In this document: one piece after another, positions 1 through 64,000 of the stretch
How the letters are laid out: each line of letters begins with the position of its first letter
How positions within the stretch are numbered: position 1 is the stretch's first letter
Origin: an uncultured Methanomassiliicoccales archaeon
GTDB lineage: Archaea; Thermoplasmatota; Thermoplasmata; Methanomassiliicoccales; Methanomethylophilaceae
Assembly (NCBI GenBank): GCA_949292635.1
Contig: CASEZY010000001.1
Coordinates: forward strand, 222,434 to 286,433
Direction of reading: 5' to 3'
DNA: 64,000 bases
The notes under the pieces: generated by a model
The model's database searches: none
Seen by the model: the letters and a program-made list of their open reading frames with translations, nothing else
Told to the model about the DNA's origin: nothing
Translations under genes and position numbers: made by a program

Positions 1-1025
1 GCCTCCTTCAACAGCCTCTCCGCCAGCTCGTTGGAAGGGATGTCCAATTTGCAACGGGGGAACAGGTAGAACGCTCCCTCGGGGACGTTGCACTCCAGCT
101 GGGGGATCTCGGAGATCAGGTCAAGTGCCAGATCCCTGCGCTTCTTGAAGGTGGCGACCATCTTCTCCTTGTCCTCCTGGGGGCCGGTGATCGCTTCCAC
201 AGCGGCGGGCTGGGTGAAGGATACGCAGCAGGTGACGGAATGCGACTGAAGCTTGTTGATGGCGGCGATGTCCGCGGCGGGGGCGATGGCCCAACCCAGC
301 CTCCAGCCGGTCATGGCGTAGGTCTTCGAGAGACCGGAGACGGTGATGGTGCGGTCGAACATGCCGGGCATGGACGCCATGGAGACGTGCTTGCCGTCGT
401 AGATGACGTTCTCGTAGATCTCGTCGGAGAGGGCGTAGATGTCCTTGTCGACACAGATGTCCGCGATGCCCCTGATGGTGGACTCGGGCTGCACGCAACC
501 GGTGGGGTTGGAGGGGGAGTTGATCACGACCATCTTGGTCTTGGGGGTGACCGCGTCCGCCACTTTCTCGGGGTCGATGACGAAGCCGTCGTCGAAGGTG
601 GTGGTGATGTACTTGGGCACGGCACCGGTCATGCGGATGTGCGCCTCGTAAGAGACCCAGCTGGGGTCGGGGAGCAGCACCTCGTCCCCGGGATTCAGGT
701 AGGCAAGGGCGATCATGAACAGGGCCTGCTTGGTGGGCGTGATGATGACGTTGGACGCGTCGCAGGGGATGCCGTTCTTGGTGCGGGAATAATCGGCGAC
801 GGCCTTCCTCAGCTCGGGGATGCCGGTGGACGGCGTGTAGTGCGTGAACCCGGACTCCAGGGACTCAACGCAAGCTTCCGTGATGTTCGACGGGGTGGGG
901 AAGTCGGGCTCTCCCATGGAGAAGGAGACGATGTCCGCTCCCTCGGCCTTCATCTTAGCAACCAAGTTGGAGATCGCTACCGTTCCGGACGGGGGGATCT
1001 CCTGCAGCCTCTTAGACGTGATCAT
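1..1025 (-). CDS. Class I PLP-dependent aminotransferase (aspartate aminotransferase-like), C-terminus runs off window start
   Basis: Minus-strand ATG at 1023-1025; translation MITSKRLQEIPPSGTVAISNLVAKMKAEGADIVSFSMGEPDFPTP... continues in frame to position 1. Not in the ORF track because it is partial. The plus-strand ORF 240..1061 is low-complexity antisense. Confidence 0.8.
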   Translation of the reverse strand, partial: MITSKRLQEIPPSGTVAISNLVAKMKAEGADIVSFSMGEPDFPTPSNITEACVESLESGFTHYTPSTGIPELRKAVADYSRTKNGIPCDASNVIITPTKQALFMIALAYLNPGDEVLLPDPSWVSYEAHIRMTGAVPKYITTTFDDGFVIDPEKVADAVTPKTKMVVINSPSNPTGCVQPESTIRGIADICVDKDIYALSDEIYENVIYDGKHVSMASMPGMFDRTITVSGLSKTYAMTGWRLGWAIAPAADIAAINKLQSHSVTCCVSFTQPAAVEAITGPQEDKEKMVATFKKRRDLALDLISEIPQLECNVPEGAFYLFPRCKLDIPSNELAERLLKE

Positions 1026-1079
1026 GTAACCACCGGAACGGTCGTATGCGCGTGTGACTAAAAGCGTTTTGTACGACTC

Positions 1080-2153
1080 TCACGTCATCAGAGCGCTGAG
1101 GTTGCCGTCCTTGACCGCTTCCTGGATCTCCAACGCTATCCTTCCGCCGGTGCTGAGGCCGGGATAGATCAGGTCGGCGTAGGGCGAACCGGAGATGAAC
1201 GGGTTGGTACCGGCCACGATACGGGTGGAGATCTCGAAGACCTTGAACTCCAGCTTGTCGGTGACAACGGTCTCCAGGCAGAACGGTCCCCACATGCCGC
1301 CGAACAGCTCGTAGGAGCGGTTGACCACCCTCTCCGCCATGGCGAACGCCTTCGGTAGCAGGGATTCGCGGATGACCACGGGGGTGTTTCCGGTGACCAC
1401 GAAGGACGGGTTCACACCCAGTCTCCTGGCCTCCTCCATGGAGCCGAGCTTGTACATCTCATCGATGTTGGTCTCGTCCCTCCTGTCTATGGAGAGAAGT
1501 TCCAGCGTGCCTCCGCGAGAGACGGAGTAGCCGTCCTTCTTGAACGGCGAATAGAAGAAGTGCAGATAGTACCTGGTACCGAGGATGTACTCCTGGATGG
1601 TGTAAGGCTGGGTATTGTCCACGGACGCCTTGAAGTCGGGGTAGTCCTTGGCGATGAAGAAGCCCCTGCCGCCCTTGGCGCCGTGGTACTTCACCATCAC
1701 GGGCTCGTTGATCTCCCTGGCGTCGGTGAAGATGCGGGGCATGGACACCCCGGCGGAGGTGAGCCACTGCCTCTCCATGTCCCTGTCGGACTCCCACTGG
1801 AGGACGGAGCGGTTGCAGTATGTTGGGACCTCATAGTCCTCGAACCTGCTGGGCCCCATGTACTCCACGAAGGATCCGTGGGGGATGATGATGACGTTGC
1901 GGTCGTGAAGCTCTCCCACCCTGGACTCCATGTCGTCGAAGTCCTTGTAACGGATGATCTCGTCCGGCTTGGCCAGCGGGAACGCGTCGTAGTACTTGGT
2001 GTCGTGGGAGATCGTGATCCCAAGGGTCTTGAAACCGAGCTTCCTGGCACCGTGGAATATCTGGAGCGAGGAGTGCGAGCAGAGCGTCGCGATGGTTATG
2101 TCATTGAGGTCGTAACCTTCGAGAATGGAATCGATCCTCTTCTTGGGAACCAT
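1080..2153 (-). CDS. purP: 5-formaminoimidazole-4-carboxamide ribonucleotide (FAICAR) synthetase PurP, ATP-grasp
   Basis: ORF 1080..2219; likely start at MVPKKRIDSILEGYDL. Archaeal PurP-like sequence with ATP-grasp features (HGAKGGRGFF). TATA-like tttatatc about 25 nt upstream. Confidence 0.85.
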   Translation of the reverse strand: MVPKKRIDSILEGYDLNDITIATLCSHSSLQIFHGARKLGFKTLGITISHDTKYYDAFPLAKPDEIIRYKDFDDMESRVGELHDRNVIIIPHGSFVEYMGPSRFEDYEVPTYCNRSVLQWESDRDMERQWLTSAGVSMPRIFTDAREINEPVMVKYHGAKGGRGFFIAKDYPDFKASVDNTQPYTIQEYILGTRYYLHFFYSPFKKDGYSVSRGGTLELLSIDRRDETNIDEMYKLGSMEEARRLGVNPSFVVTGNTPVVIRESLLPKAFAMAERVVNRSYELFGGMWGPFCLETVVTDKLEFKVFEISTRIVAGTNPFISGSPYADLIYPGLSTGGRIALEIQEAVKDGNLSALMT

Positions 2154-2291
2154 ACACTCTGATTGGTTTTTGTGATATAAAGGTTGGGAACACGCGAATC
2201 TCCGCGTGTGCGCACGCACTCACGCGTCTTATATAGGTAGGCGGAGATGACCCTCTGTTCCGCGTCGTAGGATGCGGAAGGAGCTGATAGA

Positions 2292-3626
2292 ATGAACAGA
2301 GAAGAACTGACACCCCATGTGGAAGAACTGAAAAGGGTGCTTGGAGACAAGATCAGCGAAGAGGAGCTCCTCAAGGAACTGGACGCCTACCTTAACGTCT
2401 ACCATGTGGACATCATGTCCGCCAAGAGGGGCATCCTGAGGAAGCACGGCGACGTGGACCTGGACACAGGCTCCTTCGTCACCGGTGGCGCCGTCGTGAA
2501 GAAGATCGGCGAGCTCACCGGCAGCGAGATGAACGTGGACATCCTGGCGAAGGTGGTGTTCGCGGAGAAGAAGAACGTACAGATCAAAAACAGTGCCAGA
2601 ACCATAATATCCGGCATCCTTGGCGACGAAACCGGCACCGCATCCTTCACCGTGTGGAATGGCGAGGATATCGAGCTGGAGAAGGGCGCCGTCTACATGT
2701 TCAAGAACTGTTACACCAAGCTCTGGAACGACAAGGTCCAGATCAGCACAGGGAACAGGAGCACCATCAGCAGGGAGAACGTGGAGATCTCCACCCCCGA
2801 GAGGCAGATATCGTATTCGTCCTCGGTGGCCAAGGTCGCCGATCTGAAGGAAGGCATCGGCAACGTCACCATCACCGTGAAGATCGTCTCGGTGGAGTGC
2901 AGGAACATCATGGTGAAGGGAGAGCCCAGGGTGGTGTTCTCCGGCATCGCGGCGGACACCACCGGCAAGGTACAGTTCTCCGCATGGAAGGACTTCGAGC
3001 TCCAGGAAGGGGAGACCGTCTGCATAAAGAACGCGTACATCCGCGCCTGGAAGGGGATACCGCAGCTGAACTTCGGCGACAGGTCCGAAGTCAGCAGGGT
3101 GGACGACACCATCGGCGACATAGCCAGCGCCGTGGATTCCCGCAGGACCGTGGGTGAGATCGTACGTAACGGCGGAGGCATCGACATCACCGTCTCCGGC
3201 ACCGTGGTGGACGTCAGGGTCGGCAGCGGGCTGATCAAGAGGTGCCCTGTGTGCAACCGCTCCATCCTGGGGACGGAATGCATGAGCCACGGCACCGTGG
3301 AACCAGTCCAGGACATCAGACTCAAGGTGGTTATCGACGACGGCACCGGGGCACTGAGCGCCATCATCGGCAGGGAGCTCACCGAGAAGCTCACCGGAAT
3401 GACCCTGAAGATGGCGGTGGACCTGTCCAAGGCCAGAGGGGAGACCGAGGCGGTCACCAGGGCCATGGCCGACAGGGTGCTCATGCGCCGTGTCACCGTC
3501 ACCGGCAACGTCATGTCCGACGACTACGGACCGATGATGATCGTCAGCTCCGCGGATGACGACAAGATCGATGTGCCCGCCAGGGCGGCCGAACTCCTCA
3601 AGAAGGTAGAGGAGGCGATAATGTGA
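2292..3626 (+). CDS. rpa: Replication protein A (ssDNA-binding, multiple OB folds plus C4-type zinc finger)
   Basis: 444 aa with repeated OB-fold-like segments and CPVCNRS...C..H zinc-ribbon, typical of euryarchaeal RPA. Confidence 0.8.
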   Translation: MNREELTPHVEELKRVLGDKISEEELLKELDAYLNVYHVDIMSAKRGILRKHGDVDLDTGSFVTGGAVVKKIGELTGSEMNVDILAKVVFAEKKNVQIKNSARTIISGILGDETGTASFTVWNGEDIELEKGAVYMFKNCYTKLWNDKVQISTGNRSTISRENVEISTPERQISYSSSVAKVADLKEGIGNVTITVKIVSVECRNIMVKGEPRVVFSGIAADTTGKVQFSAWKDFELQEGETVCIKNAYIRAWKGIPQLNFGDRSEVSRVDDTIGDIASAVDSRRTVGEIVRNGGGIDITVSGTVVDVRVGSGLIKRCPVCNRSILGTECMSHGTVEPVQDIRLKVVIDDGTGALSAIIGRELTEKLTGMTLKMAVDLSKARGETEAVTRAMADRVLMRRVTVTGNVMSDDYGPMMIVSSADDDKIDVPARAAELLKKVEEAIM

Positions 3627-4531
3627 ACGCCAGGGAGACCGCATGGAGGATCTTCGCCGGGGAGCTGAACGCATCCTCGCTGGAGAAGAAGGGAGAGGAT
3701 GAGAAGTCCGTATCCTACGTGATCACCCCGCTGGGCACCATGGTCAACAGGGTGCTGGTCTGCGGCGTGCTGACCGAGAAAGAGAACATCGGCACGGACG
3801 ACGAGCCCATGTGGAAGGCCAGGGTGCAGGACGTCACCGGCTCCTACTTCCTCAACGTCGGAAGGTACCAGCCGGAGGCGGCGGCCGCCATGGCCAACCT
3901 GGACACCCCGTCCTTCGTGGCCGTGGTGGGTAAGGTGAGGACCTATTCCCCCGAAGAGGGAAGGGTCTACGTGTCCCTGCGTCCGGAGAAGATGATGTCC
4001 ATCGACGGCGACACCAGGAACATGTGGGTGCTGGATGCGGCCGAGAGCATGTGGGACCGTCTGCTGAAGCTGCGCAAGACCGTGAGCAACCCCGATGCGA
4101 ACGCCAACGCCCTGATAGGTATGGGTCTGACGGCACAGGAGGCCGAGGGCACCATACTGGCACATGAGCACTACGGCGATCCCGACTCCTCCCGCTACCT
4201 CTCGGTGCTGCAGTCGGCGCTGAGGATGCTGCTGCCCGACCGCACCATCGACCTGGGTCTTCCCGAGGAGGTCCCCGACGCCCCCGAAGAGATAGAGGTC
4301 GAGGGCGGCGACAACGACAGCGGGATGTCCGCGTTGGACAAGGAGGATGTGATCCTCAGACTGATCGAGGAGCTGGACGACATCCACAGCAAGGGCGCCC
4401 CCAGGGCGGAGATCGACCGCAGGGCGGCCATGGAGGGCATCTCCGAGGCGGAGGTGGAGGAGATATCCGATTCCCTCATGGACAAGGGTCTGATCTACGA
4501 ACCCAACCTGGGCTACCTCAGGAAGATTTGA
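3623..4531 (+). CDS. RPA-associated protein / RPA32-like subunit (OB fold plus acidic C-terminal winged-helix-like region)
   Basis: Overlaps the RPA stop (GTG start inside ATGTGA). OB-fold-like N-terminus and acidic C-terminal tail; sits where RPA-associated proteins sit in euryarchaea. Confidence 0.6.
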   Translation: MNARETAWRIFAGELNASSLEKKGEDEKSVSYVITPLGTMVNRVLVCGVLTEKENIGTDDEPMWKARVQDVTGSYFLNVGRYQPEAAAAMANLDTPSFVAVVGKVRTYSPEEGRVYVSLRPEKMMSIDGDTRNMWVLDAAESMWDRLLKLRKTVSNPDANANALIGMGLTAQEAEGTILAHEHYGDPDSSRYLSVLQSALRMLLPDRTIDLGLPEEVPDAPEEIEVEGGDNDSGMSALDKEDVILRLIEELDDIHSKGAPRAEIDRRAAMEGISEAEVEEISDSLMDKGLIYEPNLGYLRKI

Positions 4532-4575
4532 AAAAAACGATGACGGGGCCGGTCCGCCGGCCCCATCATTTTATT
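4531..4575. terminator. Bidirectional terminator hairpin between convergent genes
   Basis: Perfect stem ggggccgg-tccg-ccggcccc (4545-4564), flanked by A7 upstream and ttttatt downstream, giving oligo-T on both strands. Confidence 0.55.
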
Positions 4576-4580
4576 CTGTT

Positions 4581-5162
4581 TCAGCTGGCGAAGTAATCCC
4601 TGGACGTGTACACGCCGATGGTCACCAGCACGCCGATGATGACGCCGATGATCCCCTCGGTGAAGAACGCCAGGATGGAAGCGGCGGCAAGCAGTATCAC
4701 CGCGTAGGTGAAGTACGTGCGCTTGTAGCACAGATACACTGAAACGACGGCGGGGATGGCCACGGCGGCGGTGAGCCAGCCGGCTGTGGCGAGCTGGGAC
4801 ACGATCTGGTCGTGGGTTCCGCTGATGTTGTAGCCGAAGGTGGCCAACAGTTCCTGCAGGGTCATGCCCTGGTCGGCGGCGAACTGCTCCAGGATGTTCA
4901 CCATACTATCCGCGCTGAGCGCTATGCCGATACCTCCCAGGATGGCCACTACGCAGTACAGCACGGTCAGTATGAATGCGATGAGGAATACGCCGCCCAT
5001 GGACTGCTGCGACTTGTTGACATGGCCCCCGTATCCTCCGGCGGGAGAGGACCCCGGCATGGGTTCCGAATGGAGAGGCCTGCCGCAGCTGGGGCAGTAG
5101 GCGGAATCCTCCGTCAGCATCGCGCCGCAGGCGGGACAGAAGCCGTAGTTCTCGTCTGTCAT
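4581..5162 (-). CDS. Zinc-ribbon domain membrane protein (hypothetical)
   Basis: N-terminal CPACG...CPSCG zinc ribbon followed by about 4 hydrophobic helices. Confidence 0.6.
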   Translation of the reverse strand: MTDENYGFCPACGAMLTEDSAYCPSCGRPLHSEPMPGSSPAGGYGGHVNKSQQSMGGVFLIAFILTVLYCVVAILGGIGIALSADSMVNILEQFAADQGMTLQELLATFGYNISGTHDQIVSQLATAGWLTAAVAIPAVVSVYLCYKRTYFTYAVILLAAASILAFFTEGIIGVIIGVLVTIGVYTSRDYFAS

Positions 5163-5222
5163 GCCCGCTCAATCACGGTACAGATATATCATCTCGCGGT
5201 AAAGATGAATAAAGGGGAAGGC

Positions 5223-6008
5223 ATGGGAGATGAAGGGTTTCCCATGAGATTCATCTACTTCGTCGGGACCGCCGGGAGCGGGAAGAGCACGCTGGTGCAG
5301 GCTTACAAGGAATGGCTGGACTACAACGGTGTGGATTCCGTGATAGTCAATCTGGACCCCGGCGCGGATGCCCTGCCGTATGCGGCGGACATCGACATCC
5401 GGGAGTGGATCATCCTGGACGAGGTGATGCAGGAGTACAGCCTGGGACCCAACGGCGCACAGGTGGTCGCGTCCGACCTGATGGCCATGAACGTGAACAA
5501 GCTCACCGACGCCCTGCAGGACCTCAAGACCAAGTTCGTGCTGATCGACACGCCGGGACAGCTGGAACTCTTCGCCTTCAGGGAGTCATCCCTGAGGATC
5601 GTGGAGGCCTTGGGGAAGGACAAGTCCATGGTTGTGTACACCTCCGACCCCATGCTCTACCGCACATCCAACGGGTTCGTGTCCGGCAAGATGCTATCCA
5701 CCCTGGTACAGTTCCGTCTGGGTCTTCCCACGATAGACGTCCTGACCAAGACCGACCTGCTGGAGGATGAGGAGCGGGACAAACTGCTGGAATGGTTCGA
5801 GGATGCGGACAGCCTCTACGGCGACCTGCTCGATCGTGACACCGACCCTCAGACCGTGATAGGCATGGAGCTGTTCAAGACCCTGGAGGACATCGGCACC
5901 TTCGGCAGCATGAGGGCGGTGTCCGCAAAGGAGGGCTTCGGCATGGAGGAGATCTATGCCGCGGCCCAGATGACATTCTTCGGCGGCGAGGACCCGGATA
6001 TCAGCTGA
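5223..6008 (+). CDS. GPN-loop GTPase
   Basis: Walker A GTAGSGKST and the diagnostic SLGPNGA motif; start chosen at MGDEGFPMRFIYF within ORF 4812..6008. Confidence 0.85.
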   Translation: MGDEGFPMRFIYFVGTAGSGKSTLVQAYKEWLDYNGVDSVIVNLDPGADALPYAADIDIREWIILDEVMQEYSLGPNGAQVVASDLMAMNVNKLTDALQDLKTKFVLIDTPGQLELFAFRESSLRIVEALGKDKSMVVYTSDPMLYRTSNGFVSGKMLSTLVQFRLGLPTIDVLTKTDLLEDEERDKLLEWFEDADSLYGDLLDRDTDPQTVIGMELFKTLEDIGTFGSMRAVSAKEGFGMEEIYAAAQMTFFGGEDPDIS

Positions 6009-7220
6009 TCATCCGAACATCGCTGCCGGGACCTGCTTCACCTTGTTCCTGCCAGCCTCCAGGACCTTGGTCTTGGCGTGCAGGAAGTCGTCGTAGTTGA
6101 CGGTGTCGCGGTTGTCGCGGATCGCCAGCATTCCGGCCTCTGTGCAGATGGACTTGATCTCGGCGCCTGAGGCGCCGTCGGTGATGTCCGCCAGCCTCTT
6201 AGGGGAGATGTCGCCCTCCACGCTCATGTGGGATATGTGGATCCTGAAGATCTCCGCACGGGCATCCGTGTCGGGAAGACCCACATCGATGATCCTGTCA
6301 AACCTGCCCGGCCTGAGCAGGGCGTCGTCCAATATGTCGGGACGGTTGGTGGCGCCGATGATCTTCACGTCGCTCATGGGCGTGAATCCGTCAAGCTCGG
6401 CCAGGAGCTGCATGAGCGTCCTCTGGACCTCGCGGTCTCCGGAGGTTGTCACGTCCAGCCTCTTGGCGCCCACGGAATCCAGTTCGTCGATGAATATGAT
6501 GCTGGGGGCCTTCTCCTTCGCCAGGTCGAACAGCTCGCGAACGAGTCTGGCACCCTCTCCGATGTACTTCTGCACCAGCTCCGAGCCCACCATCCTGATG
6601 AAGGTAGCGTTGGTAGCATTGGCCACGGCCTTGGCCATGAGGGTCTTCCCGGTACCGGGGGGACCCACCAGGAGCACTCCCTTGGGGGGCTCGATGCCCA
6701 CCTTGGCGTAGAGTTCGGGTCTGAGCAGGGGATCCTCCACCGCCTCCCTGAGCTCGAGCATCTGGGTCTTCAGACCGCCGATGTCGTCGTAGGTGACGGT
6801 GGGCTTCTCCATGATCTCCGCGTCGGAGACCGCCGGATCGAAAGGCGTGGGGAGCACGCTCATCACCGCCAGGGTCTGCTTGTTCAACGCGACCCTGGAT
6901 CCTGCGATGAGGTCCTCGCGGGGACAGTACTCGGATACGGCGACAACGAAATCAGGACCGGTGGAGCTCTTCACCACCACCCTGTTGTCGGGGAGCACGT
7001 CGCGCAGGGTGGCCACTATGAGCGGAGGGGACTTGATGCGCTCCATCTCGTTCCTGAGCCTGGTGAGATCCTTCTGCAGCCTGTACAGCTCGCCGTCGGA
7101 ATAGCGCTTGTCGCTCTCCGCGGTCTGGAGGTCCTCCATGAGCCTGACGTTGCGCTCCTCCAGGTTCTGGATCCTCTCCCTGAGCTCTGCGATGGTCTCC
7201 TTATCTGCACTCCCGTCCAA
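6009..7220 (-). CDS. pan: Proteasome-activating nucleotidase (AAA+ ATPase)
   Basis: N-terminal coiled coil, AAA module GPPGTGKT...IIFIDELD, C-terminal hydrophobic-Y-x-like tail; archaeal PAN. Confidence 0.9.
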   Translation of the reverse strand: MDGSADKETIAELRERIQNLEERNVRLMEDLQTAESDKRYSDGELYRLQKDLTRLRNEMERIKSPPLIVATLRDVLPDNRVVVKSSTGPDFVVAVSEYCPREDLIAGSRVALNKQTLAVMSVLPTPFDPAVSDAEIMEKPTVTYDDIGGLKTQMLELREAVEDPLLRPELYAKVGIEPPKGVLLVGPPGTGKTLMAKAVANATNATFIRMVGSELVQKYIGEGARLVRELFDLAKEKAPSIIFIDELDSVGAKRLDVTTSGDREVQRTLMQLLAELDGFTPMSDVKIIGATNRPDILDDALLRPGRFDRIIDVGLPDTDARAEIFRIHISHMSVEGDISPKRLADITDGASGAEIKSICTEAGMLAIRDNRDTVNYDDFLHAKTKVLEAGRNKVKQVPAAMFG

Positions 7221-7422
7221 GGTATCGCCTCATACCTGCCATGCTCACCCTGTTCTTATTATTTTGTACGCCACCGCGCGTCGGGTGCATGTGACTGGCA
7301 CCTCGATGCGCCAGTACATGTGCCAGCACGGTATATCCATGTTTTTTTGTGTCTCCGGACGCGTCATCGTCCCACAGGGTTGGGTCATCAAGTATTAATC
7401 CGACAATGGATATCGCCGGGGC

Positions 7423-7914
7423 ATGATGTGCGAGATGTGCGGCAAGGAAGTGCCTGTGACCCGTCCTGTCTTCATCGAGAGGACCAAGCTCAACGTATGT
7501 CCTAACTGCGCAAAGTTCGGGGACGAGAACAGGGGAGCCTCCGGGCCCTCCCAGGGACCCAGCGCACAGATCATCGAGCAGAGGCTGGAGAGACGCAACC
7601 GCCGCATGCAGACCAAGGACGTCTATGCGGGCAGGGACAACGTCCAGCTCATCGAAGGCTACGGCGAGGCCATCAGGAAGGCCAGGTCCGCTAGGGGCAT
7701 GGATGCCGAGCAGTTCGCGGCCTCCATCAGCGAGAAGAAGGGTATCATCATGAAGGTGGAGTCCGAGGCCCTCACCCCCGACGACAGACTTGTCAAGAAG
7801 ATAGAGAAGGCCCTGGACATCACCCTGACCGAGACCGTGCAGGGCGGAGGGGCCATCGGAAGGGGCAACCCCAACGCCAAGATGACCCTGGCCGATTTCA
7901 TCAAGAAGGAATGA
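7423..7914 (+). CDS. mbf1: Archaeal multiprotein-bridging factor 1 (zinc ribbon plus XRE-type HTH)
   Basis: CEMCGK...CPNC zinc ribbon followed by HTH segment (RKARSARGMDAEQFAASI). Confidence 0.75.
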   Translation: MMCEMCGKEVPVTRPVFIERTKLNVCPNCAKFGDENRGASGPSQGPSAQIIEQRLERRNRRMQTKDVYAGRDNVQLIEGYGEAIRKARSARGMDAEQFAASISEKKGIIMKVESEALTPDDRLVKKIEKALDITLTETVQGGGAIGRGNPNAKMTLADFIKKE

Positions 7915-7915
7915 G

Positions 7916-8425
7916 TCAGCGGGAGACTATTGACTCCCTGACCTTCCCCGCCAGTTCGGTTATGTCGACGCCGGCATCCCTCAGGACGATGAGCGCTGCC
8001 GCCTCTATGTGTATACCCATGTCCCTGCAGATCTGATTGCTCTTGGATATCAGGTCCCTGCGCTTCATGCCGGCGGACTCCGCCGCCTCCATCAGCATCG
8101 GCATCACATCCACGTGCTCTCTCTGCTCCGCCGGGACCTCGGCGGGAGTCTCCGAGGGCTTGAGGGCCCTCTCGATGAGGTCCCTGGGGGGACGGTAGGC
8201 CACCGGGATGTCCAGCACCGGGAAGTCGGGGGCGGGACGATACACGCCGGAGGATTTCACCAGTACGCCGTCGCGGATCATGGCGGACAGCACCGCCTTG
8301 GCCTCGCTGTGGGACATCCACCTGAGGTCCATGGACATACCCATGAGTATGTCGTTCTCCGCGAACACGTCCTTCCCCTTGTTCCTCATGAAGGCCGCGG
8401 CGCACATGGCGAGTCCGTCATCCAT
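7916..8425 (-). CDS. Conserved archaeal hypothetical protein (possibly DUF2240-like)
   Basis: 169 aa ORF of native composition, with no recognisable catalytic motif. Confidence 0.45.
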   Translation of the reverse strand: MDDGLAMCAAAFMRNKGKDVFAENDILMGMSMDLRWMSHSEAKAVLSAMIRDGVLVKSSGVYRPAPDFPVLDIPVAYRPPRDLIERALKPSETPAEVPAEQREHVDVMPMLMEAAESAGMKRRDLISKSNQICRDMGIHIEAAALIVLRDAGVDITELAGKVRESIVSR

Positions 8426-8512
8426 GGGACCTCCAACGGCGCGGTATTAGATATCCGTTGCCCCATGTCCCCCTTATAGGCTATATTAAGAGGAAGTGGG
8501 TGAAAATCTCCA

Positions 8513-8526
8513 AAAGCTTTATATGA
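8513..8526 (+). promoter_or_regulatory. BRE/TATA-like element upstream of rpoK (aaagctttatatga)
   Basis: A-rich BRE-like aaaagc plus tttatata centred about 45 nt before the rpoK ATG at 8566; a similar aagctttattaa motif sits upstream of tRNA-Lys. Confidence 0.4.
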
Positions 8527-8565
8527 CCCACCCTAATACCCGTGTTACTCCACAGGGTGACAACC

Positions 8566-8736
8566 ATGAGTGACACTAGATTCGAGAAGGCCAGGATCGT
8601 CGGCGCCAGGGCGCTACAGATATCCCTCGGCGCACCCGTCCTCATCGACTATCCGGAGGACATGCTGGATCCTGTCGACGTCGCGATGATGGAGTATGAC
8701 GCGGGCTTGGTCCCCATCACTGTCAAAAGAGATTGA
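8566..8736 (+). CDS. rpoK: DNA-directed RNA polymerase subunit K (Rpb6/omega homolog)
   Basis: [26 protein letters not shown]... about 56 aa, classic RpoK. The ORF track starts at 8542, but the downstream ATG fits the promoter spacing. Confidence 0.8.
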
Positions 8737-8739
8737 GGT

Positions 8740-9357
8740 TTGGAAATGAGTGAAACTGAGAACACTGGACTTTTGATCGAGGAGGACGTCTACCTGACCT
8801 CCGGAGTTCACATCGGTACCCAGCAGAAGAGCGCCGACATGAAGGATTTCATCTACAAGGTCAGGCAGGACGGTCTGTACGTCCTCGATGTGAAGAAGAC
8901 CGACGAGAGGATCAGGGCCGCCGCGGCGTTCCTCGCCCGCTTCGACCCCAGGAGGATCCTCGTCGTCTCCGCCAGGCCCTACGGCCAGAGGCCCGCCAGG
9001 GAGTTCTCCAGGGCTATCGGCGCCCCCACCTCCGCGGGACGCTTCGTGCCCGGCACGCTCACCAACCCCAAGAACGCCGGCTTCATGGAGCCCGAGGTCC
9101 TGGTCTGCACTGACCCCGCAGCCGACAAGCAGGCCCTGAAGGAGGCCCTGGACATCCAGATCCCCATCGTCGCCATGTGCGACGCCAACAACGAGACCAG
9201 GAACGTGGACCTGGTCATCCCCACCAACAACAAGGGACGCCGCTCTCTCGCCTGCGTCTACTGGCTCCTCACCAGGGAGGTCCTGCTCGCCAGGGGCGAC
9301 CTGAAGGACCCCGCCGACTTCAAGGCAGAGATCGAGGACTTCGAGTCCAAGCTCTGA
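8740..9357 (+). CDS. rps2: 30S ribosomal protein S2
   Basis: Archaeal S2 sequence ([18 protein letters not shown]...[11 protein letters not shown]). Canonical rpoK-rps2 adjacency. Confidence 0.9.
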
Positions 9358-9394
9358 AACCCTTTTACCCCCTCAATCTCTTCTTTTCTTCATT

Positions 9395-10207
9395 ATGCGT
9401 CAACCGGCGGTCGCAGGCAGATTCTATCCCGCCGATGCGGGGGAGCTTCGCAGGACTATCGAGGCGTGCTTCGCCCACCCCCTCGGTCCGGGACATGTTC
9501 CCGAGAGGGGTTCGTCCAGGAGATTGAGGGCGGTGCTGGCGCCCCATGCGGGATACATGGCCTCGGGACCGATTGCCGCACACGCGTTCTCCGAGATACT
9601 GAAGGACGGTCTGCCGGAGGCGTACGTGATCATCGGTCCGGACCATTACGGGATACCTTACGACATGGCCATGTGCTCCGAACCGTACGTGACGCCGTTG
9701 GGGATATGCGACACCCATCGGGAGATATCCGAGAGATTGGCCAAGCTGATCCCCGACTCCCCGGCATCCCATCGTCTCGATCACTCCGTAGAGGTGGAGA
9801 TCCCGTTCCTGCAATACATAGACCCGGATCCGCATGTGGTGACGGTGATACTCTCCAGGCAGGACATCTCATCCGCCAGGTTCCTGGCCGACGCGGTAAG
9901 GGAGGCGACGGAGGGCATCGACACTTTGGTCATAGCGTCCAGCGACCTCTGCCATTACATCCCCGACGGCGAAGAGAAGAGGCTGGACTCAAAGTTCCTG
10001 GAATGCGTAAGGGACTGTGACGTGAACGGCATCTACCGCCGCATCCACGAGGACGGATTGAGCGTCTGCGGGTTCGGTCCCATCGCAGCTGCAATCATGG
10101 CCACCGGCAGTGAGCACGGAAGTATCCTGGCCCACAACAACTCGTGGGACACCCTGCATTACGACGAGAACGCGGTGGTCGGCTACGCCGCCGCATCCTT
10201 CGTCTGA
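9395..10207 (+). CDS. MEMO1-family protein (AmmeMemoRadiSam system protein B)
   Basis: AGRFYPAD start and HAGY/HS.E motifs; conserved in the archaeal cluster after rps2. Confidence 0.85.
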   Translation: MRQPAVAGRFYPADAGELRRTIEACFAHPLGPGHVPERGSSRRLRAVLAPHAGYMASGPIAAHAFSEILKDGLPEAYVIIGPDHYGIPYDMAMCSEPYVTPLGICDTHREISERLAKLIPDSPASHRLDHSVEVEIPFLQYIDPDPHVVTVILSRQDISSARFLADAVREATEGIDTLVIASSDLCHYIPDGEEKRLDSKFLECVRDCDVNGIYRRIHEDGLSVCGFGPIAAAIMATGSEHGSILAHNNSWDTLHYDENAVVGYAAASFV

Positions 10208-10237
10208 GGATTCACCCTTGCCATTCATATATGTATA

Positions 10238-10897
10238 ATGAATGGGCCCCACATGGACCGCCAGTCAACCGCCGCATCCCGTGCACTGATGTGGAGGCGC
10301 GTGATGCTGATCGTCTGCATGCTGATCACCATCGCATCCCTCATCATCGGACTGTTCGTTCACGAATCCGATCTCATCGGCGCCGGGATCATCACCACCC
10401 TTGTCCTCTTCACCCTGTTCGTCATGGGCGAGAAGAGGGGATACGTCAAGAAGCTGTACTTCCTCCCGATAGGCATACTCATGATCCCCTGCGTCCTGGT
10501 GGACGTGTTGGAGTTCTGGCAGCTCATCGATACAGGAGACTTCTGGTGGAAGATGGACATCATCTGCACCATTCCCGTGTACATCGCCACCGCGTTCGCC
10601 ATCATCGGCATCCTGATCGGATACTGCGGCGTGCGCCTTGACCCGGTGATGATGGGTGTGTACATCTTCTTCACGTCCCTGGCCATGGGCGGATTCATCG
10701 GCGCAGGATACTACCTCTACAACTACAACCGCGGCATTCCCTACGAGGAGCAGATGGCCATGAACTACTACATGGGCTGGGAGTACCTGGCGGTGATTGT
10801 CGCCGCTGCGATCATCGCACTGGCCGTCAACCGGGGCATGAAGCTCAGGAACGTCAAGCTGCTCAGATCCGAGCACATCCTGGAGGATTGGGCATGA
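10238..10897 (+). CDS. Hypothetical polytopic membrane protein
   Basis: About 6 hydrophobic helices; no recognisable family. Confidence 0.5.
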   Translation: MNGPHMDRQSTAASRALMWRRVMLIVCMLITIASLIIGLFVHESDLIGAGIITTLVLFTLFVMGEKRGYVKKLYFLPIGILMIPCVLVDVLEFWQLIDTGDFWWKMDIICTIPVYIATAFAIIGILIGYCGVRLDPVMMGVYIFFTSLAMGGFIGAGYYLYNYNRGIPYEEQMAMNYYMGWEYLAVIVAAAIIALAVNRGMKLRNVKLLRSEHILEDWA

Positions 10898-11676
10898 TCG
10901 AGTACACCAGGCGCCAATATTACTTCGACATCGCACTGGCGATCATCCTTCCCGGGATATTGTGCATCATGATGATCCTGGCATTCCTGGGACACGGCAG
11001 CACCGAGCACGATCCGGTGTACATAGCGTTGACCATGGGCGCCTCCATGTTCATATCGGCGATCCTGCCGATCATGAGGATCACTGGGAAGTTCAGGGCA
11101 CCCTACTGGTTCCTGTTCCTGGTGACCGGATGCCTGTACATGCACGCCGTGTCCCTGTACCTGGGATTCTACATCGACCTCTGGTACTGGAGCGTCATCG
11201 CCCACAGCGTGGCAGGCGTGGTGGTCTCCATGATCGTATTCACCGGACTGTCCGTGATACAGACATACACCCGCGGGGTGAATCTCGGTGTGTATCCGCT
11301 GATGTTCATGAGCGTGATCATCACCATCGGGTTCGGATGCGCATGGGAGCTGATGGAGTGGACGGTGGACAGGTTAGCCGGACAGTATTGGATGTCATAC
11401 TCCATCTTCGACACCACCGACGATCTCCTCGCCGACATCGTGGGGAGCATCGTCACCAATCTAGGTCTTCTCGTATTGGTCAAGACCCGCAAGATGGAAG
11501 AGGTGGTGGAATCCATCAATCTGGGGGAGCAGATGCGTGTCATCGGCGCCAAGTGGGACCGCAAGTGCGGCCTGGACGTGGAGATCCCCGAGAGGGGTGC
11601 GAACACATCCATCGAATTCGGCAAATGGGAGAACATGCCCAAGGAGGAGCGCTTCTCCCGCAAGAAGACTGAATGA
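10888..11676 (+). CDS. Hypothetical polytopic membrane protein
   Basis: Overlaps the previous gene by 10 nt; about 6 TM helices plus a charged C-terminal tail. Confidence 0.5.
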   Translation: MGMIEYTRRQYYFDIALAIILPGILCIMMILAFLGHGSTEHDPVYIALTMGASMFISAILPIMRITGKFRAPYWFLFLVTGCLYMHAVSLYLGFYIDLWYWSVIAHSVAGVVVSMIVFTGLSVIQTYTRGVNLGVYPLMFMSVIITIGFGCAWELMEWTVDRLAGQYWMSYSIFDTTDDLLADIVGSIVTNLGLLVLVKTRKMEEVVESINLGEQMRVIGAKWDRKCGLDVEIPERGANTSIEFGKWENMPKEERFSRKKTE

Positions 11677-11777
11677 AATACCGATGCCGGCACTGTCCCA
11701 GACAGTGACCGGCATCGGTCATGTTTTATAATCTTCCCCACCTTACGCTTCCACTGAACTACAGTATAGGTGGAAGC

Positions 11778-13874
11778 ATGAACGCTATCGTACTGGCTAC
11801 CTTCATCGCGTATTTCGTGATAGTCATACTGGTGGGCGCCTACTTCTACGACAAGAAGACCGGCATGAACGAGTACTTCTTGGCGGACAGGCAGCTCAAC
11901 CCGTATGTGGTGGCCCTTTCGGCACAGGCATCCGATATGAGCGGATGGCTGCTGATGGGACTGCCCGGCGCCATTCTCATGGCGGGAGTAGGCGAGGTCT
12001 GGATCGGGATCGGACTCGCCGTCGGAACGTACTTCGCCTGGCTCATCATCGCCAAGCGTCTGAGGATCTATTCGGAGAAGGCGGACAACGCCATCACCGT
12101 CTCCGAGTTCTTCACCAACCGTTTCGAGGACAACAAGACCCTGCTGCGTGTGGTCAGCGGGATCGTCATCCTCGTGTTCTTCACATTCTATGTCGCATCC
12201 GGATTCGTGGCCGGCGGAGGTGTGCTGAAGGCCATCTTCCCCGACGTGGACCTGAGCCTGCTGATCATCGTGGGTGCGGCCGTGGTCATCATATACACCT
12301 TCCTGGGCGGATTCAACGCGGTCTGCTGGACCGACTTCCTCCAGGGGATGCTGATGCTGGTGGCCGTGGTCATCCTGCCTCTGGCACTCATCGGCGAGCT
12401 GGGCGGCATGGATGCCGCTTGGGAGGCCATCGAGAGCGTTGCCGGCTTGGACCCCAACTTCAGTCTTGACATGATGTCCGTGGGCGCCATCACCATCGTC
12501 TCCGGTCTCGCCTGGGGTCTTGGATACTTCGGCATGCCCCACATCATGGTCAGGTACATGGCCATCAAGAACCCCGAGGACATCAAGAGGTCCAGGCGCA
12601 TCGCCACCATCTGGGTCATCATCGCCCTGACCTGCGCCTGCCTGATCGGTCTGGTGGGCCGCGCATGGGCGGAGAGCGCCGGCATCATGACCGGGGACTT
12701 CAACCCCGAGCACATCATGATCTACGCCGTGGACGCCCTGTGGACGGTTGCCATTCCCGTGCTGGCCGGTGTGATCTTCGCCGCCCTGATGGCAGCCATC
12801 ATGAGCACCGCCGACTCCCAGCTGCTGGTGGCCGCCGGTGCCGTGAGCAACGACATCTACAAGCACCGCAAGGGCAACGACATCTCCGACGAGAAGCTGG
12901 TCTGGATCTCCAGGGCCGTGGTCATCGTCATCTCCGTGATCGCACTGGTCATCGCGCTGGGCGACAACAAGACCATCATGAACCTGGTGTCCTTCGCCTG
13001 GGCCGGATTCGGTGCCGCCTTCGGTCCCCTCGTGCTTCTGGCCCTGTTCTGGAAGAGGACCAACTCCAAGGGAGCCATCGCCGGTATCATCGTGGGATTC
13101 GCCGTCACCATCCTGTGGAACACCTTCCTGGGAAGCGGCCTGATCGTGGACGGCATGCAGCTCACCGACAACCCACTCAACGGACTGTACGAGCTGCTGC
13201 CCGGATTCATCCTGTCCGCCCTGGCCATCATAATCGTGTCCCTGGCCACCGCCAAGCCCTCCAAGGACATCGTGGACACCTTCGAGGCCGTGGACGCGGA
13301 GTGCAACGCCGTCAAGCCCCTGGGCATCCGCGGCACCGGTGCCGCCGCCGTCATGTCCGGTGCGCTGTTCATCATCGGCGTCGGCTTTGCCGTGCTGCTG
13401 ACCGGCTGGGACCCCATGCAGACCATCGGTGTGCTCAACATCGCCGGCGGAATGGAGGGTGCCTTCGCCTTCGTCGGTACGTTCGTGGCGGGAGCCGCCC
13501 TGGCCGTGGCCGGATACGGGCTGTGCGCCAACAGGAAGGACGCCAAGATGGCCTACGCCGGCGCCCTGACCGTTCTGGCGGGCCTGTGCTTCATGGGAGC
13601 CGGTTTGTTCGACCTCGGTGTCAGCGACTTCCACTTCTACCTGAGGGACGCGGCCCTGGTCTTCGGAGGACTGGCGCTGCTGGCCCTGGTCTGGAGGAAT
13701 GTGGAGAGGGGTCAGTACATGACCGCGGGAGCGTGCATCATGCTGGGCGTCGTGACCGTCCTGGTCGTGTTCAGCGGATCCGCCATCCTGACCACCGCCT
13801 CCGCCATCGGCATGGTGCTCTGCGCACTCATGCAGGGCCTGAAGCTGATGGCATCGGACGAGGAATCGTATTGA
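11778..13874 (+). CDS. putP: Sodium/solute symporter (SSS family, PutP-like proline permease) with extra C-terminal transmembrane domain
   Basis: Start MNAIVLATFIAYF. SSS signature regions (GLPGAILMAG, MSTADSQLL, FWKRTN). About 200 extra C-terminal residues with several hydrophobic helices. Confidence 0.8.
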   Translation: MNAIVLATFIAYFVIVILVGAYFYDKKTGMNEYFLADRQLNPYVVALSAQASDMSGWLLMGLPGAILMAGVGEVWIGIGLAVGTYFAWLIIAKRLRIYSEKADNAITVSEFFTNRFEDNKTLLRVVSGIVILVFFTFYVASGFVAGGGVLKAIFPDVDLSLLIIVGAAVVIIYTFLGGFNAVCWTDFLQGMLMLVAVVILPLALIGELGGMDAAWEAIESVAGLDPNFSLDMMSVGAITIVSGLAWGLGYFGMPHIMVRYMAIKNPEDIKRSRRIATIWVIIALTCACLIGLVGRAWAESAGIMTGDFNPEHIMIYAVDALWTVAIPVLAGVIFAALMAAIMSTADSQLLVAAGAVSNDIYKHRKGNDISDEKLVWISRAVVIVISVIALVIALGDNKTIMNLVSFAWAGFGAAFGPLVLLALFWKRTNSKGAIAGIIVGFAVTILWNTFLGSGLIVDGMQLTDNPLNGLYELLPGFILSALAIIIVSLATAKPSKDIVDTFEAVDAECNAVKPLGIRGTGAAAVMSGALFIIGVGFAVLLTGWDPMQTIGVLNIAGGMEGAFAFVGTFVAGAALAVAGYGLCANRKDAKMAYAGALTVLAGLCFMGAGLFDLGVSDFHFYLRDAALVFGGLALLALVWRNVERGQYMTAGACIMLGVVTVLVVFSGSAILTTASAIGMVLCALMQGLKLMASDEESY

Positions 13875-13947
13875 AACCCATGGGCGCAGGCGCCTGCCTG
13901 CGTCCATCCTTTTAATACGAAGAAAAAGATACGACAGCAATCCAAAG

Positions 13948-14328
13948 GTGCTAATCATGAAGACATCTACCAATTCGCTCAAACTCGGAGCCGTAGTGGC
14001 TGCGCTGGGCGGTGTGGTCGCGCTCATGATGCTGGCCGCCAACTTCGACCTCAATCAGGAAGGATTCTTCAGGACCATGATCCTCTACCTCCTGATCGCA
14101 GTCATCTTCTTCGCTTTCGCCGGGGCTTTCAAGAGCAACGGCCAGTGGGGAAAGGGCGTCCTGACCATCATGGCATTCGTGCTCTACGCGATCATCATCG
14201 CAGGAGTCATCATCGAGATGCTCAGCCTGGTCTACGGACTGATCCTGCTGGTTTTCGGAATCCTGCCCCTGGTCTGCGCACTGCTCTCCGCCAAGAGCGA
14301 CGTGTGGTTCTCCGAGGCCAAGTTCTGA
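13948..14328 (+). CDS. Hypothetical small membrane protein
   Basis: 126 aa with 3-4 TM helices. A GC hairpin cccc cggc-acc-gccgggg follows at 14338-14354. Confidence 0.5.
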   Translation: MLIMKTSTNSLKLGAVVAALGGVVALMMLAANFDLNQEGFFRTMILYLLIAVIFFAFAGAFKSNGQWGKGVLTIMAFVLYAIIIAGVIIEMLSLVYGLILLVFGILPLVCALLSAKSDVWFSEAKF

Positions 14329-14387
14329 GTCCAAATCCCCCGGCACCGCCGGGGTCTCAAAACCCTTCACTGTTCTTATAAACGGGG

Positions 14388-15062
14388 ATGCGATATCGGC
14401 ATCCGATGGATGAGAAGTTCACCTTCGCCCTCAGGAGGATAGCGCTGCTGGGAGGCGTCGACGACTACATAGCAGTGTCCTCCAGGGAGCTGGGGGACGC
14501 CCTTGGCATGAGCCAGCAGTCCGCCTCCAAGAGGATCCTCGAACTGCTGGAGATGGACCTGATCGAACGTGACCTGGGTGCCAGGAAGCAGAAGATCAGG
14601 CTCACCGAGAAAGGCACGGCGGAGCTCAGGAAGGAATACCTGGAGTACCGCAGGATCTTCGAGTACACCGACCAGATGGTCATCCACGGAGAGGTTGCCG
14701 ACGGCATGGGCGAGGGCGGATACTACATCTGCCAGCCCGAGTACGTGGCACAGTTCGAGGACATCCTCGGGTTCACCCCCTTCCAGGGCACGCTGAATCT
14801 GAAGATCGCTACCGACGACATCGGCAAGCTGGAGGTCATCCGCAACTCCAAGGGACATGTGGTCAAGGGATTCACCCGGGACGAGCGCACCTTCGGTAAC
14901 GTGATCGTCTACAAGGCGAAGATCAAGAACATGGACTGCGCCATCATCGTTCCCGAGCGTTCCCACTACCGTGAGATCATCGAGATCATCTGCCACTACC
15001 ACCTAAGACGCACGCTGGGTCTTGACAACGGCAGCAAGGTGGAAGTTAAGGTGGACCTCTGA
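14388..15062 (+). CDS. ribK: CTP-dependent archaeal riboflavin kinase fused to N-terminal wHTH (RbkR-type regulator/kinase)
   Basis: N-terminal HTH (ISSRELGDALGMSQQSASKRI) plus a C-terminal MJ0056-like riboflavin kinase domain (GTLNLK...). Confidence 0.8.
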   Translation: MRYRHPMDEKFTFALRRIALLGGVDDYIAVSSRELGDALGMSQQSASKRILELLEMDLIERDLGARKQKIRLTEKGTAELRKEYLEYRRIFEYTDQMVIHGEVADGMGEGGYYICQPEYVAQFEDILGFTPFQGTLNLKIATDDIGKLEVIRNSKGHVVKGFTRDERTFGNVIVYKAKIKNMDCAIIVPERSHYREIIEIICHYHLRRTLGLDNGSKVEVKVDL

Positions 15063-16046
15063 TCAGAGGGTGAACACCTTCGCCCAGTTGGTGAACGGTA
15101 TCCCTATCTTCACGATCAGCATCTCCCCCGCGGTCGCCGCGTGTTCGATGGTGAACTGCTTGGTGCCGTAGCCCTTGTCGCCGGAACCGCTGAGCACCTC
15201 CGTGGTGCCGGTGTCGATGCCGTAGGCGATGACATCCGCAGAGGCCATCAGGTAGTATGCCTCATAGGTATTGTTGTTGAACTGTCCCAGGGAATATATG
15301 CGGCCCGAACCGTAATCAGTGACCGCGTAGGATGAGAACCCTTCTTCGTTCAACAGACCCAGTGACACGGTGTTGTATCCCGCATCGTTCAACATCTGTA
15401 CGTTCACCCCGTAGGAGCAGTTAGTCAGTGTCACACCCATCCTCTCGGACCAGTATGTCGCTGTGACACCTGCGGAAAGCGTCGACTCGGCTATCGTCCC
15501 CTCCGGGAAGAAATAGGTGGCATCGAACTCCTCGATGCCGCTCTCGGAGGTCACGCTCTTGCCGAGTTCTCCCATGCTCCAATGAATCGTACCCCCTGCC
15601 AGGATCCAGTTCTTCAACAGATCGCCTTCGACAACGGCCTTCGGAAGAACTCCTGCGCAGAAGTAGACCGCCTTGCCGGATGCATTGCCGGTGTCCTGCA
15701 GCAGCTCCGTCAATGCGGCGGTGTCGATGCGCTGGCCTTTGGTGTAGCCTCTCAACTCCAGCATGGAATCCAGAGCGTCGTAGAATTGGACCTGTTGACT
15801 ATGATATATCATTCCAGGCATGGAGGTGTCATACCAATAGTACAGACTGTTCGACACGTCCATACCTGCGTATATGCTGTACGAATAGCCGCTGGGAAGG
15901 AATCCGTTCAACGTGACGTTGATACTGTCATCGTCGTTCCAGATGTCCGCAGAAGTGTCTGCGAACATGTCCGCCTGGATCACCGCCCACCCGACCACCA
16001 GCACCGCTGCTATGACGGTCAGGATTGCCACCTCAGGATTCCTCAT
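15063..16046 (-). CDS. Predicted secreted or surface-anchored protein (hypothetical)
   Basis: N-terminal signal/anchor helix, Ser/Thr/Asn-rich body; overlaps the upstream membrane gene by 14 nt. Confidence 0.5.
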   Translation of the reverse strand: MRNPEVAILTVIAAVLVVGWAVIQADMFADTSADIWNDDDSINVTLNGFLPSGYSYSIYAGMDVSNSLYYWYDTSMPGMIYHSQQVQFYDALDSMLELRGYTKGQRIDTAALTELLQDTGNASGKAVYFCAGVLPKAVVEGDLLKNWILAGGTIHWSMGELGKSVTSESGIEEFDATYFFPEGTIAESTLSAGVTATYWSERMGVTLTNCSYGVNVQMLNDAGYNTVSLGLLNEEGFSSYAVTDYGSGRIYSLGQFNNNTYEAYYLMASADVIAYGIDTGTTEVLSGSGDKGYGTKQFTIEHAATAGEMLIVKIGIPFTNWAKVFTL

Positions 16047-17583
16047 CCTTCACCTCCGCACATCTGTACCATCTGTAAGGGACGTATAGCATCGAGATAT
16101 AGGCCGCCCCTCCGAAGACGACCATGAAGATCCCGATCATGGGGATCGGTCCGACATACGAGGTCAAGAACTCCAACACCGGGATCAGCGAACCCATGGA
16201 GGGGAATCCGGCGTACACGGAGAGTGTGTACAACACCGAGACGTTGCCGAGGATGAGCTGATAGAGGGTGAACGACACCCCCAGCACGATGGTAGGACGG
16301 ATGAGGGCGGGCATGTAGACTGTAGCAAACACCGCAACGAACGGGATCAACAGGACCACGTACTGCGGCGCCGGCGGCCAGAGGAATATGGCGAATGCGG
16401 ACAGCATGATCAATGTCGCCGCCTGCCGGTCGTCCTTATCGTCTATGAACAACAGGCGATAGGCCAGGTAGATGTTCAAGAGTATCGAACAGATCAGGAG
16501 GATGGTGACCACGCGCATGCCCAAGGCCTCGAAGACCTCGGAGAAGGAACCTTCAAAGCTTCCGAAGAGGGTCGTGACGACCACCGCCACCGCGGCGAGG
16601 AGGGCGACCAGCACCAACGCCTTGCGCAATCTCATGTGGAAGGATTCCGTAGGCGCCATCGTCAGGATGCGGGATACGATGTCGGTCCGCTTCACCACAT
16701 ACCACGCGACCGCGATCAGCAGGACGACCGCGGCGAGGAGGGCGATGGTGACGGTGGGTGTGAAGATGGATTCCATCATCTCCGGGGATGCTCCGACACG
16801 GGAGACGATGAAACGCATCGCCTCCCAGAAGTCACCCGTGAGGATGGATGGGAGGAATGTGAGGATGAAGGCCGCCAATGCGCCTGCCACCGCATCAATC
16901 AACGCCTTTGCCCCCCGGGCCGTGAATCCCTCCTTGCGGAACAGGATGGCCACGAGGATGAATATCAGGAACACCGGAAAGAACTTGATCAGGACCGCCA
17001 GCGAGAATGCTGCACCCGCCAGGAAGTACCTGCACCTCGACAGTAGGATAAAGGCCATCAGCGTGCCCAGTACGGCAAGATTGTCGAACATCACATGGAC
17101 GCTGGACTCCAATATCGTCAACGGGCAGAGGAACCAGAGCGCGGATGCGAGCGTCGCCTTCCCCTCTCCGTAGCGTTCGGATACGACCTTGTATATCAGA
17201 TAAGCGACGGCCAGATCCGCCAATATCAGTGGGATCTTGATCACGACGCTGTATGCCATGCTCGGGACCAGAGCGTTCACGGTCATCTCGCTGCCGATGA
17301 ACGGTACCAGGTCCTGAACGAAGGTGCCGTAATCCGTCACCCCCAGCAACGGACATAACAGGGATACGAACGCCAGCACATACCCCCACGGGGGGGTGTA
17401 GAAGTACGACAGGGTGTCGTAGAGGCCCATGCCGTCCTGCTCCGTGGTGATGACCAGGGACCACCAGTTGATGTCGCTGTTGAATGTGAACAACGGGGCG
17501 AGGATCAGACGTATCGCCAAGCCTGCGATGATCATCACTCCGAACAGACTGCGCATCCATTGCTTGACAGATCCCATATCCAC
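16033..17583 (-). CDS. Large integral membrane protein, GT-C-fold glycosyltransferase-like (DUF2029/PMT_2-like)
   Basis: 516 aa with more than 12 TM helices and loops resembling GT-C mannosyl/oligosaccharyl transferases; co-oriented with the secreted protein gene. Confidence 0.4.
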   Translation of the reverse strand: MDMGSVKQWMRSLFGVMIIAGLAIRLILAPLFTFNSDINWWSLVITTEQDGMGLYDTLSYFYTPPWGYVLAFVSLLCPLLGVTDYGTFVQDLVPFIGSEMTVNALVPSMAYSVVIKIPLILADLAVAYLIYKVVSERYGEGKATLASALWFLCPLTILESSVHVMFDNLAVLGTLMAFILLSRCRYFLAGAAFSLAVLIKFFPVFLIFILVAILFRKEGFTARGAKALIDAVAGALAAFILTFLPSILTGDFWEAMRFIVSRVGASPEMMESIFTPTVTIALLAAVVLLIAVAWYVVKRTDIVSRILTMAPTESFHMRLRKALVLVALLAAVAVVVTTLFGSFEGSFSEVFEALGMRVVTILLICSILLNIYLAYRLLFIDDKDDRQAATLIMLSAFAIFLWPPAPQYVVLLIPFVAVFATVYMPALIRPTIVLGVSFTLYQLILGNVSVLYTLSVYAGFPSMGSLIPVLEFLTSYVGPIPMIGIFMVVFGGAAYISMLYVPYRWYRCAEVKDEES

Positions 17584-17839
17584 CCTATCACTTCCAGACG
17601 ATCATACGGCCCTTTGCGGGATCGCAGGACCGTGTCATCAGGCCCTGCCGCAGGACTACCGTCGCATCGAACGTTATGTGTAACAGATTGGCCATATTAA
17701 TCCCGACGTGTGAGGGACGAGTGTTCGAAATGCCGTATCATCAATGTACTATCATGAACATTGATGAACGATGCGGTGAGGAGATCATCCGGCCTGACGG
17801 CCGGATGTTTAGGATCGTGTGCTGCGACACCTTTCGCCC

Positions 17840-18652
17840 TCATCCGATCAGGTGCTTCATCACCGACATGAACACCAGCAAACCGTCCCCCTCCTCGGAG
17901 TCGTAGCCTCTGGTCCAGTCCGGATGGGTGAAGCGGGTGAGCACCCTCTCCGGGTGGGGCATCATGCCCATCACGTTACCTGCGGGGTTGCAGATGCCGG
18001 CGATGTCCGACGGGGAGCCGTTGGGGTTCCACGGATATGCGGCATCTCCCTCGGGGGCCACGTATCTGAAGACGATCTGGTCGTTGTCCTCCAGCTCGGC
18101 GACGAAGTCCGGGTCGCTGCTCAACAGCTTCCCCTCAGCGTGTGCTGACGGGATCGTGAGCACCTTGCCCTTGGGGATCTCCGATGTGAACACGCACTTG
18201 CCGCGGTTGTCGTTCCTCAGCAGGGAGGGACGGCACTCGAAGCGTCCGGAGTCATTGTTGTACAGGGCCGCAGTGGGCACCTGGGTCATGGACTCCTTAA
18301 TCGCGGGAAGGAGACCCAGTTCCACCAGGATCTGGAAGCCGTTGCATATTCCCAGGACGGGCTTCTCCGCGTCCACGAACGCTTTCAGTTGATCTCCCAC
18401 GGATGACTTCAGCCTGGCGGCGAAGATCGCTCCCGCGCGGATGTAGTCCCCTGCGGAGAATCCTCCGGGGAACGCAAGCACGTCGTAATCCTCCAGACTG
18501 CGCCTCATGTCCGCCGGGACCACCCCGGTGAGCTGCTTGATATGGACCTTCTCCGCCTTGGCGCCCACCGTCTCGAAGGCGAGAGCCATCTCGTCCTCGC
18601 AGTTGGTGCCCTCCATGCGGAGCACACAGACCCTAACGTCCTCTGCCTTCAT
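17840..18652 (-). CDS. purQ: Phosphoribosylformylglycinamidine synthase subunit PurQ (glutamine amidotransferase)
   Basis: Start MKAEDVRVCVLRMEGTNCEDE inside ORF 17840..18775; catalytic GICNGFQ and HPE; overlaps the purL stop by 4 nt. Confidence 0.9.
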   Translation of the reverse strand: MKAEDVRVCVLRMEGTNCEDEMALAFETVGAKAEKVHIKQLTGVVPADMRRSLEDYDVLAFPGGFSAGDYIRAGAIFAARLKSSVGDQLKAFVDAEKPVLGICNGFQILVELGLLPAIKESMTQVPTAALYNNDSGRFECRPSLLRNDNRGKCVFTSEIPKGKVLTIPSAHAEGKLLSSDPDFVAELEDNDQIVFRYVAPEGDAAYPWNPNGSPSDIAGICNPAGNVMGMMPHPERVLTRFTHPDWTRGYDSEEGDGLLVFMSVMKHLIG

Positions 18653-20985
18653 TGGTACTCGCCTCCCATGATGTTCCAGATGGGATCGTTCCATGCCTTG
18701 CGCATCTCCTTCACGGAGAGTTCCACGCCGGATGCGGGGATGGTCAACTTGTCGCCGCCCACCCTGCCGATGCACTTGGCGCGGTCGCCCATGACCGTCT
18801 CGAAATCGTATGCCCGGTCCTCAGGCACCTCTGCGATCCAGCGGGAGCAGCTCTCGGAGTACAGTTTCCTCATGTCATCCAAGTCGTCCATGGCCGAGAG
18901 GTCGATGTCGGCACCGATGTCGCCGGAGATGCACATCTCCGCCAGAGCGATGGCGAGTCCTCCGTCGGAGCAGTCGTGGCATGCGCGGACGCAGCCGGCG
19001 TCCATGGCGTTGAGCAACCTGTCCATGGTGTCGATCAGGTTTTCGGTATCGGTGTCGGGGACCTCTCCGCCCTTGCCGCCGAACCTCCTGAACAGCAGCG
19101 AGGCGCCCATCTCGCCCTTGGTCCTGCCGATGGCGTAGATTCTGTCCCCGGACTCCTTGAAGTCCGCGGAGACAGCTTTTCTGACATCGTCGATGAGACC
19201 GGTTCCCAGGATCATGGGGGTGGGAAGGATGAACTTCCCGCCGGGGGCCTCGTTGTAAAGGCTCACGTTACCGGATGGTATCGGAAGACCCAGCGCCCTG
19301 CAGATGTCGCCTAATCCCCTTACAGCCTCGCGGAACTCGCCCAGCCTGTCGGGCTTCTCCGGATTGCCGAAGTTGAGACAGTCGGTGAATGCGTGCGGCC
19401 TTGCGCCCACGGCCACCAGATTCCTGCAGGCCTCGTCTATCGCCGCCTTTCCTCCGCGGTAGGGGTCCTCGGTGCAGAACCAGGGGTTGCACCCAACGGC
19501 GGCTCCCAGGCCCTTCCACCTTCCGGGCACCGGCATCAGCACGGTGGCGTCACCGGGTCCGGTCATGTTCATCTTGCCCACCATGGGCTTGAGCACGGTG
19601 GAGGCGCGGACCTCGTGGTCGTACTGCCTGACCGCCCATTCCTTGGATGCCACGTTCAGGTCGGAGAGCAGCGAGAGGATCACGTCGTTGTTGGACGGGA
19701 GCTTGGGGATCTCCTCCGCCCTGCCCTCGGATGACTCCGGGATTGTGTAGGGGCGGTCGTACACAGGACCGCCGGTGAGGAACTCCAGGTCCATGTCGAA
19801 GATCATCTCCCCGTTCCAGAACAGACGGGTGTGGGGGATGTCGGTGGTCTTCGCGATGGGTGTGGCGAGGACGTCCCACATGTCGAATATCTGCAGGATG
19901 GCGTCGACGTTCTCGGGCTTGCAGGTGACCATCATGCGCTCCTGGGACTCGGAGACCCAGATCTCCCAGGGCGCAAGACCTTCCTCCTTCAGCGGGACCT
20001 TGTCGAGATCGACATCGGCACCGCAGCCGGCGTCCAGGGCCATCTCGCCCACCACGCAGCTGAGGCCTCCGCCGCCCAGGTCCTTCATGCCTGTGATCAA
20101 TCCCTTGGCGTTCACCTCCAAGCACGCGTGCAGTGTGGGTTCCTTGGTTATGGGGTCACCCAATTGGACGGCTCCGCGGGAGTCCTCGTCGGATGTGGAT
20201 GTGAGGTCCGCGGATGCGAAGGTGACACCGTGGATACCGTCGCGACCGGTGCGTCCGCCTATGAGTATCATCACCTCGCCGGGTCCGCCGGCGTAGTTCA
20301 ACGCCAGGTCTGATTTCTTCACGATGCCCAGGCAGCCCACGTTGACCAGACAGTTCCCGGTGTAGCGGTCGTCGAAGAAGAATCCGCCGGATATGGTGGG
20401 GATGCCCATCCTGTTGCCGTAGTCGCGGATACCGTTGACCACGCCGTTGGCCAGGTAGCGGGGGTGCTTGATGCCGGGAGGCAGCTCCTCCTTGGTGTCC
20501 AGCGGTCCGAAGCACAGCGGGTCCACCAGTCCGATGGGCTGGGCGCCCATGCAGATCACGTCCCTGAGGATGCCTCCGATGCCGGTGGCGGCGCCTCCGT
20601 AGGGTTCGATGGCGGAAGGATGGTTGTGACTCTCGATCCTGAGGGCATATCCGTAATCGTCGTCGAAGGCCATCACGCCCGCGTCCCCCCTGGACAGGAT
20701 GTCCGGGTGGTCCAGGGCGAAGACGAACTGCTTCAGGATGTTCTTGGAGCTCTTGTAGCAGCAGTGCTCGCTCCAGGCCTGCCCCAGGGATTGCAATTCA
20801 ACGTCGGTGGGATTCCTGCCCTCTTTCCTGAAGTAGTCGACGATGACCTTCATCTCGTCCAGGGAGAGGCTGAGGCCCATCTCCGCGGACAGCTCCTTCA
20901 GCTCGCCGTCATCGGCGGAGAGGATGTCGATCTCGTAGAGGGAGTAGGGGACGTCCCTCTTGCGCATGAGCCTGTCAGCGGACAT
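18649..20985 (-). CDS. purL: Phosphoribosylformylglycinamidine synthase subunit PurL
   Basis: 778 aa PurL/AIR-synthase-related tandem domains (ESHNHPSAIEPYGGAATG). Confidence 0.9.
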   Translation of the reverse strand: MSADRLMRKRDVPYSLYEIDILSADDGELKELSAEMGLSLSLDEMKVIVDYFRKEGRNPTDVELQSLGQAWSEHCCYKSSKNILKQFVFALDHPDILSRGDAGVMAFDDDYGYALRIESHNHPSAIEPYGGAATGIGGILRDVICMGAQPIGLVDPLCFGPLDTKEELPPGIKHPRYLANGVVNGIRDYGNRMGIPTISGGFFFDDRYTGNCLVNVGCLGIVKKSDLALNYAGGPGEVMILIGGRTGRDGIHGVTFASADLTSTSDEDSRGAVQLGDPITKEPTLHACLEVNAKGLITGMKDLGGGGLSCVVGEMALDAGCGADVDLDKVPLKEEGLAPWEIWVSESQERMMVTCKPENVDAILQIFDMWDVLATPIAKTTDIPHTRLFWNGEMIFDMDLEFLTGGPVYDRPYTIPESSEGRAEEIPKLPSNNDVILSLLSDLNVASKEWAVRQYDHEVRASTVLKPMVGKMNMTGPGDATVLMPVPGRWKGLGAAVGCNPWFCTEDPYRGGKAAIDEACRNLVAVGARPHAFTDCLNFGNPEKPDRLGEFREAVRGLGDICRALGLPIPSGNVSLYNEAPGGKFILPTPMILGTGLIDDVRKAVSADFKESGDRIYAIGRTKGEMGASLLFRRFGGKGGEVPDTDTENLIDTMDRLLNAMDAGCVRACHDCSDGGLAIALAEMCISGDIGADIDLSAMDDLDDMRKLYSESCSRWIAEVPEDRAYDFETVMGDRAKCIGRVGGDKLTIPASGVELSVKEMRKAWNDPIWNIMGGEYQ

Positions 20986-20988
20986 GGC

Positions 20989-21228
20989 TCATCTCACCGT
21001 GACCTTGTAGTTCTGGATGACGGGGTTGGCCAGCAGCTTCCTGCACATCTCCTCGCCCATCTCCTTCGCACGGTCGGCGGGGGCGTCGATGTCCATCTCG
21101 AAGACCTTCACCGTCTTCACGGAGTTCACGCCCTTGAATCCCAGGGACTCGACCGTCTTCCTGGTGTTGCTGCCCTCGGGGTCAGCGACCCCTTTCTTGA
21201 GCTCGATCCTGATCTCGACGACTGTCAT
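20989..21228 (-). CDS. purS: Phosphoribosylformylglycinamidine synthase subunit PurS
   Basis: MTVVEIRIELKKGVADPEG... about 80 aa PurS, immediately upstream of purL; start taken inside ORF 20989..21399. Confidence 0.8.
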   Translation of the reverse strand: MTVVEIRIELKKGVADPEGSNTRKTVESLGFKGVNSVKTVKVFEMDIDAPADRAKEMGEEMCRKLLANPVIQNYKVTVR

Positions 21229-21272
21229 GATGCGCGATGATGCGCGTGCGCGATAATAAGTATTCTGGACGG

Positions 21273-22037
21273 TCAGACGGCACGTTTGCGGCCGAAGATC
21301 AGGTACGCGGTATGACCCAGCATCTCGAAGGCCGGACGGACCCCTCCGGGGTGCACCTCCATCTCCCTCTGGATGTTCTCCAGGGCGTGGACGTCGCACA
21401 TGTCCCGCTGGCGCATGGCGTTGACCACGTCCGCCATCTGGTTCATGTTGGGCACGTAGGCGCAGACCCTCCCGCCGGGGCGGAGATGGGGGAGTAGATT
21501 ATCCAATGCGTTCTGGGGGTCTGGCATGTCCATGATCAGACAGTCGGCATCGAAGTCCACCTCAACGGTGCGTGCGTCACCGATCTGGCACAACCAATTC
21601 TCCTCCAGTCCGGCGCGGCGGATGTTGCGTCCGGCACGCTGGGCGTTCTCCTCCACGTATTCGAGGGTGTGCACCTTCCCCTCAGGGCCCACGGCCATCA
21701 ATAACGCGGTGGTGAGACCTCCGGATCCCGCTCCGACCTCCAGCACCCTGGATCCGGGGCGGACATCGGTGTTCATGATGATGGAAGCCGCATCCTTCGG
21801 CGTGATGATCTGCGCACCCCTCTCGAGGGAGCCCATCAGGTCCATGGTGCCGGGACGGAAGGCGGTGAGCCTCTTCCCCGCCACGGTCATAACCGAGCCG
21901 TCGTCCGTCTCCCTGAGACGGTTGCCGTCGATGGTACCCAGGGACTGGATCTTCATCATGCCGAACATCACCCTGGCGAAGTGCCTCTTGCCGCTGTCCT
22001 CCTCCAGGAAGATGAGCTCGCCCTCTTGGAACGCCAT
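21273..22037 (-). CDS. trmI: tRNA (adenine-N1)-methyltransferase TrmI
   Basis: SAM-MTase motif VLEVGAGSGGLT and Gcd14/TrmI-like C-terminus; start MAFQEGELIFLEE within ORF 21273..22139. Confidence 0.8.
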   Translation of the reverse strand: MAFQEGELIFLEEDSGKRHFARVMFGMMKIQSLGTIDGNRLRETDDGSVMTVAGKRLTAFRPGTMDLMGSLERGAQIITPKDAASIIMNTDVRPGSRVLEVGAGSGGLTTALLMAVGPEGKVHTLEYVEENAQRAGRNIRRAGLEENWLCQIGDARTVEVDFDADCLIMDMPDPQNALDNLLPHLRPGGRVCAYVPNMNQMADVVNAMRQRDMCDVHALENIQREMEVHPGGVRPAFEMLGHTAYLIFGRKRAV

Positions 22038-22096
22038 GGGTACGGCCACGCTTCCCGGGTATAAGAGAATGTGCGCGTTTTTATCCCCGGAAGGCG

Positions 22097-22909
22097 GTGA
22101 CAGGGACCATGACCAAGGGGAAGCTCTGCATGATGGCATGCCCCATACTGGAGGACGAGATGGTCCACAATCTCTCCACCGACCCGGAGGAGAAGGACAT
22201 CGTCCTGCTCACCAACAGCAACACCGAGACGCTCCTGCCGAAGCTGGCACATGCCGGGATCGAATACCGCGAATGCTCGGAGGAGGACTTCTTCGAGGAC
22301 CGCATCGAATTCGGCGACGGATATTCCGTAATCATCTGGATGATGGACACCGGCCTCCACGAGGAGCCGGAGGACCTGAAGAAGGAAATCCGCAGGCTGC
22401 TGCTGAAGGCGGATCCCCACGTGGATGCGGTGATGCTGTACTACGGGCTCTGCGGGAACGGTCTGCTGGGCATCGATGACTGGGCCAAGGAGAGCATGGT
22501 GCATCCGATCACGATCATACGCGACGCCAGCGGCAGGATCTGCGACGACTGCGTCTGCGTCCCGCTGGACGGCACCGACAACTATCTGAGACTTCTGAGG
22601 AAGTACGCCGGGATCATGTATCTCACTCCGGCGTTCGCCAACGGGTGGGACGAGTTCCGCAAGCACATGACCATGTTCAAGGGCGTTGATCCTGAGGACG
22701 ATTCCATGTTCAGGATGATCATGGACATGGCCGGATACACCAAGGCGATGAAGGTGCAGACCGGTCTGGGCGATCAGGAACACTTCCAGGAAAACTGCGA
22801 GAAGTACGCCGAGAGATACGGTCTGCAACTGGTGGAACTGGAAGATGGTTGGACCTCGACGGCCGCTGCGGACAGGTCCTACGCGGCCGCCAAAGAAAGT
22901 CTAAGGTGA
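22097..22909 (+). CDS. DUF1638 domain protein
   Basis: 270 aa. Assignment from memory of the DUF1638 family seen near corrinoid methyltransferase systems of methylotrophic methanogens; not verifiable here. Confidence 0.5.
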   Translation: MTGTMTKGKLCMMACPILEDEMVHNLSTDPEEKDIVLLTNSNTETLLPKLAHAGIEYRECSEEDFFEDRIEFGDGYSVIIWMMDTGLHEEPEDLKKEIRRLLLKADPHVDAVMLYYGLCGNGLLGIDDWAKESMVHPITIIRDASGRICDDCVCVPLDGTDNYLRLLRKYAGIMYLTPAFANGWDEFRKHMTMFKGVDPEDDSMFRMIMDMAGYTKAMKVQTGLGDQEHFQENCEKYAERYGLQLVELEDGWTSTAAADRSYAAAKESLR

Positions 22910-24286
22910 TCACATCGTCCTGGCGGCGTAGGCCTTGGACTTCGTGGGCTTGCCGCAGATTATGCACTTGCCGTCGAAGTCCTCGGGGATGTACGGAGTG
23001 CCGAGGATCTTGATGTCGTGGGCATCCTCGAACTTGTGACCGCACTCCTCGTCGCCGCACCAACCGAAGCTGTAGACCATCTGTTCGGCGGTGTCCTCTC
23101 CGGAGATCTCGTCCTCGGACTCGATGTGCTTCACCGAGGCGTTCTGGAACTCCCAGGCCTTGGCCTCCATGTCGTGCATGATGGTGTCCAGGATGAGCCT
23201 CACGCCGGGGACCAGCGAATCCAGGGCGATGGTGCCCTTCTCGGAGTTGTCCCTCCTTGCGAAGGTGACCACACCGTTCTCGATGTCCCTGCCGCCCAGC
23301 TCCAGTCTCAGCGGCACGCCCTTGATCTCCCAGTCGTAGAATTTGGAGCCGGGGCGGTCGTCCCTGTCGTCCAGCTTCACACGGATGCCGGCCTCGGAGA
23401 GCGCGTCGCGGACCTTCTCGGCCTCGGCGTTGACCTCCTCGGCGTTCTTCTTCGACAGGATCGGAACGATGACCACCTGGAACGGGGCAACTGCGGGCGG
23501 GAGGACAAGACCGTTGTCGTCTCCGTGCACGCTTATCAGAGCGCCTAGCAGACGCTCGCTCATGCCATAGGTGGTCTGGTGGACGTACTTGTGCTCGCCG
23601 TTCTCGTCCTCGTAGGTGATGTTGTACGGGATCGAGAAGTTGGTGCGGTAGTGGTGAACCGAACCCAACTGCAGTGTGCGGTGGTTGGGCATGACGGTGT
23701 CAATGCCCACGGTGTAGTGAGCGCCGGGGAACTTGTCCCACTCCGTCCTCCTGAGCAGGAAGTACGGTAGGCAAAGCTCCTTCATCAGACGCCCGAGGAT
23801 GTCCAGGTCCTCCTCTATCTGGCACTGTGCATCCTCCTCGGTGTCGTGGCAGGTGTGCGACTCGAAGAAGTGGATCTCCCTGACCCTGATGAACGGGCGG
23901 GTCTGTTTGGTCTCGTAGCGGAAGGTGTTGACGATCTGGTACGTCTTCAGCGGAAGATCCTGATGCGACCTCACCCAAAGGGCGAACATGGGATACATGG
24001 CGGTCTCGGATGTGGGACGTACAACCAACCTCACGTCCAGTTCGTTAAGACCGGCGTGGGTGACCCAGTAGACCTCCGAATCGAATCCCTTGATGTGGTC
24101 CTTCTCCTTCTTGAACTCGGTCTCCGGGATCAGCAGGGGGAAGCAGACCTCGTCGTGGTTGGTGGCGTCAAGCTCCCTGCGGATGTAGGTGTCCACGAAC
24201 CTCATGATCTTCCAGCCATAGGGGGTCCAGACGTTCATCCCCTTGATGGGGTAGCGCTTGTCGGAGAGGGCGGCCTTCTCCACCAT
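22910..24286 (-). CDS. proS: Proline--tRNA ligase (archaeal/eukaryotic type)
   Basis: Class II aaRS motifs (FRYE, GTTYGMSERLLGALI), anticodon-binding domain and C-terminal zinc-binding extension. Confidence 0.9.
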   Translation of the reverse strand: MVEKAALSDKRYPIKGMNVWTPYGWKIMRFVDTYIRRELDATNHDEVCFPLLIPETEFKKEKDHIKGFDSEVYWVTHAGLNELDVRLVVRPTSETAMYPMFALWVRSHQDLPLKTYQIVNTFRYETKQTRPFIRVREIHFFESHTCHDTEEDAQCQIEEDLDILGRLMKELCLPYFLLRRTEWDKFPGAHYTVGIDTVMPNHRTLQLGSVHHYRTNFSIPYNITYEDENGEHKYVHQTTYGMSERLLGALISVHGDDNGLVLPPAVAPFQVVIVPILSKKNAEEVNAEAEKVRDALSEAGIRVKLDDRDDRPGSKFYDWEIKGVPLRLELGGRDIENGVVTFARRDNSEKGTIALDSLVPGVRLILDTIMHDMEAKAWEFQNASVKHIESEDEISGEDTAEQMVYSFGWCGDEECGHKFEDAHDIKILGTPYIPEDFDGKCIICGKPTKSKAYAARTM

Positions 24287-24329
24287 CTCCAGGTACCACT
24301 CATTGTAGTTGTCCGCCTTGGTCAGGGGA

Positions 24330-25181
24330 TCACCTCAGAGCATCCGCGATTACGCCCGCCACGGAGATGTGGGAGACGCTGTTCTCCAGGGTGTTGCAGC
24401 ACAGCACCCCATCCAAGGAGCTGCCGGTGAGCCTCTCGATGGCGTTGTTGACGAACACACCGTGGGTGCAGGCGACGGTGACGCTCAGCGCTCCCGCCTC
24501 CTTCAGTTGCTGGGTGGCGGCCACGATGGTGCCTCCGGTGGCGATGATGTCATCCACAATGAGGACGTTCTTGCCCTTCACGTTGGAGGATGCCGGTTGG
24601 ATGTGGACCTCGGTGCCAGAGATCCTAGTCTTCTGCAGGTGGTCGTAGGGCACGCCCATGCGGGTCCCCACGTCCTTGGCCCTGTTGGCGGCGCCGATGT
24701 CCGGTGCCAGGACCATGTCGATCTTCTTGCCGTTGAAGTACTCGGCGATGGCGGCGGCGGCCTTGAGGTCCTTCGCCTCGCAGGTGAAGTACCTGAGCAT
24801 GTCCTCCTTGTGCACGTCGATGGTCAGAACACGATCGCAGTTGGTGTCCAGCAGCTTGCACATGACCTTGGCGCTCTCCGGCTCCCCGGGCTTGAACACG
24901 CGGTCCTGCCTGGCGTATCCGAAGTAGGGGATCACCAGGGTGATGGTCTTGGCGCCCAGGTTGCGAACCACATCCTGAAGAAGGAACATCTCCACCAGGT
25001 TGGGGTCGGGGTAGGTGTTCTGGACGATCACCACATCGTCCTCCAGCCTCTCCTCGTCGATACGGGTGTAACATTCGCCGTCGGGGAACCTGGTTGACAG
25101 GGCCTGGACGTACTGGCAATCCAGCAGCCTGGCCAGTTCCTTGGCCAGGTCCTTGGAGGATGAACCGCCGACTATGATCAT
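24330..25181 (-). CDS. prs: Ribose-phosphate pyrophosphokinase (PRPP synthetase)
   Basis: Start MIIVGGSSSKDLAKEL; PRPP-binding loop VLIVDDIIATGGT. Confidence 0.9.
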   Translation of the reverse strand: MIIVGGSSSKDLAKELARLLDCQYVQALSTRFPDGECYTRIDEERLEDDVVIVQNTYPDPNLVEMFLLQDVVRNLGAKTITLVIPYFGYARQDRVFKPGEPESAKVMCKLLDTNCDRVLTIDVHKEDMLRYFTCEAKDLKAAAAIAEYFNGKKIDMVLAPDIGAANRAKDVGTRMGVPYDHLQKTRISGTEVHIQPASSNVKGKNVLIVDDIIATGGTIVAATQQLKEAGALSVTVACTHGVFVNNAIERLTGSSLDGVLCCNTLENSVSHISVAGVIADALR

Positions 25182-25267
25182 GCATGGGCGTACGGAGACC
25201 CCGTAGTTATATCTGACGCAGACACGCCCGCACATATAATATCGGGCGAGCGCATCTACCGAATGGG

Positions 25268-26764
25268 ATGCACATGACGGATGGGGATGCTATCGTCACC
25301 GAGGAGAATGTCGCTCCGACGGCGAATGTGAGAGAGCCCGTGGGCACGATCTATGGAGAGGTGGGTACCAATGGATTCCGCTTCGGGGTCACCAAGAAGG
25401 TGGAGCGCTCCGACTACGTGGTGGTTGACCACCCGGACGTGGGGCCGGTGCTGTGCCAGGTGGGCAGCATCGTCAGGAAGACGAACCTCACGTTGGACAA
25501 GAGTCTGGACCGTGATTCGGAGAGGATCATAGAGGAGAAGCTGGCCGCCCAGGCGGACGTGATCGGATACAGGGACGAGAAGGGTCTGCTCCAGGTGCCC
25601 AGGACCACCTTCAAGGCCGGTTCAGACGTGTACCTGGCGGAGGCCAAGTTCATCAAGAAGATCCTGGGCCTCAAGGACAATCCCCGCACGTGTGCGTATG
25701 TGGGTCTCCTCAGGGGATACGACATGCCCCTGATGCTGGACATCAACGAACTGGTGCAGAGGCACGTGTGCATATTGGCGAAGACCGGGGGCGGCAAGAG
25801 CTACATCTCCGGGGATATCATCGAGGAATTGATGAAACACGACGTGACCTGCATGATCATCGACCCCCACGGGGAGTACGGGGCCATGCGGGACCCGGGA
25901 TCCTCCACCGACCTCAGGTTCGGCGTGAAGCCCAGAGGATTCGCCGACCGCATCCTGGAGTTCGGAATGATCGACGACCCGAACGTGAAGCCGCTGAAGT
26001 TCACCTTCAAGACCCTGGACGCCAGGGACATCCTGGACCTTCTCAACTCCACGGATACGAAGACCCATCTACCCACCCTGAAGAAGGCCATCGATGCGCT
26101 GAGGGAGAAGAAGGGTCTGTATTCCGTCAGGGACCTGATCGACGAGATCAACGAGGAGACCGGCGGCAGGAATCCCGTGCTGATCAGCGAGCTGGAGTAT
26201 CTGGACTCCATAGGATTGTTCGCAGAGCGCGGCAATCATATCGACGAGCTGGTTCAGAAGGGAAAGACCACCATCATCAACCTCAAGGGCGTGAGCCCGG
26301 ACATACAGCAGATGATCGTCCGCAGATGGAGCACCGTGCTGTTCGAGATGCGCAAGTTGAACCGCGTACCTCCGATGATGATGGTCATCGAGGAGGCGCA
26401 CAACTACTGCCCACAGGCGGAGGCCACCTCGTGCAGGAAGGCTTTGGGAACGATAGCGTCGGAGGGCAGGAAGTTCGGTCTGGGTCTCATGGTCATCAGC
26501 CAGCGTCCCGCCAAGATCGACAAGAACGTTCTCAGTCAATGCGGCACGCAGATTATCTTGAAGGTAACCAACCCCAACGACCTGAAGGCCATCGCCCAGT
26601 CCATGGAGGGTCTCACCGACGGCATGGAGCAGGACATCCAGGGGCTGCCCATCGGCACCGCGCTGATCGTGGGCGCTGGGATACAGACCCCGATGCTGGC
26701 GGAAGTGAGGCCGAGGGAGAGCAGGCACGGAGGTGCCAGCGTTAGCATTCTGGAGGAGGATTGA
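25268..26764 (+). CDS. herA: HerA-like DNA-translocating ATPase (DUF87/FtsK-HerA superfamily)
   Basis: Walker A AKTGGGKS, Walker B MMVIEEAH, arginine finger region LMVISQRP; about 495 aa. Confidence 0.75.
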   Translation: MHMTDGDAIVTEENVAPTANVREPVGTIYGEVGTNGFRFGVTKKVERSDYVVVDHPDVGPVLCQVGSIVRKTNLTLDKSLDRDSERIIEEKLAAQADVIGYRDEKGLLQVPRTTFKAGSDVYLAEAKFIKKILGLKDNPRTCAYVGLLRGYDMPLMLDINELVQRHVCILAKTGGGKSYISGDIIEELMKHDVTCMIIDPHGEYGAMRDPGSSTDLRFGVKPRGFADRILEFGMIDDPNVKPLKFTFKTLDARDILDLLNSTDTKTHLPTLKKAIDALREKKGLYSVRDLIDEINEETGGRNPVLISELEYLDSIGLFAERGNHIDELVQKGKTTIINLKGVSPDIQQMIVRRWSTVLFEMRKLNRVPPMMMVIEEAHNYCPQAEATSCRKALGTIASEGRKFGLGLMVISQRPAKIDKNVLSQCGTQIILKVTNPNDLKAIAQSMEGLTDGMEQDIQGLPIGTALIVGAGIQTPMLAEVRPRESRHGGASVSILEED

Positions 26765-27057
26765 TGCAGGACACCATCACCGAGGATAAGATCGACAGAT
26801 ACCTGTCCATCACCGCCAGGGCGCTGGAGAAGCTGAAGGTGGTCACACCGGAGAGGAGCTTCTCCAAGCGTCTGGCCGACGACTTCCTGAACATGGCCAA
26901 CTCGTACTACAACGACGCCAAGCACTTCAGGGCCAACGGGGACTTCGTCACCGCCTTCGCCGCGGTGAACTACGCCCACGGATGGATAGACTGCGGCGCA
27001 CGTCTGGGTCTTTGGGACGTGGACGGCGACGACCAGCTGTTCACCCTGTACGAGTGA
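26761..27057 (+). CDS. Small conserved archaeal protein (DUF357-like), translationally coupled to the HerA-like gene
   Basis: 98 aa, start overlaps the herA stop (ATGA); family assignment from memory only. Confidence 0.4.
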   Translation: MMQDTITEDKIDRYLSITARALEKLKVVTPERSFSKRLADDFLNMANSYYNDAKHFRANGDFVTAFAAVNYAHGWIDCGARLGLWDVDGDDQLFTLYE

Positions 27058-27874
27058 CCGGTTTATAGGTGGATTCGCACACTATCGCCGGCACCCCGGC
27101 GGCATCCTCCAACTCGGATGCCGGAAGATCGGAGAATATGCTATGACCCAGCATGCACATCCCCGCGTGTCCCGGCAGCTTATCCAATACCGAGGACATC
27201 CTCTCGGTCTCCAGCCCCATGCCCTTGGAGAACTCCCGCGACAACGAGAACAGGGTCTCTGCGGAATGATCCTTGAGATACGAATCCACAGCCTTGGAAC
27301 CAAGCTCCGAGAGCCTGGCGGAACGTACCGGGTCGTTAATCACCGACCCGGTCCCCAGGGTACCTCCGAGCACAGCGAGCGAAAGCTTAGGCATGCTACC
27401 GAACGAGACCACCTCGCCGTCTATACCGGGAGTGACCCTGACAGGGCAATGACCTTCGCATCTTATCGCGGCCACGTCACCGAGACCTCCGCCCTCCAGG
27501 ACCTCCGCCCTGTGAGCGGCGCGGAACGCCCAATCATCGTCATGCCCCAGAAGGTCGGCGACACAGAAGGCCAGCGCCACCGCCCCGGCGGCGGACATAC
27601 CGAATCCCTGACCCACCGGCAATCCGTTCTCCACCGTGATGTCGAATCCCCTGTCGGGACGCGCATCATTGATAAGACGACGGGAGACGGGGGCGTCGGA
27701 GACCGTGTCATCCATTGTGATGACGACCTTGCGGTCGCTGCGCTCCTCCAATGTGACCTCGGACCCCAGCGACAGGCGTATGCCCGCCCCACGGGAGCCG
27801 GTGGTGAGCACATCGTCCGTCCTCACCGGCTGGAAGAAGCAGGTGATGTGGCCCGGACACCAATACCTTATCAT
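27041..27874 (-). CDS. Pantoate kinase (GHMP kinase family, archaeal CoA pathway)
   Basis: GHMP motif PVGQGFGMSAAGAVA; start MIRYWCPGHITCFF within ORF 27041..28111; 4-nt overlap with coaBC upstream, matching the archaeal PoK-CoaBC arrangement. Confidence 0.65.
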   Translation of the reverse strand: MIRYWCPGHITCFFQPVRTDDVLTTGSRGAGIRLSLGSEVTLEERSDRKVVITMDDTVSDAPVSRRLINDARPDRGFDITVENGLPVGQGFGMSAAGAVALAFCVADLLGHDDDWAFRAAHRAEVLEGGGLGDVAAIRCEGHCPVRVTPGIDGEVVSFGSMPKLSLAVLGGTLGTGSVINDPVRSARLSELGSKAVDSYLKDHSAETLFSLSREFSKGMGLETERMSSVLDKLPGHAGMCMLGHSIFSDLPASELEDAAGVPAIVCESTYKPVTRTG

Positions 27875-29058
27875 CTCTGGGCCACGCAGAAATCCAGGAT
27901 GGAGTCGGCCACCTTGGTCTTGGGACCGGAGATGTCGACCTCCTTGTCCTTGGTGATGAATATCACGGTGGTGGCGGAACGGCCGGCGGTGTCGATGTCG
28001 TTGGCCACGATGGCGTTCAGGTCGTACTGCTCCATGCGGTTCTTGGCCTTCTTGACCAGCTCTGCCCTGCTGAGCTCCGACTCCGCCTTGAATCCGATGA
28101 CGAAGGGGCACTTCTGCTTCAGGATCGGCAGCACCTTGGGTATGGGTTTGAGAACGATGTCGAACTCCGCGTCGCTGGGGATCTTACCCTTCTCCACCTT
28201 CTCCGGACCGAAGTCCGCCAGGGCGGCGGGGACGATGACCACGTCGTGGTCGATGCCCTCGGTCAACTTCACCAGATCGGCGACGGAGGAGTACCTCTTC
28301 ACCGGCATGTACTCCGGCAGCTGGACGCTGGCGCCTCCCATCCAGAGCTCCACGTCAGCGCCTCTCTCGAAGGCTTTCTCGGCCAGCTTCACGGCCATCA
28401 GGCCGGAGGAGCGGTTGGTGATGATCCTCATGGAGTCGATGGGCTCCTCGGAGCGTCCGCCGATGATCAGGATGCGCTTGCCGGTGAGATCGTCCTTGGA
28501 GGTGAGCCTGAACGCCCAGGCCACGATCTCGTCCTTGGAGGCCACCTTGGCCCTGTCGCCCTTCACGTGGGGACCGATGAACGACACGCCCATGGCCTTC
28601 AGCTTCTCGATGTTGGCTGCCACGGCCGGGTTGCGCATCATGGAGTCGTGCATGGCGGGGGCGATGGCGGTGGGGATCCCTGCACCGATGGCCACGGTGG
28701 CCATGGTGGTCACGGGGGTGTCGTCGATGCCGGAGGCGATCTTGGATATGGTGTTGGCGGTGGCGGGATAGATGAGGAACGCATCGGCGGTCTGGTTGTC
28801 GAAGAGGTTCACGTGCTCCGCCTGGCCGGTGATCTCGACAATGGGCCTCTGGCCGGAGGCGAACTCCATGGCGGTGGGGGTCACCAGCCTCTGGGCCTCG
28901 GCGGTCATCACCGGGATCACCTTGGCGCCGTGGCGCACGAGTTCCCTGATAGCGGAGAAGCACTCCGTGGCGGCGATGCTGCCGGTGATGCCGATGACTA
29001 TGGTCTTGCCCCTGAGCTTGTTGCTCTTCTCGCAGAAAATCTCCTCAGACGGATGCAT
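27871..29058 (-). CDS. coaBC: Bifunctional phosphopantothenoylcysteine decarboxylase / phosphopantothenate-cysteine ligase
   Basis: N-terminal flavoprotein (IVIGITGSIAA) plus C-terminal DFP domain; 395 aa. Confidence 0.9.
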   Translation of the reverse strand: MHPSEEIFCEKSNKLRGKTIVIGITGSIAATECFSAIRELVRHGAKVIPVMTAEAQRLVTPTAMEFASGQRPIVEITGQAEHVNLFDNQTADAFLIYPATANTISKIASGIDDTPVTTMATVAIGAGIPTAIAPAMHDSMMRNPAVAANIEKLKAMGVSFIGPHVKGDRAKVASKDEIVAWAFRLTSKDDLTGKRILIIGGRSEEPIDSMRIITNRSSGLMAVKLAEKAFERGADVELWMGGASVQLPEYMPVKRYSSVADLVKLTEGIDHDVVIVPAALADFGPEKVEKGKIPSDAEFDIVLKPIPKVLPILKQKCPFVIGFKAESELSRAELVKKAKNRMEQYDLNAIVANDIDTAGRSATTVIFITKDKEVDISGPKTKVADSILDFCVAQR

Positions 29059-29647
29059 TTGAATCCCTCAAACCGATGATGATGCGCCAAGCGTCCTCCA
29101 GCACCTCGTCCGGCCCTCTGCCGGCATCGATCACGCTGAACCCGTCCTCGGCCGCTATTGTCAGATAGTTCTCCCTCACACGCTTCTGGTATTCCAGCTT
29201 CTCGAAGCGGCTGCGCTCCCCACGGGAGTCGATCCTTCCCGAACAGAGCTCCGGGTCCGCGTCAAGAAGGATGGTGACGTCCGGGCGGCTGATGACGGCG
29301 TCGTTCATCGCCCGCAGCCACTTCATGTCCGCCGCTCCCGCGGCGGCCTGGTAGGCGAGGGTGGATGCGTAGTAGCGGTCGCAGATCACCGTCACGCCCG
29401 ACGAGACGAGCTTCGAGATCTCTGCGGTGTGGCAGGCCCTGTCGGCCGCGAAGAGCAACGCTTCCGCCCGGGGGTCGTCGGTGACCCCTTCCCTCAGAAG
29501 GGAGCCGATGCGCCCGTCGGTGGGCTCTGCGGTGAGACGGACTTCGTTGCCCTCGGCGGCGAGGCGTTGGGCCAGGTTGGCCGCCAGGGTGGTCTTGCCG
29601 GTACCGTCGATACCCTCCAGAACCACGAACAGTCCTTTGCTAGACAT
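29045..29647 (-). CDS. tmk: Thymidylate kinase
   Basis: P-loop LEGIDGTGKTT and DRY motif; start MSSKGLFVVLEG. Confidence 0.85.
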   Translation of the reverse strand: MSSKGLFVVLEGIDGTGKTTLAANLAQRLAAEGNEVRLTAEPTDGRIGSLLREGVTDDPRAEALLFAADRACHTAEISKLVSSGVTVICDRYYASTLAYQAAAGAADMKWLRAMNDAVISRPDVTILLDADPELCSGRIDSRGERSRFEKLEYQKRVRENYLTIAAEDGFSVIDAGRGPDEVLEDAWRIIIGLRDSNASV

Positions 29648-29759
29648 CCGTACCGTGTGAACGGCATCCATCTTAATAAGGTGGCGGATTGGGGCCGAAC
29701 GGCATGATCAGAAGGAAATGAAGTTTCCGGAACGGGATAATGACATGATCTGGCACATC

Positions 29760-30173
29760 TCAGAACGACACGGATTCGGAGAGTCTATCGTACAATGACG
29801 CCAGGGATTCCACGTCCTTGATGTCCTTCCGGCACACCGAGGACAGCCTCCTGCGGATGCTGGTGTCGTATTCGGTGCCGTTGAATCTCAGATACGATTC
29901 CAGGTCTGCGGCAAGCCTTCCGCCACGGGTGTCCCAATCCGTTAGGATAACCGCCTTATCACCATGTGCCAGCAGACGTTCCGTTGCGGCCAGGGGCCCG
30001 CCCTCCCTCTGGACTTCGATCGATCTGAAATCCGGACCGATAAGGTGTTCCAGGGAACGGCGGTCCTTGTTCCCCTCGATCAATATCACGTGATCCGCGG
30101 CGAGCTCCCGCAGCTCGGACAGGACCTCCTCGAGGTAGCGGAGACGCTCCTCATCGTCGTCGATGTCAGCCAT
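29760..30173 (-). CDS. Toprim-domain protein (COG1658-like small primase-like protein)
   Basis: Toprim signature E...VILTDWDTRGG; start MADIDDDEE. Confidence 0.65.
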   Translation of the reverse strand: MADIDDDEERLRYLEEVLSELRELAADHVILIEGNKDRRSLEHLIGPDFRSIEVQREGGPLAATERLLAHGDKAVILTDWDTRGGRLAADLESYLRFNGTEYDTSIRRRLSSVCRKDIKDVESLASLYDRLSESVSF

Positions 30174-30456
30174 CAAGCCTCTGCGCGACATCATTCGCAC
30201 CTCCGACGAAGAAGACGGTCTTCTGCCTGGACGTGTGTCCCTTGATCACCTTGCAGACGCATCCCGCGGCGTCCGAGAGGACCTCCTCCACCTCCTTGTT
30301 GGCCCTGCCGTCCAGTGGCGGCGCCCTGACCCTCACCACGATCATCCTGCGCCATTGGTCCACCCCTTCGGGTCCCGAACGGCTGGCTCTCGGAGATACC
30401 AGGATGTCCAACTCGCACCCTCCATCGGCGGTCCTGATGATGTCGGAGACCTTCAT
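30166..30456 (-). CDS. DUF167/YggU-family protein
   Basis: ILVSPRASRS...VRAPPLDGRANKE pattern typical of UPF0235/YggU; overlaps the Toprim start by 8 nt. Confidence 0.7.
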   Translation of the reverse strand: MKVSDIIRTADGGCELDILVSPRASRSGPEGVDQWRRMIVVRVRAPPLDGRANKEVEEVLSDAAGCVCKVIKGHTSRQKTVFFVGGANDVAQRLDG

Positions 30457-30538
30457 CGGGTGATTAGCGGAGGCTGTCGATTTATGGGTTTCGAGCATTC
30501 AGCAAACCCTAATATACGGACGCCCGATAGCGAATCAT

Positions 30539-31402
30539 ATGGCAGGAGCGGGGAAAGGAGACACTGGCGAGATGCGCGTGGAGGACGTATCGTCCACCCT
30601 TCGCAGCGAGACCGGTACCAAGGCTCTGACCCCGGTCCGCAAGGACATCTATCCTGCCATCGCCGCGCTGGTGGCCAACATCGAGAAGGAGTATCAGAAC
30701 TCCATAACCTCCGATGAGTTCTCGTTGGTCACCGAGGGCTGGAAGACCCGCCGTTCAAAGGTCATGTCGGAGTCCAAGCGCATCGCCGAGGCCCGCATGA
30801 GCAAGATCTGCAGCCTGGCCATCCGCAACACCTTGGGCGCCAGATCCCCCATAGACACCCTGACCCCCGAGGAGACGGAGTTCTACGACACCGTCTACGA
30901 CGCCATCATGAAGGTCTGGGGAGCGCTGGAGCATAAGAAGACCGTCACCATACCGGACATCGCGCCGGAGGTGGAGGAATCCCCCGGAAAACCCCAGACT
31001 GCCGAAGAGCCGGCGATACCGGAGGCTCAAACGGAGACCCCCGTCCCGGAGGAAGCGGAAGTACCGAAGACCGCCGTTCCCGCGGAGGCGACGGGGGACG
31101 ACCGCCCGCTGAGCGAGATGCCCTTCATCGACGACGGCCCCGAACCTCAGGAGAACGAGCCGGAGATCGACGACGAGGACAGGTTCGTGCCTCCTCAGGA
31201 GAGGGTAGAAGCGACGGAGGTCCAGGAGGATCCCTTCGCCACGGGAGAGATGTCGGTGATCATGATAACGGAGCAAATTCCCCCATTCGCCGGCCCCGAG
31301 AGGGATTATGTCCTTCGCAAGGGCGACGTGGTGAAGATGCCGAAGGCCATGGCGGACATCCTGATCGGCGGCAACATGGCCATGCAGATCAGATGCGGAT
31401 GA
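30539..31402 (+). CDS. Hypothetical protein with N-terminal helical domain, about 100-aa acidic/Pro-rich linker and small C-terminal domain (possibly GINS Gins51-like)
   Basis: Three-part domain layout is visible directly; the GINS assignment is a weak inference from domain layout and replication-gene neighbours. Confidence 0.3.
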   Translation: MAGAGKGDTGEMRVEDVSSTLRSETGTKALTPVRKDIYPAIAALVANIEKEYQNSITSDEFSLVTEGWKTRRSKVMSESKRIAEARMSKICSLAIRNTLGARSPIDTLTPEETEFYDTVYDAIMKVWGALEHKKTVTIPDIAPEVEESPGKPQTAEEPAIPEAQTETPVPEEAEVPKTAVPAEATGDDRPLSEMPFIDDGPEPQENEPEIDDEDRFVPPQERVEATEVQEDPFATGEMSVIMITEQIPPFAGPERDYVLRKGDVVKMPKAMADILIGGNMAMQIRCG

Positions 31403-32150
31403 TGCGGGTATCGTCCTTCACCGTCGGATCGAGACAGTCCAATCTGCTGCGGCGGATGCCGGTCACGGCCTCCACCGTCTCCTTCGCCACATCCGGGGTG
31501 TTGTTGGTCTTGCTCAGATGTGCCAGGAAGATCTTGCGCCCCTCCCGCATAGTGGCCTTGATGGCGTCGGCGCACATGTAGTTGGACATGTGCCCGTGGT
31601 CGCTGTCTATGAGCACCTTCAGAGGATACGGATACGGACCCTCGGACAGCATCCTGCGGTCGTAGTTCGATTCTATGACCGCGACATCCGAATCCGCCAG
31701 TGCCTGCTTCACCGGAGGCGTGAGGGTGCCGGTGTCCGTGGCTATGAGCACGGAACCCTCGGACGAGGAGATGCGATAGCAGACAGGTTCCGCCGCGTTG
31801 TGGGAAGTGGGCAGCGGCATGATATCCATGCCTCCGAGGGAGAATGGACGGCGGGCGGAGACCTGGTTGTAATCGACCTTACCAAGTTTCGAGGAATTGA
31901 CGAAGGTGCCGTGGGTGCAGAAGACCGGACGATCCAACTTGCGGGCGACGGGACCGACGCCGGAGACGTGGTCGGTATGCTCGTGGGTCACCAAGATACC
32001 GGATATCTCCGAGGCGTCGATGCCGTTGATGTCCATCAGATGCATGATGCGCTTGCAGCTGATGCCGGCGTCCACCATGACGGCGGATTCGGGTCCGCGG
32101 ATGACGGCACAGTTGCCGTCGCTTCCGCTGGCCAGTATGTGGACCTCCAT
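31389..32150 (-). CDS. MBL-fold metallo-hydrolase
   Basis: HEHTDH metal-binding motif, about 250 aa. Confidence 0.75.
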   Translation of the reverse strand: MEVHILASGSDGNCAVIRGPESAVMVDAGISCKRIMHLMDINGIDASEISGILVTHEHTDHVSGVGPVARKLDRPVFCTHGTFVNSSKLGKVDYNQVSARRPFSLGGMDIMPLPTSHNAAEPVCYRISSSEGSVLIATDTGTLTPPVKQALADSDVAVIESNYDRRMLSEGPYPYPLKVLIDSDHGHMSNYMCADAIKATMREGRKIFLAHLSKTNNTPDVAKETVEAVTGIRRSRLDCLDPTVKDDTRIIRI

Positions 32151-32152
32151 CC

Positions 32153-32647
32153 TCAGATCTTCCTCTTGTAGATCGAGAAGATGATGTCGCTGCGGGACAC
32201 GATGCCCACCAGCACGCCCTTCTCCAGGACGGGTACGCGGTTGACATCCTTGCTGAGCATGGTCCTGAGAACGTCGATGACCATGGAATCCGGCGTGGCC
32301 GTGAGGACGTCACGGGACATGATGTCCTCCACCTTGGTCTCGGAGATCTTCTTGGCCGCCTCCATGAGAACGGGGTCCTCTGCGGACGAGTCCATGGGGA
32401 ACGCCAGAAGATGGAGCACGGGGTCCTCGATGTTGAGCTCCTCCTCGTACTTCATGATCAGTTCGAGGATGTCGGTCTCGCTGACTATGCCCACCAGGCG
32501 GTAATCGTCGTCTATGACCGGTGCGCCGGAGAGGTTGTCCACCGCCAATGTGATGGTCGCGTCCTTGACGGTATCCGTACCGGCAAGGGAGATGACCTGC
32601 GTAGTCATGATGTCTCTGACTCTCAACTGACCCATATTCCCACGCAA
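32153..32647 (-). CDS. CBS-domain pair protein
   Basis: Two CBS motifs (DIMTTQVISL... and DIMSRDVLTA...). Confidence 0.8.
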   Translation of the reverse strand: MRGNMGQLRVRDIMTTQVISLAGTDTVKDATITLAVDNLSGAPVIDDDYRLVGIVSETDILELIMKYEEELNIEDPVLHLLAFPMDSSAEDPVLMEAAKKISETKVEDIMSRDVLTATPDSMVIDVLRTMLSKDVNRVPVLEKGVLVGIVSRSDIIFSIYKRKI

Positions 32648-32721
32648 CGCGGATAGCGATTATATACTTATAGGAAGGGGTTAGGGTTGCGAAATGGCGG
32701 ATTTCAGAAGATTGCTGGCGA

Positions 32722-32736
32722 TAAGCTTTATTAACG
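32722..32736 (+). promoter_or_regulatory. BRE/TATA-like element upstream of tRNA-Lys (taagctttattaacg)
   Basis: Located about 25-35 nt upstream of the tRNA 5' end; shares the aagctttaTWWA core with the rpoK promoter. Confidence 0.35.
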
Positions 32737-32760
32737 ATGACGGTATCCCACGTTCCACAC

Positions 32761-32837
32761 GGGCTTGTAGCTCAGCTAGGTAGAGCGATGGACTCTTAAT
32801 CCATCGGCCAAGGGTTCGAATCCCCTCAAGCCCGCCA
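32761..32837 (+). tRNA. tRNA-Lys (anticodon CUU), CCA encoded
   Basis: Cloverleaf: acceptor gggcttg/caagccc, D arm gctc...gagc, anticodon stem atgga/tccat with loop ctCTTaa, T arm aagggTTCGAATCccct, discriminator g plus cca. Confidence 0.85.
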
Positions 32838-33047
32838 TCCTTCTAACATCACTGCCTTGCGATTGTTGTTATGTCGCGATGTCCGTCCCGAGAAGGTACC
32901 GTTAACAGCCTATGGATACACGCACCGATGTGCCATCCGGATGCTGCACGTCCGGACCGTATCGACATTCTGCCCGACACGATAATATCCATCCGTGTAC
33001 TGGGCGTGGTCATGAAAGGCATCGCCATCCTGTCGGAGGTATCGGAA

Positions 33048-33325
33048 TGATCGAGGGAATCTTCGAGGCCATCATGCTTCTCTGCTTTGCAGCGGCCTGG
33101 CCCGCCAACATAACCCGCGCCTACCGTGCCCGCACCGCCGTGGGCACCAGCCTGGCGTTCATGGTGATCATCGAGATCGGCTACGTCTCGGGCATGGTCA
33201 ACAAGTTCATCAACAACGACATCAACTATGTGCTGGCATTCTACATCTTCGACTTCGCCCTGGTGCTGATCGGCATCCTCCTCTACTTCAGGAACAAGAG
33301 GCTGGACGCTCTGCACTCTAGCTGA
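33048..33325 (+). CDS. Small hypothetical membrane protein
   Basis: About 92 aa from MIEGIFEAIM with 2-3 TM helices; the upstream part of ORF 32912..33325 looks non-coding. Confidence 0.4.
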
Positions 33326-34496
33326 GGATGTCGCCCATCCGGGCGGCCACCCTCCCCTTCACCTCTGCGAAGGGGTCGTTGAACGCATAGCTCATGCCCT
33401 TGCCGTGCCCGTCCTTGCGTAGGATGCCGACACCCTCCAGTCCGTTCAGACGATTCCGCAGAGTCTGGTCGGAGACGGATGGGATCCATACTCTGGCATC
33501 CGCCAGGGTGAATGTCCCGTAGTCCTTGGCATTGTATGCAAGAGTGCGGGACACCTCGTCCATATCCTTAACCAGATCCTTCTGCGAGAACAGCTCGTTG
33601 GCCTCGGTGTACGATTGGAGGAGTGCCTCGGCGGTGTAGCAGACGAAGGGCGTGTAATCTCCCGTCTCGTCGGTATATGCCAGCAGGTCATAGTAGACGT
33701 TGTTGCGCTTCAGCATCTTCTCCTCGAACCTGCAAAGTGCGCAGTTCCCGAAACCTCCGGCCTGGAGCACCATCCTCATCAGCGTCCTGCCGGTCCTGCC
33801 ATTGCCGTCCAGGAAGGGATGGATGCTCTCGAACTCGTGGAAGAAGAGCGCGGCGGTACATACGGGATCGAAGGGCGACGACATGAGCCAGTCGAACAGA
33901 CTCTCGGACTCCTCCCGGACGTGGGCGGGAGGGCAGCAGATGAAGAGATCCTCACCTCCGGACGTCTGCACGGACACCTCCACGTCCCTCAGTTCGCCCG
34001 GTATCCCGCGGAAGCCCGTGCCTTCCATCAGCAATGTGTGGACCTTTTCCGCGGTCTTGAGGGTCGGCATGCGGCCGACGGGATTGGTCACGAACATGGG
34101 ATACAGGTGGTTGATGATCTCCTGGATGTTCCCCGGATTGGTCTCGTCATACCTTCCGGACGAGAAGCGCCCGGTGATCTTGGCCACATCCTCCTGCGAC
34201 AAGGGATTGCCCTCTATGCGGGTGGTCCAATGGACATTGGAAGCGTACGCATCCTCCGCCAGTTTGATGTAATCCCGGGAGGAGATGATGTATTGGTCCA
34301 GGTCGTAATCCCGGCGCCTGATCTCCGATACAAGGCCGCGATACCATGTGGGCAGGGCCGGATACGGCCGGAAGGGGACCTTGCGCTTGTGCCGGAGCGG
34401 CTGTTTCGTAGGCACGAAGGACTCGTAATCCATCATGTGCGGACCCACCGACTCCGGGATCGTAGATTGATATGCCATTTGATGACCCGTTATCAA
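33318..34496 (-). CDS. Fic/DOC-family protein (putative AMPylator/toxin) with C-terminal winged-helix domain
   Basis: Canonical Fic motif HPFLDGNGRTGR. Confidence 0.85.
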   Translation of the reverse strand: MITGHQMAYQSTIPESVGPHMMDYESFVPTKQPLRHKRKVPFRPYPALPTWYRGLVSEIRRRDYDLDQYIISSRDYIKLAEDAYASNVHWTTRIEGNPLSQEDVAKITGRFSSGRYDETNPGNIQEIINHLYPMFVTNPVGRMPTLKTAEKVHTLLMEGTGFRGIPGELRDVEVSVQTSGGEDLFICCPPAHVREESESLFDWLMSSPFDPVCTAALFFHEFESIHPFLDGNGRTGRTLMRMVLQAGGFGNCALCRFEEKMLKRNNVYYDLLAYTDETGDYTPFVCYTAEALLQSYTEANELFSQKDLVKDMDEVSRTLAYNAKDYGTFTLADARVWIPSVSDQTLRNRLNGLEGVGILRKDGHGKGMSYAFNDPFAEVKGRVAARMGDILS

Positions 34497-34647
34497 GAAA
34501 AATGATCCTGTACTTAAACACTCACTTTTCTTGATAATTTTTTATCATGAAAATTCATCAAGAGTATTAACAGTTGGATCGTAAACTCTCATTTTCGGTC
34601 GATTCTAACGAAATCTGATCGATGGAATAACTCGAATCTTTCGCCCA

Positions 34648-35946
34648 TCATTTCAGACTACTTTCGAACCCCCTCAATATGTTGGGGAAGTCCAGCATCG
34701 CCGGACACGGGATCCCTCCGAACAGCCCGTTCAAGTAACGGACGGCATTGTTGTTGGTACGCTGGGTCCTGGCTATGGACGCGAGTGACGAGACGGTCCT
34801 GTCGCCATCCAGATCACTGGACATGACGAACACCGATTTGGGGTCCGCATCGGACATGAGCGAGATATTGTGCGTGGTGATGATTAATTGTTCATCACGT
34901 TCCAAGCGAAGCTCCGAGATCATGTCGCAGATCAGCTTGACATGCACGCCCGAATCCATCTCATCTATCACCACCACTCTCCCGGACACATATGCCAGCA
35001 GAGCAGGGAGCATGGAGATCAGCCTTCTGATTCCGGAGGATTCCCTAGATGCAGGGACCTGCCTGACCGTGCCTGATATCCTCTTGTCGAACATCAGTTC
35101 GTAACGTATCCGCCCTCCCAGGTCCCTGCGGTCGTACCACGCACGTTCGAAATCGGGGGTTATGCGTCTGAAGAAACGGGACATCGCCCCTTCGTATGCA
35201 TCGAGGATATTCTCCGCATCCCTTGATATGGTGCCGGACATCAGACCCTGCAGTCCGCTGTGTCCGGCGCTGCCGGAGGGACATTCGATCCATATGCCCT
35301 CGATGTACGCGATCACCTTGCGCAGACCCTCCCTGACCGAGGCTTCCATGAATCCTTCGTTCTTGCGGACCAGTTCCCCGCGAACGATGGATAGGAGGGT
35401 GTGCCTGCCCCAATAGCGGTCGATCAGACCGCATATCTCCCCCTTGTACTCGGAAGAGAATATCGTGGGACCGAGCTCCGCATTTATGCTGGCGTTCTCC
35501 GAGGATATGGAGAAGTACCGTCAGCTGCGATCGTTGATCATGTAGTTGAGGGCCTCGTACACCACGAACCCCCGGGCATCCATGCTCAGTTCATACCTGG
35601 CGTCATGACCGTCCACGGACATCGTGACGGTGATTCTCGGACCGTCGTCGCTGCCAATCATCCTGACCTCCGAGCACAGTTCGGGCATGGAGGTCTCCTT
35701 CCGTTCACAGGGATCGAGGTAACATATGCCCTTGGCCTCATCAGCAAGTGGATTGATGGTATCGCTGGGAGAGAGCGTGAGCACGGAATCCCGAAGGAAG
35801 GCGAAGGACTCCGTCAGATTGGTCTTCCCTGCACCGTTCTCCCCGTAAACCAGGACGATGTTCTGCGGGGATCCCTTGGAGCCAGTTATGCGGAACTCCA
35901 AATCGTTGAACGATTTGAAACGTTGTAATCTAATGCTTTTAATCAT
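34648..35946 (-). pseudogene. AAA_21/AAA_15-type ATPase (abortive-infection-like) interrupted by one in-frame TGA
   Basis: N-terminal part (35521..35946) has Walker A GENGAGKTN and ends ...NYMINDRS-TGA. The same frame continues RYFSISSENAS... through Walker B VVVIDEMDSGVH and ITTHN to 34648. Both halves are needed for one ATPase fold. Confidence 0.7.
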
Positions 35947-36055
35947 ATTGATTAAAAATATTATACGTTTAATTAAACATTTTGATATGTTTTATATCAT
36001 TCTCATGATTAGTATGGCGGCATAATACCCCGCTTGATCATAACCATCCTGAGAA

Positions 36056-36814
36056 TCACTTCCCCAAGACCTTCTCTGCAGTATGTGCCAGGAACATGCC
36101 CCATCCGTCGCACTGCTTCAGCAGCGAGATGATTATGCCGGAGCTGAGCTTGGACTCCCCACCCTGGCGCTCCCCGAACTCGAACACCGTCTCCTCGATA
36201 TGGGTGTCCTTGGGGACGTACTTCATCAGGTCGAACAGTGCCTTGAAGCCCCGCATCTGGAAGTCCTGCCTGTGCTCTTGGATGACCTCTTTGCACATAT
36301 CCGTCCTGCCGCCGAACAGCCCGCTCATGATGTCCGAGGAGATCTGACGGTCGTGCATCCTGAGTGTGAATGCCGCAAGATAATGAGCGCCCCAGGAGCC
36401 CACCCATCTGGTGAACGAGGACAGGTTGCTGCGGTCCTTACGGACGCCGATGGACAGGTCCGCGCCTGCCTTCAGCTGAGCGAAGATATCCTTCAGCGCC
36501 GACGGCGGATGCTGGAAGTCGGAGTCCATGTTGATGAAATACTCGGTCTCCGTCAGCTCGATGCCCTCGAAGATGCTGGCCGAGAGGCCCCGATCCTCCG
36601 GGGCGCGGACCACCAGCCTCACCATCGGGTCGCCCTCGGCGATCGCGGAAACGATGCTCTGGGTCCCGTCCTTCGAGTTGTCGTCCATCACCAGCACCCT
36701 AAATCCCGGGTACATCGAACGGAGGGTCTCCACCATCCTTCCGATGTTGGCCTCCTCGTTGTAAGTTGGAAGTATGACGGTGCAGCCGTCCTCTCCGCTC
36801 ATCGGCCCCCCCAA
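36056..36814 (-). CDS. GT2 family glycosyltransferase (dolichyl-phosphate mannose/glucose synthase-like)
   Basis: ILPTYNEEANI and DDNSKDGT/DSD motifs; about 250 aa. Confidence 0.8.
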   Translation of the reverse strand: MGGPMSGEDGCTVILPTYNEEANIGRMVETLRSMYPGFRVLVMDDNSKDGTQSIVSAIAEGDPMVRLVVRAPEDRGLSASIFEGIELTETEYFINMDSDFQHPPSALKDIFAQLKAGADLSIGVRKDRSNLSSFTRWVGSWGAHYLAAFTLRMHDRQISSDIMSGLFGGRTDMCKEVIQEHRQDFQMRGFKALFDLMKYVPKDTHIEETVFEFGERQGGESKLSSGIIISLLKQCDGWGMFLAHTAEKVLGK

Positions 36815-36834
36815 TCGTCTAAAAATAATATAGT

Positions 36835-37227
36835 ATGTGCGCGATGCACAACGAGGTGTCTGAGATGCATGTGATATCTCTCGTGGTGAAGAACGAGTTC
36901 GGCGTCATGCAGAGGGTCATGGGCGAATTCACCAGGAACAAGATCAACGTGGAGACGATCGTGGTCGGGAAGTGCGAACTGCCCGGGAAGGCCAGGATCG
37001 TCATGTCCGTGATCGACGGTGAACAGGCACAGGTGGCCGTCGGGAAGCTGCGCAAGCTCCAGGACGTCTACGATGCCCGCGAGGTCGAGGAGAGCGGTCA
37101 GTCCGCCTACGCCCTAATCTCCACCAGCGGCGGCAACGTCGGTGTGGTCGGCGAATCCGACCAGGTGGAGGAAATCATCGAGCGCTCCCGGCCCGAGCGG
37201 TATGTCAAAGCGCTCAACGCACTGTGA
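36835..37227 (+). CDS. ACT-domain protein (acetolactate synthase small-subunit-like)
   Basis: HVISLVVKNEFGVMQRVMGEFTRNKINVETIVVG resembles the IlvH/IlvN ACT fold; directly upstream of ilvE. Confidence 0.5.
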   Translation: MCAMHNEVSEMHVISLVVKNEFGVMQRVMGEFTRNKINVETIVVGKCELPGKARIVMSVIDGEQAQVAVGKLRKLQDVYDAREVEESGQSAYALISTSGGNVGVVGESDQVEEIIERSRPERYVKALNAL

Positions 37228-37237
37228 GGTAACCGAA

Positions 37238-38161
37238 ATGGAGAAATCAGAATTCATCTGGCTGGACGGCAAGCTCGTCAAATGGGAGGACGCCAAGGTC
37301 CATGTCCTCGCCCACGGCCTGAACTACGGGACCGGCGTCTTCGAGGGCATCCGCGTGTACGACACCCCCAAGGGAAAGGCCATCTTCAGGCTGAAGGACC
37401 ACGTCAAGAGACTGCTGGACGGCGTCAAGGTCATGGGATTCGACATGACAATCGGCGGGAAGGAGTACGGATACGACGAGGTCTTCGAGGCCATCAAGGA
37501 GACCGTCAGGGCCAACAAGAACGTGGACTACATCAAGCCCTGCGTCTTCCTCTGCGGAGAGGAGACCGGACTGAACCCCATCGGCGTTCCCACCAGCTTC
37601 GCCATCACCTCAGTGTACATGGGCAACTACCTGGGCAAGGACGCGGACAAGGGCGCCAAGCTCATCACCTCCACCTGGCACAGGCCGGACAACCTCTGCT
37701 CCCCCGCGGGTGCGAAGGTCAACGGTGCCTATGTGACTTCCTGCCTCGCCAAGAGGGAGGCCAAGCTCAGGGGAGCCGACGAGGCAGTCATGCTCAACGC
37801 CAACGGATACGTGGCCGAGTGCACCGGTGAGAACATCTTCATGTTCAAGCGCGGCAAGATCTACACCCCCCTGCCCAGCAACAGCATCCTGGAAGGTATC
37901 ACCAGGAACTCCATCATCCAGGTGGCCAGGGACATGGGCTACGAGGTCATCGAGACCGACATCAGCAGGACCGAGCTGCTCACCGCGGACGAGGTCTGGA
38001 TGACCGGCACCGCCGCGGAGATCGCACCGGTGACCATGATCGACGAGAGGGCAATCGGCTCAGGAAAGATCGGTCCCGTCGCCGCCGCGCTGAAGGAGAG
38101 ATTCCACGCCATCGCCGCGGGGAACGTCCCCGAGTACGCCGAGTGGAACGACTACATCTGA
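37238..38161 (+). CDS. ilvE: Branched-chain amino acid aminotransferase
   Basis: Fold-type IV PLP enzyme; start MEKSEFIWLDGKLV inside ORF 37142..38161; conserved catalytic-region motifs (LNYGTGVFEGIR...EVWMTGTAAEIAPV). Confidence 0.9.
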   Translation: MEKSEFIWLDGKLVKWEDAKVHVLAHGLNYGTGVFEGIRVYDTPKGKAIFRLKDHVKRLLDGVKVMGFDMTIGGKEYGYDEVFEAIKETVRANKNVDYIKPCVFLCGEETGLNPIGVPTSFAITSVYMGNYLGKDADKGAKLITSTWHRPDNLCSPAGAKVNGAYVTSCLAKREAKLRGADEAVMLNANGYVAECTGENIFMFKRGKIYTPLPSNSILEGITRNSIIQVARDMGYEVIETDISRTELLTADEVWMTGTAAEIAPVTMIDERAIGSGKIGPVAAALKERFHAIAAGNVPEYAEWNDYI

Positions 38162-38337
38162 AACCGTCCGGGCAACCCCCGGACATCCATCTTCTTTTCT
38201 TATTCGGTCCGAGGACCAGTGATTCGCGTACCAATGTGAAAAGAGCCAGACATCAGCGTCTCGGCATTCTTTGTTGAATCTGTGTGAGAATGTTAATGGG
38301 GTTTTTGCCGGGGTCGGGGGACCCCGTGTGTTTGTGA

Positions 38338-38640
38338 TCAGCTCTTCATCACTGCGAACAGGAAGATGCCGACCGCGACCAGAGCACCGATCAGGATACC
38401 GATCAGGTTGATGATGGCATCGTAGACGGCGTCCCAGGTGTGGACGTCGCAGAACGGCGTGATGTCACTGAATCCGGTCAGATACACCCAAACGATGCCC
38501 ACGACGAGACCGATGAGTGCAAGCACAAAGCCGACGGTCCTGCTCTTGCCGGTCCCAAAGTACGCGGTGAAAACACCGGCGAGGACCATGATCAGAGCGA
38601 AGGCCAGGACGGCGATGGTAATGAATGTCATCCAATCCAT
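38338..38640 (-). CDS. Small hypothetical membrane protein
   Basis: 100 aa, 3 TM helices. Confidence 0.5.
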   Translation of the reverse strand: MDWMTFITIAVLAFALIMVLAGVFTAYFGTGKSRTVGFVLALIGLVVGIVWVYLTGFSDITPFCDVHTWDAVYDAIINLIGILIGALVAVGIFLFAVMKS

Positions 38641-38763
38641 ACTATTACTCCTTCATGACTTTTTCCCGGCGAAGCCGGAACCTGTGGACACACGATAGGT
38701 TAAAGGACTTATATATTTCGCGTTCAAGGTTTATTATAGAACGCTCGCAATCCGTGTCATATC

Positions 38764-39786
38764 ATGTACAGAGGCGTCAGACAGGCCGTCATTATGGTCG
38801 GGGGCAAGGGCACGAGACTGCGTCCGCTGACGCTCACCCGCCCGAAACCGGTGCTGCCGGTGGCGGACAGCCCCTGCCTCGGCCATCTCATCGACGTTTT
38901 CGCCAGAGCGGGCATCGAACAGGTGTTCCTGGCCTGCGGATACAGGTCCCAGCAGCTGATGGATACCATCGGCGACGGTTCGGACAGGGGCATCGAGATC
39001 GTGTATTCCTTCGAGGACCAGCCCCTGGGGACCGGGGGAGCGATCAAGCTCCTGGAGGACCGTTTAGACGATGTCTTCATGGCGGCCAACGGGGACGTGT
39101 TCGTGGATATGGACGTGAGAGAGGAGATCGATGTGCACCTGGACAACCACGCGGACATCACGCTGGCACTTACGCCGGTGGACACCCCCTGGAACTTCGG
39201 CACCGCCGTTCCCGACGGGACCGGACGCATCGTCGAATTCATAGAGAAGCCTCCGAAGGACAAGGTGAAGTCCAACCTCATCAACGCCGGAATCTACACC
39301 GTGAACAAGGAGATGATCGGCTACATCCCCGAGGGGGAGTTCTACGACTTCTCGAAAGACCTTGTGCCGATGAAGACCGCCGAGGGCTGCCGCATCTGGA
39401 GCTACCCGCTGAAGGGGATATGGATGGACGTGGGCAGGCGCAGCGACCTGATCAAGGCGAACCTGGAGATGGCGGAGAGGACCCGCAGCACCGGGTCCAT
39501 GTCCGACACGGAAGCCTCGGGACCGATATATCTGGGTCATGATGCGGTGGTGCAATCTTCGAAGCTGGAGGGGGCATCGATCATGAAGGGTGCTTTCGTG
39601 ACGGATTCCACCATAATCAACAGCGCCGTCATGCCGGGGGCGAGGATCTGCGGGGCCACCGTGGTGGACTCCGTCATCGGGGAGAACGCCGTCGTGAACA
39701 TCGGTTCCTCCATTGAGAGGTGCCTGATCGGCGACGAGGCCGTGATCGAGAAGGGCTCGAAGCACATGGACGAGGGCGGGGCGTAG
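38764..39786 (+). CDS. Sugar-1-phosphate nucleotidyltransferase with C-terminal left-handed beta-helix
   Basis: N-terminal GGKGTRLRPLT motif plus C-terminal hexapeptide repeats. Confidence 0.8.
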   Translation: MYRGVRQAVIMVGGKGTRLRPLTLTRPKPVLPVADSPCLGHLIDVFARAGIEQVFLACGYRSQQLMDTIGDGSDRGIEIVYSFEDQPLGTGGAIKLLEDRLDDVFMAANGDVFVDMDVREEIDVHLDNHADITLALTPVDTPWNFGTAVPDGTGRIVEFIEKPPKDKVKSNLINAGIYTVNKEMIGYIPEGEFYDFSKDLVPMKTAEGCRIWSYPLKGIWMDVGRRSDLIKANLEMAERTRSTGSMSDTEASGPIYLGHDAVVQSSKLEGASIMKGAFVTDSTIINSAVMPGARICGATVVDSVIGENAVVNIGSSIERCLIGDEAVIEKGSKHMDEGGA

Positions 39787-40887
39787 ATGGAATCCTTGAA
39801 GATCGTCGTTTCCAACCCGTTCTTCTACCCCTATCGGGGCGGCATAGAGCACAGGATGCACAAGCTCTGCAGGGTGCTGGCGGATAAGGGGCACGATGTG
39901 AGCGTACTCACCGCCAGGCTTCCTGACACCGAGGCCGTCGAAGAGACCGAGAGCGGCTACACCATCGTCAGGGTGCCCTGCCGTACGATCGACATCTACA
40001 ACCCCCCGTACATCATCTGCCGGGAGGTCGGCGAGACCCTGAAGAGATTGGATCCCGACATCGTGGACCACCAGTATCGCTGGGCGCCGTCCTTCGATAA
40101 GGACATCGCCAACCACGACGGAAAGAAGGTGTTCACCTACCACAACATGTGGGGGGAGGGCATCGGCATACAGCATTACATCTCCGAGGTCAACGACGGG
40201 CTGTACCGCAAGAAGCTGCTCCGCTACGACCACATCATCGCGATAACCGATGCGGTGAGGGACGACCTCATACGCAGGGGCATCAACGGGAGCACCATGA
40301 CCGTGATCGACAACTGCCTGGAGAAACTGCCGCCGGTGTCCGAGACCGAGGGGGACTTCATCCTCAACCTTGGCCGCATGGTGGCCACCAAGGGTCTGAG
40401 GTACCTGGTGGAGGCGATGCTGGATGTGGATTACAAACTGGTCATGTGCGGCAAGGGACCGGAGAGCCAGCACATCGAGAAGATGATCTCCAGATATGGT
40501 CTGCAGGACAGGATCGAACTCCGGGGCTGGGTCTCCGACGAGGAGAGATACAGACTGATGTCGGAATGCAAATTCTTCGTGATGCCCTCGATCCAGGAGG
40601 CTTACGGATTGGCTGCCACGGAAGTGCTGGCACATGGTAAGGCCCTGATATGCACGGACGTTGACGGACTGCCCGGGAACGTTAAGGACGCCGGACTGTA
40701 CGTCAAACCGAAGGACTCCAAGGGACTGGCGGAGGCCATCAACACCCTGCTCACCGACGACGCTCTGAGAAAGGAGTTGGCGGCCAACGCGGTGAAGGTC
40801 ACCAGGGCGTTCACCTGGGAGGGACAGGTGGATAAGACCGTGAAGGTCTACCGCTCGGTGCTGGACTCCTGCTCAACCGATATATAG
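39787..40887 (+). CDS. GT4 family glycosyltransferase (glycosyl transferase group 1)
   Basis: GT-B fold with conserved EAYGLAATE acceptor/donor motif; start overlaps the previous stop. Confidence 0.8.
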   Translation: MESLKIVVSNPFFYPYRGGIEHRMHKLCRVLADKGHDVSVLTARLPDTEAVEETESGYTIVRVPCRTIDIYNPPYIICREVGETLKRLDPDIVDHQYRWAPSFDKDIANHDGKKVFTYHNMWGEGIGIQHYISEVNDGLYRKKLLRYDHIIAITDAVRDDLIRRGINGSTMTVIDNCLEKLPPVSETEGDFILNLGRMVATKGLRYLVEAMLDVDYKLVMCGKGPESQHIEKMISRYGLQDRIELRGWVSDEERYRLMSECKFFVMPSIQEAYGLAATEVLAHGKALICTDVDGLPGNVKDAGLYVKPKDSKGLAEAINTLLTDDALRKELAANAVKVTRAFTWEGQVDKTVKVYRSVLDSCSTDI

Positions 40888-40907
40888 GCAATCGGAGATG
40901 AACGGCC

Positions 40908-41399
40908 ATGGTCCCCATAGGTGCCGAATACGTGTTCCAGGCGCTGATGATCATCTCGCTTCTGCTGGTGATCATGTCCCTGCCGACGATATTCATCACC
41001 ATCAGGAACTCTTCCAACGTCCTCAAGAGGTACATGGCACTCAGGTCCCTGAAGGACATCGACGACGATGACATCCCCAGTCATATCCTCGATGAGTGGA
41101 ACGCAGTGCGCAACAACGTGAACTACGCCACCCTTATGACCGAGGAGCTGGAGCGTCTCAATGGGTTGAGACCTGCGCTGTTCCAGACGGAGGTTTCCAT
41201 CGTACTGATGATCATCATGATCTTCGTACCCGGCTACGAGGGCACCGTTCTGATCTTCATGCTGGCACTTATCGTGCTATCGATCGTCGCATTGCTTTAC
41301 AGCTTCTTCTGCATCAAGCGCTACGGCATGGAGTACATGCAGCTGCTCAGGGAGATGAGCAGCGGTCCCTCCAACGGCAGGGACACCATGTACGGGTGA
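40908..41399 (+). CDS. Hypothetical membrane protein
   Basis: 163 aa, 3-4 TM helices. Confidence 0.45.
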   Translation: MVPIGAEYVFQALMIISLLLVIMSLPTIFITIRNSSNVLKRYMALRSLKDIDDDDIPSHILDEWNAVRNNVNYATLMTEELERLNGLRPALFQTEVSIVLMIIMIFVPGYEGTVLIFMLALIVLSIVALLYSFFCIKRYGMEYMQLLREMSSGPSNGRDTMYG

Positions 41400-41438
41400 T
41401 GGAAAAACGTTATTAGACGCAGGCGGAATGACCGCACC

Positions 41439-41915
41439 ATGACAACCGTCACACTGCAGACCACCATGGGCGACATCGTCATCAGGATGTACGACGACAT
41501 GCCCATCACCGCCGGGAACTTCGTCAAGCTCGCCAGCGAGGGATTCTACGACGGACTCATCTTCCACAGGGTGATCCAGGACTTCATGATCCAGGGCGGC
41601 TGCCCCAAGGGCAACGGCACCGGCGGTCCCGGATACACGATCAAGGACGAGTTCGTCTCCGGCCACTCCAACGTCAGGGGAACCATCTCCATGGCCAACG
41701 CTGGACCCAACACCGGCGGCAGCCAGTTCTTCATCAACATGGTGGACAACGCCTACCTGGACTGGGACAACAGGACCACCCCCTACGCCCACCCCGTCTT
41801 CGGCGAGGTCATCCAGGGCATGGATGTGGTGGACAAGATCGGTTCCACCAAGACCGACATGAGGGACAAGCCAGTGAAGGACATCGTCATCACCAAGGCC
41901 GTCGTGTCCGGTTAA
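41439..41915 (+). CDS. ppiB: Peptidyl-prolyl cis-trans isomerase, cyclophilin type
   Basis: Cyclophilin signature FHRVIQDFMIQGG...GSQFFI. Confidence 0.9.
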   Translation: MTTVTLQTTMGDIVIRMYDDMPITAGNFVKLASEGFYDGLIFHRVIQDFMIQGGCPKGNGTGGPGYTIKDEFVSGHSNVRGTISMANAGPNTGGSQFFINMVDNAYLDWDNRTTPYAHPVFGEVIQGMDVVDKIGSTKTDMRDKPVKDIVITKAVVSG

Positions 41916-42277
41916 ACCAAAGATCTTCCTTCCACAACAAGGTGGGTCCCGGACCTGAGGTATATCAGCGGGACCCCCGCCTTCCTCAATTTTCTCCGAA
42001 GTTCCTTGTCGTTGGTGAGGACGTAGGCGTCCTTCTGTATCGCAAGCTCGATCACCGACGCGTCGCCGGTGTTCTCGGTCTTGACGATCTCGAACCTCCT
42101 CGCAAGGTCCAGGGCTGCCGACGCGTACTTGTGATCGAGATGCTTCAGCTCGCCGATGAGGGGGCCGGGAACCATGAAATGGACATCTCCCAGGACCTCT
42201 CTGACAGCGTAATCTATGTTGATGCGCAACTCAAAAGGCATGAGTAAGGCGTTTGTGTCCAAGACGACGTTCTGCAT
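41912..42277 (-). CDS. PIN-domain protein conserved downstream of aIF2-gamma
   Basis: VVLDTNALL acidic PIN start; the conserved archaeal eIF2g-PIN arrangement supports it. Confidence 0.65.
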   Translation of the reverse strand: MQNVVLDTNALLMPFELRINIDYAVREVLGDVHFMVPGPLIGELKHLDHKYASAALDLARRFEIVKTENTGDASVIELAIQKDAYVLTNDKELRRKLRKAGVPLIYLRSGTHLVVEGRSLV

Positions 42278-42279
42278 GT

Positions 42280-43506
42280 CTACTCGACGATGCCGTATCC
42301 GATCAGTCTCCACTTGCTGGAGATCCTCCTGGATATGGCGACCCTCTGACCCTTGGCCACGCAGACCGGGATCTTCAGCATGACCTGCACGGAACCGGCC
42401 TTACCGCTCTTCACCACACCGATGGTGGTGGCGGTGCCGATGCTCAGCATCAGGGGCTCGTTGGACTTGATCTCGTCCACGCGGAGATCCGACGAGGAAC
42501 CGACCACACGGTCCAGTAGCACGGTCTTCATGGCGAAGTCGTTGACCACCTCCGGCAGGTTGCCGGGGATGCCCACCATCCTGCCGGTGAGACCGTCGGA
42601 CTTGGTGATGGACGGATCCAAAGAGGTACCGATGGAGATGAGGCCTCCGGGGCCCACCTCCTTCACGCTCTTGCCACCGGCCACCAGGGAGGTGACCTTG
42701 GTGAGGACCCTGTGCATCTTGCCGCTCTCGTCCCTGATGCCGGGGACCACTTCCACCTCGTCCCCGACCTTCAGCTTCCCCTGGATGAGGGAACCGCCGA
42801 GCACACCGCCCTTCAGGTCCTTGGGCTTGGTGCCGGGGGAGTTGATGTCGAAGGAACGGGCCACGTGCATGAGCGCGGGCGACTCGGTGTCGCGGACGGT
42901 GGTGGCGACGATGTGCTCCTCGATGGTCTCGATGAGCTTGTCGATGTTCACGCCGCTGTTGGCGGATATGGGGACAATGGGAGCGTCCTCCGCGATGGTG
43001 CCCTTGACGAACTCCTTGATCTGGCGGTAGTTCTCCACGGCCTGCTCGCGGGTGACGATGTCGATCTTGTTCTGGACGATGATGATCTTGTCGATGCCGA
43101 CGATGGACAGTGCCATCAGATGCTCCTTGGTCTGGGGCTGGGGGCACTTCTCATTGGCCGCCACCAGCAGGATGGCGCCGTCCATCAGGGCGGCACCGGA
43201 GAGCATGGTGGCCATCAGGGTCTCGTGTCCGGGGGCGTCCACGAAGGACACCGCCCTGAGGAACTCCGTGTCGGAGCCGCAGACGGAGCACTTGGGTGAG
43301 GTGCCGTAGGCGGCGGCACCCTCGCAGTTGGGGCATTTGTAGAATGCGACGTCGGCATAGCCGAGTCTGATGGAGATGCCCCTCTTGACCTCCTCGGAGT
43401 GCCTGTCGGCCCATTCTCCGCTGAGGGCCCTGGTGAGGGTGGTCTTGCCGTGGTCCACGTGGCCTATCATCCCGATGTTGATCTCGGGCTGTCTCGGCAC
43501 CTTCAT
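42280..43506 (-). CDS. eif2g: Translation initiation factor 2 subunit gamma
   Basis: GTPase G1 GHVDHGKTT, zinc knuckle CPNCEG...CSVCG, EF-Tu-like domains II/III. Confidence 0.9.
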
Positions 43507-43510
43507 CGTC

Positions 43511-43906
43511 TTACTCCGAAGGAGCCTCGGGGGCCAGCGACTCTTCTATGGACTTGGGGCCGTACTCTGCCACGGCCATATTGATCTGGACGATCTTGTC
43601 GGAGATGACTGCGCCGTGGACGGCGGTCCTCTTCCTCTGTCCGGGGTACTTCTCGTGGAATCCCAGGCTCTCGGACAGCAGCAGCTTGCGCCTCCTGTTG
43701 CCGGGGAGGTCCTTCCTCATGGGGGTTCCGTTTCCGTCGGAACCGCCGGTGATCTTCAACTTGTAGCCGGGAAGGCCGACGAAAATCCCGTCCACGACCT
43801 CTCCGACGCTCTTACCGTTCAGAGAGTTCGCGTGGTGGCCAGAGACGACGACATTGTAGGACTTGCCGGTCTTCACGTCATTGATGACTGCCTTGTATTC
43901 AACCAT
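43511..43906 (-). CDS. rps6e: 30S ribosomal protein S6e
   Basis: [17 protein letters not shown]... S6e family; start chosen within ORF 43511..43957. Confidence 0.85.
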
Positions 43907-43941
43907 TTGAACACCTGTAGCCCCGCCTAACAGGACGTTGC

Positions 43942-44418
43942 TTATATAGGTTCGCACAGACCCAGGGGCTTCTCCATACGGAGGCTGCAGGAGCCCACGG
44001 TGCCGGTGACCTTGAAACCCAACTTCTCGTAGAGGTGCTTCGCACCCAGGTTGTCCCCCTGGACGTCCAGGGAGATCGACGAGAGGCCTTCTTTGAGGGC
44101 GATGTCCTCCACGTATGCGATAACGTCCGAACCAACGCCGTGTCCGCGGTGATCGGCCAGGAGATAGAGTTTGCTGAGGAACATGGAACCATCCCTGGGG
44201 CAGAAGCAGACGTATCCCGCTCTGTCACCACGGATGAGGATGTAGGCGTACCTCATACCCGCGCCCATCTGTTCGCGGATGTGCTCCGGGGTCTGGTTCT
44301 TGGCCAGGAAATCCTCCAGCACATCGTGGGATACGAATGTATAAACCTCTCTGTACAAAGGGAAGGCCATGGCTGAGATGTTCTCGGATTCCTCGACACC
44401 GACGAATTCCAGCTCCAT
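43942..44418 (-). CDS. GNAT-family N-acetyltransferase
   Basis: Acetyl-CoA-binding motif HRGHGVGSDVI...LGFK. Confidence 0.7.
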   Translation of the reverse strand: MELEFVGVEESENISAMAFPLYREVYTFVSHDVLEDFLAKNQTPEHIREQMGAGMRYAYILIRGDRAGYVCFCPRDGSMFLSKLYLLADHRGHGVGSDVIAYVEDIALKEGLSSISLDVQGDNLGAKHLYEKLGFKVTGTVGSCSLRMEKPLGLCEPI

Positions 44419-44420
44419 GG

Positions 44421-45476
44421 TCAGTTCTTTCCCAGCAGTGCGGACAGGCGCTCCTTGAGGGAGGATATGCTGCTGACGTCACGCGGATCCTTCGAATCCC
44501 TGAACGCCAATTCGAGAGATATGAAATCACCGAGAAGCGTGGCCCTGAACACCTTCTCGAAGATGTTCCTGCCTGTGATGTTGATCACGTAGGGGTTCAG
44601 ACCATTCTTCTTCAGGGCATTGAAGGTCTGCTTCTGCAGCTTCTCCATCATGCGGCTCATGTCGTCCTCGATCAGGAGGATAGGTTTCATCTTCACCTTG
44701 TTGAAGGAGGACATGCCGTCCACCCCCATGTGATTGGTGTCGGGGATGTGGCCGTCGAAGGCCACCAGCTTGGAGTTCTCGTTGAACTGCGCCCTCCATC
44801 TGCCTGCCACGGAGTAGAGGTATGACGAGGAATAGATCACGGGGACCTTCCTGCCGATGCGGCGGGCTGCCTTCACGGCATCGCTGTCCCTGCCTCCCTT
44901 GAGGGAGGCGACGTACTTCCTCAGGTCGGGGAGCACCTTGCGAATATCATCGGTGATGTCCGGACCGCCGATAGTGCGGAGGATGTTGAACGTATACCCG
45001 ACTGTGTACCCTACGGCGTTGCGGGGCTGTATGCCCTTCTTCACCGCAACCACGTGAATGTCCATCTCGACACAGCGGTCCATCAGGATCCCACCGGAGG
45101 TTATGGCGATGATCTGGCATCCGCGTATCACTGCCTGCTCGAAGACGGACAACGTCTCGCGGGTGTTGCCGGAGTAGCTACTCACCAGCACCAGCGAACG
45201 CTCGCTTGCCCATGCGGGAAGCTCGGGGAACCTGACCACCTTCAGCGGTCTGGATGACACGGGGTACAGGCAATCGGCCACGATGTCTCCGCCCACGGCG
45301 GAGCCTCCCATGCCGCAAACGAGGATCTCATCGAACTCCATCTTCGGGAGGTCCAGTTCCTGATTGATCGCACGGTCCAGGTCGTCCACGATCTGGGCGG
45401 TCTCCCCCCTCATGTTGAAGGGATCCTTGACATTCTCTGGTGTCCGGTCCGCTCCGTTCCCATCCTGCGCGGCCAT
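44421..45476 (-). CDS. Bifunctional phosphoglucose/phosphomannose isomerase (SIS-domain, archaeal PGI/PMI)
   Basis: Two SIS motifs (VCGMGGSAVGGD and SYSGNTRET); about 350 aa. Confidence 0.75.
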   Translation of the reverse strand: MAAQDGNGADRTPENVKDPFNMRGETAQIVDDLDRAINQELDLPKMEFDEILVCGMGGSAVGGDIVADCLYPVSSRPLKVVRFPELPAWASERSLVLVSSYSGNTRETLSVFEQAVIRGCQIIAITSGGILMDRCVEMDIHVVAVKKGIQPRNAVGYTVGYTFNILRTIGGPDITDDIRKVLPDLRKYVASLKGGRDSDAVKAARRIGRKVPVIYSSSYLYSVAGRWRAQFNENSKLVAFDGHIPDTNHMGVDGMSSFNKVKMKPILLIEDDMSRMMEKLQKQTFNALKKNGLNPYVINITGRNIFEKVFRATLLGDFISLELAFRDSKDPRDVSSISSLKERLSALLGKN

Positions 45477-47228
45477 TCACATCCCCCAGAAAGGTTCCTC
45501 GCGACGTTTGATGCGCAGCACCTCGTCCAGGACCTGCTGCTCGTCGGCGGTGATGCCAAACTTGGGCATCTCCTTCACCGTCGAAGCCAGAAGGTCAACG
45601 TACAGCACATCCTCCTCGTTGGCCTGCCTGCCGATGGTTATGTCGTCTATCGCACAGGCGACCTCGTCGCCCTGCTTGGCCTCCTTGACGGGGTCCTCCC
45701 CATCCCTGAGGCTGCGTATCTTGCCCAGGGGGCGCCCGTCCTCGCCTATCAGCTTCAAACCGGGGCGCACGCGTCCCGCCAGGACACGGATGCCCACGAT
45801 GGCGGGCTTGCTGGCCCTGAATACGTGATTGGGAAGTATCTTGATCTTGGCGGGGAAGGGGAACTCCGCCCGCTTGTCCGCCTCGCTCTGGCGCTTGGAC
45901 TCCTCCACCCATTCCGTGTAATCCTCTATCAGACGGTACACCACGGCGTTGGAGAACACCCTGACGGGTTCCGATTCCAACAAGGACTGGGCGTCCTTGG
46001 ATATGCCCACGTTGAACGCCAGGATGACGCGATTGAACTGCTCGCCCTTGGCGGCGCCGGTCTCCCTGATGTCCCTGCCGGAGATGTCCCCGAGACCGTA
46101 CTTGCGGATGGGTATCCCGGCGGCCTTGGCCTCGTATGCGAGTGCTTCCAGGGACCCGATGGCGTCCGCCTTGATGGTGACTCCCTGTTCCACCACGTCG
46201 ATCTTCACGGAGGTCTCCTCGGTGAGCTCCTTAACCGCCGGGTCCTTGTCGCTCTTGACCACCCTGAGCGGTGCGCCGGCGACCACGCCCTCCATGTTCT
46301 GGCAGGCCACCTTCACTCCCGCGGCCGCGTGCAGTTCCTTGACCTTATCGAAGCGGTCCCTGGGATCCATGATCTCATCCAGGGGCTTGGGCTTGAGGAT
46401 CGCCTTGACCTTGGTGACTATAGGAGCGCCCCTGGTGCCCAGGGCAACGGTGTCCCCCTGCCTGAGCACTCCGGAGTAAAGGATCATGTCCAGGGTCTTC
46501 CCCAGTCCCTTCTCCTCCTTGATCTCCAGGATGGTCCCCCTGCCGGGGCCGTCCTCGCTGGCCAGCTGCGCCTCCAGGAAGCGCTGTGCCAGTCCGATGA
46601 GCATCAGCAGGAGGTCCGGGATGCCCTCTCCCTCCTTGGCGGAGATGGGCACCAATGCGACGGTCTGGGTGAAATCCTCTATCTGATCGTAACGGTTGGC
46701 GTTGATCCCCTCCATGGAGAGGTCGCCGATGATCGAATACAGACGATCGTTGAACGCGTTGAGGCTGTGGTCCTGCTGCTGCCTCTCGGACAGCACGAAG
46801 GGACGTCCCTCCTCGCACTGCCAGCCCTGAATCGTATCCACCTTGTTCAGGGCTATGACGAAGGGGGTCTTGTACTGCCTGAGGATCTTGATGGACTCGA
46901 TGGTCTGAGGCATTATGCCCTCGCGGATGTCGATCACCAGAACGGCGATATCCGCCAGGGAGCCTCCCCTCGCTCTTAGGGTTATGAAAGAATGGTGTCC
47001 GGGGGTGTCGATGAACAGGAGTCCGGGAACATCGAACTTCTTCTTGCCCATCAGCGGCCCGCAGACCTTGTAGATGTGTTCTATCGGCACCTCGGTGGCA
47101 CCGATGTGCTGGGTGATCGCCCCGGCCTCCCGGGCCTGGACGGAGGTGCCCCTGATGCGGTCCAACAGCTTCGTCTTTCCGTGGTCAACGTGTCCCAGCA
47201 CGCTGACCACCGGCTGCCTGATGGTCAT
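45477..47228 (-). CDS. infB: Translation initiation factor IF-2 (aIF5B)
   Basis: G-domain [19 protein letters not shown]; 583 aa. Confidence 0.9.
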   Translation of the reverse strand: MTIRQPVVSVLGHVDHGKTKLLDRIRGTSVQAREAGAITQHIGATEVPIEHIYKVCGPLMGKKKFDVPGLLFIDTPGHHSFITLRARGGSLADIAVLVIDIREGIMPQTIESIKILRQYKTPFVIALNKVDTIQGWQCEEGRPFVLSERQQQDHSLNAFNDRLYSIIGDLSMEGINANRYDQIEDFTQTVALVPISAKEGEGIPDLLLMLIGLAQRFLEAQLASEDGPGRGTILEIKEEKGLGKTLDMILYSGVLRQGDTVALGTRGAPIVTKVKAILKPKPLDEIMDPRDRFDKVKELHAAAGVKVACQNMEGVVAGAPLRVVKSDKDPAVKELTEETSVKIDVVEQGVTIKADAIGSLEALAYEAKAAGIPIRKYGLGDISGRDIRETGAAKGEQFNRVILAFNVGISKDAQSLLESEPVRVFSNAVVYRLIEDYTEWVEESKRQSEADKRAEFPFPAKIKILPNHVFRASKPAIVGIRVLAGRVRPGLKLIGEDGRPLGKIRSLRDGEDPVKEAKQGDEVACAIDDITIGRQANEEDVLYVDLLASTVKEMPKFGITADEQQVLDEVLRIKRREEPFWGM

Positions 47229-47254
47229 CGGGGCACCCCTTCAGGTTTGGTGGA

Positions 47255-47710
47255 TCACTCGTAGATCCAGGCGTCCACGGTCCTGTCGTAGGAGGCCTGC
47301 TCTTCGGGCTTGAAGAAGATGGAGATCTCCCTCTCGGCGGACTCGACGGAGTCGGAGCCGTGGATGATGTTCATACCGACCTGCATGCCGTAGTCGCCGC
47401 GGATGGTGCCGGGGGCGGACTCCTGGGGGTTGGTCTTACCCATCATCTGCCTGCACACTGCCACGGCGTTCTCGCCCTCCCAGACCATCGCCAGCACGGG
47501 GCCGGAGGTGATGTAGGAGATCAGGGAGTCGAAGAACTTCTTGCCCTTGTGCTCCCCGTAGTGGGTCTCGGCGGTCTCCTTGGGGATGACCATGAGCTTC
47601 ATGGCCACCAGCTTCAGGCCCTTCTTCTCGAACCTGGAGACGATCTCGCCGCAGAGCCCGCGCTGCACGCCGTCGGGCTTGACCATGAGGTATGTTCTCT
47701 CCATGGTCAT
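47255..47710 (-). CDS. ndk: Nucleoside diphosphate kinase
   Basis: [16 protein letters not shown] and NIIHGSD active-site His motif. Confidence 0.9.
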
Positions 47711-47934
47711 TCCTTCTTCTCGGCGGCCCTGAGGCGTGCGGCCTTCTCATCAGCGAACTTGGCGGTCCAAGCGGTGGTCCTGGGGACTCTCTTGAGCTCG
47801 ATCATGTTCTTATAGCACTTGTTGGTGCAGAAGTTCAGCACGGTGCCGTCCTTCTTCACGAACATCTTGCCGGTGCCGGCCTCGATCTCGGCACCGCAGA
47901 ACGAACAGATTCTCTTCTCTGCCATGGGACTCAC
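47707..47934 (-). CDS. rpl24e: 50S ribosomal protein L24e
   Basis: CSFCG...C zinc-ribbon L24e; 4-nt overlap with ndk. Confidence 0.85.
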
Positions 47935-48143
47935 CTCATGCCGAGCTTCCTGGCCTCTCTGGACGTCTCCCTCAGCATGAGGATGTCGCCCATCCTGACC
48001 GGGCCCATGATGTTCCTGGTGATGATCCTGCCCTTGTCGCGGCCCTCAAGTACGCGGACCTTGACCTGGGTGGCCTCACCGGTCATGCCCGTGCGTCCGA
48101 TGATCTCCACGACCTCGGACGGGATGCTGTCTGCGTCTACCAT
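47931..48143 (-). CDS. rps28e: 30S ribosomal protein S28e
   Basis: [26 protein letters not shown]...[10 protein letters not shown]28e signature. Confidence 0.85.
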
Positions 48144-48153
48144 GGGTATCGCC

Positions 48154-48519
48154 TCAGTTCTTCAGAGCCTTGACAGCTGCGGCGATCTCTTCGCAGACGG
48201 GCTTGCCCTTGCCGGCGTCGGTGATGGCGATGGAAGCGGTGGGCTTCTCGAGGCCGATGGCGTTGCCGAGCTCCGCCTTGCTGGGGACGTAGACGAACGG
48301 GACGTTCTTCTCGTCGCAGAGGGCGGGGATGTGGGCCAGGATCTCGGGGGGCTCCACGTCGGTGGCCATGACGACCATGACGGCGTCGCCGCGCTCGATG
48401 GCCTTGGTGACCTCGTTGGTACCCTTCTTGATCTTGCCGCCGTCCCTGGCGATCTCAGCCAGAGAGTAGGCCTTGTCCGAAAGCTCCTTGGGCGTGTCGA
48501 ATTTGACGAATACAGACAT
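48154..48519 (-). CDS. rpl7ae: 50S ribosomal protein L7Ae
   Basis: K-turn-binding L7Ae family ([14 protein letters not shown]...[13 protein letters not shown]); start [10 protein letters not shown] within ORF 48154..48564. Confidence 0.85.
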
Positions 48520-48732
48520 TTCAATTACCTCTTTCAGGTCCGCAAAGGGACCCTCATTATTCATCGGCTCCTGAAGAGCGAGTCGCCCTATCCTATCGGC
48601 GTATTTATAGGGATTGGTCTAGAAACAAGCGCATGAAAGAGCCGTTGATTTTGTGTTCAAAAGAACCTAATTACGGTTTTGTTTGATGTATTTGCAGAAA
48701 TTTTGCGAAAATATCAAATAAAAATCAAACAA

Positions 48733-48792
48733 TCTCTCTCACTCTCTCTTAATTCTCTCTTGCTCTAAAGAGCCGGAGAGGGGAGGGAAGAT
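48733..48792 (+). repeat. Polypyrimidine (CT) tract followed by complementary GA-rich RBS-like tract upstream of the AAA_21 ATPase gene
   Basis: tctctctcactctctcttaattctctcttgctct then agagccggagaggggagggaagatcc immediately before ATG 48796; the two halves are partly complementary. Confidence 0.5.
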
Positions 48793-48795
48793 CCG

Positions 48796-50049
48796 ATGAT
48801 AGTTGACTTCACCATCGAGAACTTCGGTCCATTCAGAGACGAGACCGTACTGAGCATGCAGGCCACCGGTATGAAGGGGCTTCCTGGAAACATATCGGAA
48901 TCAAAATTCGCGAAAAACGGACTGCTCACATCAGCAATAGTGTTCGGAGCGAACGCTTCCGGAAAATCATACCTCACAAAGGCATTCTCAGCACTGAGGT
49001 ACATGGTGGCTGACACCCGTCACGACGAAACCCAATTCCCCTGGTATCAGCCATTCAGAATGTCCGAGAGGTGCCTGACGTTCCCAGTGCGCATTCGCAT
49101 AAAATTCGTTGAGAAGAGTGTACTGTATGACTATGCGATATCATATTCGGCAGACCGCATAGTCTACGAGCATCTCTACCACTACCCAAAAAACCGCCGT
49201 GCATGCGTATTCCTACGCACAGGCCCATTGACATTCGAACAGGCGAAAAAAAGCATTGCAGGCCTCACAAACGGATCGTCCGCATATCTTGCTGTGGCAT
49301 CCAAACTGAATGATGCCGTATGCAGCATCGTATCCAAATACATCCTTGAGAGAGTAATCTGTCTGGGTTCCAATCTCCTCCCATTGGTAGCTAGATCCTG
49401 CGTGTATCTATCGGAGAGCCAGGACAGGAAAAATATGGCAATGTCCGGACTGAAATACGCCGATTTCGGAATCACAGACTTCCAGTGGACAGAGGAGAGT
49501 GTCGATTCGTCCGAACTGGAGAGACTCATGCCTCCTGAGATGTACCGCGGCATATCAGATGCCGAGAGGCAGACCGTGAAGAGGATGGATATCCGTCTCA
49601 AGCATTCATTCAGAAGTTCGGATGACAGCGGACTTGAGGAGGTCCTCCCTCTGGAAATCGAGTCGTCAGGGACACAGAATATGTTCGGACTTCTAGGCCC
49701 TCTTACTGATGTGCTGAGCAACGGTGGCGTGCTGATCATCGATGAATTCGGCTCCACATTCCATCCCATGCTGTCAAGGTGGATTGTGTCGCAGTTCTCT
49801 GATCAAACAGGCGACATCAGAGCGCAACTCATAGCCAACTCCCATGACATGGAACTGATGGATACAAAGGAGGTACTCCGCAGGGATCAGATATGGTTCA
49901 CCGATAAGGACAGAGCCACTGGAGCCGCGGAGCTCTATGCCCTATCGGATTTCGACGGCATCAGGAAAAACGCAGATATCGCCAAAGCCTATCTGAATGG
50001 AAGGTATGATGCGATTCCGCACATCCTCTCGGGAAAAATGAAGCCATGA
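48796..50049 (+). CDS. AAA_21-family ATPase, AbiLi/RloA-like (defence ATPase)
   Basis: Walker A GANASGKSYLT, Walker B/D-loop VLIIDEFGSTFHP, C-terminal NSHD; 417 aa; visibly AT-richer than the flanks. Confidence 0.8.
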   Translation: MIVDFTIENFGPFRDETVLSMQATGMKGLPGNISESKFAKNGLLTSAIVFGANASGKSYLTKAFSALRYMVADTRHDETQFPWYQPFRMSERCLTFPVRIRIKFVEKSVLYDYAISYSADRIVYEHLYHYPKNRRACVFLRTGPLTFEQAKKSIAGLTNGSSAYLAVASKLNDAVCSIVSKYILERVICLGSNLLPLVARSCVYLSESQDRKNMAMSGLKYADFGITDFQWTEESVDSSELERLMPPEMYRGISDAERQTVKRMDIRLKHSFRSSDDSGLEEVLPLEIESSGTQNMFGLLGPLTDVLSNGGVLIIDEFGSTFHPMLSRWIVSQFSDQTGDIRAQLIANSHDMELMDTKEVLRRDQIWFTDKDRATGAAELYALSDFDGIRKNADIAKAYLNGRYDAIPHILSGKMKP

Positions 50050-50654
50050 TCGTCGAACCGAGAGACAGAAGACGGAAGAGAAGGAAACCCAAGAACACCG
50101 CGCTTATCGTCGGTGACGGGCGAACCGAACAGCTGTACTTCGAATCCCTCAACAAGAGGTATGGCAAAATCAGCATCATATCCCTCGGAACCAGGAAAAC
50201 CGGTATCGACCAAAGCATCAGGTTTGCAAGAAATGTTGCAAAACACAGACAGTTGAACACCAGTGATGGAGACCTAGTGGCAATCGTGATGGACATCGAC
50301 GGCAGATATTATGAGGAAGACATTGCCAGAATGTACAGGAAGTGCAAGGAGAAAGGATATTCTCTGTTCCTGTCTAACCCTTGCATCGAAATCTGGTTCC
50401 TGCTCCATTACGAAGGAGTTCGTTGCGAATGCACACAGCACGAAGCACTTCATATGCTTGAGGCCGCCAGCAAAATGAAGTATTCGAAATCGAAGTCTTT
50501 CGAATTCGATGATGTGATGCTGAGAGAGGCTATGAAACGTGCAGAAAAAATCCTTCCAACGGAAGAATGCTGCCCGTCTGAATGTCTGAAAAGGAACCCC
50601 AGCACGATGCTTCACGTGCTAGTAGGCAACCTGCTAAACCGCCCCGAGCAATGA
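50046..50654 (+). CDS. RloB-like protein (AbiLii-like, Toprim-related) partner of the AAA_21 ATPase
   Basis: RloB signature ALIVGDGRTEQLYFESL near the N-terminus; start overlaps the ATPase stop (ATGA); 202 aa. Confidence 0.75.
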   Translation: MIVEPRDRRRKRRKPKNTALIVGDGRTEQLYFESLNKRYGKISIISLGTRKTGIDQSIRFARNVAKHRQLNTSDGDLVAIVMDIDGRYYEEDIARMYRKCKEKGYSLFLSNPCIEIWFLLHYEGVRCECTQHEALHMLEAASKMKYSKSKSFEFDDVMLREAMKRAEKILPTEECCPSECLKRNPSTMLHVLVGNLLNRPEQ

Positions 50655-50681
50655 TACAAAACATATTGCAGGGAGAAAATC

Positions 50682-50701
50682 GGCGGGGCTTGCGCCCCGC
50701 C
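50682..50701. terminator. Hairpin between convergent RloB-like gene and membrane-protein gene
   Basis: ggcggggc-ttgc-gccccgcc perfect 8-bp stem. Confidence 0.45.
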
Positions 50702-50709
50702 TAAGGGAA

Positions 50710-51402
50710 TCACATCTGGTCCTTCTTGAACTGGGTGTTCCTGCGGAGCACCGCGTCCTTGAGCTGCCTGCAGATGTAGTCCACGGCGCCGTCGTCGTCG
50801 GTCCCGATGACGCTGAGGAGCTCGTCCATCTTGGCGATGACCTCCTTGTCCATGCCGAGGGTGTCCTCCTTGGAGCGCATGGGCATGCTGAGCACAGCGT
50901 CAACCGCGGACTCCACGGTCTTCTCGTAGGACTTGCCGGAGGCCTTGGCGATGATGGCGTCGGCCCTCCTCTTGAACTCCAGTAGCACCTCGTTGCGGTA
51001 CTGCACGGTGGCGCGGTCCCTGGCGGCTGTGCGCCTGTTCAGGTAGACCTGCCAGATCATCAACGCCATGAGCAGCAGCAACAGCACGGCCTGGAACACC
51101 AGTACGCCCGTAAGGTCGTTCATGGCGACGAAGAACACCACGATTCCCAGTGCTATCTCCACCACCAGGAAGACGCTCAGCGTCATCAGGGACGTGATGG
51201 CGAAGATGTGGGAGTTGGGCGACTTCGGTACGAAGACCGTGAATCCCATCACCAGCAGTATGGACACGTCGATGATCGCCAGGCTCAGGATCTGCTGTGT
51301 GGTCAGATCCCACCCGGCGGAATATGCCAGCAGCAGGTCGATGATCGCCGCGATTATCACCATGATAGCGGCGAATGGCCAGTTCTTGAATGTCGATTGC
51401 AT
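50710..51402 (-). CDS. Hypothetical polytopic membrane protein co-transcribed with the SPFH protein
   Basis: Start MQSTFKNWPFAAIMVII (the ORF-track 5' extension is Arg-rich junk); 4 TM helices then a soluble C-terminal domain; 3-nt gap to the upstream gene. Confidence 0.5.
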   Translation of the reverse strand: MQSTFKNWPFAAIMVIIAAIIDLLLAYSAGWDLTTQQILSLAIIDVSILLVMGFTVFVPKSPNSHIFAITSLMTLSVFLVVEIALGIVVFFVAMNDLTGVLVFQAVLLLLLMALMIWQVYLNRRTAARDRATVQYRNEVLLEFKRRADAIIAKASGKSYEKTVESAVDAVLSMPMRSKEDTLGMDKEVIAKMDELLSVIGTDDDGAVDYICRQLKDAVLRRNTQFKKDQM

Positions 51403-51404
51403 GT

Positions 51405-52556
51405 TCACACCTTCTTTCCGCAGTTGGGGCAGAACTTGGCGCTCGCCTCCAGCTTCTGTCCGCAGTCCGTGCAGAACTTCGCCGCGGCCACGGGGGACCC
51501 GCAGCCGGGGCAGAACTTCGCACCTTCGGGGATCTGGGTCTTGCATGACGGGCATGCGTTGGCGGGAGCGGCGGCACCGTTGTTATTCGCCGAGGATTCC
51601 TGAGCCTGGGCCATGGTGTTGGCGGCCATTCCTCCGAAGGCACCGCCGGCGGCGATACCCATGCCGAGGCCTGCACCGGCGGTGGCAAGGATGTTGCCCT
51701 CGTTCTGTGCCAGGTTGTTCATGACCTCCATGTTCTTGTCCTGCTGCCAGGTTATTCCCAGGGTGTCCAGACGGGCCCTCTCTCCCTGAGCTTCCAATAT
51801 TGTGCTGGCCTTGGCCACACGAGCCTCCTCCAGAGCCTTCCTGGACGCGTCGTCGGCCACCTCGATCGCTTCTATGTAGAAGTTGACCAGGCGCATGCCG
51901 TACTCGTCCATGACCACCTTCAGCTCGGGCTTGACCATCTCGGCCACCTCGTCCTGTCTGGCACAGATACCGATGATCTCGTCGTCTATGGACTGTATCA
52001 CGCGTCCTAGGACGGATTTGACGGTCTGGTTGAACGGGGCGCGGAAGTCCTTCTTCACATCGTCCGGTGAGATGTTATCAACGTTGGATCCCGCGTACTT
52101 CAGGTAGAACTTCTTGGCGTCGTTGACCTGGATGGTGTACGCGCCCCTGGACTTCACCTTGGTGGCGATGTCGTACTTGCGGTCCACCACCTGTATGGGG
52201 GCGTCGGTGCCCCAGTTCATGTCCAGGCTGTGGGCCTTGTTGACGTAGAACACCTTACAGTTGTAGGCGCTGACGCCTCCGGTGAACACGCTCCTCAGCG
52301 GGGTGAGGAAGGGGAAGTTGTCGGTGTCCAGCGTGTACTGTCCTGCTGAGAGTGACTCCAGGATCACGCCGTTCTTGTAGAACAGCAACTCCTGGTTCTC
52401 GTCCACGATGACCTTGGAGCCCTCGTTGAAGTCCTCGTAGGGGACCTTCCAGAACAGGAAGTCGGGCTCGGCCTCGCACTTGATTATGCTGAAGAAGGGC
52501 TTCTTCCCGTTGGGATAGTCGGGATTCTTCCCTCTCAGGTTGTCCAATAGACCCAT
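51405..52556 (-). CDS. SPFH/band-7-like domain protein (COG4260-like putative virion core protein family) with three C-terminal zinc-ribbon repeats
   Basis: Start MGLLDNLRGKN. C-terminus CPSCKTQIPEGAKFCPGCG / KFCTDCGQKLEASAKFCPNCG tandem zinc ribbons. Confidence 0.65.
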   Translation of the reverse strand: MGLLDNLRGKNPDYPNGKKPFFSIIKCEAEPDFLFWKVPYEDFNEGSKVIVDENQELLFYKNGVILESLSAGQYTLDTDNFPFLTPLRSVFTGGVSAYNCKVFYVNKAHSLDMNWGTDAPIQVVDRKYDIATKVKSRGAYTIQVNDAKKFYLKYAGSNVDNISPDDVKKDFRAPFNQTVKSVLGRVIQSIDDEIIGICARQDEVAEMVKPELKVVMDEYGMRLVNFYIEAIEVADDASRKALEEARVAKASTILEAQGERARLDTLGITWQQDKNMEVMNNLAQNEGNILATAGAGLGMGIAAGGAFGGMAANTMAQAQESSANNNGAAAPANACPSCKTQIPEGAKFCPGCGSPVAAAKFCTDCGQKLEASAKFCPNCGKKV

Positions 52557-52910
52557 TCGATCACCTCGATGACGCAACATCGTGCGTTGATGGAAGGAGT
52601 AGCGTGGAGTGGGATAATTAAACTATGTAGAGGAACAGGGGAAGTTGACATGATTCCGAAGACGGTAGGATGGGTGCGGGGTTCGCCGTTGTGCGTAGCG
52701 GATCGGGATCGAATGGGTCCTGAGAACGGTGCACGAACAGGGATGTGCCTTAGATGCCGTCCGTGCACAAGTGTAGGTCTGGCTCATCAGCAATGGTGTC
52801 CCGACGACCGGAAACGGTGCGAAAAGTGTGTAATATAATGTAAGAAAATCATACATTAGATTACACATTTTTTACAAACATTATTATCCTCGGTTCACAT
52901 ACGCAGGATC

Positions 52911-54080
52911 ATGGCGGAGATCCTGCGGGATGAATACCTTCGGAGGCTGGAGTCCTTCCGCGGCCGGCCGGACCTGGTCAAGATACTCACAGGGGTCAGG
53001 AGGTCCGGCAAATCCACCATCCTCTCGCAGTTCCGCAGGAGGTTGGAGGCATCCGGAGAGGAGGTGGTCTCCGTGGACATGGAGGCGATGTCATTCGTGC
53101 TGACCACCGGCCGCGACCTCTACGATTACCTCAAGGAGAGGATGCCCTCCCCGGACTGCGCCGTACTGCTGGATGAGGTGCAGTACGTCGACGGATGGGA
53201 GAAGGTTGTCAACGCGCTGCGTGCGGGAGGAGCGGACGTATACGTCACCGGCTCCAATGCCAAGGTATTGTCATCGGAGTTCTCCACCATGCTTGCGGGA
53301 AGGTATGCGGAGATACACGTTCTGCCGTTCTCGTTCAGGGAGTTCCTGGAAAGGTACCCTCCTCACGGCGATGTTCGCACCTACGCCCGCTTCGAACAGT
53401 ACCTGAGATACGGCGGGCTGCCCATAATCGATCTTGACGATGACCCGGGGAAGAACAGGGTGATCATGAGCGGCGTCTACGATTCCGTCGTCGGAAGGGA
53501 CATAGCCTCCAGGGCGGGGGTCGAACTGCGCACCGTGGAACGTATGACCAGGTTCATGTACTCCAACGTGGGGAACATCACCACACTGTCTTCCATCACC
53601 TCCGGGTCCGGCATATCGGACAGGCGCACCGCGGACAGGTACCTGTCGGCGATCACGGACTCCTACGCATTCTATCGTGCCGATTCCTACGACCTGGTTG
53701 GGAAGCGCCCCATGAGGGTGAAGGCGAAGTACTATGCGGCTGACACCGGGCTGCGGAATGCGGCGCTGGCACACTCGGATGACGATGCATCCGGACTGCT
53801 GGAGAATGTGGTGTTCCTGGAGCTGAAGAGAAGGGGGTGCTCGGTGGCCGTGGGCTCGTACCGTGATTACGAGGTGGATTTCACCGTCAGGAAGGATGCG
53901 GGCGTGGGGCTGATCCAGGTGTGCAAAACGTTGGTCGAAGACAGCACGCTGGACAGGGCGCTCAGGCCGCTGAGGCTGGCGGAAGGGACGAATAAGATCG
54001 TTCTGACCATGGACAGGGATCTGCCTGATGATACGGATGAGGTGTCCTTCGTCAACCTTACGGATTGGCTGATGTCGTAG
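52911..54080 (+). CDS. AAA+ ATPase of the COG1373 type (ATPase plus DUF4143 C-terminal domain)
   Basis: Walker A TGVRRSGKST, Walker B VLLDEVQ, C-terminal DUF4143-like region; AT-rich promoter region upstream. Confidence 0.75.
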   Translation: MAEILRDEYLRRLESFRGRPDLVKILTGVRRSGKSTILSQFRRRLEASGEEVVSVDMEAMSFVLTTGRDLYDYLKERMPSPDCAVLLDEVQYVDGWEKVVNALRAGGADVYVTGSNAKVLSSEFSTMLAGRYAEIHVLPFSFREFLERYPPHGDVRTYARFEQYLRYGGLPIIDLDDDPGKNRVIMSGVYDSVVGRDIASRAGVELRTVERMTRFMYSNVGNITTLSSITSGSGISDRRTADRYLSAITDSYAFYRADSYDLVGKRPMRVKAKYYAADTGLRNAALAHSDDDASGLLENVVFLELKRRGCSVAVGSYRDYEVDFTVRKDAGVGLIQVCKTLVEDSTLDRALRPLRLAEGTNKIVLTMDRDLPDDTDEVSFVNLTDWLMS

Positions 54081-54122
54081 CACCGAATGTTTCAATAGGA
54101 GCCTCCCCCCCTCCTATTACGC

Positions 54123-54473
54123 ATGATGGAGGAGGTGTACCGCGATAACCGCTTGTCATTTGCGATGCTGGCCGTCATGTGGGCGATATTTATCGTCTCG
54201 GTCATCGTGCTCCCGGACAGGATCCCCGTCCATTGGGGCCTCGACCTCTCGGCACCCGATCGCTGGGGCTCGAAGCTTGAGCTGATCATTATGCCATTCA
54301 TGACCACGATCCTGTCCCTCGCATGCATGGGATTCGCGAGAGTCGTCAAAGGGGAGACCTATGGCGACGGGAGGTCCAGCGAAGCGCTGATGAACAAGGT
54401 CACCGCGGGGATCACCGCCGCTATGCTGCTACTGCAGATCGGGATTATGGCCCTCACCGCCATGAGCCTGTGA
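54123..54473 (+). CDS. DUF1648/SdpI-like small membrane protein
   Basis: IPVHWGLDLSAPDRWGSK motif between TM helices. Confidence 0.55.
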   Translation: MMEEVYRDNRLSFAMLAVMWAIFIVSVIVLPDRIPVHWGLDLSAPDRWGSKLELIIMPFMTTILSLACMGFARVVKGETYGDGRSSEALMNKVTAGITAAMLLLQIGIMALTAMSL

Positions 54474-54483
54474 CTCACGAACG

Positions 54484-55494
54484 TCAGTTCGACAGCCTTC
54501 TCTTGAACTCGGTGATCGCAGGCACAGGGATGGGGTCGATGCCCTTCATCTCCGCCAGGCAGAGGGATACGTAATCGCCGAGGATGATGCCGTTCATTAT
54601 GCGCTCCACCATATTGTCGCCGGGGAGGTCCACGATGAGGAATCCGGAGCCGTTCTCCTCCAGGAGCACGGAGCACACGTCCATGTACTCCGATACCGGC
54701 TGTGCGTCCCCCGCGCGGAGGAGTATCGGTATCACACCGGGAGGGGATGAATTGCACCAGGCCTCCAGGCTGTTGTGGCAGAACTCCGGAAATACCCCGG
54801 CTGCGGCCACGGTCTTGGCGTTCTCGTTGATCTGCGCCTTCCAGCGGTCGGCCACCGAACGGATGGCCTCGGAGGAGTAGATGAACGGAATCTTGTCTCC
54901 GATGCGGGCGGCGATGTCCTTCGCGATGGGGTCCGAACCGTCGGAGATCCTGCTGGCATATTCTATGCCCTTCTCCACGGCGGTGTGGAATATCCCGTGG
55001 AAAGACAGGTCTGAATCGTTGGCCTTGAGGACGGCGACGATATTCATCACCACGAATCCTATGTCGCTGCGGGGCATGAAACCGCTGCTGTTGATGAATC
55101 TGGGAACGTCGTCCCTCTCGGCGATGTCCTTCAGCTTCCCGCCGGAGGTGATCACATATACCCCGCATCCTCTCGCGCGGGCGTCGCTGTAGAGGGAGAG
55201 CATCTCCCGGGTGTTGCCGGAGTAGCTTACCACCATCACCAGTGTGTCCTCGTCAGCCCATTGGGGGAGGACGCTGACCCTGAGCATGGTAATAGGTATC
55301 TTGGACATGCTGTCGCAGATGTCCGCGACCAGGGCGCCGGAGATGCCGGAGCCGCCCATCCCCGCGATGATGACGTGATTGTAATGCCTTGTCAGCGAGG
55401 CGGTGACGAATCCGTTGGCGTCGTTGAATCCCCTGATACGGGTGAGGTGCTCGAGAGGGCGCTCTAGACCAGGTCTGTCGCTGGGAGGGGACAT
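54484..55494 (-). CDS. Second bifunctional PGI/PMI-type sugar-phosphate isomerase (SIS), paralog of 44421..45476
   Basis: Same SIS motifs (IAGMGGSGISG, SYSGNTREM) and domain order as the first copy, with diverged sequence. Confidence 0.75.
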   Translation of the reverse strand: MSPPSDRPGLERPLEHLTRIRGFNDANGFVTASLTRHYNHVIIAGMGGSGISGALVADICDSMSKIPITMLRVSVLPQWADEDTLVMVVSYSGNTREMLSLYSDARARGCGVYVITSGGKLKDIAERDDVPRFINSSGFMPRSDIGFVVMNIVAVLKANDSDLSFHGIFHTAVEKGIEYASRISDGSDPIAKDIAARIGDKIPFIYSSEAIRSVADRWKAQINENAKTVAAAGVFPEFCHNSLEAWCNSSPPGVIPILLRAGDAQPVSEYMDVCSVLLEENGSGFLIVDLPGDNMVERIMNGIILGDYVSLCLAEMKGIDPIPVPAITEFKRRLSN

Positions 55495-55781
55495 TATGGT
55501 ATGCCAGAGGTCTGGGAATTTATAATGACTACGACATCCGGCATGTAGGTTGACAAAGTCTCCTCTCCAATCACATGAAGAATTTGATGTATTTTATGAT
55601 ACATTGATACATAATTGTTCTAGAACAGTCTTAGTTCACTGCGAATACCAAAGGCGTTTGCCCGAATCGCCATATGTTGAATATCGAATCACACAGGCAC
55701 ACCGAGTGACTAAAAACAAATAAGATATATATCGGTGGCATACAAACCGTGGCATTACCGTGACCGCGGTCATGGAATCAA

Positions 55782-56630
55782 GTGATTAACGTGACGTCGC
55801 CATCCGAGGATGTAAACTCCGAACCGTCTGCAAAGAGGCACACTGTTCCTACTTTACAGACAATTCGGGAAATATACCAGTACCGCAACATCCTGTGGGC
55901 ACTGGTACGCAGGAACATCGTCGGAAAATACAAGAGCTCGTTCCTGGGATTCGCCTGGCACTTCATCACCCCGCTGTGTCTGATCGTCCTGTATTATGTA
56001 GTGTTCACAGGAATCAGAGCAAACCCGATAGAATCCTACTGGATATACCTTGGCTGTGGAATCTTTCCTTTCAGTTTCATGAATTCTAATCTGATATCTG
56101 GATCTGGGTGCATCTTGAATAATGGAGGGTACATCAGTAAGATGTACTTCCCACGTGAGATTGTCCCGCTGGCACAGGTGACGAGTTCGTTCATCATCAT
56201 GCTGTTCGGATATGTAGTGATCATGATTCTGACAATAGCATCAGGATTCACTCTCAACCCGATTGCCTTGCTTACGATTCCAGTGATGTTTGTCCTGAAC
56301 TACATCTTCGTACTTGGTATGGTGTTGCTTATGTCCTCGATAACCGTCTACGTCAAGGATATCCAGCATCTTCTGACATCAATGTCCATGGTGTTCTTCT
56401 TCACCACACCCATGTTCTATCTCGCCAGCGAGACCACCGGAATTCTTAGCAAATTAATATGGGTGAATCCGTTCACCTACTTCGTAGAAGCATACCACAG
56501 CATCGTTTACTTCGGCACGATGCCAAGTATTGAGATCACAGTAGCCTGCACAATACTAGCGGCTGTGTTCCTGGTGGTCGGTGCCATCGTGTTCAAACGT
56601 CTGAAGAGAGGTTTCGTGGAGAGGTTGTGA
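55782..56630 (+). CDS. ABC-2 type polysaccharide export permease (Wzm/KpsM/TagG-like)
   Basis: Six TM helices and a YRNILWALVRRNIVGKYKSSFLGFAWHFITPL N-terminal signature; apparent GTG start; AT-rich. Confidence 0.8.
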   Translation: MINVTSPSEDVNSEPSAKRHTVPTLQTIREIYQYRNILWALVRRNIVGKYKSSFLGFAWHFITPLCLIVLYYVVFTGIRANPIESYWIYLGCGIFPFSFMNSNLISGSGCILNNGGYISKMYFPREIVPLAQVTSSFIIMLFGYVVIMILTIASGFTLNPIALLTIPVMFVLNYIFVLGMVLLMSSITVYVKDIQHLLTSMSMVFFFTTPMFYLASETTGILSKLIWVNPFTYFVEAYHSIVYFGTMPSIEITVACTILAAVFLVVGAIVFKRLKRGFVERL

Positions 56631-58645
56631 TGAAGCCGGACAGCGCGATCGAACTGCATGACGTCAGCAAATCCTTCAGGATACAGATCAGGAACTCAGA
56701 TTCGGAGAAGCTGTTCTTGCCGAAGGCACATTCCGTCAACAAGGTGCTGGATGACGTGAGTCTGACTGTGAAGAAGGGTACCGTGATGGGGATCCTTGGA
56801 CGCAACGGCAGCGGGAAGAGCACCATCCTGAAGATCATCTCCAGGATCATGGAGCCGGACTCCGGTACTGTGGAGATTGGCGGGAAGCTCGCCAGCATAT
56901 TGGAACTGGGGATGGGGTTCCACCCGGATATGTCCGGCAGGGAGAACATCTACATCAAAGGCGAAATGTACGGGTTCTCCCGGAAGCAGATCGAGGAGAG
57001 GATTGACCAGATCATCGAATACTCTGGGATAGACAGGTACATCGACAATCCTGTGAAGACGTACTCCTCAGGAATGGTGGGCAGACTTGCGTTCGCCATT
57101 ATGGTGAATGTGGATGCCGATGTGTTGCTGGTTGACGAGATCCTCAGCGTGGGAGATGCCGCGTTCTCCGCCAAGGCCGCCGAACATTTCAAGAAGATGG
57201 CCAAGAGCGGGAAGACCGTGCTGTTCGTATCTCACAACATAAACTTCCTAGAACAGATCTGCTCGCGTGCCATTTGGATTGAGAACGGGAAGATCGTCGA
57301 GGACGGCCCCGCCAAGAAGGTGTGCTCGATCTACCGCAACCGTGTTTCCGAATCCTTCGACATAATATCTGATCTGGCACATTCCGGAGTGGCCGATGCC
57401 CAATATAAACTTGCCATGATGTACCACAACGGCACGGATGTGCTTCCGGACGAGGGTCTTAGCGCTTTGTGGATGAAAAGGGCTGCAGAGCAGGGGAACA
57501 CACTGGCACAAGTGCGGTATGCAGACATGCTGATGCAAACTGGCTCATTTTCTGATGCTGAAGATGCCATCAACTTCTACAAATCTGCGGCTAATGCCGG
57601 GAATGAAGAGGCCCGGATGAAAATTTCATCATTGTCAAGGCACGAAGGTCTGAATCAAGACCTAGAGGCCGTGAAAGACATCTTCAGACAGTTGGCAGAG
57701 AGGGAAGATCCACTGGACATGTACCGCTATGCAGACCTTCTGCTGAAGACCGCTTGGAGTGATGAAGATCGTGTCAAGGCGTTTGAATGGTTCGTGAAGG
57801 CATCGGACGCTGGAAATGCGGATGCTATGCATTCAGCTGCTATAATGCTGCGTGACGGGAAGGGCGTGGCCAAGGATATCGAAAAATGTGTCTACTATCT
57901 TGAAATGGCTGCGAAACTGGGTCTTCAGAGATCGCAAGTATTGCTTGGTGATCTTTACTACGAAGGTAAAATCCTAGAAAAAGATGATACCAAGGCCATT
58001 CATTGGTATGAAACGGCTGCGCTTACAGGCAACCCTCGCGCACAATACATGACCGCCATCATGTATAGGGACGGACTTGGTACGGACCAGAATGTAACCA
58101 AAGCTGAAGAATGGTTCACGACTTATGTCCATTCATCAGCTACACAGCATATGATCTGGGCCGGAGACGCACTCAGATACGTAGATTTGGAGACTAAGTA
58201 TAGCCCTACTGACCTTTATAAAATGGCCTCAAAATACCATAACCTCTATGGAGACCTCATCCTGGGCAATACCTACCACGACGGAATATACGAAGTTCGT
58301 AACGATGCGACGTCACAAATGTATTATGAAAAATCTGGGAGTCTATGGGGTACGTGGAGGACATCACTGGCAAGGGTACTGATGATCACAGAGGGCCTTA
58401 ATAATATTGCTAGGATTATTGAACTTTACGAGCAGTCGGGTGCTTGTGGAGACGGAGAGGCACTATATCGCCTATCTTTAATCTACAACAATGGTTTGGG
58501 TGTTCCCAGGGACGAATTAAAGGCCAAGTCATTGGCATTAAAAGCTGCAAGATATGGAAACATTTCAGCGTGCAGAGCTATTGTTAAAAATCTTAAGAAC
58601 ATCGACATGCCTGACATTCTAAAATCGTCTAACAAAGATGAATGA
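56627..58645 (+). CDS. ABC exporter ATP-binding protein (Wzt/KpsT/TagH-like) fused to a C-terminal domain of about 11 Sel1 repeats
   Basis: GRNGSGKST, LSGGM-like signature, LLVDEIL Walker B in the first about 240 aa; then repeated Sel1 units (AQYKLAMMYHNG, GNTLAQVRYADML, GNADAMHSAAIMLRDGKGVAKD, GNPRAQYMTAIMYRDGLGTDQN ...). Confidence 0.85.
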   Translation: MMKPDSAIELHDVSKSFRIQIRNSDSEKLFLPKAHSVNKVLDDVSLTVKKGTVMGILGRNGSGKSTILKIISRIMEPDSGTVEIGGKLASILELGMGFHPDMSGRENIYIKGEMYGFSRKQIEERIDQIIEYSGIDRYIDNPVKTYSSGMVGRLAFAIMVNVDADVLLVDEILSVGDAAFSAKAAEHFKKMAKSGKTVLFVSHNINFLEQICSRAIWIENGKIVEDGPAKKVCSIYRNRVSESFDIISDLAHSGVADAQYKLAMMYHNGTDVLPDEGLSALWMKRAAEQGNTLAQVRYADMLMQTGSFSDAEDAINFYKSAANAGNEEARMKISSLSRHEGLNQDLEAVKDIFRQLAEREDPLDMYRYADLLLKTAWSDEDRVKAFEWFVKASDAGNADAMHSAAIMLRDGKGVAKDIEKCVYYLEMAAKLGLQRSQVLLGDLYYEGKILEKDDTKAIHWYETAALTGNPRAQYMTAIMYRDGLGTDQNVTKAEEWFTTYVHSSATQHMIWAGDALRYVDLETKYSPTDLYKMASKYHNLYGDLILGNTYHDGIYEVRNDATSQMYYEKSGSLWGTWRTSLARVLMITEGLNNIARIIELYEQSGACGDGEALYRLSLIYNNGLGVPRDELKAKSLALKAARYGNISACRAIVKNLKNIDMPDILKSSNKDE

Positions 58646-58648
58646 AAA

Positions 58649-59458
58649 ATGCCGGACCAGGGGGAAAAGAGTATGGATAAGATGATATTGATTGCCGGAC
58701 CGTGTGTCATTGAATCCCAGCAATGTCTAGAAACGGTCGCCCCTCACATCGCAGACATCTGCGATGATCTAAACATCGACTATTTCTTTAAATCATCATT
58801 CGACAAAGCAAATCGCACATCAGTAAGTTCTTTTCGCGGACCCGGTATGGAAAAGGGCATCGAAATGCTTCAAAAAATCAAAGATGAATTCGGTGTGAAA
58901 ATAACCACAGATATACACGAGCCGAACCAGGCGGCCCCTGTAGCAAAGGTTGCAGATATGATTCAAATCCCAGCATTCCTCTGCAGGCAAACCGACCTTC
59001 TAATTGCTGCTGGCCAAACTAATCGCATCATCAATGTGAAAAAAGGCCAATTCATGGCACCGTGGGATATGAAAAACGTGATTGGTAAACTCGAATCCAC
59101 TGGAAACAAAAAAATTATGCTCTGTGAGCGTGGCACATCATTCGGGTATAATCGCCTTGTAGTAGATATGGCTGGGATATATGAGATGAAAAAACTAGGA
59201 TATCCCATAGTTTTCGATGCCACCCACTCTGTTCAGCAGCCTGGCGGAGGAAACGGGTTCACCACAGGTAACAGAGAATACATACCCACCCTCACCAGAG
59301 CTGCCATCGCAGCGGGAGCAGAACACTTATTCATGGAAGTTCACCCTGATCCTTCCAAAGCATTGTCTGATGGACCCAATTCTCTTGAACTCTCCGAGGT
59401 CCGCAACCTGTTAGAAAAAGTCGTAGAAATCAGAAATGTTATTGGTGACTCAGCATGA
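58649..59458 (+). CDS. kdsA: 3-deoxy-8-phosphooctulonate (Kdo-8-P) synthase
   Basis: LIAGPCVIES N-terminus, KSSFDKANRTS, and the C-terminal-region motif EVHPDP; about 265 aa DAHP/KDO8P synthase family. Confidence 0.85.
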   Translation: MPDQGEKSMDKMILIAGPCVIESQQCLETVAPHIADICDDLNIDYFFKSSFDKANRTSVSSFRGPGMEKGIEMLQKIKDEFGVKITTDIHEPNQAAPVAKVADMIQIPAFLCRQTDLLIAAGQTNRIINVKKGQFMAPWDMKNVIGKLESTGNKKIMLCERGTSFGYNRLVVDMAGIYEMKKLGYPIVFDATHSVQQPGGGNGFTTGNREYIPTLTRAAIAAGAEHLFMEVHPDPSKALSDGPNSLELSEVRNLLEKVVEIRNVIGDSA

Positions 59459-60426
59459 ACGACAACTATCTGGACTCCGCTCAATATGTTTTTGATAAGG
59501 AGATAGAGGGCTTACTTTCGCTCAAAAACAACCTCGGGGAGTCATTCAACAGGTTCGTAGACGAAATTGATTCTTGCAAAGGCCACATCATATTCATGGG
59601 TGTAGGAAAAAGCGGCCATATCTGCCAGAAAATAGTTGCTACAATGCAAAGCCTAGGCATAAAAACATTCTTCCTGCATCCGACGGAAAGTTTACACGGG
59701 GACCTCGGATCAATTTCCAAAGAGGACATTGTTATCGGCGTGAGTAATAGCGGCGAAACCTCTGAGCTCCTTGGAACAATACCTTCCATCAGGATAATAG
59801 GTGCCAGACTTTTTTGCATAGTTGGGAGGGAAAACTGCACACTCAGTAGAAGTTCTGAGATAACTCTGCTGATGCCCAACATGAAGGAAGTGTTTCTAGA
59901 CAACATGGTCCCAACTACATCCACTACTGCAACACTGGTATTGGGTGATGCTTTAGCAGTATGCATAGCTGAAAAACGCGGGTTTACTAAAAGTGAATTT
60001 GGAATCTATCATCCCAACGGGGCATTGGGGAAAAGACTTACGATTAAAGTCTCAGACATCATGTCTAAGGACATCCAAAACACAACGGTTCCATGCGGTT
60101 CAACCATAAGAGAAGCTGTTGTGACCATGTGTGGATCGTCCATGGGCGGAATATGCGTCGTCAAAGACGGTCAACTTCAAGGTGTATTCACAGACGGGGA
60201 TCTGCGCAGACATCTCAATAAGTACGGAGATGAGGCCCTCGAATATGTTATTGACGATGTGATGACCAAAAAATGTACGACCTTGGATTATGACACGCTG
60301 GCATACGATGCGATAGAACAGGTTGTTACCAAAAGTGCCGTATCGTTCTATCCCGTTCTAAAAGATGGGGAATATGCCGGCGCCATTAGAACGCTGGACT
60401 TTGTCCATTCAGGACTGATGAAATGA
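59455..60426 (+). CDS. kdsD: Arabinose-5-phosphate isomerase (SIS plus tandem CBS)
   Basis: SIS motif FMGVGKSGHI...GVSNSGET plus C-terminal CBS pair; 4-nt overlap with kdsA. Confidence 0.85.
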   Translation: MNDNYLDSAQYVFDKEIEGLLSLKNNLGESFNRFVDEIDSCKGHIIFMGVGKSGHICQKIVATMQSLGIKTFFLHPTESLHGDLGSISKEDIVIGVSNSGETSELLGTIPSIRIIGARLFCIVGRENCTLSRSSEITLLMPNMKEVFLDNMVPTTSTTATLVLGDALAVCIAEKRGFTKSEFGIYHPNGALGKRLTIKVSDIMSKDIQNTTVPCGSTIREAVVTMCGSSMGGICVVKDGQLQGVFTDGDLRRHLNKYGDEALEYVIDDVMTKKCTTLDYDTLAYDAIEQVVTKSAVSFYPVLKDGEYAGAIRTLDFVHSGLMK

Positions 60427-60896
60427 TCAAAAAACTGATTATGGATGTAGACGGCACAATGACTGATGGCAGAATCAACATAGCCCCATCAGGAGAGTTG
60501 TTCAAATCGTTCGATGTCAAGGACGGTTATGGAATAAAGATGCTCATTAACGCTGGAGTAGAACCAATAATAATCACGGGTAGACGCTCAGATATCGTAT
60601 CTCTGCGTGCGAAAGAACTGGAGATCTCAAGTGTATATCAAGGGATATCGGATAAAGCCGAATGCCTACAAAACATAATGGAAAAAGAAGCCTTATCTCC
60701 GGATACTGTGGCATACATAGGGGATGATATAAACGATTTGGAAGCTATGAAACTGGTAAGACACACATTTGCACCGGCGGACGCTTCAGAGGATGTGCTG
60801 AACTATGTCAATCAACGCCTAAACAGCACCGGTGGACACGGGGCGATAAGAGAGTGTGCAGAAGTGATTCTAAAAAAGAATCAGGAGACGGTATGA
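60423..60896 (+). CDS. kdsC: Kdo-8-phosphate phosphatase (HAD family)
   Basis: HAD motif I MDVDGTMTDG and GDDINDL; about 157 aa, typical KdsC size. Confidence 0.8.
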   Translation: MIKKLIMDVDGTMTDGRINIAPSGELFKSFDVKDGYGIKMLINAGVEPIIITGRRSDIVSLRAKELEISSVYQGISDKAECLQNIMEKEALSPDTVAYIGDDINDLEAMKLVRHTFAPADASEDVLNYVNQRLNSTGGHGAIRECAEVILKKNQETV

Positions 60897-61672
60897 TGAA
60901 GATAATTGGTGTGATTCCTTCAAGATACGCATCGTCCAGATTTCCTGGCAAACCGCTGTCAGACATTTGTGGAAAACCTATGGTTTGGTGGGTCTACAAC
61001 CAGGCAAAATGTGTGAAAGAGCTGGACGAAGTGATTGTTGCTACAGAGGACGAGCGTATCACGGACGTTTGTGAAAAGTATGGGATTCCATCAATTATGA
61101 CGTCTGATAAACACAAAAATGGCACAGAGCGCCTTGCCGAAGTAGCGGCCAAAATAGAGGCGGATCTGTACGTCACGATACAAGGCGATGAACCTCTCAC
61201 ACAACCTAGCGACATCTCCAAATTGATTCGTTTCGCTTTATCAACAGATGCGCCCTGTGCAACTATGAAAACCGCATACAGGAATCCTGTGGATGTCATC
61301 AACTCAACAACGCCAAAAGTTGTCTCTGATTTGGATGACAATATTTTATTATTTACGAGATCGCCAGTGCCATATCCTAAAGCAGATCTGGATTACATCA
61401 TCTGGAAACCTATTGGAATATACATTTTCAAAAGAGATATTTTGCTGAAGTACCCTCAATTAAGGATGGGGCCGCTGGAAAGAGCTGAAGAAATTGAACT
61501 TCTTCGCTTCATTGAAAATGGATACAAGATAAAGGTGATTGAAACCGAGTCAAGTACAATTGCAGTAGATACTGAGAAAGATCTCAAAAAAGTAATTAAT
61601 ATGGCCAAAAACCTCTGTGATGATGACCCAGAATCCTATTTCATACATAACTTTAACAGAGGTGTCTGCTAA
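60893..61672 (+). CDS. kdsB: 3-deoxy-manno-octulosonate cytidylyltransferase (CMP-Kdo synthetase)
   Basis: Start MMKIIGVIPSRYASSRFPGKPL, QGDEPL motif; overlaps the kdsC stop. Confidence 0.85.
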   Translation: MMKIIGVIPSRYASSRFPGKPLSDICGKPMVWWVYNQAKCVKELDEVIVATEDERITDVCEKYGIPSIMTSDKHKNGTERLAEVAAKIEADLYVTIQGDEPLTQPSDISKLIRFALSTDAPCATMKTAYRNPVDVINSTTPKVVSDLDDNILLFTRSPVPYPKADLDYIIWKPIGIYIFKRDILLKYPQLRMGPLERAEEIELLRFIENGYKIKVIETESSTIAVDTEKDLKKVINMAKNLCDDDPESYFIHNFNRGVC

Positions 61673-61977
61673 GATAATTGAGGACACTATTTGATAATTG
61701 CCGGACCCCGCTACACGGGACTCCACAATTATCCCCACTTTTTTCTCGAGAACACTGATCCACACAGTCGGAACCTCCGAGAACTAGCCGTAGTAGCCCA
61801 AATTGCCTCATTTGTAGGGTTGAAATTGGACATGGCGACCTTCACACTCATCCTTTTTACCTGAAACTTCGGATTGTGTAGGTTGCAAAGCCTGATTTCC
61901 GTTTTTGATTTATATATTGTATTTAAAGAGTTTAAAAAGCACAATCCTTTAATATGTAACCGTGCATATAGGTTACA

Positions 61978-63657
61978 ATGGGAAGCATATACTATGTCGA
62001 GCGGAACGGGCAGAAGTATGCCTACGAGAGCGTATCCAGACGTGTGCCGGGGAAGAAGAATCCGGTCACCGAAAAGACGTATCTCGGCAAGGTGGATCCA
62101 GAGACCGGCAAGATAATTCCCAAGGAATCCAAGAAGGTCCCGACAGAGGAACATGTCCGCAAGTATGGATGTGTGACGGTCCTCGACAGGATCCAGAACG
62201 ATCTGGGCATATTGGACGACCTCCGCGAATGCTTCCCGGATGTCGCGGAGAACATCATGGCCACGGCAATGGCCGTGGCCATCGACCCCACACCGTTCGA
62301 CGATGTCCATTTCACCGTGGATGAGAACGGATTGAAGGACAGGCTGCGGCTCCGCGGCAGCCTGTCCCCTCCCGTGCTGTCCGACCTGACCAAGGACCTC
62401 GGCCAGAGGTTCTCGGCAATGGACACCTTCTTCACACGTCGTGCCGAGAGGACGATGAAGGGTGGCACCTACGCGATCGACATAACATCCAATTCCACCT
62501 ATTCGGATATGGGCGGATATGCGGAATGGGGCTACAACCGCGACGGCGAGAACCTTCCCCAGACCGGGATCGTCCTCGTAACCGACGGTTCGGGCATACC
62601 GATCGCGTTCCAGATGCTGCCTGGATCGATCGCGGACTCGGCATCGTTGCAGAGTACTGTGGAATGGATGGGATCCATAGGCGTCGCAGGCAGACTGGTG
62701 GCGGACCGCGGGTTCGAGAACGCGGGGAACATGGCCGCGCTGCTGGACCGCGGGATACCATTCACCATCCCGTCCAACGCACGTGAGATGCCGATAAAGA
62801 AGCTCATGACGAAGGCGAAGAGGATCATGAAGGACTCGGACTCCATCCGCAGGCACGAAGGGAGGACGTACAGGGTGGCCGAGTTCGAGGTCGGCATCGC
62901 CGACCTCGAGAGCGGCCACCGCTACGTCACGAGATTGGACGCCAACGAGAAGGGTGCAGGATCCGAGAACGAGCTGTTCGAAACATCCCGCAAGATCAAG
63001 GCGTTCGTCGTCCATGATTCCCGCAAGGCGGCCGATGACATGGATTCCCTGATGTCGGCCATCGAAAGGGCCGAACTCGAACTGGAGGGCACGGTCAGGA
63101 AGGATCCGGCCAAGGAATTCAACAAACTGCCGGCGTTCGTCCGTTCCCATCTGGATTGGACGGTGGATGAGGATGGTGCGATGCACATCGAGAGGCTCCA
63201 GAACTCGTTCTCGTTCGATTCGAACAGGGCAGGGATGTTCATCATGTTCGCCTCGATGGACACGGACTGGGAGACGATGATGTCGTCATACGACACAAGG
63301 GACTGGGTCGAGAAGGCCTTCGACGTCTACAAGACGGACACGGACGGGCCCCGGTCTAGGACCGGGGACCCCGACCGTGCCCGTGCGAGGTTCTTCATCA
63401 GGATGCTGGCACTGATCATGCGCATCACGATTCAGAACAGACTGAGGGATCACGAGAGGGAGATACTGGCGTCGAAGAGGGAGAGGGACGACGTCTGCGG
63501 ACTGTCTGTCAACTCCGTGATGAGGACCCTCGGGACGCTGATGGTGATCGTGAGTCCGGGCTATGTGAGGCTCACGCCACCCTCCAAGACGGTGATGGAG
63601 ATCTTCTCCCTGTTCGGGCTCGAAGAGCCCGTGGCGGGGAGGATCGCCTTACCATGA
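61978..63657 (+). mobile_element. IS1634-family transposase gene (DDE)
   Basis: N-terminal YYVERNGQKYAYESVSRR motif and VADRGFENAGN DDE region typical of IS1634/ISH-like transposases; 559 aa; native-like GC. Terminal inverted repeats not confidently identified. Confidence 0.75.
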
Positions 63658-63798
63658 TGTAGCCATACAAATCTGAAGATTCAGGTTCCAAATATTGATA
63701 TTGGCTTATGCGTCAAACTCAAATTACAACATATTGATGAATCGGGGAATCATTGAACAAATGCTTGTAGTTAGGCGGTTTGTAGGCACCCCCCGCCA

Positions 63799-64000
63799 TT
63801 AGTCCAGTATTACCAACGCCTCATTCAAACTTTCCGGCGTATCGATTTCCCAAAGAATAAGAATCAATTCAGTCCTTGCCCACGAAAGGTTTTGATTGAC
63901 CGCCTTGCGCATCCATTCGGCAGCCTTATTCAGATCCCTCTCAACACCTTTGCCGTCACGGTATGCACGACCCAGTCTGGCCTGCATCTCCCGATCATTT
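63799..64000 (-). CDS. Sel1-repeat protein, C-terminal part (gene continues beyond window end)
   Basis: Sel1 consensus LGRAYRDGKGVERDLNKAAEWMRKA; the reading frame is open to the window edge. Confidence 0.55.
   Translation of the reverse strand, partial: NDREMQARLGRAYRDGKGVERDLNKAAEWMRKAVNQNLSWARTELILILWEIDTPESLNEALVILD

Follow-up and report, generated by a model that had tools for sequence, protein, structure and literature searches.

A single nonsense codon interrupts the gene of a defence-type ABC ATPase in a genome of the Methanomethylophilaceae, and the locus is most likely a recently inactivated unitary pseudogene of an orphan ATPase that had been acquired by horizontal transfer. In the 64-kb stretch of DNA analysed here, referred to as the window, the frame runs on the minus strand from 35946 to 34648 and comprises 433 codons including the terminal stop, which corresponds to a 432-codon product with one internal stop. 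This internal stop is a TGA on the minus strand, at codon 142 of the frame (reading 'tca' at 35521-35523 on the plus strand), placed in the context AGC-TGA-CGG. The coordinates of the gene, its motifs and its fragments, as well as those of other features of the window, are collected in Table 1.

Table 1. Features of the interrupted ATPase gene, of its flanks and of the AbiL pair in the window.
Feature	Position	Strand	Basis or remark
ATPase start codon, ATG	35944-35946	-	Translation of the window
ATPase terminal stop codon, TGA	34648-34650	-	Translation of the window
Codons 1-141, N-terminal lobe	35524..35946	-	Separate 141-aa protein in public gene calls
Walker A, GENGAGKT, residues 35-42	35821-35844	-	Sequence read directly
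Codons 143-199, homologous to the ATPase family	35350..35520	-	Homologues align over the stretch
Conserved YWGRH motif, residues 178-182	35401-35415	-	Within codons 143-199
C-terminal 233-aa ORF, separate gene in public assemblies	34648..35349	-	ORF list, public gene calls
Signature-like motif, ESSG, residues 302-305	35032-35043	-	Sequence
Walker B, VVVIDEMD, residues 324-331	34954-34977	-	Sequence
H-loop, TTHN, residues 357-360	34867-34878	-	Sequence
AT-rich region upstream of the ATPase	35947..36055	-	109 bp, GC 0.284
Possible archaeal TATA box, TTTAATTAAA	35968-35977	-	22-31 nt upstream of the ATG
3' end of the cassette past the ATPase stop	34564..34647	-	84 nt; a hairpin fits, a ~195-aa partner gene does not
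AbiLi, 417 aa	48796-50049	+	PADLOC, E=3e-80
AbiLii/RloB, 202 aa, overlapping AbiLi	50046-50654	+	Pfam RloB, E=5e-26

The peptide preceding the stop ends in ...EALNYMINDRS, as had been stated in a preliminary description of this DNA, and the same frame then runs on as RYFSISSENASINAELGPT... through Walker B and the ITTHN segment. The reading given there of a nonsense codon rather than a frameshift is borne out by the homologues, since, in 28 full-length members of the family (423-470 aa long, 25-38% identical), the alignment takes in 96-100% of the read-through ATPase and passes the stop without a gap. The frame is not open by mere chance. All four expected motifs are found in the read-through product, namely Walker A, a signature-like motif, a Walker B of the hhhhDE form and the H-loop. 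Among domain models, Pfam AAA_21 (PF13304) is matched with E=5e-19 and 69.9 bits (cut-off 27) and AAA_15 (PF13175) with 32.5 bits (cut-off 32.1), while SMC_N and AAA_23 match at the N terminus and the best PADLOC match is AbiLi (PDLC02335, E=1.6e-38). The TGA splits Walker A from Walker B, leaving no single uninterrupted polypeptide with both. The first start codon after it (ATG, GTG or TTG) is the ATG at 35349, none being present in codons 143-199, and this stretch is therefore missing from any fragment product. The 57 codons without a start also account for the public gene calls, in which a 141-aa and a 233-aa protein are listed; these two 'genes' are best regarded as the halves of one dead gene.

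Apart from codon 142, the ATPase gene looks intact. No further stops, frameshifts or measurable relaxation of constraint have been detected in it, and its inactivity rests on one codon because there is no second lesion. All 21 invariant family columns are intact in the read-through ATPase, five of the 47 highly conserved columns deviate (family range 0-9), and the family HMM scores it at 415 bits, inside the 391-565 found across the family and equal to the score of the nearest archaeal relatives. Taking into account the intact catalytic motifs, the conserved columns and the in-range score, the inactivation looks recent, and recent pseudogenisation keeps the first rank that it had been given at the outset. 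The further description of the ATPase as toxic is not supported; where related systems are concerned, toxicity lies with the nuclease, and the ATPase acts as sensor. In the column of the 103-member family alignment that corresponds to the stop, Gly occurs 55 times, followed by Thr (17), Ala (15), Val (6), Ser (4), Ile (3) and single instances of Gln, Cys and Lys. Since Gly is the commonest aligned residue, the likeliest mutation at codon 142 is probably a change from GGA (Gly) to TGA.

A sequencing or assembly error had been placed second, behind pseudogenisation, and would mean that the true codon is a sense codon (e.g., GGA) and the gene an intact 432-aa ATPase. One wrong base would suffice for this, and the rest of the gene does look intact, but such an error is now unlikely to a high degree, because the TGA has been reproduced in three assemblies that encode the exact 141-aa truncated product. 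A Logan contig (run ERR10610642) has this product and is 100% identical to the window across 14,785 bp, an ENA k87 contig (ERZ17292905, 3,241 bp) has the same TGA, and the 286-kb NCBI contig also encodes an identical 141-aa product. Although separately built, the three assemblies may go back to related samples from a single study. Between the ENA contig and the window there is one mismatch, at position 37270 and outside the ATPase gene, which indicates that the ENA contig does not simply repeat one shared consensus. In addition, the AGC-TGA-CGG context is neither a homopolymer nor a repeat. An intact allele was not found among the public proteins, a set of about 15 billion, where both fragments constitute singleton clusters at 90% identity. 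An exhaustive HMMER search with the 290 post-stop residues against 1.84 billion cluster representatives gave, above 50% identity, only the 233-aa fragment of the gene itself, the next match being at 43%, and an exact-pattern scan with the flanks of the TGA around any codon retrieved nothing in GTDB genomes or JGI metagenomes.

If the stop is real, it might still be read through. UGA followed by C is a leaky termination context in bacteria and eukaryotes, the frame is open and fully conserved for 290 codons past the stop, and the absence of any further lesion would also fit a programmed recoding, in which UGA is decoded as selenocysteine or by near-cognate read-through and the full-length ATPase is made at a low, regulated level. 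The chance of this is nevertheless very slim, in keeping with the lower rank that recoding had received from the start. Selenocysteine normally aligns with Cys in homologues, whereas here the aligned residue is Gly in 55 of 103 sequences and Cys in only one, unlike in selenoprotein families. Around the ATPase gene, Rfam at E<=10, a resource that may miss archaeal SECIS elements, gave no SECIS and nothing else of relevance; at gathering thresholds its only match in the window is a tRNA-Lys (32761-32837), which is the single tRNA in the 64 kb. Downstream of the UGA, the RNA is no more stably folded than shuffled sequences (z=-0.87), and the fold of the 3' region is unremarkable (z=-1.8). The host, placed by named aIF2-gamma matches at 86% identity, is an archaeon of the Candidatus Methanomethylophilaceae and belongs to the Methanomassiliicoccales, an order in which UAG is decoded as pyrrolysine, and to our knowledge no Sec system has been described in the family or its order. 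TGA itself ends most genes here, being the terminator of 17 of the 20 called genes on the 14.8-kb Logan contig and of 39 of the 55 long non-overlapping ORFs in the window, and as the main terminator it excludes a reassigned code (4 or 25). Stops and frameshifts in other family members are located at different positions, which speaks against a conserved recoding site. Very little credence can likewise be given to a low-efficiency read-through, with its leaky UGA-C and ancestral Gly, that would supply traces of the complete sensor ATPase, which might act in trans together with the resident AbiLii/RloB nuclease encoded 14 kb away; if true, an archaeon would here be restraining a costly defence gene at the level of translation. 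Both ORFs are predicted by gene callers and the ATG at 35349 is preceded, at a distance of 3 nt, by a weak AAGGA. A functional split gene has also to be considered, in which both pieces, one of 141 aa with Walker A and one of 233 aa with Walker B, are translated and come together as a working ATPase. This is highly improbable, given that the 57 codons between the TGA and the next start would be lost, including the invariant G180 and the nearly invariant W179, and that no family member has a conserved split at this point. Short family matches were considered as natural split genes and rejected, one (L112) being a frameshifted copy and the other (L113) a truncation at a contig end. A donor that reads UGA as Gly or Trp (code 25 or 4), and in which the TGA was a sense codon, would agree with the mostly Gly residues in the aligned column and with the presence of the ATPase family in Bacilli and Acholeplasma-like genomes. 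Its probability is close to negligible, however, as the gene has a single TGA among its 432 codons, its composition (55% GC, GC3 0.72) does not resemble that of low-GC lineages with alternative codes, and the nearest homologues are from Thermoplasmata (37-38% identity) and lack in-frame stops.

The preferred reading, a recently inactivated pseudogene of foreign origin, draws on the genomic surroundings as well. The ATPase is the only gene of a 1,492-bp cassette (34564-36055) located between the genes of a GT2 glycosyltransferase and a Fic protein. In three contigs from strains with 97-98% nucleotide identity (L003-L005), 21 unrelated bp, GGACAGACTTTACAAACACTT, are found in the place of the cassette, and in blastn comparisons of these contigs with the window the homology stops at 36056, the GT2 stop codon, and resumes at 34563. 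A sister lineage represented by four contigs (L108-L111, with an aIF2-gamma that is 96% identical) has the GT2 and Fic genes adjacent to each other without the ATPase. The cassette is thus missing in seven related contigs, and it is a lineage-specific, single-gene insertion. Its GC content is 0.525, compared to 0.579 in the window, and the ATPase ORF has a GC of 0.554 and a GC3 of 0.716, as opposed to a GC3 of 0.81-0.90 in the neighbouring host genes. The lower GC3 indicates that the cassette is foreign, and it agrees with the initial remark that the gene is AT-richer than its neighbours. Terminal inverted repeats, a target-site duplication and transposon-like ends were searched for in the cassette and not found. 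A tRNA-linked integration was also considered and rejected, as the genes lying between the tRNA-Lys and the cassette also occur in the strains with an empty site.

The AT-rich spacers that had been reported on both sides of the gene were confirmed as to composition, with a GC of 0.284 at 35947-36055 and of 0.331 at 34497-34647, but the 3' spacer proved to be composite and not one unit: positions 34564-34647 are part of the cassette, while 34479-34563 form the region natively found upstream of the Fic gene. Judging from the archaeal TATA consensus, the element TTTAATTAAA in the 5' spacer is possibly an archaeal TATA box, and it would then give rise to a leaderless or short-leader mRNA. The native region also contains, at 34490-34537 and shortly before the Fic gene, an inverted repeat of 16 nt (TTATCAAGAAAAATGA / TCACTTTTCTTGATAA, 94% complementary). 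It is kept in strains without the cassette and is possibly an operator of the Fic gene.

The family to which the ATPase belongs has been recovered at 80 homologous loci from GTDB genomes, including gut Methanomassiliicoccales, many Clostridia and Bacilli, Brachyspira and others, and also on about ten IMG/VR viral contigs. In 60 of these 80 loci, a homologous partner ORF of ~195 aa overlaps or abuts the stop of the ATPase gene; of the 20 loci without a partner, four lack it because the contig ends. The partner family comprises more than 1,100 sequence clusters, all annotated as 'hypothetical', and has no match in Pfam, NCBIfam or PADLOC. Two motifs characterize it, an H-G-x-x-E that is invariant and follows strand 1 and a D-x-D(D) that follows strand 3, and from its sequence the protein looks like a small Toprim-type nuclease. 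A profile comparison of the partner with the RloB of the window by hhalign gave a non-significant probability of 0.2, although it paired HGKSE with the GRTE of RloB. In a six-frame translation of the window, the best match to the partner HMM had an E of only 2.2. The pair of ATPase and partner is common to gut Firmicutes, their prophages and Methanomassiliicoccales.

The nearest homologue (38% identity; L010/L012) is from a Thermoplasmata MAG (JAUNXZ010000087.1), and no partner gene was detected there. On that contig, it is found 1 kb downstream of a second AbiLi-like ATPase of 467 aa (927-2330 and 3329-4684), with both ATPases in the same orientation and one ORF on the opposite strand between them. 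At another locus (L011), an extra partner-like domain occurs within a 367-aa upstream ORF. ATPase copies without a partner may have a life of their own. Decay recurs in the family: two copies (L022 and L082) have stops at other positions together with an E>G change in Walker B, a third (L112) is frameshifted, and the partner gene is split into two ORFs in five genomes (L011, L024, L039, L041 and L059).

From these observations, a course of events can be proposed for the window. A strain of the Methanomethylophilaceae would have gained a 1.49-kb single-gene cassette without the usual partner. If the partner is a Toprim-type nuclease, a complete system of this family would operate in the manner of AbiL, PARIS or OLD, with the ATPase sensing infection and controlling or activating the nuclease effector. 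Here, translation would stop after 141 residues, and the product, with Walker A only and without the signature motif, Walker B and the H-loop, is predicted to be incapable of ATP hydrolysis. From a possible 233-aa product of re-initiation, both Walker A and the conserved YWG+H segment would be missing. With neither a partner nor an intact ATPase, the locus would be non-functional and further lesions would not yet have accumulated. Considering that the effector gene is absent and that the ATPase is cut after residue 141, the locus is, as far as can be judged from its sequence, most likely dead. The interrupted gene illustrates once more how gut archaea gain defence genes in pieces and soon lose them. 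The ~195-aa partner family, for which there is no existing model, is a more interesting by-product of the analysis than the ATPase itself, and the pair is a candidate for the transfer of defence genes from bacteria to archaea.

Other parts of the window were also inspected. The resident AbiL pair is intact and canonical and lies in a low-GC islet (GC3 about 0.59); it is kept, next to the L7Ae ribosomal gene cluster, in three contigs of the sister lineage (L108-L110) and absent from the fourth (L111), and the 90% cluster of its AbiLi contains 21 members. A low-GC block (41-50%) on the plus strand at 55782-63657 encodes an ABC-2 permease and an ABC ATPase with five Sel1 repeats, as well as KdsA-like (DAHP_synth_1), KdsD/KpsF-like (SIS+CBS), KdsC-like (HAD) and KdsB-like (CTP_transf_3) proteins, with a DDE transposase coming next. 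This block looks like a horizontally acquired cluster for the synthesis and export of a Kdo or capsule-type sugar, which is unusual in an archaeon. Among the matches to the window's aIF2-gamma (42280-43506, minus strand), the annotated protein of several relatives is 542-567 aa long and begins with a ribosomal S6e domain. In these cases the gene call runs through the stop codon of S6e and fuses the two, which may reflect the handling of stop codons in pyrrolysine-using archaea or differences between gene callers.

Among the known defence systems, OLD, Gabija, PARIS, AbiL and MADS3-4 form a group that combines an ABC ATPase of the AAA_15/21 type with a Toprim nuclease, the ATPase being the probable sensor of infection and the nuclease the effector (PMC11464382). 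The nearest solved structures by profile search are PtuA of Septu and the ATPases of retrons Ec78/Ec83 (9e8z, E=1e-10; 8ee4, E=6e-10), and NCBIfam and PADLOC also match the read-through ATPase to PtuA. However, these matches span only about 60 residues around Walker B, and the PtuA and retron ATPases pair with HNH nucleases or retrons, neither of which is present here. The likeness to PARIS (AriA and AriB) does not extend beyond the Walker A and Walker B regions, with AriA models matching only about 80 C-terminal-motif residues of the read-through ATPase, and no AriB or DUF4435 gene is found next to the interrupted gene. The ~195-aa partner likewise differs from the effectors of PARIS and OLD-like systems in having no DUF4435 or Toprim_Old match in Pfam.

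The closest resemblance is to AbiL, which in PADLOC consists of the AbiLi ATPase and an AbiLii/RloB-like Toprim protein. The interrupted gene encodes an AAA_21 ABC ATPase of similar length, for which AbiLi is the best defence match, and the members of its family are mostly followed by a second gene of about 200 aa in an overlapping operon. Nonetheless, the interrupted ATPase is only 24% identical to the canonical AbiLi of the window and scores 131 bits compared to 268, its match to PDLC02335 covering profile positions 49-286 of 326. The partner of the family has no AbiLii or RloB match, and the cassette in the window, with 84 nt past the stop of an interrupted ATPase gene, is without any partner. 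These comparisons place the ATPase as a sister branch of AbiLi and not as an orthologue, and the pair formed with its usual partner is a candidate for an undescribed AbiL/PARIS-like defence module. The interrupted ATPase itself adds a new, though broken, member to a kind of defence ATPase that is already known.

Follow-up and report, generated by a model that had tools for sequence, protein, structure and literature searches.

An AbiL-family gene pair, probably an antiviral module, imported from a sister species into a gut Methanomethylophilaceae archaeon

The abiLi–rloB gene pair of a gut Methanomethylophilaceae archaeon is, judging from its sequence, probably a functional two-gene antiviral module of the AbiL family, that is, of the abortive-infection type. 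The pair lies in a 64,000-nt stretch of DNA (the window, whose positions are used for all coordinates below) of this methanogen of the order Methanomassiliicoccales. It stands on a ~2.4-kb tract taken from a sister species by homologous recombination, extending from the rpl7ae upstream region to the 3′ part of a 230-aa gene. The locus is a further AbiL representative in an archaeon, the type of system being already known; no archaeal AbiL previously described or tested was found in the literature searched.

Gene Organization and Family Assignment

The first gene, abiLi (48796–50049, plus strand), encodes an ATPase of 417 aa that belongs to the AAA_21 family and is of the ABC type (Rad50/SMC/OLD-like). 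The second gene, abiLii or rloB (50046–50654, plus strand), encodes a 202-aa protein of the RloB family, a putative Toprim-like nuclease effector. The stop codon of abiLi and the start codon of rloB share 4 bp (ATGA, 50046–50049), and the two genes are located on the same strand in an operon-like manner. A convergent membrane-protein gene of 230 aa (50710–51402, minus strand) lies downstream. The first-pass annotation of this DNA had described two overlapping ORFs of these sizes adjoining the rpl7ae-rps28e-rpl24e-ndk-infB cluster, together with three sequence motifs. The ORFs with their ATGA overlap were found where it had placed them, the adjacency was confirmed in gene tables, and the motifs were located in the translations: GANASGKS (residues 51–58) and LIIDEFG (313–319) in the ATPase and LIVGDGRTEQLYFESL (20–35) in the second protein.

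The same annotation had interpreted the pair as an AbiL-type combination of AAA_21 and RloB proteins, and profile searches bear this out. The ATPase matches Pfam AAA_21 (PF13304) with 61 bits (gathering threshold 27) and the second protein matches Pfam RloB (PF13707) with 92.5 bits (gathering threshold 31.5), both well above threshold. The PADLOC check that had been proposed was run, and both components were matched: AbiLi (PDLC02335) by the ATPase (E 3e-80, 267.7 bits, residues 1–412; the next family at 1e-19) and AbiLii (PDLC02337) by the second protein (E 4.8e-22), for which it is the sole PADLOC family matched. An NCBIfam search of the pair gave no match. AbiL is defined in PADLOC and DefenseFinder by adjacent, co-oriented AbiLi and AbiLii genes, and the pair shows all of these features.

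The closest named relatives are encoded by other Methanomethylophilaceae/Methanoplasma MAGs (37–45%). Homologues in phage and plasmid collections are bacterial only, with identity of ≤32%, those of bacterial plasmids being annotated as ATP-binding protein, RloB family or RloA; a scan of IMG/VR with the ATPase alignment found nothing. On these grounds a viral or plasmid origin was rejected.

Conserved Residues, Predicted Structures and Selection

The AlphaFold model of AbiLi (pLDDT 91) gives Rad50 (E 3e-11), PtuA (~1e-9), SMC heads and OLD (6p74, 4.8e-8) as its top Foldseek matches, and a sequence search against solved structures returned marginal ABC-ATPase matches only. The ABC-ATPase motifs (Walker A, signature, Walker B and H-loop) are all intact in the window protein. 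Invariant positions in an alignment of 64 sequences include G51, N53, G56 and K57 of Walker A, E289, S290 and G292 of the signature-like motif, and D316 of Walker B. S58 and T293 are conserved in at least 61 of the 64 sequences, E317 of Walker B in 58 and the H-loop residue H350 in 57.

In RloB, E28 and D83-x-D85 are invariant among 68 homologues; that these are Toprim catalytic residues is taken from published work (PMC10440598, PMC13064643). The predicted RloB model has weak matches to OLD C-terminal regions. Sequence searches against solved structures, with the single sequence and with a profile, returned nothing relevant, and the RloB profile gave no match when aligned by hhalign with the C-terminal 220 aa of P2 Old. 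A Pfam scan of the 68 homologues at E ≤ 10 detected RloB only and no Toprim family.

Both genes evolve under purifying selection, with dN/dS relative to the sister-species allele of 0.066 for abiLi and 0.183 for rloB (dS ~0.35–0.41). More recently, the window allele has accumulated seven nonsynonymous and two synonymous derived changes relative to L008/L011, none of the seven being at an invariant column.

Intergenic Region and Terminator

The divergent intergenic region between rpl7ae (minus strand) and abiLi (plus strand) occupies positions 48565–48795. The sequence can be read as a TATA-like box of rpl7ae (48602–48609), an A/T-rich conserved element, presumably a promoter (48690–48727), a CT tract (48733–48766) and a purine-rich Shine-Dalgarno-like tract (48770–48791). 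In an alignment of four alleles, the A/T-rich element is kept even ahead of the L014 ATPase, which is 64% identical, and related motifs are found upstream of other archaeal abiLi genes as well. The CT tract, which the earlier annotation had pointed out, is real, and comparison of the alleles reveals that a (TC)n run varies in length at 48732. A regulatory RNA in the CT/GA leader was considered and is unsupported: the leader stem-loop does not stand out against shuffled sequences (z = −1.6; 14 of 200 folded equally well), and an Rfam scan of this region gave no match.

A G+C hairpin followed by a T-run (50682–50701, minus strand), detected by a terminator scan, had been described as a terminator at the convergent end of the pair. 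It exists at these positions but serves the 230-aa gene and not the cassette. With its T-run on the minus strand, it faces the right way to terminate the 230-aa gene. L103, a related contig without AbiL genes, has this hairpin too, so that the hairpin counts as a part of the imported flank. The native empty-site strains carry a different hairpin.

Import by Homologous Recombination

A higher AT content than in the flanking ribosomal genes was among the features claimed for the pair, and the comparison of base composition confirms it as pronounced. The GC content is 0.50 in abiLi and 0.48 in rloB, with GC3 of 0.59 in both, compared with 0.58–0.62 (GC) and 0.80–0.95 (GC3) in eleven neighbouring genes. 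Elsewhere in the window, small intergenic low-GC dips occur near tRNA-Lys at 32.5–36 kb.

Conspecific contigs (~98–99% identical) carry either the pair or a clean 162-bp empty site, and most conspecific strains are without the pair; an identical allele was found in two independent samples (L001/L004 and L002). The tract of sister-species type (the sister having ~85% ANI to the species of the window) was mapped to 48582–~50995 by informative sites and windowed identities. Besides the cassette, it takes in ~40 bp upstream of rpl7ae and, on the other side, the 3′-terminal ~290 bp of the 230-aa gene. Informative sites agree with the sister species at 48582–50992 and with the host's own species as far as 48581 on one side and from 51001 on the other, which places the breakpoints at 48581|48582 and 50992|51001. 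Identity at 50700–50849 is 98.7% to L011 versus 84% to the conspecific L003, and at 51150–51299 it is 74% to L011 versus 99% to L003. Since the tract matches the sister species inside and its own species outside, the cassette came by homologous recombination in the flanks.

Horizontal acquisition, as proposed from the sequence at the outset, is thus upheld by presence and absence among near-identical strains and by mapped breakpoints enclosing sister-species sequence; the finding of empty sites and of a GC3 of 0.59 differs from what would be seen if all relatives carried the pair with native composition. Insertion by a transposon or an integrase was rejected in favour of flank recombination. 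A repeat search found no target-site duplication or terminal inverted repeats around the cassette, and the sole repeat spanning both cassette ends (D10) amounts to 12 nt matching by chance within coding genes. The gene tables contain no integrase or transposase gene near the cassette, and the sole tRNA in the window lies 16 kb from it.

Variation of the Slot and Its Neighbourhood

Whether the insertion is strain-specific had been proposed as a check. It is not a one-off event of a single strain: the sister species fills the same slot with diverged alleles (92%/88%-identical and 70%-identical) in the form of the full pair, the ATPase without RloB, or a remnant. Altogether, the contents seen in the slot were full pairs (ATPase identity 100%, 95% and 64%), the ATPase by itself, a remnant, or nothing. 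In L008, RloB is frameshifted; L103 retains a remnant only; in L014, RloB is absent and a new 77-aa ORF lies upstream of the ATPase gene. An AbiLi-like ATPase without RloB also occurs outside this slot (L101). Because RloB-less ATPases exist at L014 and L101, the ATPase is able to persist without the nuclease, a point that counts against the two-gene antiviral reading.

The cassette had been placed in a housekeeping neighbourhood. It does adjoin ribosomal-protein genes, but at a distance of 2.3 kb there is another variable slot, which holds candidate defence genes: the PADLOC candidate PDC-S01, a PDC-S27-like gene or another AAA_21 ATPase. The two slots bracket a conserved gene pair beside the ribosomal-protein operon and, since the second one carries PDC-S01, the neighbourhood is better described as a small two-slot defence hotspot than as purely housekeeping. 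Two other loci of archaeal homologues (L099/L100 and L101) likewise have similar ATPase genes, DUF234 or DUF4143 around them.

Among 80 GTDB species representatives, L051 alone has an AbiL pair, a remote one, no more than 10 kb from rpl7ae, and the 230-aa/Band_7 neighbours are confined to the species of the window and its sister. The slot is therefore lineage-specific, and a recurrent family-wide hotspot was rejected.

The slot between rpl7ae and the 230-aa gene might even be a long-lived cross-species polymorphism of AbiL alleles, swapped by flank recombination under virus-driven balancing or positive selection, in which the RloB-less form (ATPase and 77-aa ORF) would be a functional variant with another partner and not a product of decay. 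This proposal, which draws on the seven nonsynonymous versus two synonymous recent changes in the window allele, is speculative and quite unlikely.

Comparison with Known Systems and Proposed Mechanism

The pair is most readily compared with AbiL of Lactococcus lactis, including ORF55/ORF56 of the prophage proPhi7. The order is the same, an ATPase followed by a small RloB-type protein with tight spacing. The proPhi7 proteins, annotated as abortive phage resistance proteins, are 25% identical to those of the window over 100% and ~95% of the query (E 2e-26 and 5e-13), and HMM scores are similar for window and proPhi7: AbiLi 3e-80 versus 4.4e-76, AbiLii 4.8e-22 versus 4.7e-18. The window RloB and the proPhi7 protein have in common a conserved E, DxD and an SN(P/R)xxE(I/V)W(F/L)LLH motif. 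Apart from the low identity (~25%), the window pair differs in its archaeal, not Firmicute, host and in its chromosomal location, a recombination slot that adjoins ribosomal-protein genes, whereas lactococcal AbiL resides on a plasmid or prophage.

AbiL has been grouped with PARIS as a combination of ABC ATPase and TOPRIM (PMC11464382, PMC13064643). With its AAA_15/21-type ABC ATPase and separately encoded small nuclease, PARIS offers the best available mechanistic model. Its AriA models, however, match the window ATPase only at residues 270–356 (1.4e-18) or 1–66 (5e-05), and the second protein has no AriB/DUF4435 match in PADLOC. The window pair falls outside PARIS but may work similarly. According to a review, AbiLii and AriB models superimpose poorly (PMC13064643), so the analogy with PARIS may be loose.

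Proteins of the OLD type (P2 Old of class 1, Gabija GajA of class 2) likewise combine an ABC ATPase with a Toprim-type metal-dependent nuclease, and HHpred relates RloB to OLD_TOPRIM (PMC10440598). There, the ATPase and Toprim parts are fused in one polypeptide, whereas here they are encoded by two ORFs. No UvrD-like or other helicase partner gene is listed in the gene tables for the neighbourhood of the pair, and PADLOC gave no Old or GajA match at E ≤ 0.1. Septu PtuA and retron-associated PtuA have the ABC ATPase fold in common with AbiLi (Foldseek ~1e-9, weak PADLOC PtuA matches), but their partner is the HNH nuclease PtuB instead of RloB. Campylobacter RloA/RloB includes the same Pfam RloB family and an ATPase partner, and some bacterial homologues of the window ATPase are annotated as RloA; it belongs to a type I restriction-modification (R-M) locus, unlike the window pair.

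By analogy, above all with PARIS and also with OLD/Gabija, the pair could combine an ABC ATPase as the sensor with a Toprim-like nuclease as the effector. AbiLi would form an oligomeric ABC ATPase keeping the RloB/AbiLii nuclease inactive and would detect an infection cue in an ATP-dependent manner. Sensing of the cue could lead to release or activation of the Toprim-like nuclease, which would then cleave nucleic acid (tRNA in PARIS, whose mechanism is described in PMC11464382). As a result, the infected cell would be arrested and virus propagation blocked.

Alternative Explanations

Instead of serving antiviral defence, the pair could be a selfish type II toxin-antitoxin (TA) system with RloB as the toxin and the AAA ATPase as the antitoxin, retained since its loss would be costly. 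NetFlax assigns pairs of AAA (D29) and RloB/TOPRIM_OLD (D44) proteins to the type II TA network and has validated TOPRIM_OLD toxins neutralised by AAA proteins; the compact bicistronic layout with its 4-bp overlap matches the architecture reported in that study (PMC10440598). TA and defence functions are compatible, PARIS acting as both (PMC13064643), and strong addiction is improbable because the slot is easily lost, with empty, frameshifted (L008), ATPase-only (L014) and remnant (L103) alleles all occurring. The purely selfish reading is unlikely. The loss of the presumed toxin gene in L014 is, for its part, compatible with the TA and defence views alike.

Degradation of the sibling alleles (frameshift in L008, orphan ATPase in L014, remnant in L103) and the seven nonsynonymous versus two synonymous derived changes of the window allele could also be taken to mean that the imported cassette is a decaying, non-functional remnant. 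This is very unlikely given that both ORFs are intact with all catalytic and invariant residues present, that the seven changes miss the invariant columns, that long-term dN/dS is low (0.07–0.18) and that the identical allele recurs in two independent samples. A role as an RloAB-type accessory working with type I R-M, as in the Campylobacter hsd loci that gave RloB its name, is more improbable still: the RloB family was first noticed in type I R-M operons (PMC10440598) and AbiL is often R-M-associated according to Makarova et al. (PMC3632139), but the gene tables of the window strain and of the related loci list no Pfam domain of a methyltransferase, HsdR or HsdS within ~10 kb, and the cassette moves as a self-contained ~2.1-kb unit. 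Hardly credible is a housekeeping DNA-repair or chromosome-maintenance pair (Rad50/RecF-like ATPase and Toprim) lying beside translation genes by chance, since, although the ATPase resembles Rad50 and SMC heads most closely in structure, most conspecific strains do without the pair, its composition is foreign, its specific HMM matches are AbiLi/AbiLii and not repair families (NCBIfam giving none), and the 417-aa protein has no long coiled-coil of the Rad50/SMC kind.

Significance

AbiL is among the older named abortive-infection systems, and the antiviral module proposed here offers a compact, apparently functional archaeal version of it in a host-associated methanogen lineage whose viruses and defences are little known. 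Natural controls are present at the locus itself: sites that are empty but otherwise isogenic, an allele with a frameshifted nuclease and one with the ATPase only. The tract is a case, at base-pair resolution, of an archaeal defence cassette that crossed a species boundary via homologous recombination in core-gene flanks, without mobile-element machinery. The view of defence systems is left unchanged; the value of the locus lies in the population-level study of virus–host dynamics in gut methanogens.

Gene Pair and Family Assignment

The cassette consists of two plus-strand genes, abiLi (48796-50049, 417 aa) and abiLii (50046-50654, 202 aa), the stop codon of the first and the start codon of the second overlapping as ATGA. 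Both open reading frames lie at the coordinates of the first-pass annotation, and the motifs reported there (GANASGKS, LIIDEFG and LIVGDGRTEQLYFESL) are all found in the translations; the pair is a bicistronic ABC ATPase plus RloB unit with intact motifs. Its GC content is 0.50 (abiLi) and 0.48 (abiLii), with GC3 of 0.59 in each gene, against 0.58-0.62 and 0.80-0.95 in eleven genes nearby; the AT-richness noted earlier is confirmed and strong.

The proposed identity as an AbiL-type AAA_21 plus RloB pair is borne out by the profile searches. The ATPase matches Pfam AAA_21 with 61 bits (gathering cut-off 27) and its partner Pfam RloB with 92.5 bits (cut-off 31.5), while PADLOC assigns AbiLi (3e-80) and AbiLii (4.8e-22), respectively. 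The PADLOC runners-up for the ATPase (PDC-M12A, then AriA, PDC-M07A, HEC-01A and PtuA) score 1e-19 or weaker, and NCBIfam holds no model matching either protein. Both proteins are homologous to ORF55 and ORF56 of the Lactococcus prophage proPhi7 (25% identity across virtually their whole length, E-values 2e-26 and 5e-13). The prophage pair carries the annotation of abortive phage resistance proteins and scores nearly equally with the AbiLi/AbiLii models. Bacterial plasmid homologues (~30% identity) are annotated as ATP-binding protein, RloB family protein or RloA. Membership of the AbiL family is thus secure.

AbiLi is modelled with confidence (pLDDT 91) as an ABC-type ATPase head, and Foldseek ranks Rad50 (E 3e-11), PtuA (Septu, retrons), SMC heads and the Thermus OLD nuclease as its top PDB matches. 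Across 64 aligned homologues, 57-64 proteins retain the catalytic motifs: Walker A (G51, N53, G56, K57, S58), a signature-like motif (E289, S290, G292, T293), Walker B (D316, E317) and the H-loop (H350). All are present in the window protein.

Host and Homologue Distribution

According to the 80 closest genome loci, the host is a Methanomethylophilaceae (Methanomassiliicoccales) archaeon of animal or human gut-type metagenomes. The named AbiLi relatives at 37-45% identity belong to Methanomethylophilaceae, Methanoplasma or unclassified archaeal MAGs, which makes this an archaeal AbiL clade; a recent bacterial import was rejected on the same evidence. The pair is an archaeal AbiL. In two divergent archaeal loci (L097, L099) the ATPase is followed by RloB as in the window, and a third (L101:1895-3133) carries an orphan AbiLi-like ATPase without RloB between DUF4143 ATPase genes.

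A remote pair in another Methanomethylophilaceae species (L051:600-2347; 31% and 26% identity; PADLOC AbiLi 5e-82, AbiLii 3e-18) lies 3.7 kb upstream of rpl7ae. It is the only AbiL pair within 10 kb of rpl7ae among 80 species representatives, and its closeness may be a coincidence. Distant Methanomethylophilaceae carry different genes upstream of rpl7ae, frequently for glycan synthesis; the slot is lineage-specific.

Acquisition of the Cassette

Contigs with identical Rpl7Ae fall into two classes. Filled contigs are L001/L004 and L002, which match the window at 100%, and L008, which does so at 98.4%, whereas L003, L005, L006, L007, L009 and L010 are empty, with a 162-bp spacer between rpl7ae and the convergent 230-aa membrane-protein gene (50710-51402, minus strand). 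Elsewhere, the window and the empty strain L003 share ~98-99% identity. The pair is neither universal at this locus nor of native composition, and it behaves as accessory, exchangeable DNA; a housekeeping repair pair is a less well supported reading.

A sister species (L011-L013, L104, L109), with 84.6% nucleotide identity in infB and ~88% over the region, carries AbiLi/RloB in the same slot (91.9% and 88.3% nucleotide identity). At species-informative sites the window is of its own-species type to 48581, of sister type at 48582-50992 and of its own type again from 51001. Identity at 50700-50849 is 98.7% to the sister species and 84% to conspecifics; at 51150-51299 it is 74% and 99%. These sharp switches and windowed identities indicate that the cassette arrived by homologous recombination as a ~2.4-kb tract, with one crossover 17 bp ahead of the start codon of rpl7ae and the other within the 230-aa gene, ~290 bp from its 3' end. 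Horizontal acquisition, as first proposed, is therefore upheld by the filled and empty conspecific strains and by the mapped breakpoints. No repeats bracketing the cassette were found, and mobility genes are absent from the gene tables of the window strain's and conspecific loci. Since the cassette is ~90-92% identical to the sister alleles and the adjoining flank 98-99%, the exact donor allele lies outside the sampled set.

The G+C hairpin at 50682-50701, described earlier as the terminator of the cassette end, exists; that role does not hold, since the minus strand carries its T-run and it is also present in L103, a related locus without any AbiL gene. It is the terminator of the 230-aa gene and belongs to the imported flank.

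Leader and Upstream Motifs

The CT tract of the abiLi leader was confirmed at 48733-48766. Its length varies among strains (48732-48766), the window being one TC unit short compared with L008 and L011, and it may be a site of slippage lying between the promoter and the start codon. A promoter-like element (48690-48727) is conserved before all slot alleles. A common TTTGCA(G/A)A / TGCAAAT-type motif, in some cases palindromic and adjoining an A/T-rich box, occurs upstream of divergent archaeal abiLi genes (window 48690-48727, L014, L097, L099, L101, L051). L097 and L101 share a near-identical ~30-nt upstream element, their ATPases each being just 48-50% identical to that of the window. The motif may act as a promoter or operator that these genes have in common.

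Allelic States and Selection

In L008:2244-2851, from another sample, RloB is broken into 143-aa and 59-aa frames by a 1-bp deletion (window-equivalent 50446), the rest of the cassette being 99% identical; the break is either a true pseudogenisation or an artefact of assembly. Contigs L014 (9698-11293), L015 and L016 of the sister species hold in this slot a 430-aa AbiLi-like ATPase (64% identical; PADLOC AbiLi 1e-75) without RloB; the 77-aa ORF upstream of it is uncharacterised and matches no family. All that is left in L103:6113-6579 is a 467-bp remnant, in which this ORF survives as a degenerate copy. The RloB-less ATPases (L014-L016, L101) and the L103 remnant could reflect decay or the use of another partner.

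Comparison of the window and L011 alleles gives a dN/dS of 0.066 for AbiLi and 0.183 for RloB (dS ~0.35-0.41), similar to the core neighbours, so purifying selection has acted on both genes; a dead remnant is less well supported. On the short branch of the window allele (versus L008, with L011 as outgroup; 48976-50441), seven nonsynonymous (AbiLi A61T, S96F, A167V, S252G, E358K; RloB G50R, D89Y) and two synonymous derived changes were found, none of the seven on invariant residues, together with the leader's loss of one TC unit. This 7:2 excess stands out against the long-term dN/dS of 0.07-0.18, the sample being too small to separate positive selection from relaxation.

Neighbourhood and Second Slot

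The cassette is flanked by rpl7ae, rps28e, rpl24e, ndk and aIF5B/infB, yet the neighbourhood is not purely housekeeping; its contrast with a classical defence island is softened by candidate defence genes in a second strain-variable slot 2.3 kb away, between a Band_7/zinc-ribbon gene and DUF1648. The cargo of this slot is an AAA_14/DUF4143 ATPase in the window (52911-54080, plus strand; PADLOC candidate PDC-S01, 1e-111), a DUF234 ATPase in L012 (14329-15741, PDC-S27-like, 2e-33), and a 167-aa protein with a 670-aa AAA_21 ATPase in L109 (1-2145); the slot is empty in L005, L006, L011, L014 and L103. The conserved 230-aa/Band_7 pair is therefore bracketed by two exchangeable slots.

The region is a two-species mosaic: identity to the sister species (L104) is 94-98% over segment 52150-55134, which takes in the second slot and the second bact-PGI_C gene, and 63-88% at 44.4-47.4 kb and 51.2-52.1 kb. 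The PGI paralogues (44421-45476 and 54484-55494) show 71.5% and 97.9%. These identities suggest a second inter-species exchange tract at 52.15-55.13 kb. The products of a low-GC block (~55500-62000, 0.43-0.50) are an ABC-2 exporter, a Sel1-repeat ABC ATPase, and DAHP_synth_1, SIS+CBS, Hydrolase_3 and CTP_transf_3 proteins, a set that resembles a Kdo-type nonulosonic/octulosonic sugar pathway. As L012, L014 and L103 hold different glycan genes there, the block is probably a variable surface-glycan island.

Possible Mechanism and Significance

AbiL is grouped in the literature with ABC-ATPase plus TOPRIM systems (PMC11464382; PMC13064643), among them PARIS, in which released AriB cuts host tRNA-Lys (PMC11464382). 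By analogy with this group, AbiLi would most likely be an oligomeric sensor and scaffold holding RloB inactive. Sensing of a viral cue would release or activate RloB in an ATP-dependent manner, and the putative nuclease would go on to cleave nucleic acid, arresting the cell. Such a PARIS-like scheme has about an even chance of applying, because the AbiLii and AriB models superimpose poorly (PMC13064643). A defence or TA-type function is considerably more likely than this scheme; a purely selfish TA module and an R-M accessory are both less well supported.

AbiL is a known kind of system, of which the archaeal AbiL is a further member. What the locus adds is an introgression resolved to the base pair, a series of slot allelic states and a twin-slot hotspot.

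Follow-up and report, generated by a model that had tools for sequence, protein, structure and literature searches.

The window, as we call the whole 64-kb stretch of DNA that was analysed, encodes aIF2-gamma, aIF5B, PurP and an archaeal-type ProRS, and the contigs that bear the locus described here also have genes for L24e, S28e and L7Ae. As the original prediction from the sequence had assumed, the host is an archaeon, judging from aIF2-gamma, aIF5B, L24e and S28e, and it is probably a gut archaeon of the family Methanomethylophilaceae (Methanomassiliicoccales). The features of the locus are as follows.

54484..55494, minus strand: bifunctional phosphoglucose/phosphomannose isomerase (PGI/PMI; NF006423, 230 bits; Pfam bact-PGI_C)
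55495..55781, no strand: divergent AT-rich intergenic spacer, PGI to Wzm (GC 0.41)
55782..56630, plus strand: Wzm-like ABC-2 permease (Pfam ABC2_membrane, 7.5e-16)
56627-58645, plus strand: Wzt ORF with ABC_tran and Sel1 repeats (ORF call and Pfam; Sel1, 153 bits)
56627..57391, plus strand: Wzt nucleotide-binding domain, residues 1 to ~255 (Pfam ABC_tran)
57392..58645, plus strand: Wzt C-terminal Sel1-repeat domain, residues ~256-672 (Pfam Sel1, 9.6e-46)
58649 (or 58673)-59458, plus strand: KdsA, Kdo-8-phosphate synthase, metal-dependent class (NCBIfam equivalog)
59455..60426, plus strand: KdsD/KpsF-type arabinose-5-phosphate isomerase, SIS and two CBS domains (TIGR00393)
60423..60896, plus strand: KdsC, Kdo-8-phosphate phosphatase, HAD-IIIA, YrbI family (TIGR01670)
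60893..61672, plus strand: KdsB, CMP-Kdo synthetase (NF009905, NF003952 and TIGR00466 passed)
61647..63798, plus strand: IS1634-family element and IS debris (transposase 61978-63657; ends imprecise)
63799..64000, minus strand: Sel1-repeat protein gene, 3' end only, stopping immediately beside the IS; the window ends here

The predicted complete kdsA-kdsD-kdsC-kdsB pathway is borne out, as all four products pass curated NCBIfam cut-offs: KdsA (NF003543, 409 bits, cut-off 242; TIGR01362, 394 bits, cut-off 314), KdsD (TIGR00393 KpsF/GutQ, 246 bits, cut-off 204), KdsC (TIGR01670, 156 bits, cut-off 107, with a DVDGT motif visible in the translation) and KdsB (NF009905, 266 bits, cut-off 255; TIGR00466, 163 bits, cut-off 155). 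KdsA, which probably starts at 58673, matches solved Kdo8P synthases at 307-319 bits, and its GPCVIES, DATHSVQ, FMEVHP and ALSDGP positions align with the Aquifex aeolicus enzyme (1FWN). The best solved relative of KdsB is 1GQ9 (176 bits), which we take to be the capsule-specific KdsB of E. coli, with other deposited KdsB entries at 111-150 bits. Over their full length, KdsA and KdsB can each be aligned with solved enzymes, and the conserved positions match. The cut-offs and these alignments rule out DAHP-synthase or generic SIS/HAD paralogues, a possibility that the original prediction had itself raised, and the four proteins are bona fide enzymes of a complete CMP-Kdo pathway.

The six ORFs from Wzm to KdsB are all intact and on the plus strand (55782-61672). 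The Wzm and Wzt frames overlap at GTGATG, the gap between Wzt and KdsA is 3-27 nt, and the kds genes are coupled, as had been noticed, by 4-nt ATGA overlaps at three junctions (KdsA/D, D/C and C/B). The kds genes are under purifying selection, with dN/dS values of 0.03-0.16 (KdsA 0.03, KdsC 0.07) relative to L001, a sister locus with the same cassette, these values being averages over the whole divergence of the window from L001. Synonymous divergence from L001 is very uneven along the locus (dS 0.05 to 0.96), the pattern that a mosaic built by recombination would give.

GC content falls from 0.594 for positions 1-55494 to 0.459 for 55495-61672 (0.46 for the block vs 0.59 for all other positions of the window). 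The AT-richness reported for the block is real but is not a uniform 40-45%: actual values are 0.41-0.50 and the drop is in two steps (Wzm-Wzt 0.485, kds 0.439, spacer 0.41). The transporter is intermediate between the native genes and the kds genes, with a GC3 of 0.84 +/- 0.04 in 24 native genes, 0.59-0.62 for Wzm/Wzt (Wzm 0.62) and 0.42-0.48 for kds. A codon-usage profile, which had been proposed as a check, gives distances from the native genes of z = 5.4-6.9 for kds, which are strongly non-native, z = 2.1-3.6 for Wzm/Wzt and z = -0.7 for the transposase. The PGI gene is of native composition.

An ABC-2 permease/ATPase pair does precede the kds genes as described (Wzm 55782-56630, Wzt 56627-58645), but a large part of the ATPase protein, its Sel1 domain, had gone unmentioned. 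Bacterial Wzt proteins have a carbohydrate-binding module at the C-terminus, whereas the Wzt in the window has Sel1 repeats in that position. In NCBIfam the permease comes closest to galactan Wzm/RfbD and KpsM, both far under their equivalog cut-offs, and the nucleotide-binding domain to TagH and Wzt/RfbE (178-195 bits), also under the cut-offs. Six of the best 120 Wzt-Sel1 homologues come with a named organism, and each of the six belongs to the Methanomassiliicoccales (M. alvi, Ca. Methanomethylophilus sp., Methanomethylophilaceae archaeon, Ca. Methanarcanum and Thermoplasmata archaeon), and in the cultured Methanomethylophilus alvi Wzm and Wzt-Sel1 are followed by GT2, GT8, LicD, Rml and GLF genes. 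Relatives devoid of kds genes also keep Wzm and Wzt at this place in the chromosome. Wzt-Sel1 is a family-wide feature of the Methanomethylophilaceae/Methanomassiliicoccales, and the exporter is native and did not arrive along with the pathway.

Comparison with sister loci shows what is fixed at this site and what is exchanged. The PGI gene is 94.5-97.9% identical at the nucleotide level in L001, L003, L091 and L093, where it is directly upstream of Wzm in all four, and as a conserved gene it anchors the left side of a variable glycan locus. The spacer next to it is 89-96% identical in the sister loci, contains a TATA-like sequence (AAGATATATATC) at 55722-55733, and is presumed to be the promoter region of the operon. 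Wzm is 81-82% identical to all sister loci (dS 0.96 relative to L001) and the Wzt nucleotide-binding domain 93-95%, with or without kds. Downstream the cassettes differ, although the same flanks are common to all of them: L001 to L006 carry kds after Wzt, L091 carries a GT2, a UDP-sugar dehydrogenase, a Sel1 protein and a double GT2, and L093 carries a 2-hydroxyacid dehydrogenase, IspD-like cytidylyltransferases and an epimerase. The fixed part is the PGI/PMI gene, Wzm and the Wzt ATPase domain, and the exchangeable part begins within wzt at the Sel1 domain and continues into allele-specific sugar-nucleotide and glycosyltransferase genes. The Sel1 domain is itself allele-specific and changes along with the cassette, with 97% nucleotide and 98% amino acid identity among kds-bearing loci vs 79-81% nucleotide identity over ~70% of its length and 66-72% amino acid identity where other cassettes follow. 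This co-variation is seen across three allele types and may be no more than the trace of a recombination breakpoint within wzt. In every allele the variable parts have a GC content of 0.29-0.46 vs 0.50-0.62 in the flanks, whatever their content, and hence low GC alone neither dates nor sources a transfer.

We propose, as the probable explanation, that the block belongs, as one allele among others, to a hypervariable surface-glycan locus that depends on an ABC transporter and in which the Kdo cassette is swappable, together with the mechanism and history that follow. KdsD would convert ribulose-5-P to arabinose-5-P, which KdsA would join with PEP to give Kdo-8-P, and after dephosphorylation of this by KdsC to Kdo, KdsB would use CTP to form the activated CMP-Kdo. 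At the cytoplasmic face Kdo would then be added from CMP-Kdo to its presumed acceptor, a glycan linked to a lipid carrier, and Wzm/Wzt would carry the completed glycan out to the surface of what is probably a wall-less cell. M. alvi has a single membrane and neither a cell wall nor an S-layer (PMC10673518). The Sel1 domain of Wzt may be the source of allele specificity: it could recognise the glycan end, or it could dock synthesis enzymes that themselves bear Sel1 repeats. The most sensible use of the pathway is a glycan sent to the cell surface by the adjacent ABC-2 system. A literature search found no paper reporting Kdo in these archaea. What the locus offers is an intact four-gene pathway for Kdo, a "bacterial" sugar, in a gut archaeon, and not as a one-off bacterial island.

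The likely Kdo-adding enzyme is found in L001, in which kdsB is adjoined by the gene for a large (1174-aa) Sel1-repeat protein whose C-terminal domain, sialyltransferase-like in fold, is a candidate Kdo transferase. The IS occupies the position of this transferase region in the window. Neither the 1174-aa protein nor the GT2 genes and GLF that L001 carries are present in the window, in which a search for GT30, GT99, GT107 and sialyltransferase-like genes found none, in agreement with the original prediction that a Kdo transferase is lacking there. The transposase (NF033559 IS1634, 190 bits, cut-off 100) does follow the block, as had been described, but this is not the natural end of the locus, as homology to L001 breaks at 61646, near residue 252 of KdsB. 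The last ~8 KdsB codons are replaced by sequence past the rearrangement breakpoint, and the altered tail lies beyond the aligned conserved fold. Positions 61761-61838, in the debris, resemble the end of another transposase gene in L096, and terminal inverted repeats of the IS1634 element were looked for and none was found. By tblastn, the Sel1 gene on the far side shares 43% identity with the Sel1 portion of the 1174-aa protein of L001, and it could be a truncated gene, the missing transferase domain having been its partner. In the favoured account an IS1634-associated rearrangement would have removed the adjacent transferase region in this strain, and production of a Kdo glycan would hinge on genes beyond the window. 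The IS1634 element was also considered as the vehicle of the island and rejected, since its transposase has native composition (GC3 0.81) and it cuts the locus short.

A less probable reading, to which we nevertheless give some weight, is that the cassette is a stranded relic in the window strain, the transferase and glycan genes having been lost via IS1634, so that CMP-Kdo is purposeless or not made and decay lies ahead. The loss of L001 homology within the kdsB tail, the missing downstream genes, the abrupt end of the Sel1 gene and the IS debris between kdsB and the transposase gene are all as such a relic would have them. Against it, none of the six ORFs is broken, the tail in which kdsB is altered is outside the conserved fold, and dN/dS is low, though averaged over the divergence from L001. 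The identical kdsB-IS junction is present in L005 and L010 as well, both from other samples, and its presence in three assemblies indicates that the strain persists. As the window ends 340 bp past the IS, the transferase genes may just be located beyond that point or in another part of the genome.

The original prediction had the cassette acquired from a bacterium, and in its strongest form, which we consider improbable, the whole AT-rich block of Wzm, Wzt and kdsADCB would be a single island of recent bacterial origin. The AT-richness and non-native codon usage fit, the best 80 species-representative genome matches to KdsA are all bacterial (a list of that length being uninformative on whether archaeal representatives follow), kds and Wzm/Wzt loci exist in the bacteria Exiguobacterium and Paenibacillus, and Bacillus coahuilensis, which carries a Kdo island (PMC4744853), is a published analogue. 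For the transporter, however, this reading is already contradicted by its named Wzt-Sel1 homologues, all Methanomassiliicoccales, its occurrence at the same site without kds and the two-stepped composition, and AT-richness is common to every allele. For the kds genes there are closer relatives in other Wzt-Sel1 loci: the nearest are L007 and L009 (KdsA 67-73%, KdsD 54-56%, KdsC 51-56%), whereas KdsD is at most 42% identical to the 80 bacterial loci compared, and the nearest bacterial kds relatives among the matches listed, from gut Firmicutes MAGs, have a KdsD at ~38%. The contigs of L007 and, less securely, L009 are probably archaeal given their Wzt-Sel1 architecture, archaeal-type AspRS (carried by L007) and PGI; in L009 there is also a bacterial-type MetK. 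In neighbour-joining trees of few sequences and no support values, the KdsD proteins of the window/L001, L007 and L009 are monophyletic, with a yak-rumen Bacilli MAG and a termite-gut Oscillospiraceae MAG as sister group, and KdsA gives the same five-member clade. The nearest kds sequences are in a presumed archaeal Wzt-Sel1 clade, and the closest beyond it are bacterial. What stands of the predicted acquisition is the foreign character of kds and a bacterial descent ultimately, with gut Firmicutes the closest bacteria; the more likely immediate source would be another archaeon of the same family, the bacterial origin lying further back, and the cassette would now circulate among related archaea via recombination at this locus.

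It is also conceivable, though we think it very doubtful, that CMP-Kdo does not serve the Wzm/Wzt polymer and that an unlinked enzyme decorates an N-glycan or membrane lipid, adjacency being glycan-gene clustering only. Archaeal N-glycans carry other ulosonic acids, the window has a native GT2 / NTP-transferase / GT4 cluster at 36-41 kb, and its lack of a recognisable transferase would suit this reading. The linkage of kds to Wzm/Wzt-Sel1 in three gene orders, those of the window, L007 and L009, all different, argues instead for functional coupling, as do the Wzt Sel1 allele that travels with kds and the overlapping frames that run from Wzm/Wzt over a short gap into kds. Finally, an assembly or binning artefact joining a bacterial fragment to an archaeal contig, which the sharp composition shift and the metagenome-assembled source genomes might suggest, can be dismissed, as the PGI-Wzm-Wzt-kds arrangement is recovered in seven independent assemblies (NCBI, ENA and Logan), on contigs of up to 742 kb, of which those of 742 kb and 627 kb carry archaeal ribosomal protein genes.

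All open reading frames of the original prediction were recovered, each on the plus strand:

55782-56630, + strand, Wzm, ABC-2 permease
56627-58645, + strand, Wzt, ABC_tran domain and Sel1 repeats (residues about 256-672)
58649 (more likely 58673)-59458, + strand, KdsA, Kdo8P synthase
59455-60426, + strand, KdsD, arabinose-5-P isomerase
60423-60896, + strand, KdsC, Kdo-8-phosphate phosphatase
60893-61672, + strand, KdsB, CMP-Kdo synthetase
61978-63657, + strand, IS1634 transposase

The 4-nt overlaps claimed among the four kds genes are also present, with ATGA at all three kds junctions, while Wzm and Wzt overlap at GTGATG and the gap from Wzt to KdsA is 3-27 nt. There is an exact database match for the 261-aa form of KdsA and none for the 269-aa form, and an exact-sequence look-up of the transposase gave no match.

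The assignment of these genes as kdsA-kdsD-kdsC-kdsB is upheld. KdsA passes two equivalog models, NF003543 (409 bits, cut-off 242) and TIGR01362 (394 bits, cut-off 314), scores 117-150 bits against DAHP synthase models, under the cut-offs of the latter, and can be aligned with solved Kdo8P synthases along the full length of the protein. In the alignment, its GPCVIES, DATHSVQ, FMEVHP and ALSDGP segments correspond to GPCAIES, DATHSVQ, FMETHP and ALSDAS of 1FWN. KdsA falls into the metal-dependent class, as the aligned positions match those of the Aquifex aeolicus enzyme, in which we take the metal ligands to be Cys, His, Glu and Asp. KdsD passes TIGR00393 (246 bits, cut-off 204), has an SIS domain and two CBS stretches by Pfam, and lies under the enterobacterial equivalogs for KdsD (252 vs 505) and GutQ (222 vs 481). 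KdsC passes TIGR01670 (YrbI; 156 bits, cut-off 107) and reaches neither the Kdn-9-P phosphatase model (117, cut-off 180) nor the enterobacterial equivalog NF007019 (152 vs 208). KdsB passes three models, NF009905 (266, cut-off 255), NF003952 (263, cut-off 193) and TIGR00466 (163, cut-off 155), and its closest solved structure is 1GQ9 (176 bits), to residues 2-242 of which its residues 3-242 align; other deposited CMP-Kdo synthetases score 111-150 bits. These strong family scores, together with the alignments of KdsA and KdsB to solved enzymes, close the reading in which the four proteins are mere paralogues. A Kdn (nonulosonate) pathway is ruled out, as the synthase is a Kdo8P synthase and not NeuB-like, and an arabinose-5-P isomerase is encoded.

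The predicted AT-rich shift proved to be real in GC and codon-usage profiles, and it takes place in two steps, with the transporter between the native and the kds values. Upstream of the block the GC content is 0.594; it falls to 0.41 in the spacer, lies at 0.485 in Wzm-Wzt and at 0.439 in kdsADCB, and is 0.59 again in the transposase gene. The GC3 of 24 native genes is 0.84 +/- 0.04, compared with 0.59-0.62 for Wzm/Wzt and 0.42-0.48 for kds. In codon-usage distance from native genes, the kds genes stand at z = 5.4-6.9, the transporter at 2.1-3.6 and the transposase at -0.7, and the IS is compositionally native.

The host is marked as archaeal by aIF5B, aIF2-gamma, PurP, an archaeal-type ProRS and PurL in the window, and syntenic contigs encode L24e, S28e, L7Ae and NDK shortly upstream. 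The order PGI-Wzm-Wzt-kds, in which PGI is the phosphoglucose/phosphomannose isomerase gene that anchors the glycan locus on its left, was recovered in seven independent assemblies (NCBI, four ENA, three Logan), the NCBI member being a 742-kb contig of GCA_949291775.1, and an assembly chimera is dismissed because of this recurrence. The window has no rRNA and one tRNA, an Rfam scan of the related loci gave no match, and TAG is the stop codon in 6 of 54 genes.

The kds genes are one of several alternatives at their site. Three groups of relatives have a common flank (85-95% nucleotide identity) of NDK, L24e, S28e, L7Ae, an AbiL-like pair, a Band-7 protein and PGI, and in all three Wzm and Wzt are at the same place while the genes 3' of Wzt vary.

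Table. Genes 3' of Wzt at the shared site
Window and sister loci L001-L006: kdsADCB
L091/L092: GT2, UDP-sugar dehydrogenase, 583-aa Sel1 protein, double GT2
L093/L094: 2-hydroxyacid dehydrogenase, two IspD-like cytidylyltransferases, epimerase

The Wzt NBD is 95% identical to that of the window in the kds alleles and 93-95% in the other alleles, whereas the Wzt Sel1 domain is 97% identical in the kds alleles and 79-81% over about 70% of its length in the others; the corresponding values for Wzm are 81% and 82-83%. The variable parts of all close-relative alleles have a GC content of 0.38-0.46. Between the window and L001, dS is 0.05 for KdsA and PGI, 0.42 for KdsB and 0.96 for Wzm, and this unevenness along the locus is the signature of a recombination mosaic. 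By its anatomy, the locus resembles a bacterial O-antigen or capsule locus, with fixed export genes, swappable AT-rich cassettes and a serotype-specific Wzt C-terminus. Gut methanogens without a cell wall would then vary their surface by swapping cassettes at one fixed site, in the way that bacteria use O-antigen and capsule loci, and such exchange would bear on phage host range, immune recognition, and vaccine or antibody strategies against rumen methanogens. Within the conserved part, Wzm (55782-56630) has diverged most, with 81-83% nucleotide identity to L001, L091 and L093, and the adjoining Wzt has a dS of 0.13 vs L001. Since the divergence of Wzm is unlike that of its neighbors, the window's wzm allele has a history unlike theirs.

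The original prediction included Wzm and Wzt in the bacterial import, and this was not borne out. With the 672-aa Wzt as the query, thousands of proteins of the same ABC_tran plus Sel1 architecture were found, and the six named homologues among the best 120 of these are all from Methanomassiliicoccales, with sources that include M. alvi, Ca. Methanomethylophilus sp., Methanomethylophilaceae archaeon, Ca. Methanarcanum hacksteinii and Thermoplasmata archaeon; the pair also stands at the same site in relatives without kds genes. The transporter is by this evidence native to the lineage, and it is from these homologues that the host would be placed in Methanomethylophilaceae. It matches ABC2_membrane and ABC_tran, the nearest named models are Wzt/RfbE and TagH, and glycan genes lie 3' of Wzm/Wzt in every allele examined; its predicted membership among Wzm/Wzt glycan exporters is at the family level only, equivalog cut-offs being unreached. 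The Wzt carbohydrate-binding module (Wzt_C jelly roll) was absent in a Pfam scan, in which residues about 256-672 are Sel1 repeats. Sel1 proteins are reported to be enriched in host-associated members of the Methanomassiliicoccales, an expansion that has so far been linked to host association by correlation (PMC4153887; PMC7883539), and the passages searched in these two papers make no mention of a Sel1 fusion to a glycan exporter. The Wzt-Sel1 fusion would provide a testable function for part of this expansion.

The cassette itself appears to have a different ancestry. Outside the same species group, the nearest KdsA relatives among 5.8 billion proteins are 67-76% identical, and two of them were placed in context, both linked to Wzm and Wzt-Sel1 in differing gene orders. 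These are P0007, in the more distant and probably archaeal locus L007 (also L098), which adjoins a Bcs3-like phosphatase/ribofuranosyltransferase and an archaeal-type AspRS, and P0009, in a second such locus, L009, which adjoins two DUF4422-GT8 enzymes and a PGI. The variable parts of L007 and L009 have a GC content of 0.32-0.41 vs 0.47-0.56 in their flanks. Their KdsD, KdsC and KdsB are 54-56%, 51-56% and 35-64% identical to those of the window, respectively, and 80 bacterial species representatives, taken from the best listed KdsA matches, reach at most 42% for KdsD and 65% for KdsA; in the KdsA scan of species-representative contigs, all matches listed were bacterial. A metagenome scan with KdsD alone gave no match, and one with a KdsD alignment added just one L007-like contig and one fragment. 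In a neighbor-joining tree, KdsD of the window and L001, L007 and L009 is monophyletic, with a yak-rumen Bacilli MAG and a termite-gut Oscillospiraceae MAG as the sister group, and the KdsA tree contains the same five-member clade. In the Bacilli locus (L011), three serine recombinases adjoin a set of kdsA, kdsD, DUF386, kdsC, GT4, GLF and an epimerase. Our reading is that the kds cassette is of gut Firmicutes-like bacterial descent, reached the archaeal family at some earlier time and is today passed among its members at the glycan locus. The original prediction had set bacterial import against a long-standing archaeal clade with native codon usage, and the evidence goes halfway to refuting it: the best matches do lie in an apparently archaeal clade, but the codon usage is not native. 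A DUF386 (YhcH/YjgK/YiaL) gene that accompanies kds in L009 (7729-8160) and L011 (11750-12187), and that the window lacks, may be an accessory of the ancestral kds cassette.

As originally predicted, the window has no recognizable Kdo transferase. GT30 WaaA, GT99 WbbB and GT107 KpsC were all absent in Pfam scans of the larger window ORFs, which gave just GT2 and GT4, and tblastn of the window with the candidate transferase of L001 matched Sel1 repeats alone. That candidate is encoded after kdsB in L001, on the opposite strand, where there are a 1174-aa protein, two GT2 genes and UDP-galactopyranose mutase. In the 1174-aa protein, Sel1 repeats lie between an N-terminal domain that has an SGGIDS motif and a C-terminal domain of ~480 residues; Pfam and PDB sequence searches with the whole protein matched Sel1/TPR alone, and a PDB profile search with the C-terminal domain had no match. 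A word-indexed search with this domain returned a single homologue, by way of which an exhaustive HMMER search found about 20 relatives. An 18-sequence alignment has invariant Y108, D112, Q165, D260 and K272-x-H274-P275, and AlphaFold2 gave a GT-B model (pLDDT 89.4, pTM 0.86) from this alignment, the only input that yielded a usable model (single-sequence prediction of the homologue had a pLDDT of 38.7). Three family members weakly match the Pfam polysialyltransferase family across the HP-motif region, the histidine of which is a hallmark of CMP-ulosonic-acid transferases (PMC9587256). Because of this histidine, and because CMP-Kdo is the sole CMP-sugar pathway in the examined part of the L001 locus, we infer that the C-terminal domain is a candidate for the Kdo transferase, belonging to none of the families GT30, GT99 and GT107, the structural margin of its model over generic GT-B enzymes being modest. 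In the same protein (L001 13076-16600, - strand), residues 1-390 have a GASGGIDS motif that recalls PP-loop ATP pyrophosphatases and match no Pfam family. The L001 UDP-galactopyranose mutase (19048-20172, - strand) is called as two ORFs of 226 and 132 aa, by either a frameshift/pseudogene or an assembly error.

In the window, homology to L001 ends at 61646, within kdsB, where the last ~8 codons, which are outside the conserved fold, have been replaced, and IS debris and the IS1634 transposase gene (NF033559, 190 bits, cut-off 100) occupy the region from 61646 to ~63.8 kb. A search for terminal inverted repeats or direct repeats at the IS1634 ends gave none. The 3' end of a Sel1 protein gene follows at 63799-64000 (- strand), stops right at the IS side and stands where the transferase domain would be. 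The window's own kds copy may be stranded, and a reading in which it is a relic of this kind, left after loss of the adjacent transferase region, is in our estimate unlikely; the kds genes have dN/dS values of 0.03-0.16 between the window and L001. The identical kdsB/IS junction is found in L005 and L010, assemblies from different samples, and the window therefore represents a persisting strain. In the gap between kdsB and the transposase gene, a 79-nt stretch (61761-61838) is 75% like the end of another DDE transposase gene (L096), which points to remnants of a previous IS at this junction.

Returning to a functional cassette, we propose that ribulose-5-P and PEP would be converted to CMP-Kdo by KdsD, KdsA, KdsC and KdsB, as predicted from strong homology, that a sialyltransferase-like enzyme would add Kdo to a lipid-linked glycan, and that Wzm/Wzt would export it. 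The Sel1 domain of Wzt might make export allele-specific in one of two ways: it could bind the end of the glycan, as the CBM of bacterial Wzt recognizes the beta-Kdo cap (PMC9587256), or it could dock the synthesis enzymes that carry Sel1 repeats. As a lipoglycan or glycocalyx, the product would remain at the single membrane; a wall and an S-layer are both lacking in M. alvi (PMC10673518). More broadly, we suggest tentatively, as a possibility short of a probable account, that host-associated Methanomethylophilaceae have serotype-like, swappable ABC-exported glycans in which Sel1 replaces the CBM, one circulating allele puts Kdo on the cell surface, and the Kdo transferases are sialyltransferase-like. 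The Sel1 repeats, fused to Wzt and embedded in synthesis enzymes, would then be a specificity or coupling device. If true, Archaea would have their first Kdo glycoconjugate, made by sialyltransferase-like Kdo transferases of a family not described before, and there would be a way to approach the variation of antigens or phage receptors in gut methanogens and, possibly, their mimicry of bacterial surfaces. Kdo is otherwise known from bacteria and plants, where it is taken to mark Gram-negative envelopes, bacterial capsules and the pectin of plants. An intact, selectively maintained CMP-Kdo pathway in several gut-methanogen lineages would extend it to Archaea, and "LPS-biosynthesis" gene counts in gut metagenomes could include archaeal genes. 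In the searchable literature, which is incomplete, neither Kdo nor kds genes were found to be reported for Methanomassiliicoccales or any other archaea. The logic of a cassette-type glycan locus is familiar, and what is new is the host domain, the Sel1-fused exporter and, probably, the transferase family.

Among known systems, the ABC-dependent O-antigen of Raoultella terrigena/Klebsiella pneumoniae O12 (WbbB plus Wzm/Wzt), with its terminal beta-Kdo cap, is similar in its completion of the glycan at the cytoplasmic face and its CMP-Kdo donor, as predicted for the archaeon from its genes, in its ABC-2 Wzm/Wzt export with a serotype-specific C-terminal extension of the ATPase, and in its multidomain synthesis proteins (PMC9587256). 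It differs in that the host of the window, an archaeon, has a single membrane and therefore neither lipid A-core nor WaaL, that its Wzt is extended by a Sel1 alpha-solenoid whereas the cognate bacterial transporter has a carbohydrate-binding module, and that the candidate transferase, which is outside the window, appears to be GT80/GT38-like (inverting sialyltransferases) and not GT99.

The E. coli group 2 capsule likewise has a dedicated arabinose-5-P isomerase and CMP-Kdo synthetase beside an ABC-2 exporter, and 1GQ9, the best solved match of KdsB, is an enzyme that we take to be the capsule-specific E. coli CMP-Kdo synthetase. Membership in this group fails, as KpsC/KpsS (GT107) and KpsD/KpsE are absent from the scanned window ORFs and from the Pfam lists of L001, L007 and L009. 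Wzm matches KpsM weakly (24 bits vs a cut-off of 300), and the archaeal locus has kdsA and kdsC of its own, two functions that E. coli takes from its LPS pathway. Ribose-Kdo polymers are found among the K antigens of E. coli. The 585-aa protein at 5313-7070 (- strand) of L007 is similar to the phosphatase/ribofuranosyltransferase part of H. influenzae Bcs3 (1.5e-14), which hints at a ribose-Kdo polymer for the L007 kds allele.

The GIm2d island of Bacillus coahuilensis m2-6, also a monoderm without LPS, is AT-rich and strain-specific and has kdsA/B/C/D, glycosyltransferases and insertion sequences, but its host is bacterial, kpsC is among its genes, the Wzt-Sel1 architecture is missing and the island is not presented as one allele of a multi-allelic locus (PMC4744853). 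The M. alvi locus (L095; GCA_964306565.1) has the same transporter architecture (Wzm 49% and Wzt NBD 63% identical), followed by an AT-rich glycan block (GC 0.29-0.43 vs 0.50-0.60 in flanks) with an IS at its end. Unlike that of the window, it is at a different chromosomal site and has no kds genes, its cassette containing GT2, DUF4422-GT8, LicD, IspD-like, dTDP-rhamnose and GLF genes. TagGH and the mycobacterial galactan Wzm-Wzt, which export lipid-linked polymers over a single membrane, are the best NCBIfam neighbors of the ATPase domain (178-195 bits), but their equivalog cut-offs (320-538 bits) are unreached and these proteins have no C-terminal Sel1.

Several features of the surrounding DNA deserve mention. 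The AbiLi/AbiLii-like defense pair at 48796-50654 (+ strand; PADLOC 3e-80 and 5e-22; Pfam AAA_21 and RloB) is a second compositionally foreign islet (GC3 0.59 vs 0.84 native) that is nonetheless kept in L001, L091 and L093 at 88-92% nucleotide identity. A DUF4143/AAA_14 ATPase gene (52911-54080, + strand), with a match at 52810-54007 to the PADLOC candidate system PDC-S01 (1e-111), lies between the Band-7 gene and PGI in the window and L093, at a position whose content varies among strains; L003, L091 and L092 have there a pair of a 163/167-aa protein and a 670-aa AAA_21 protein, and L001 has neither. A SoFic-like Fic protein (33318-35349, - strand; PADLOC 6e-36; GC 0.53) adjoins a short AbiLi-like ATPase fragment, and this stretch may be a degraded defense island. 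A second glycosylation cluster, of native composition, spans 36056-40887:

36056-36814, - strand, GT2
within 36056-40887, class IV aminotransferase
38764-39786, sugar-phosphate nucleotidyltransferase
39787-40887, GT4

A second PGI/PMI-like gene (44421-45476, - strand), with a bact-PGI_C domain, lies 9 kb from the PGI that anchors the glycan locus.
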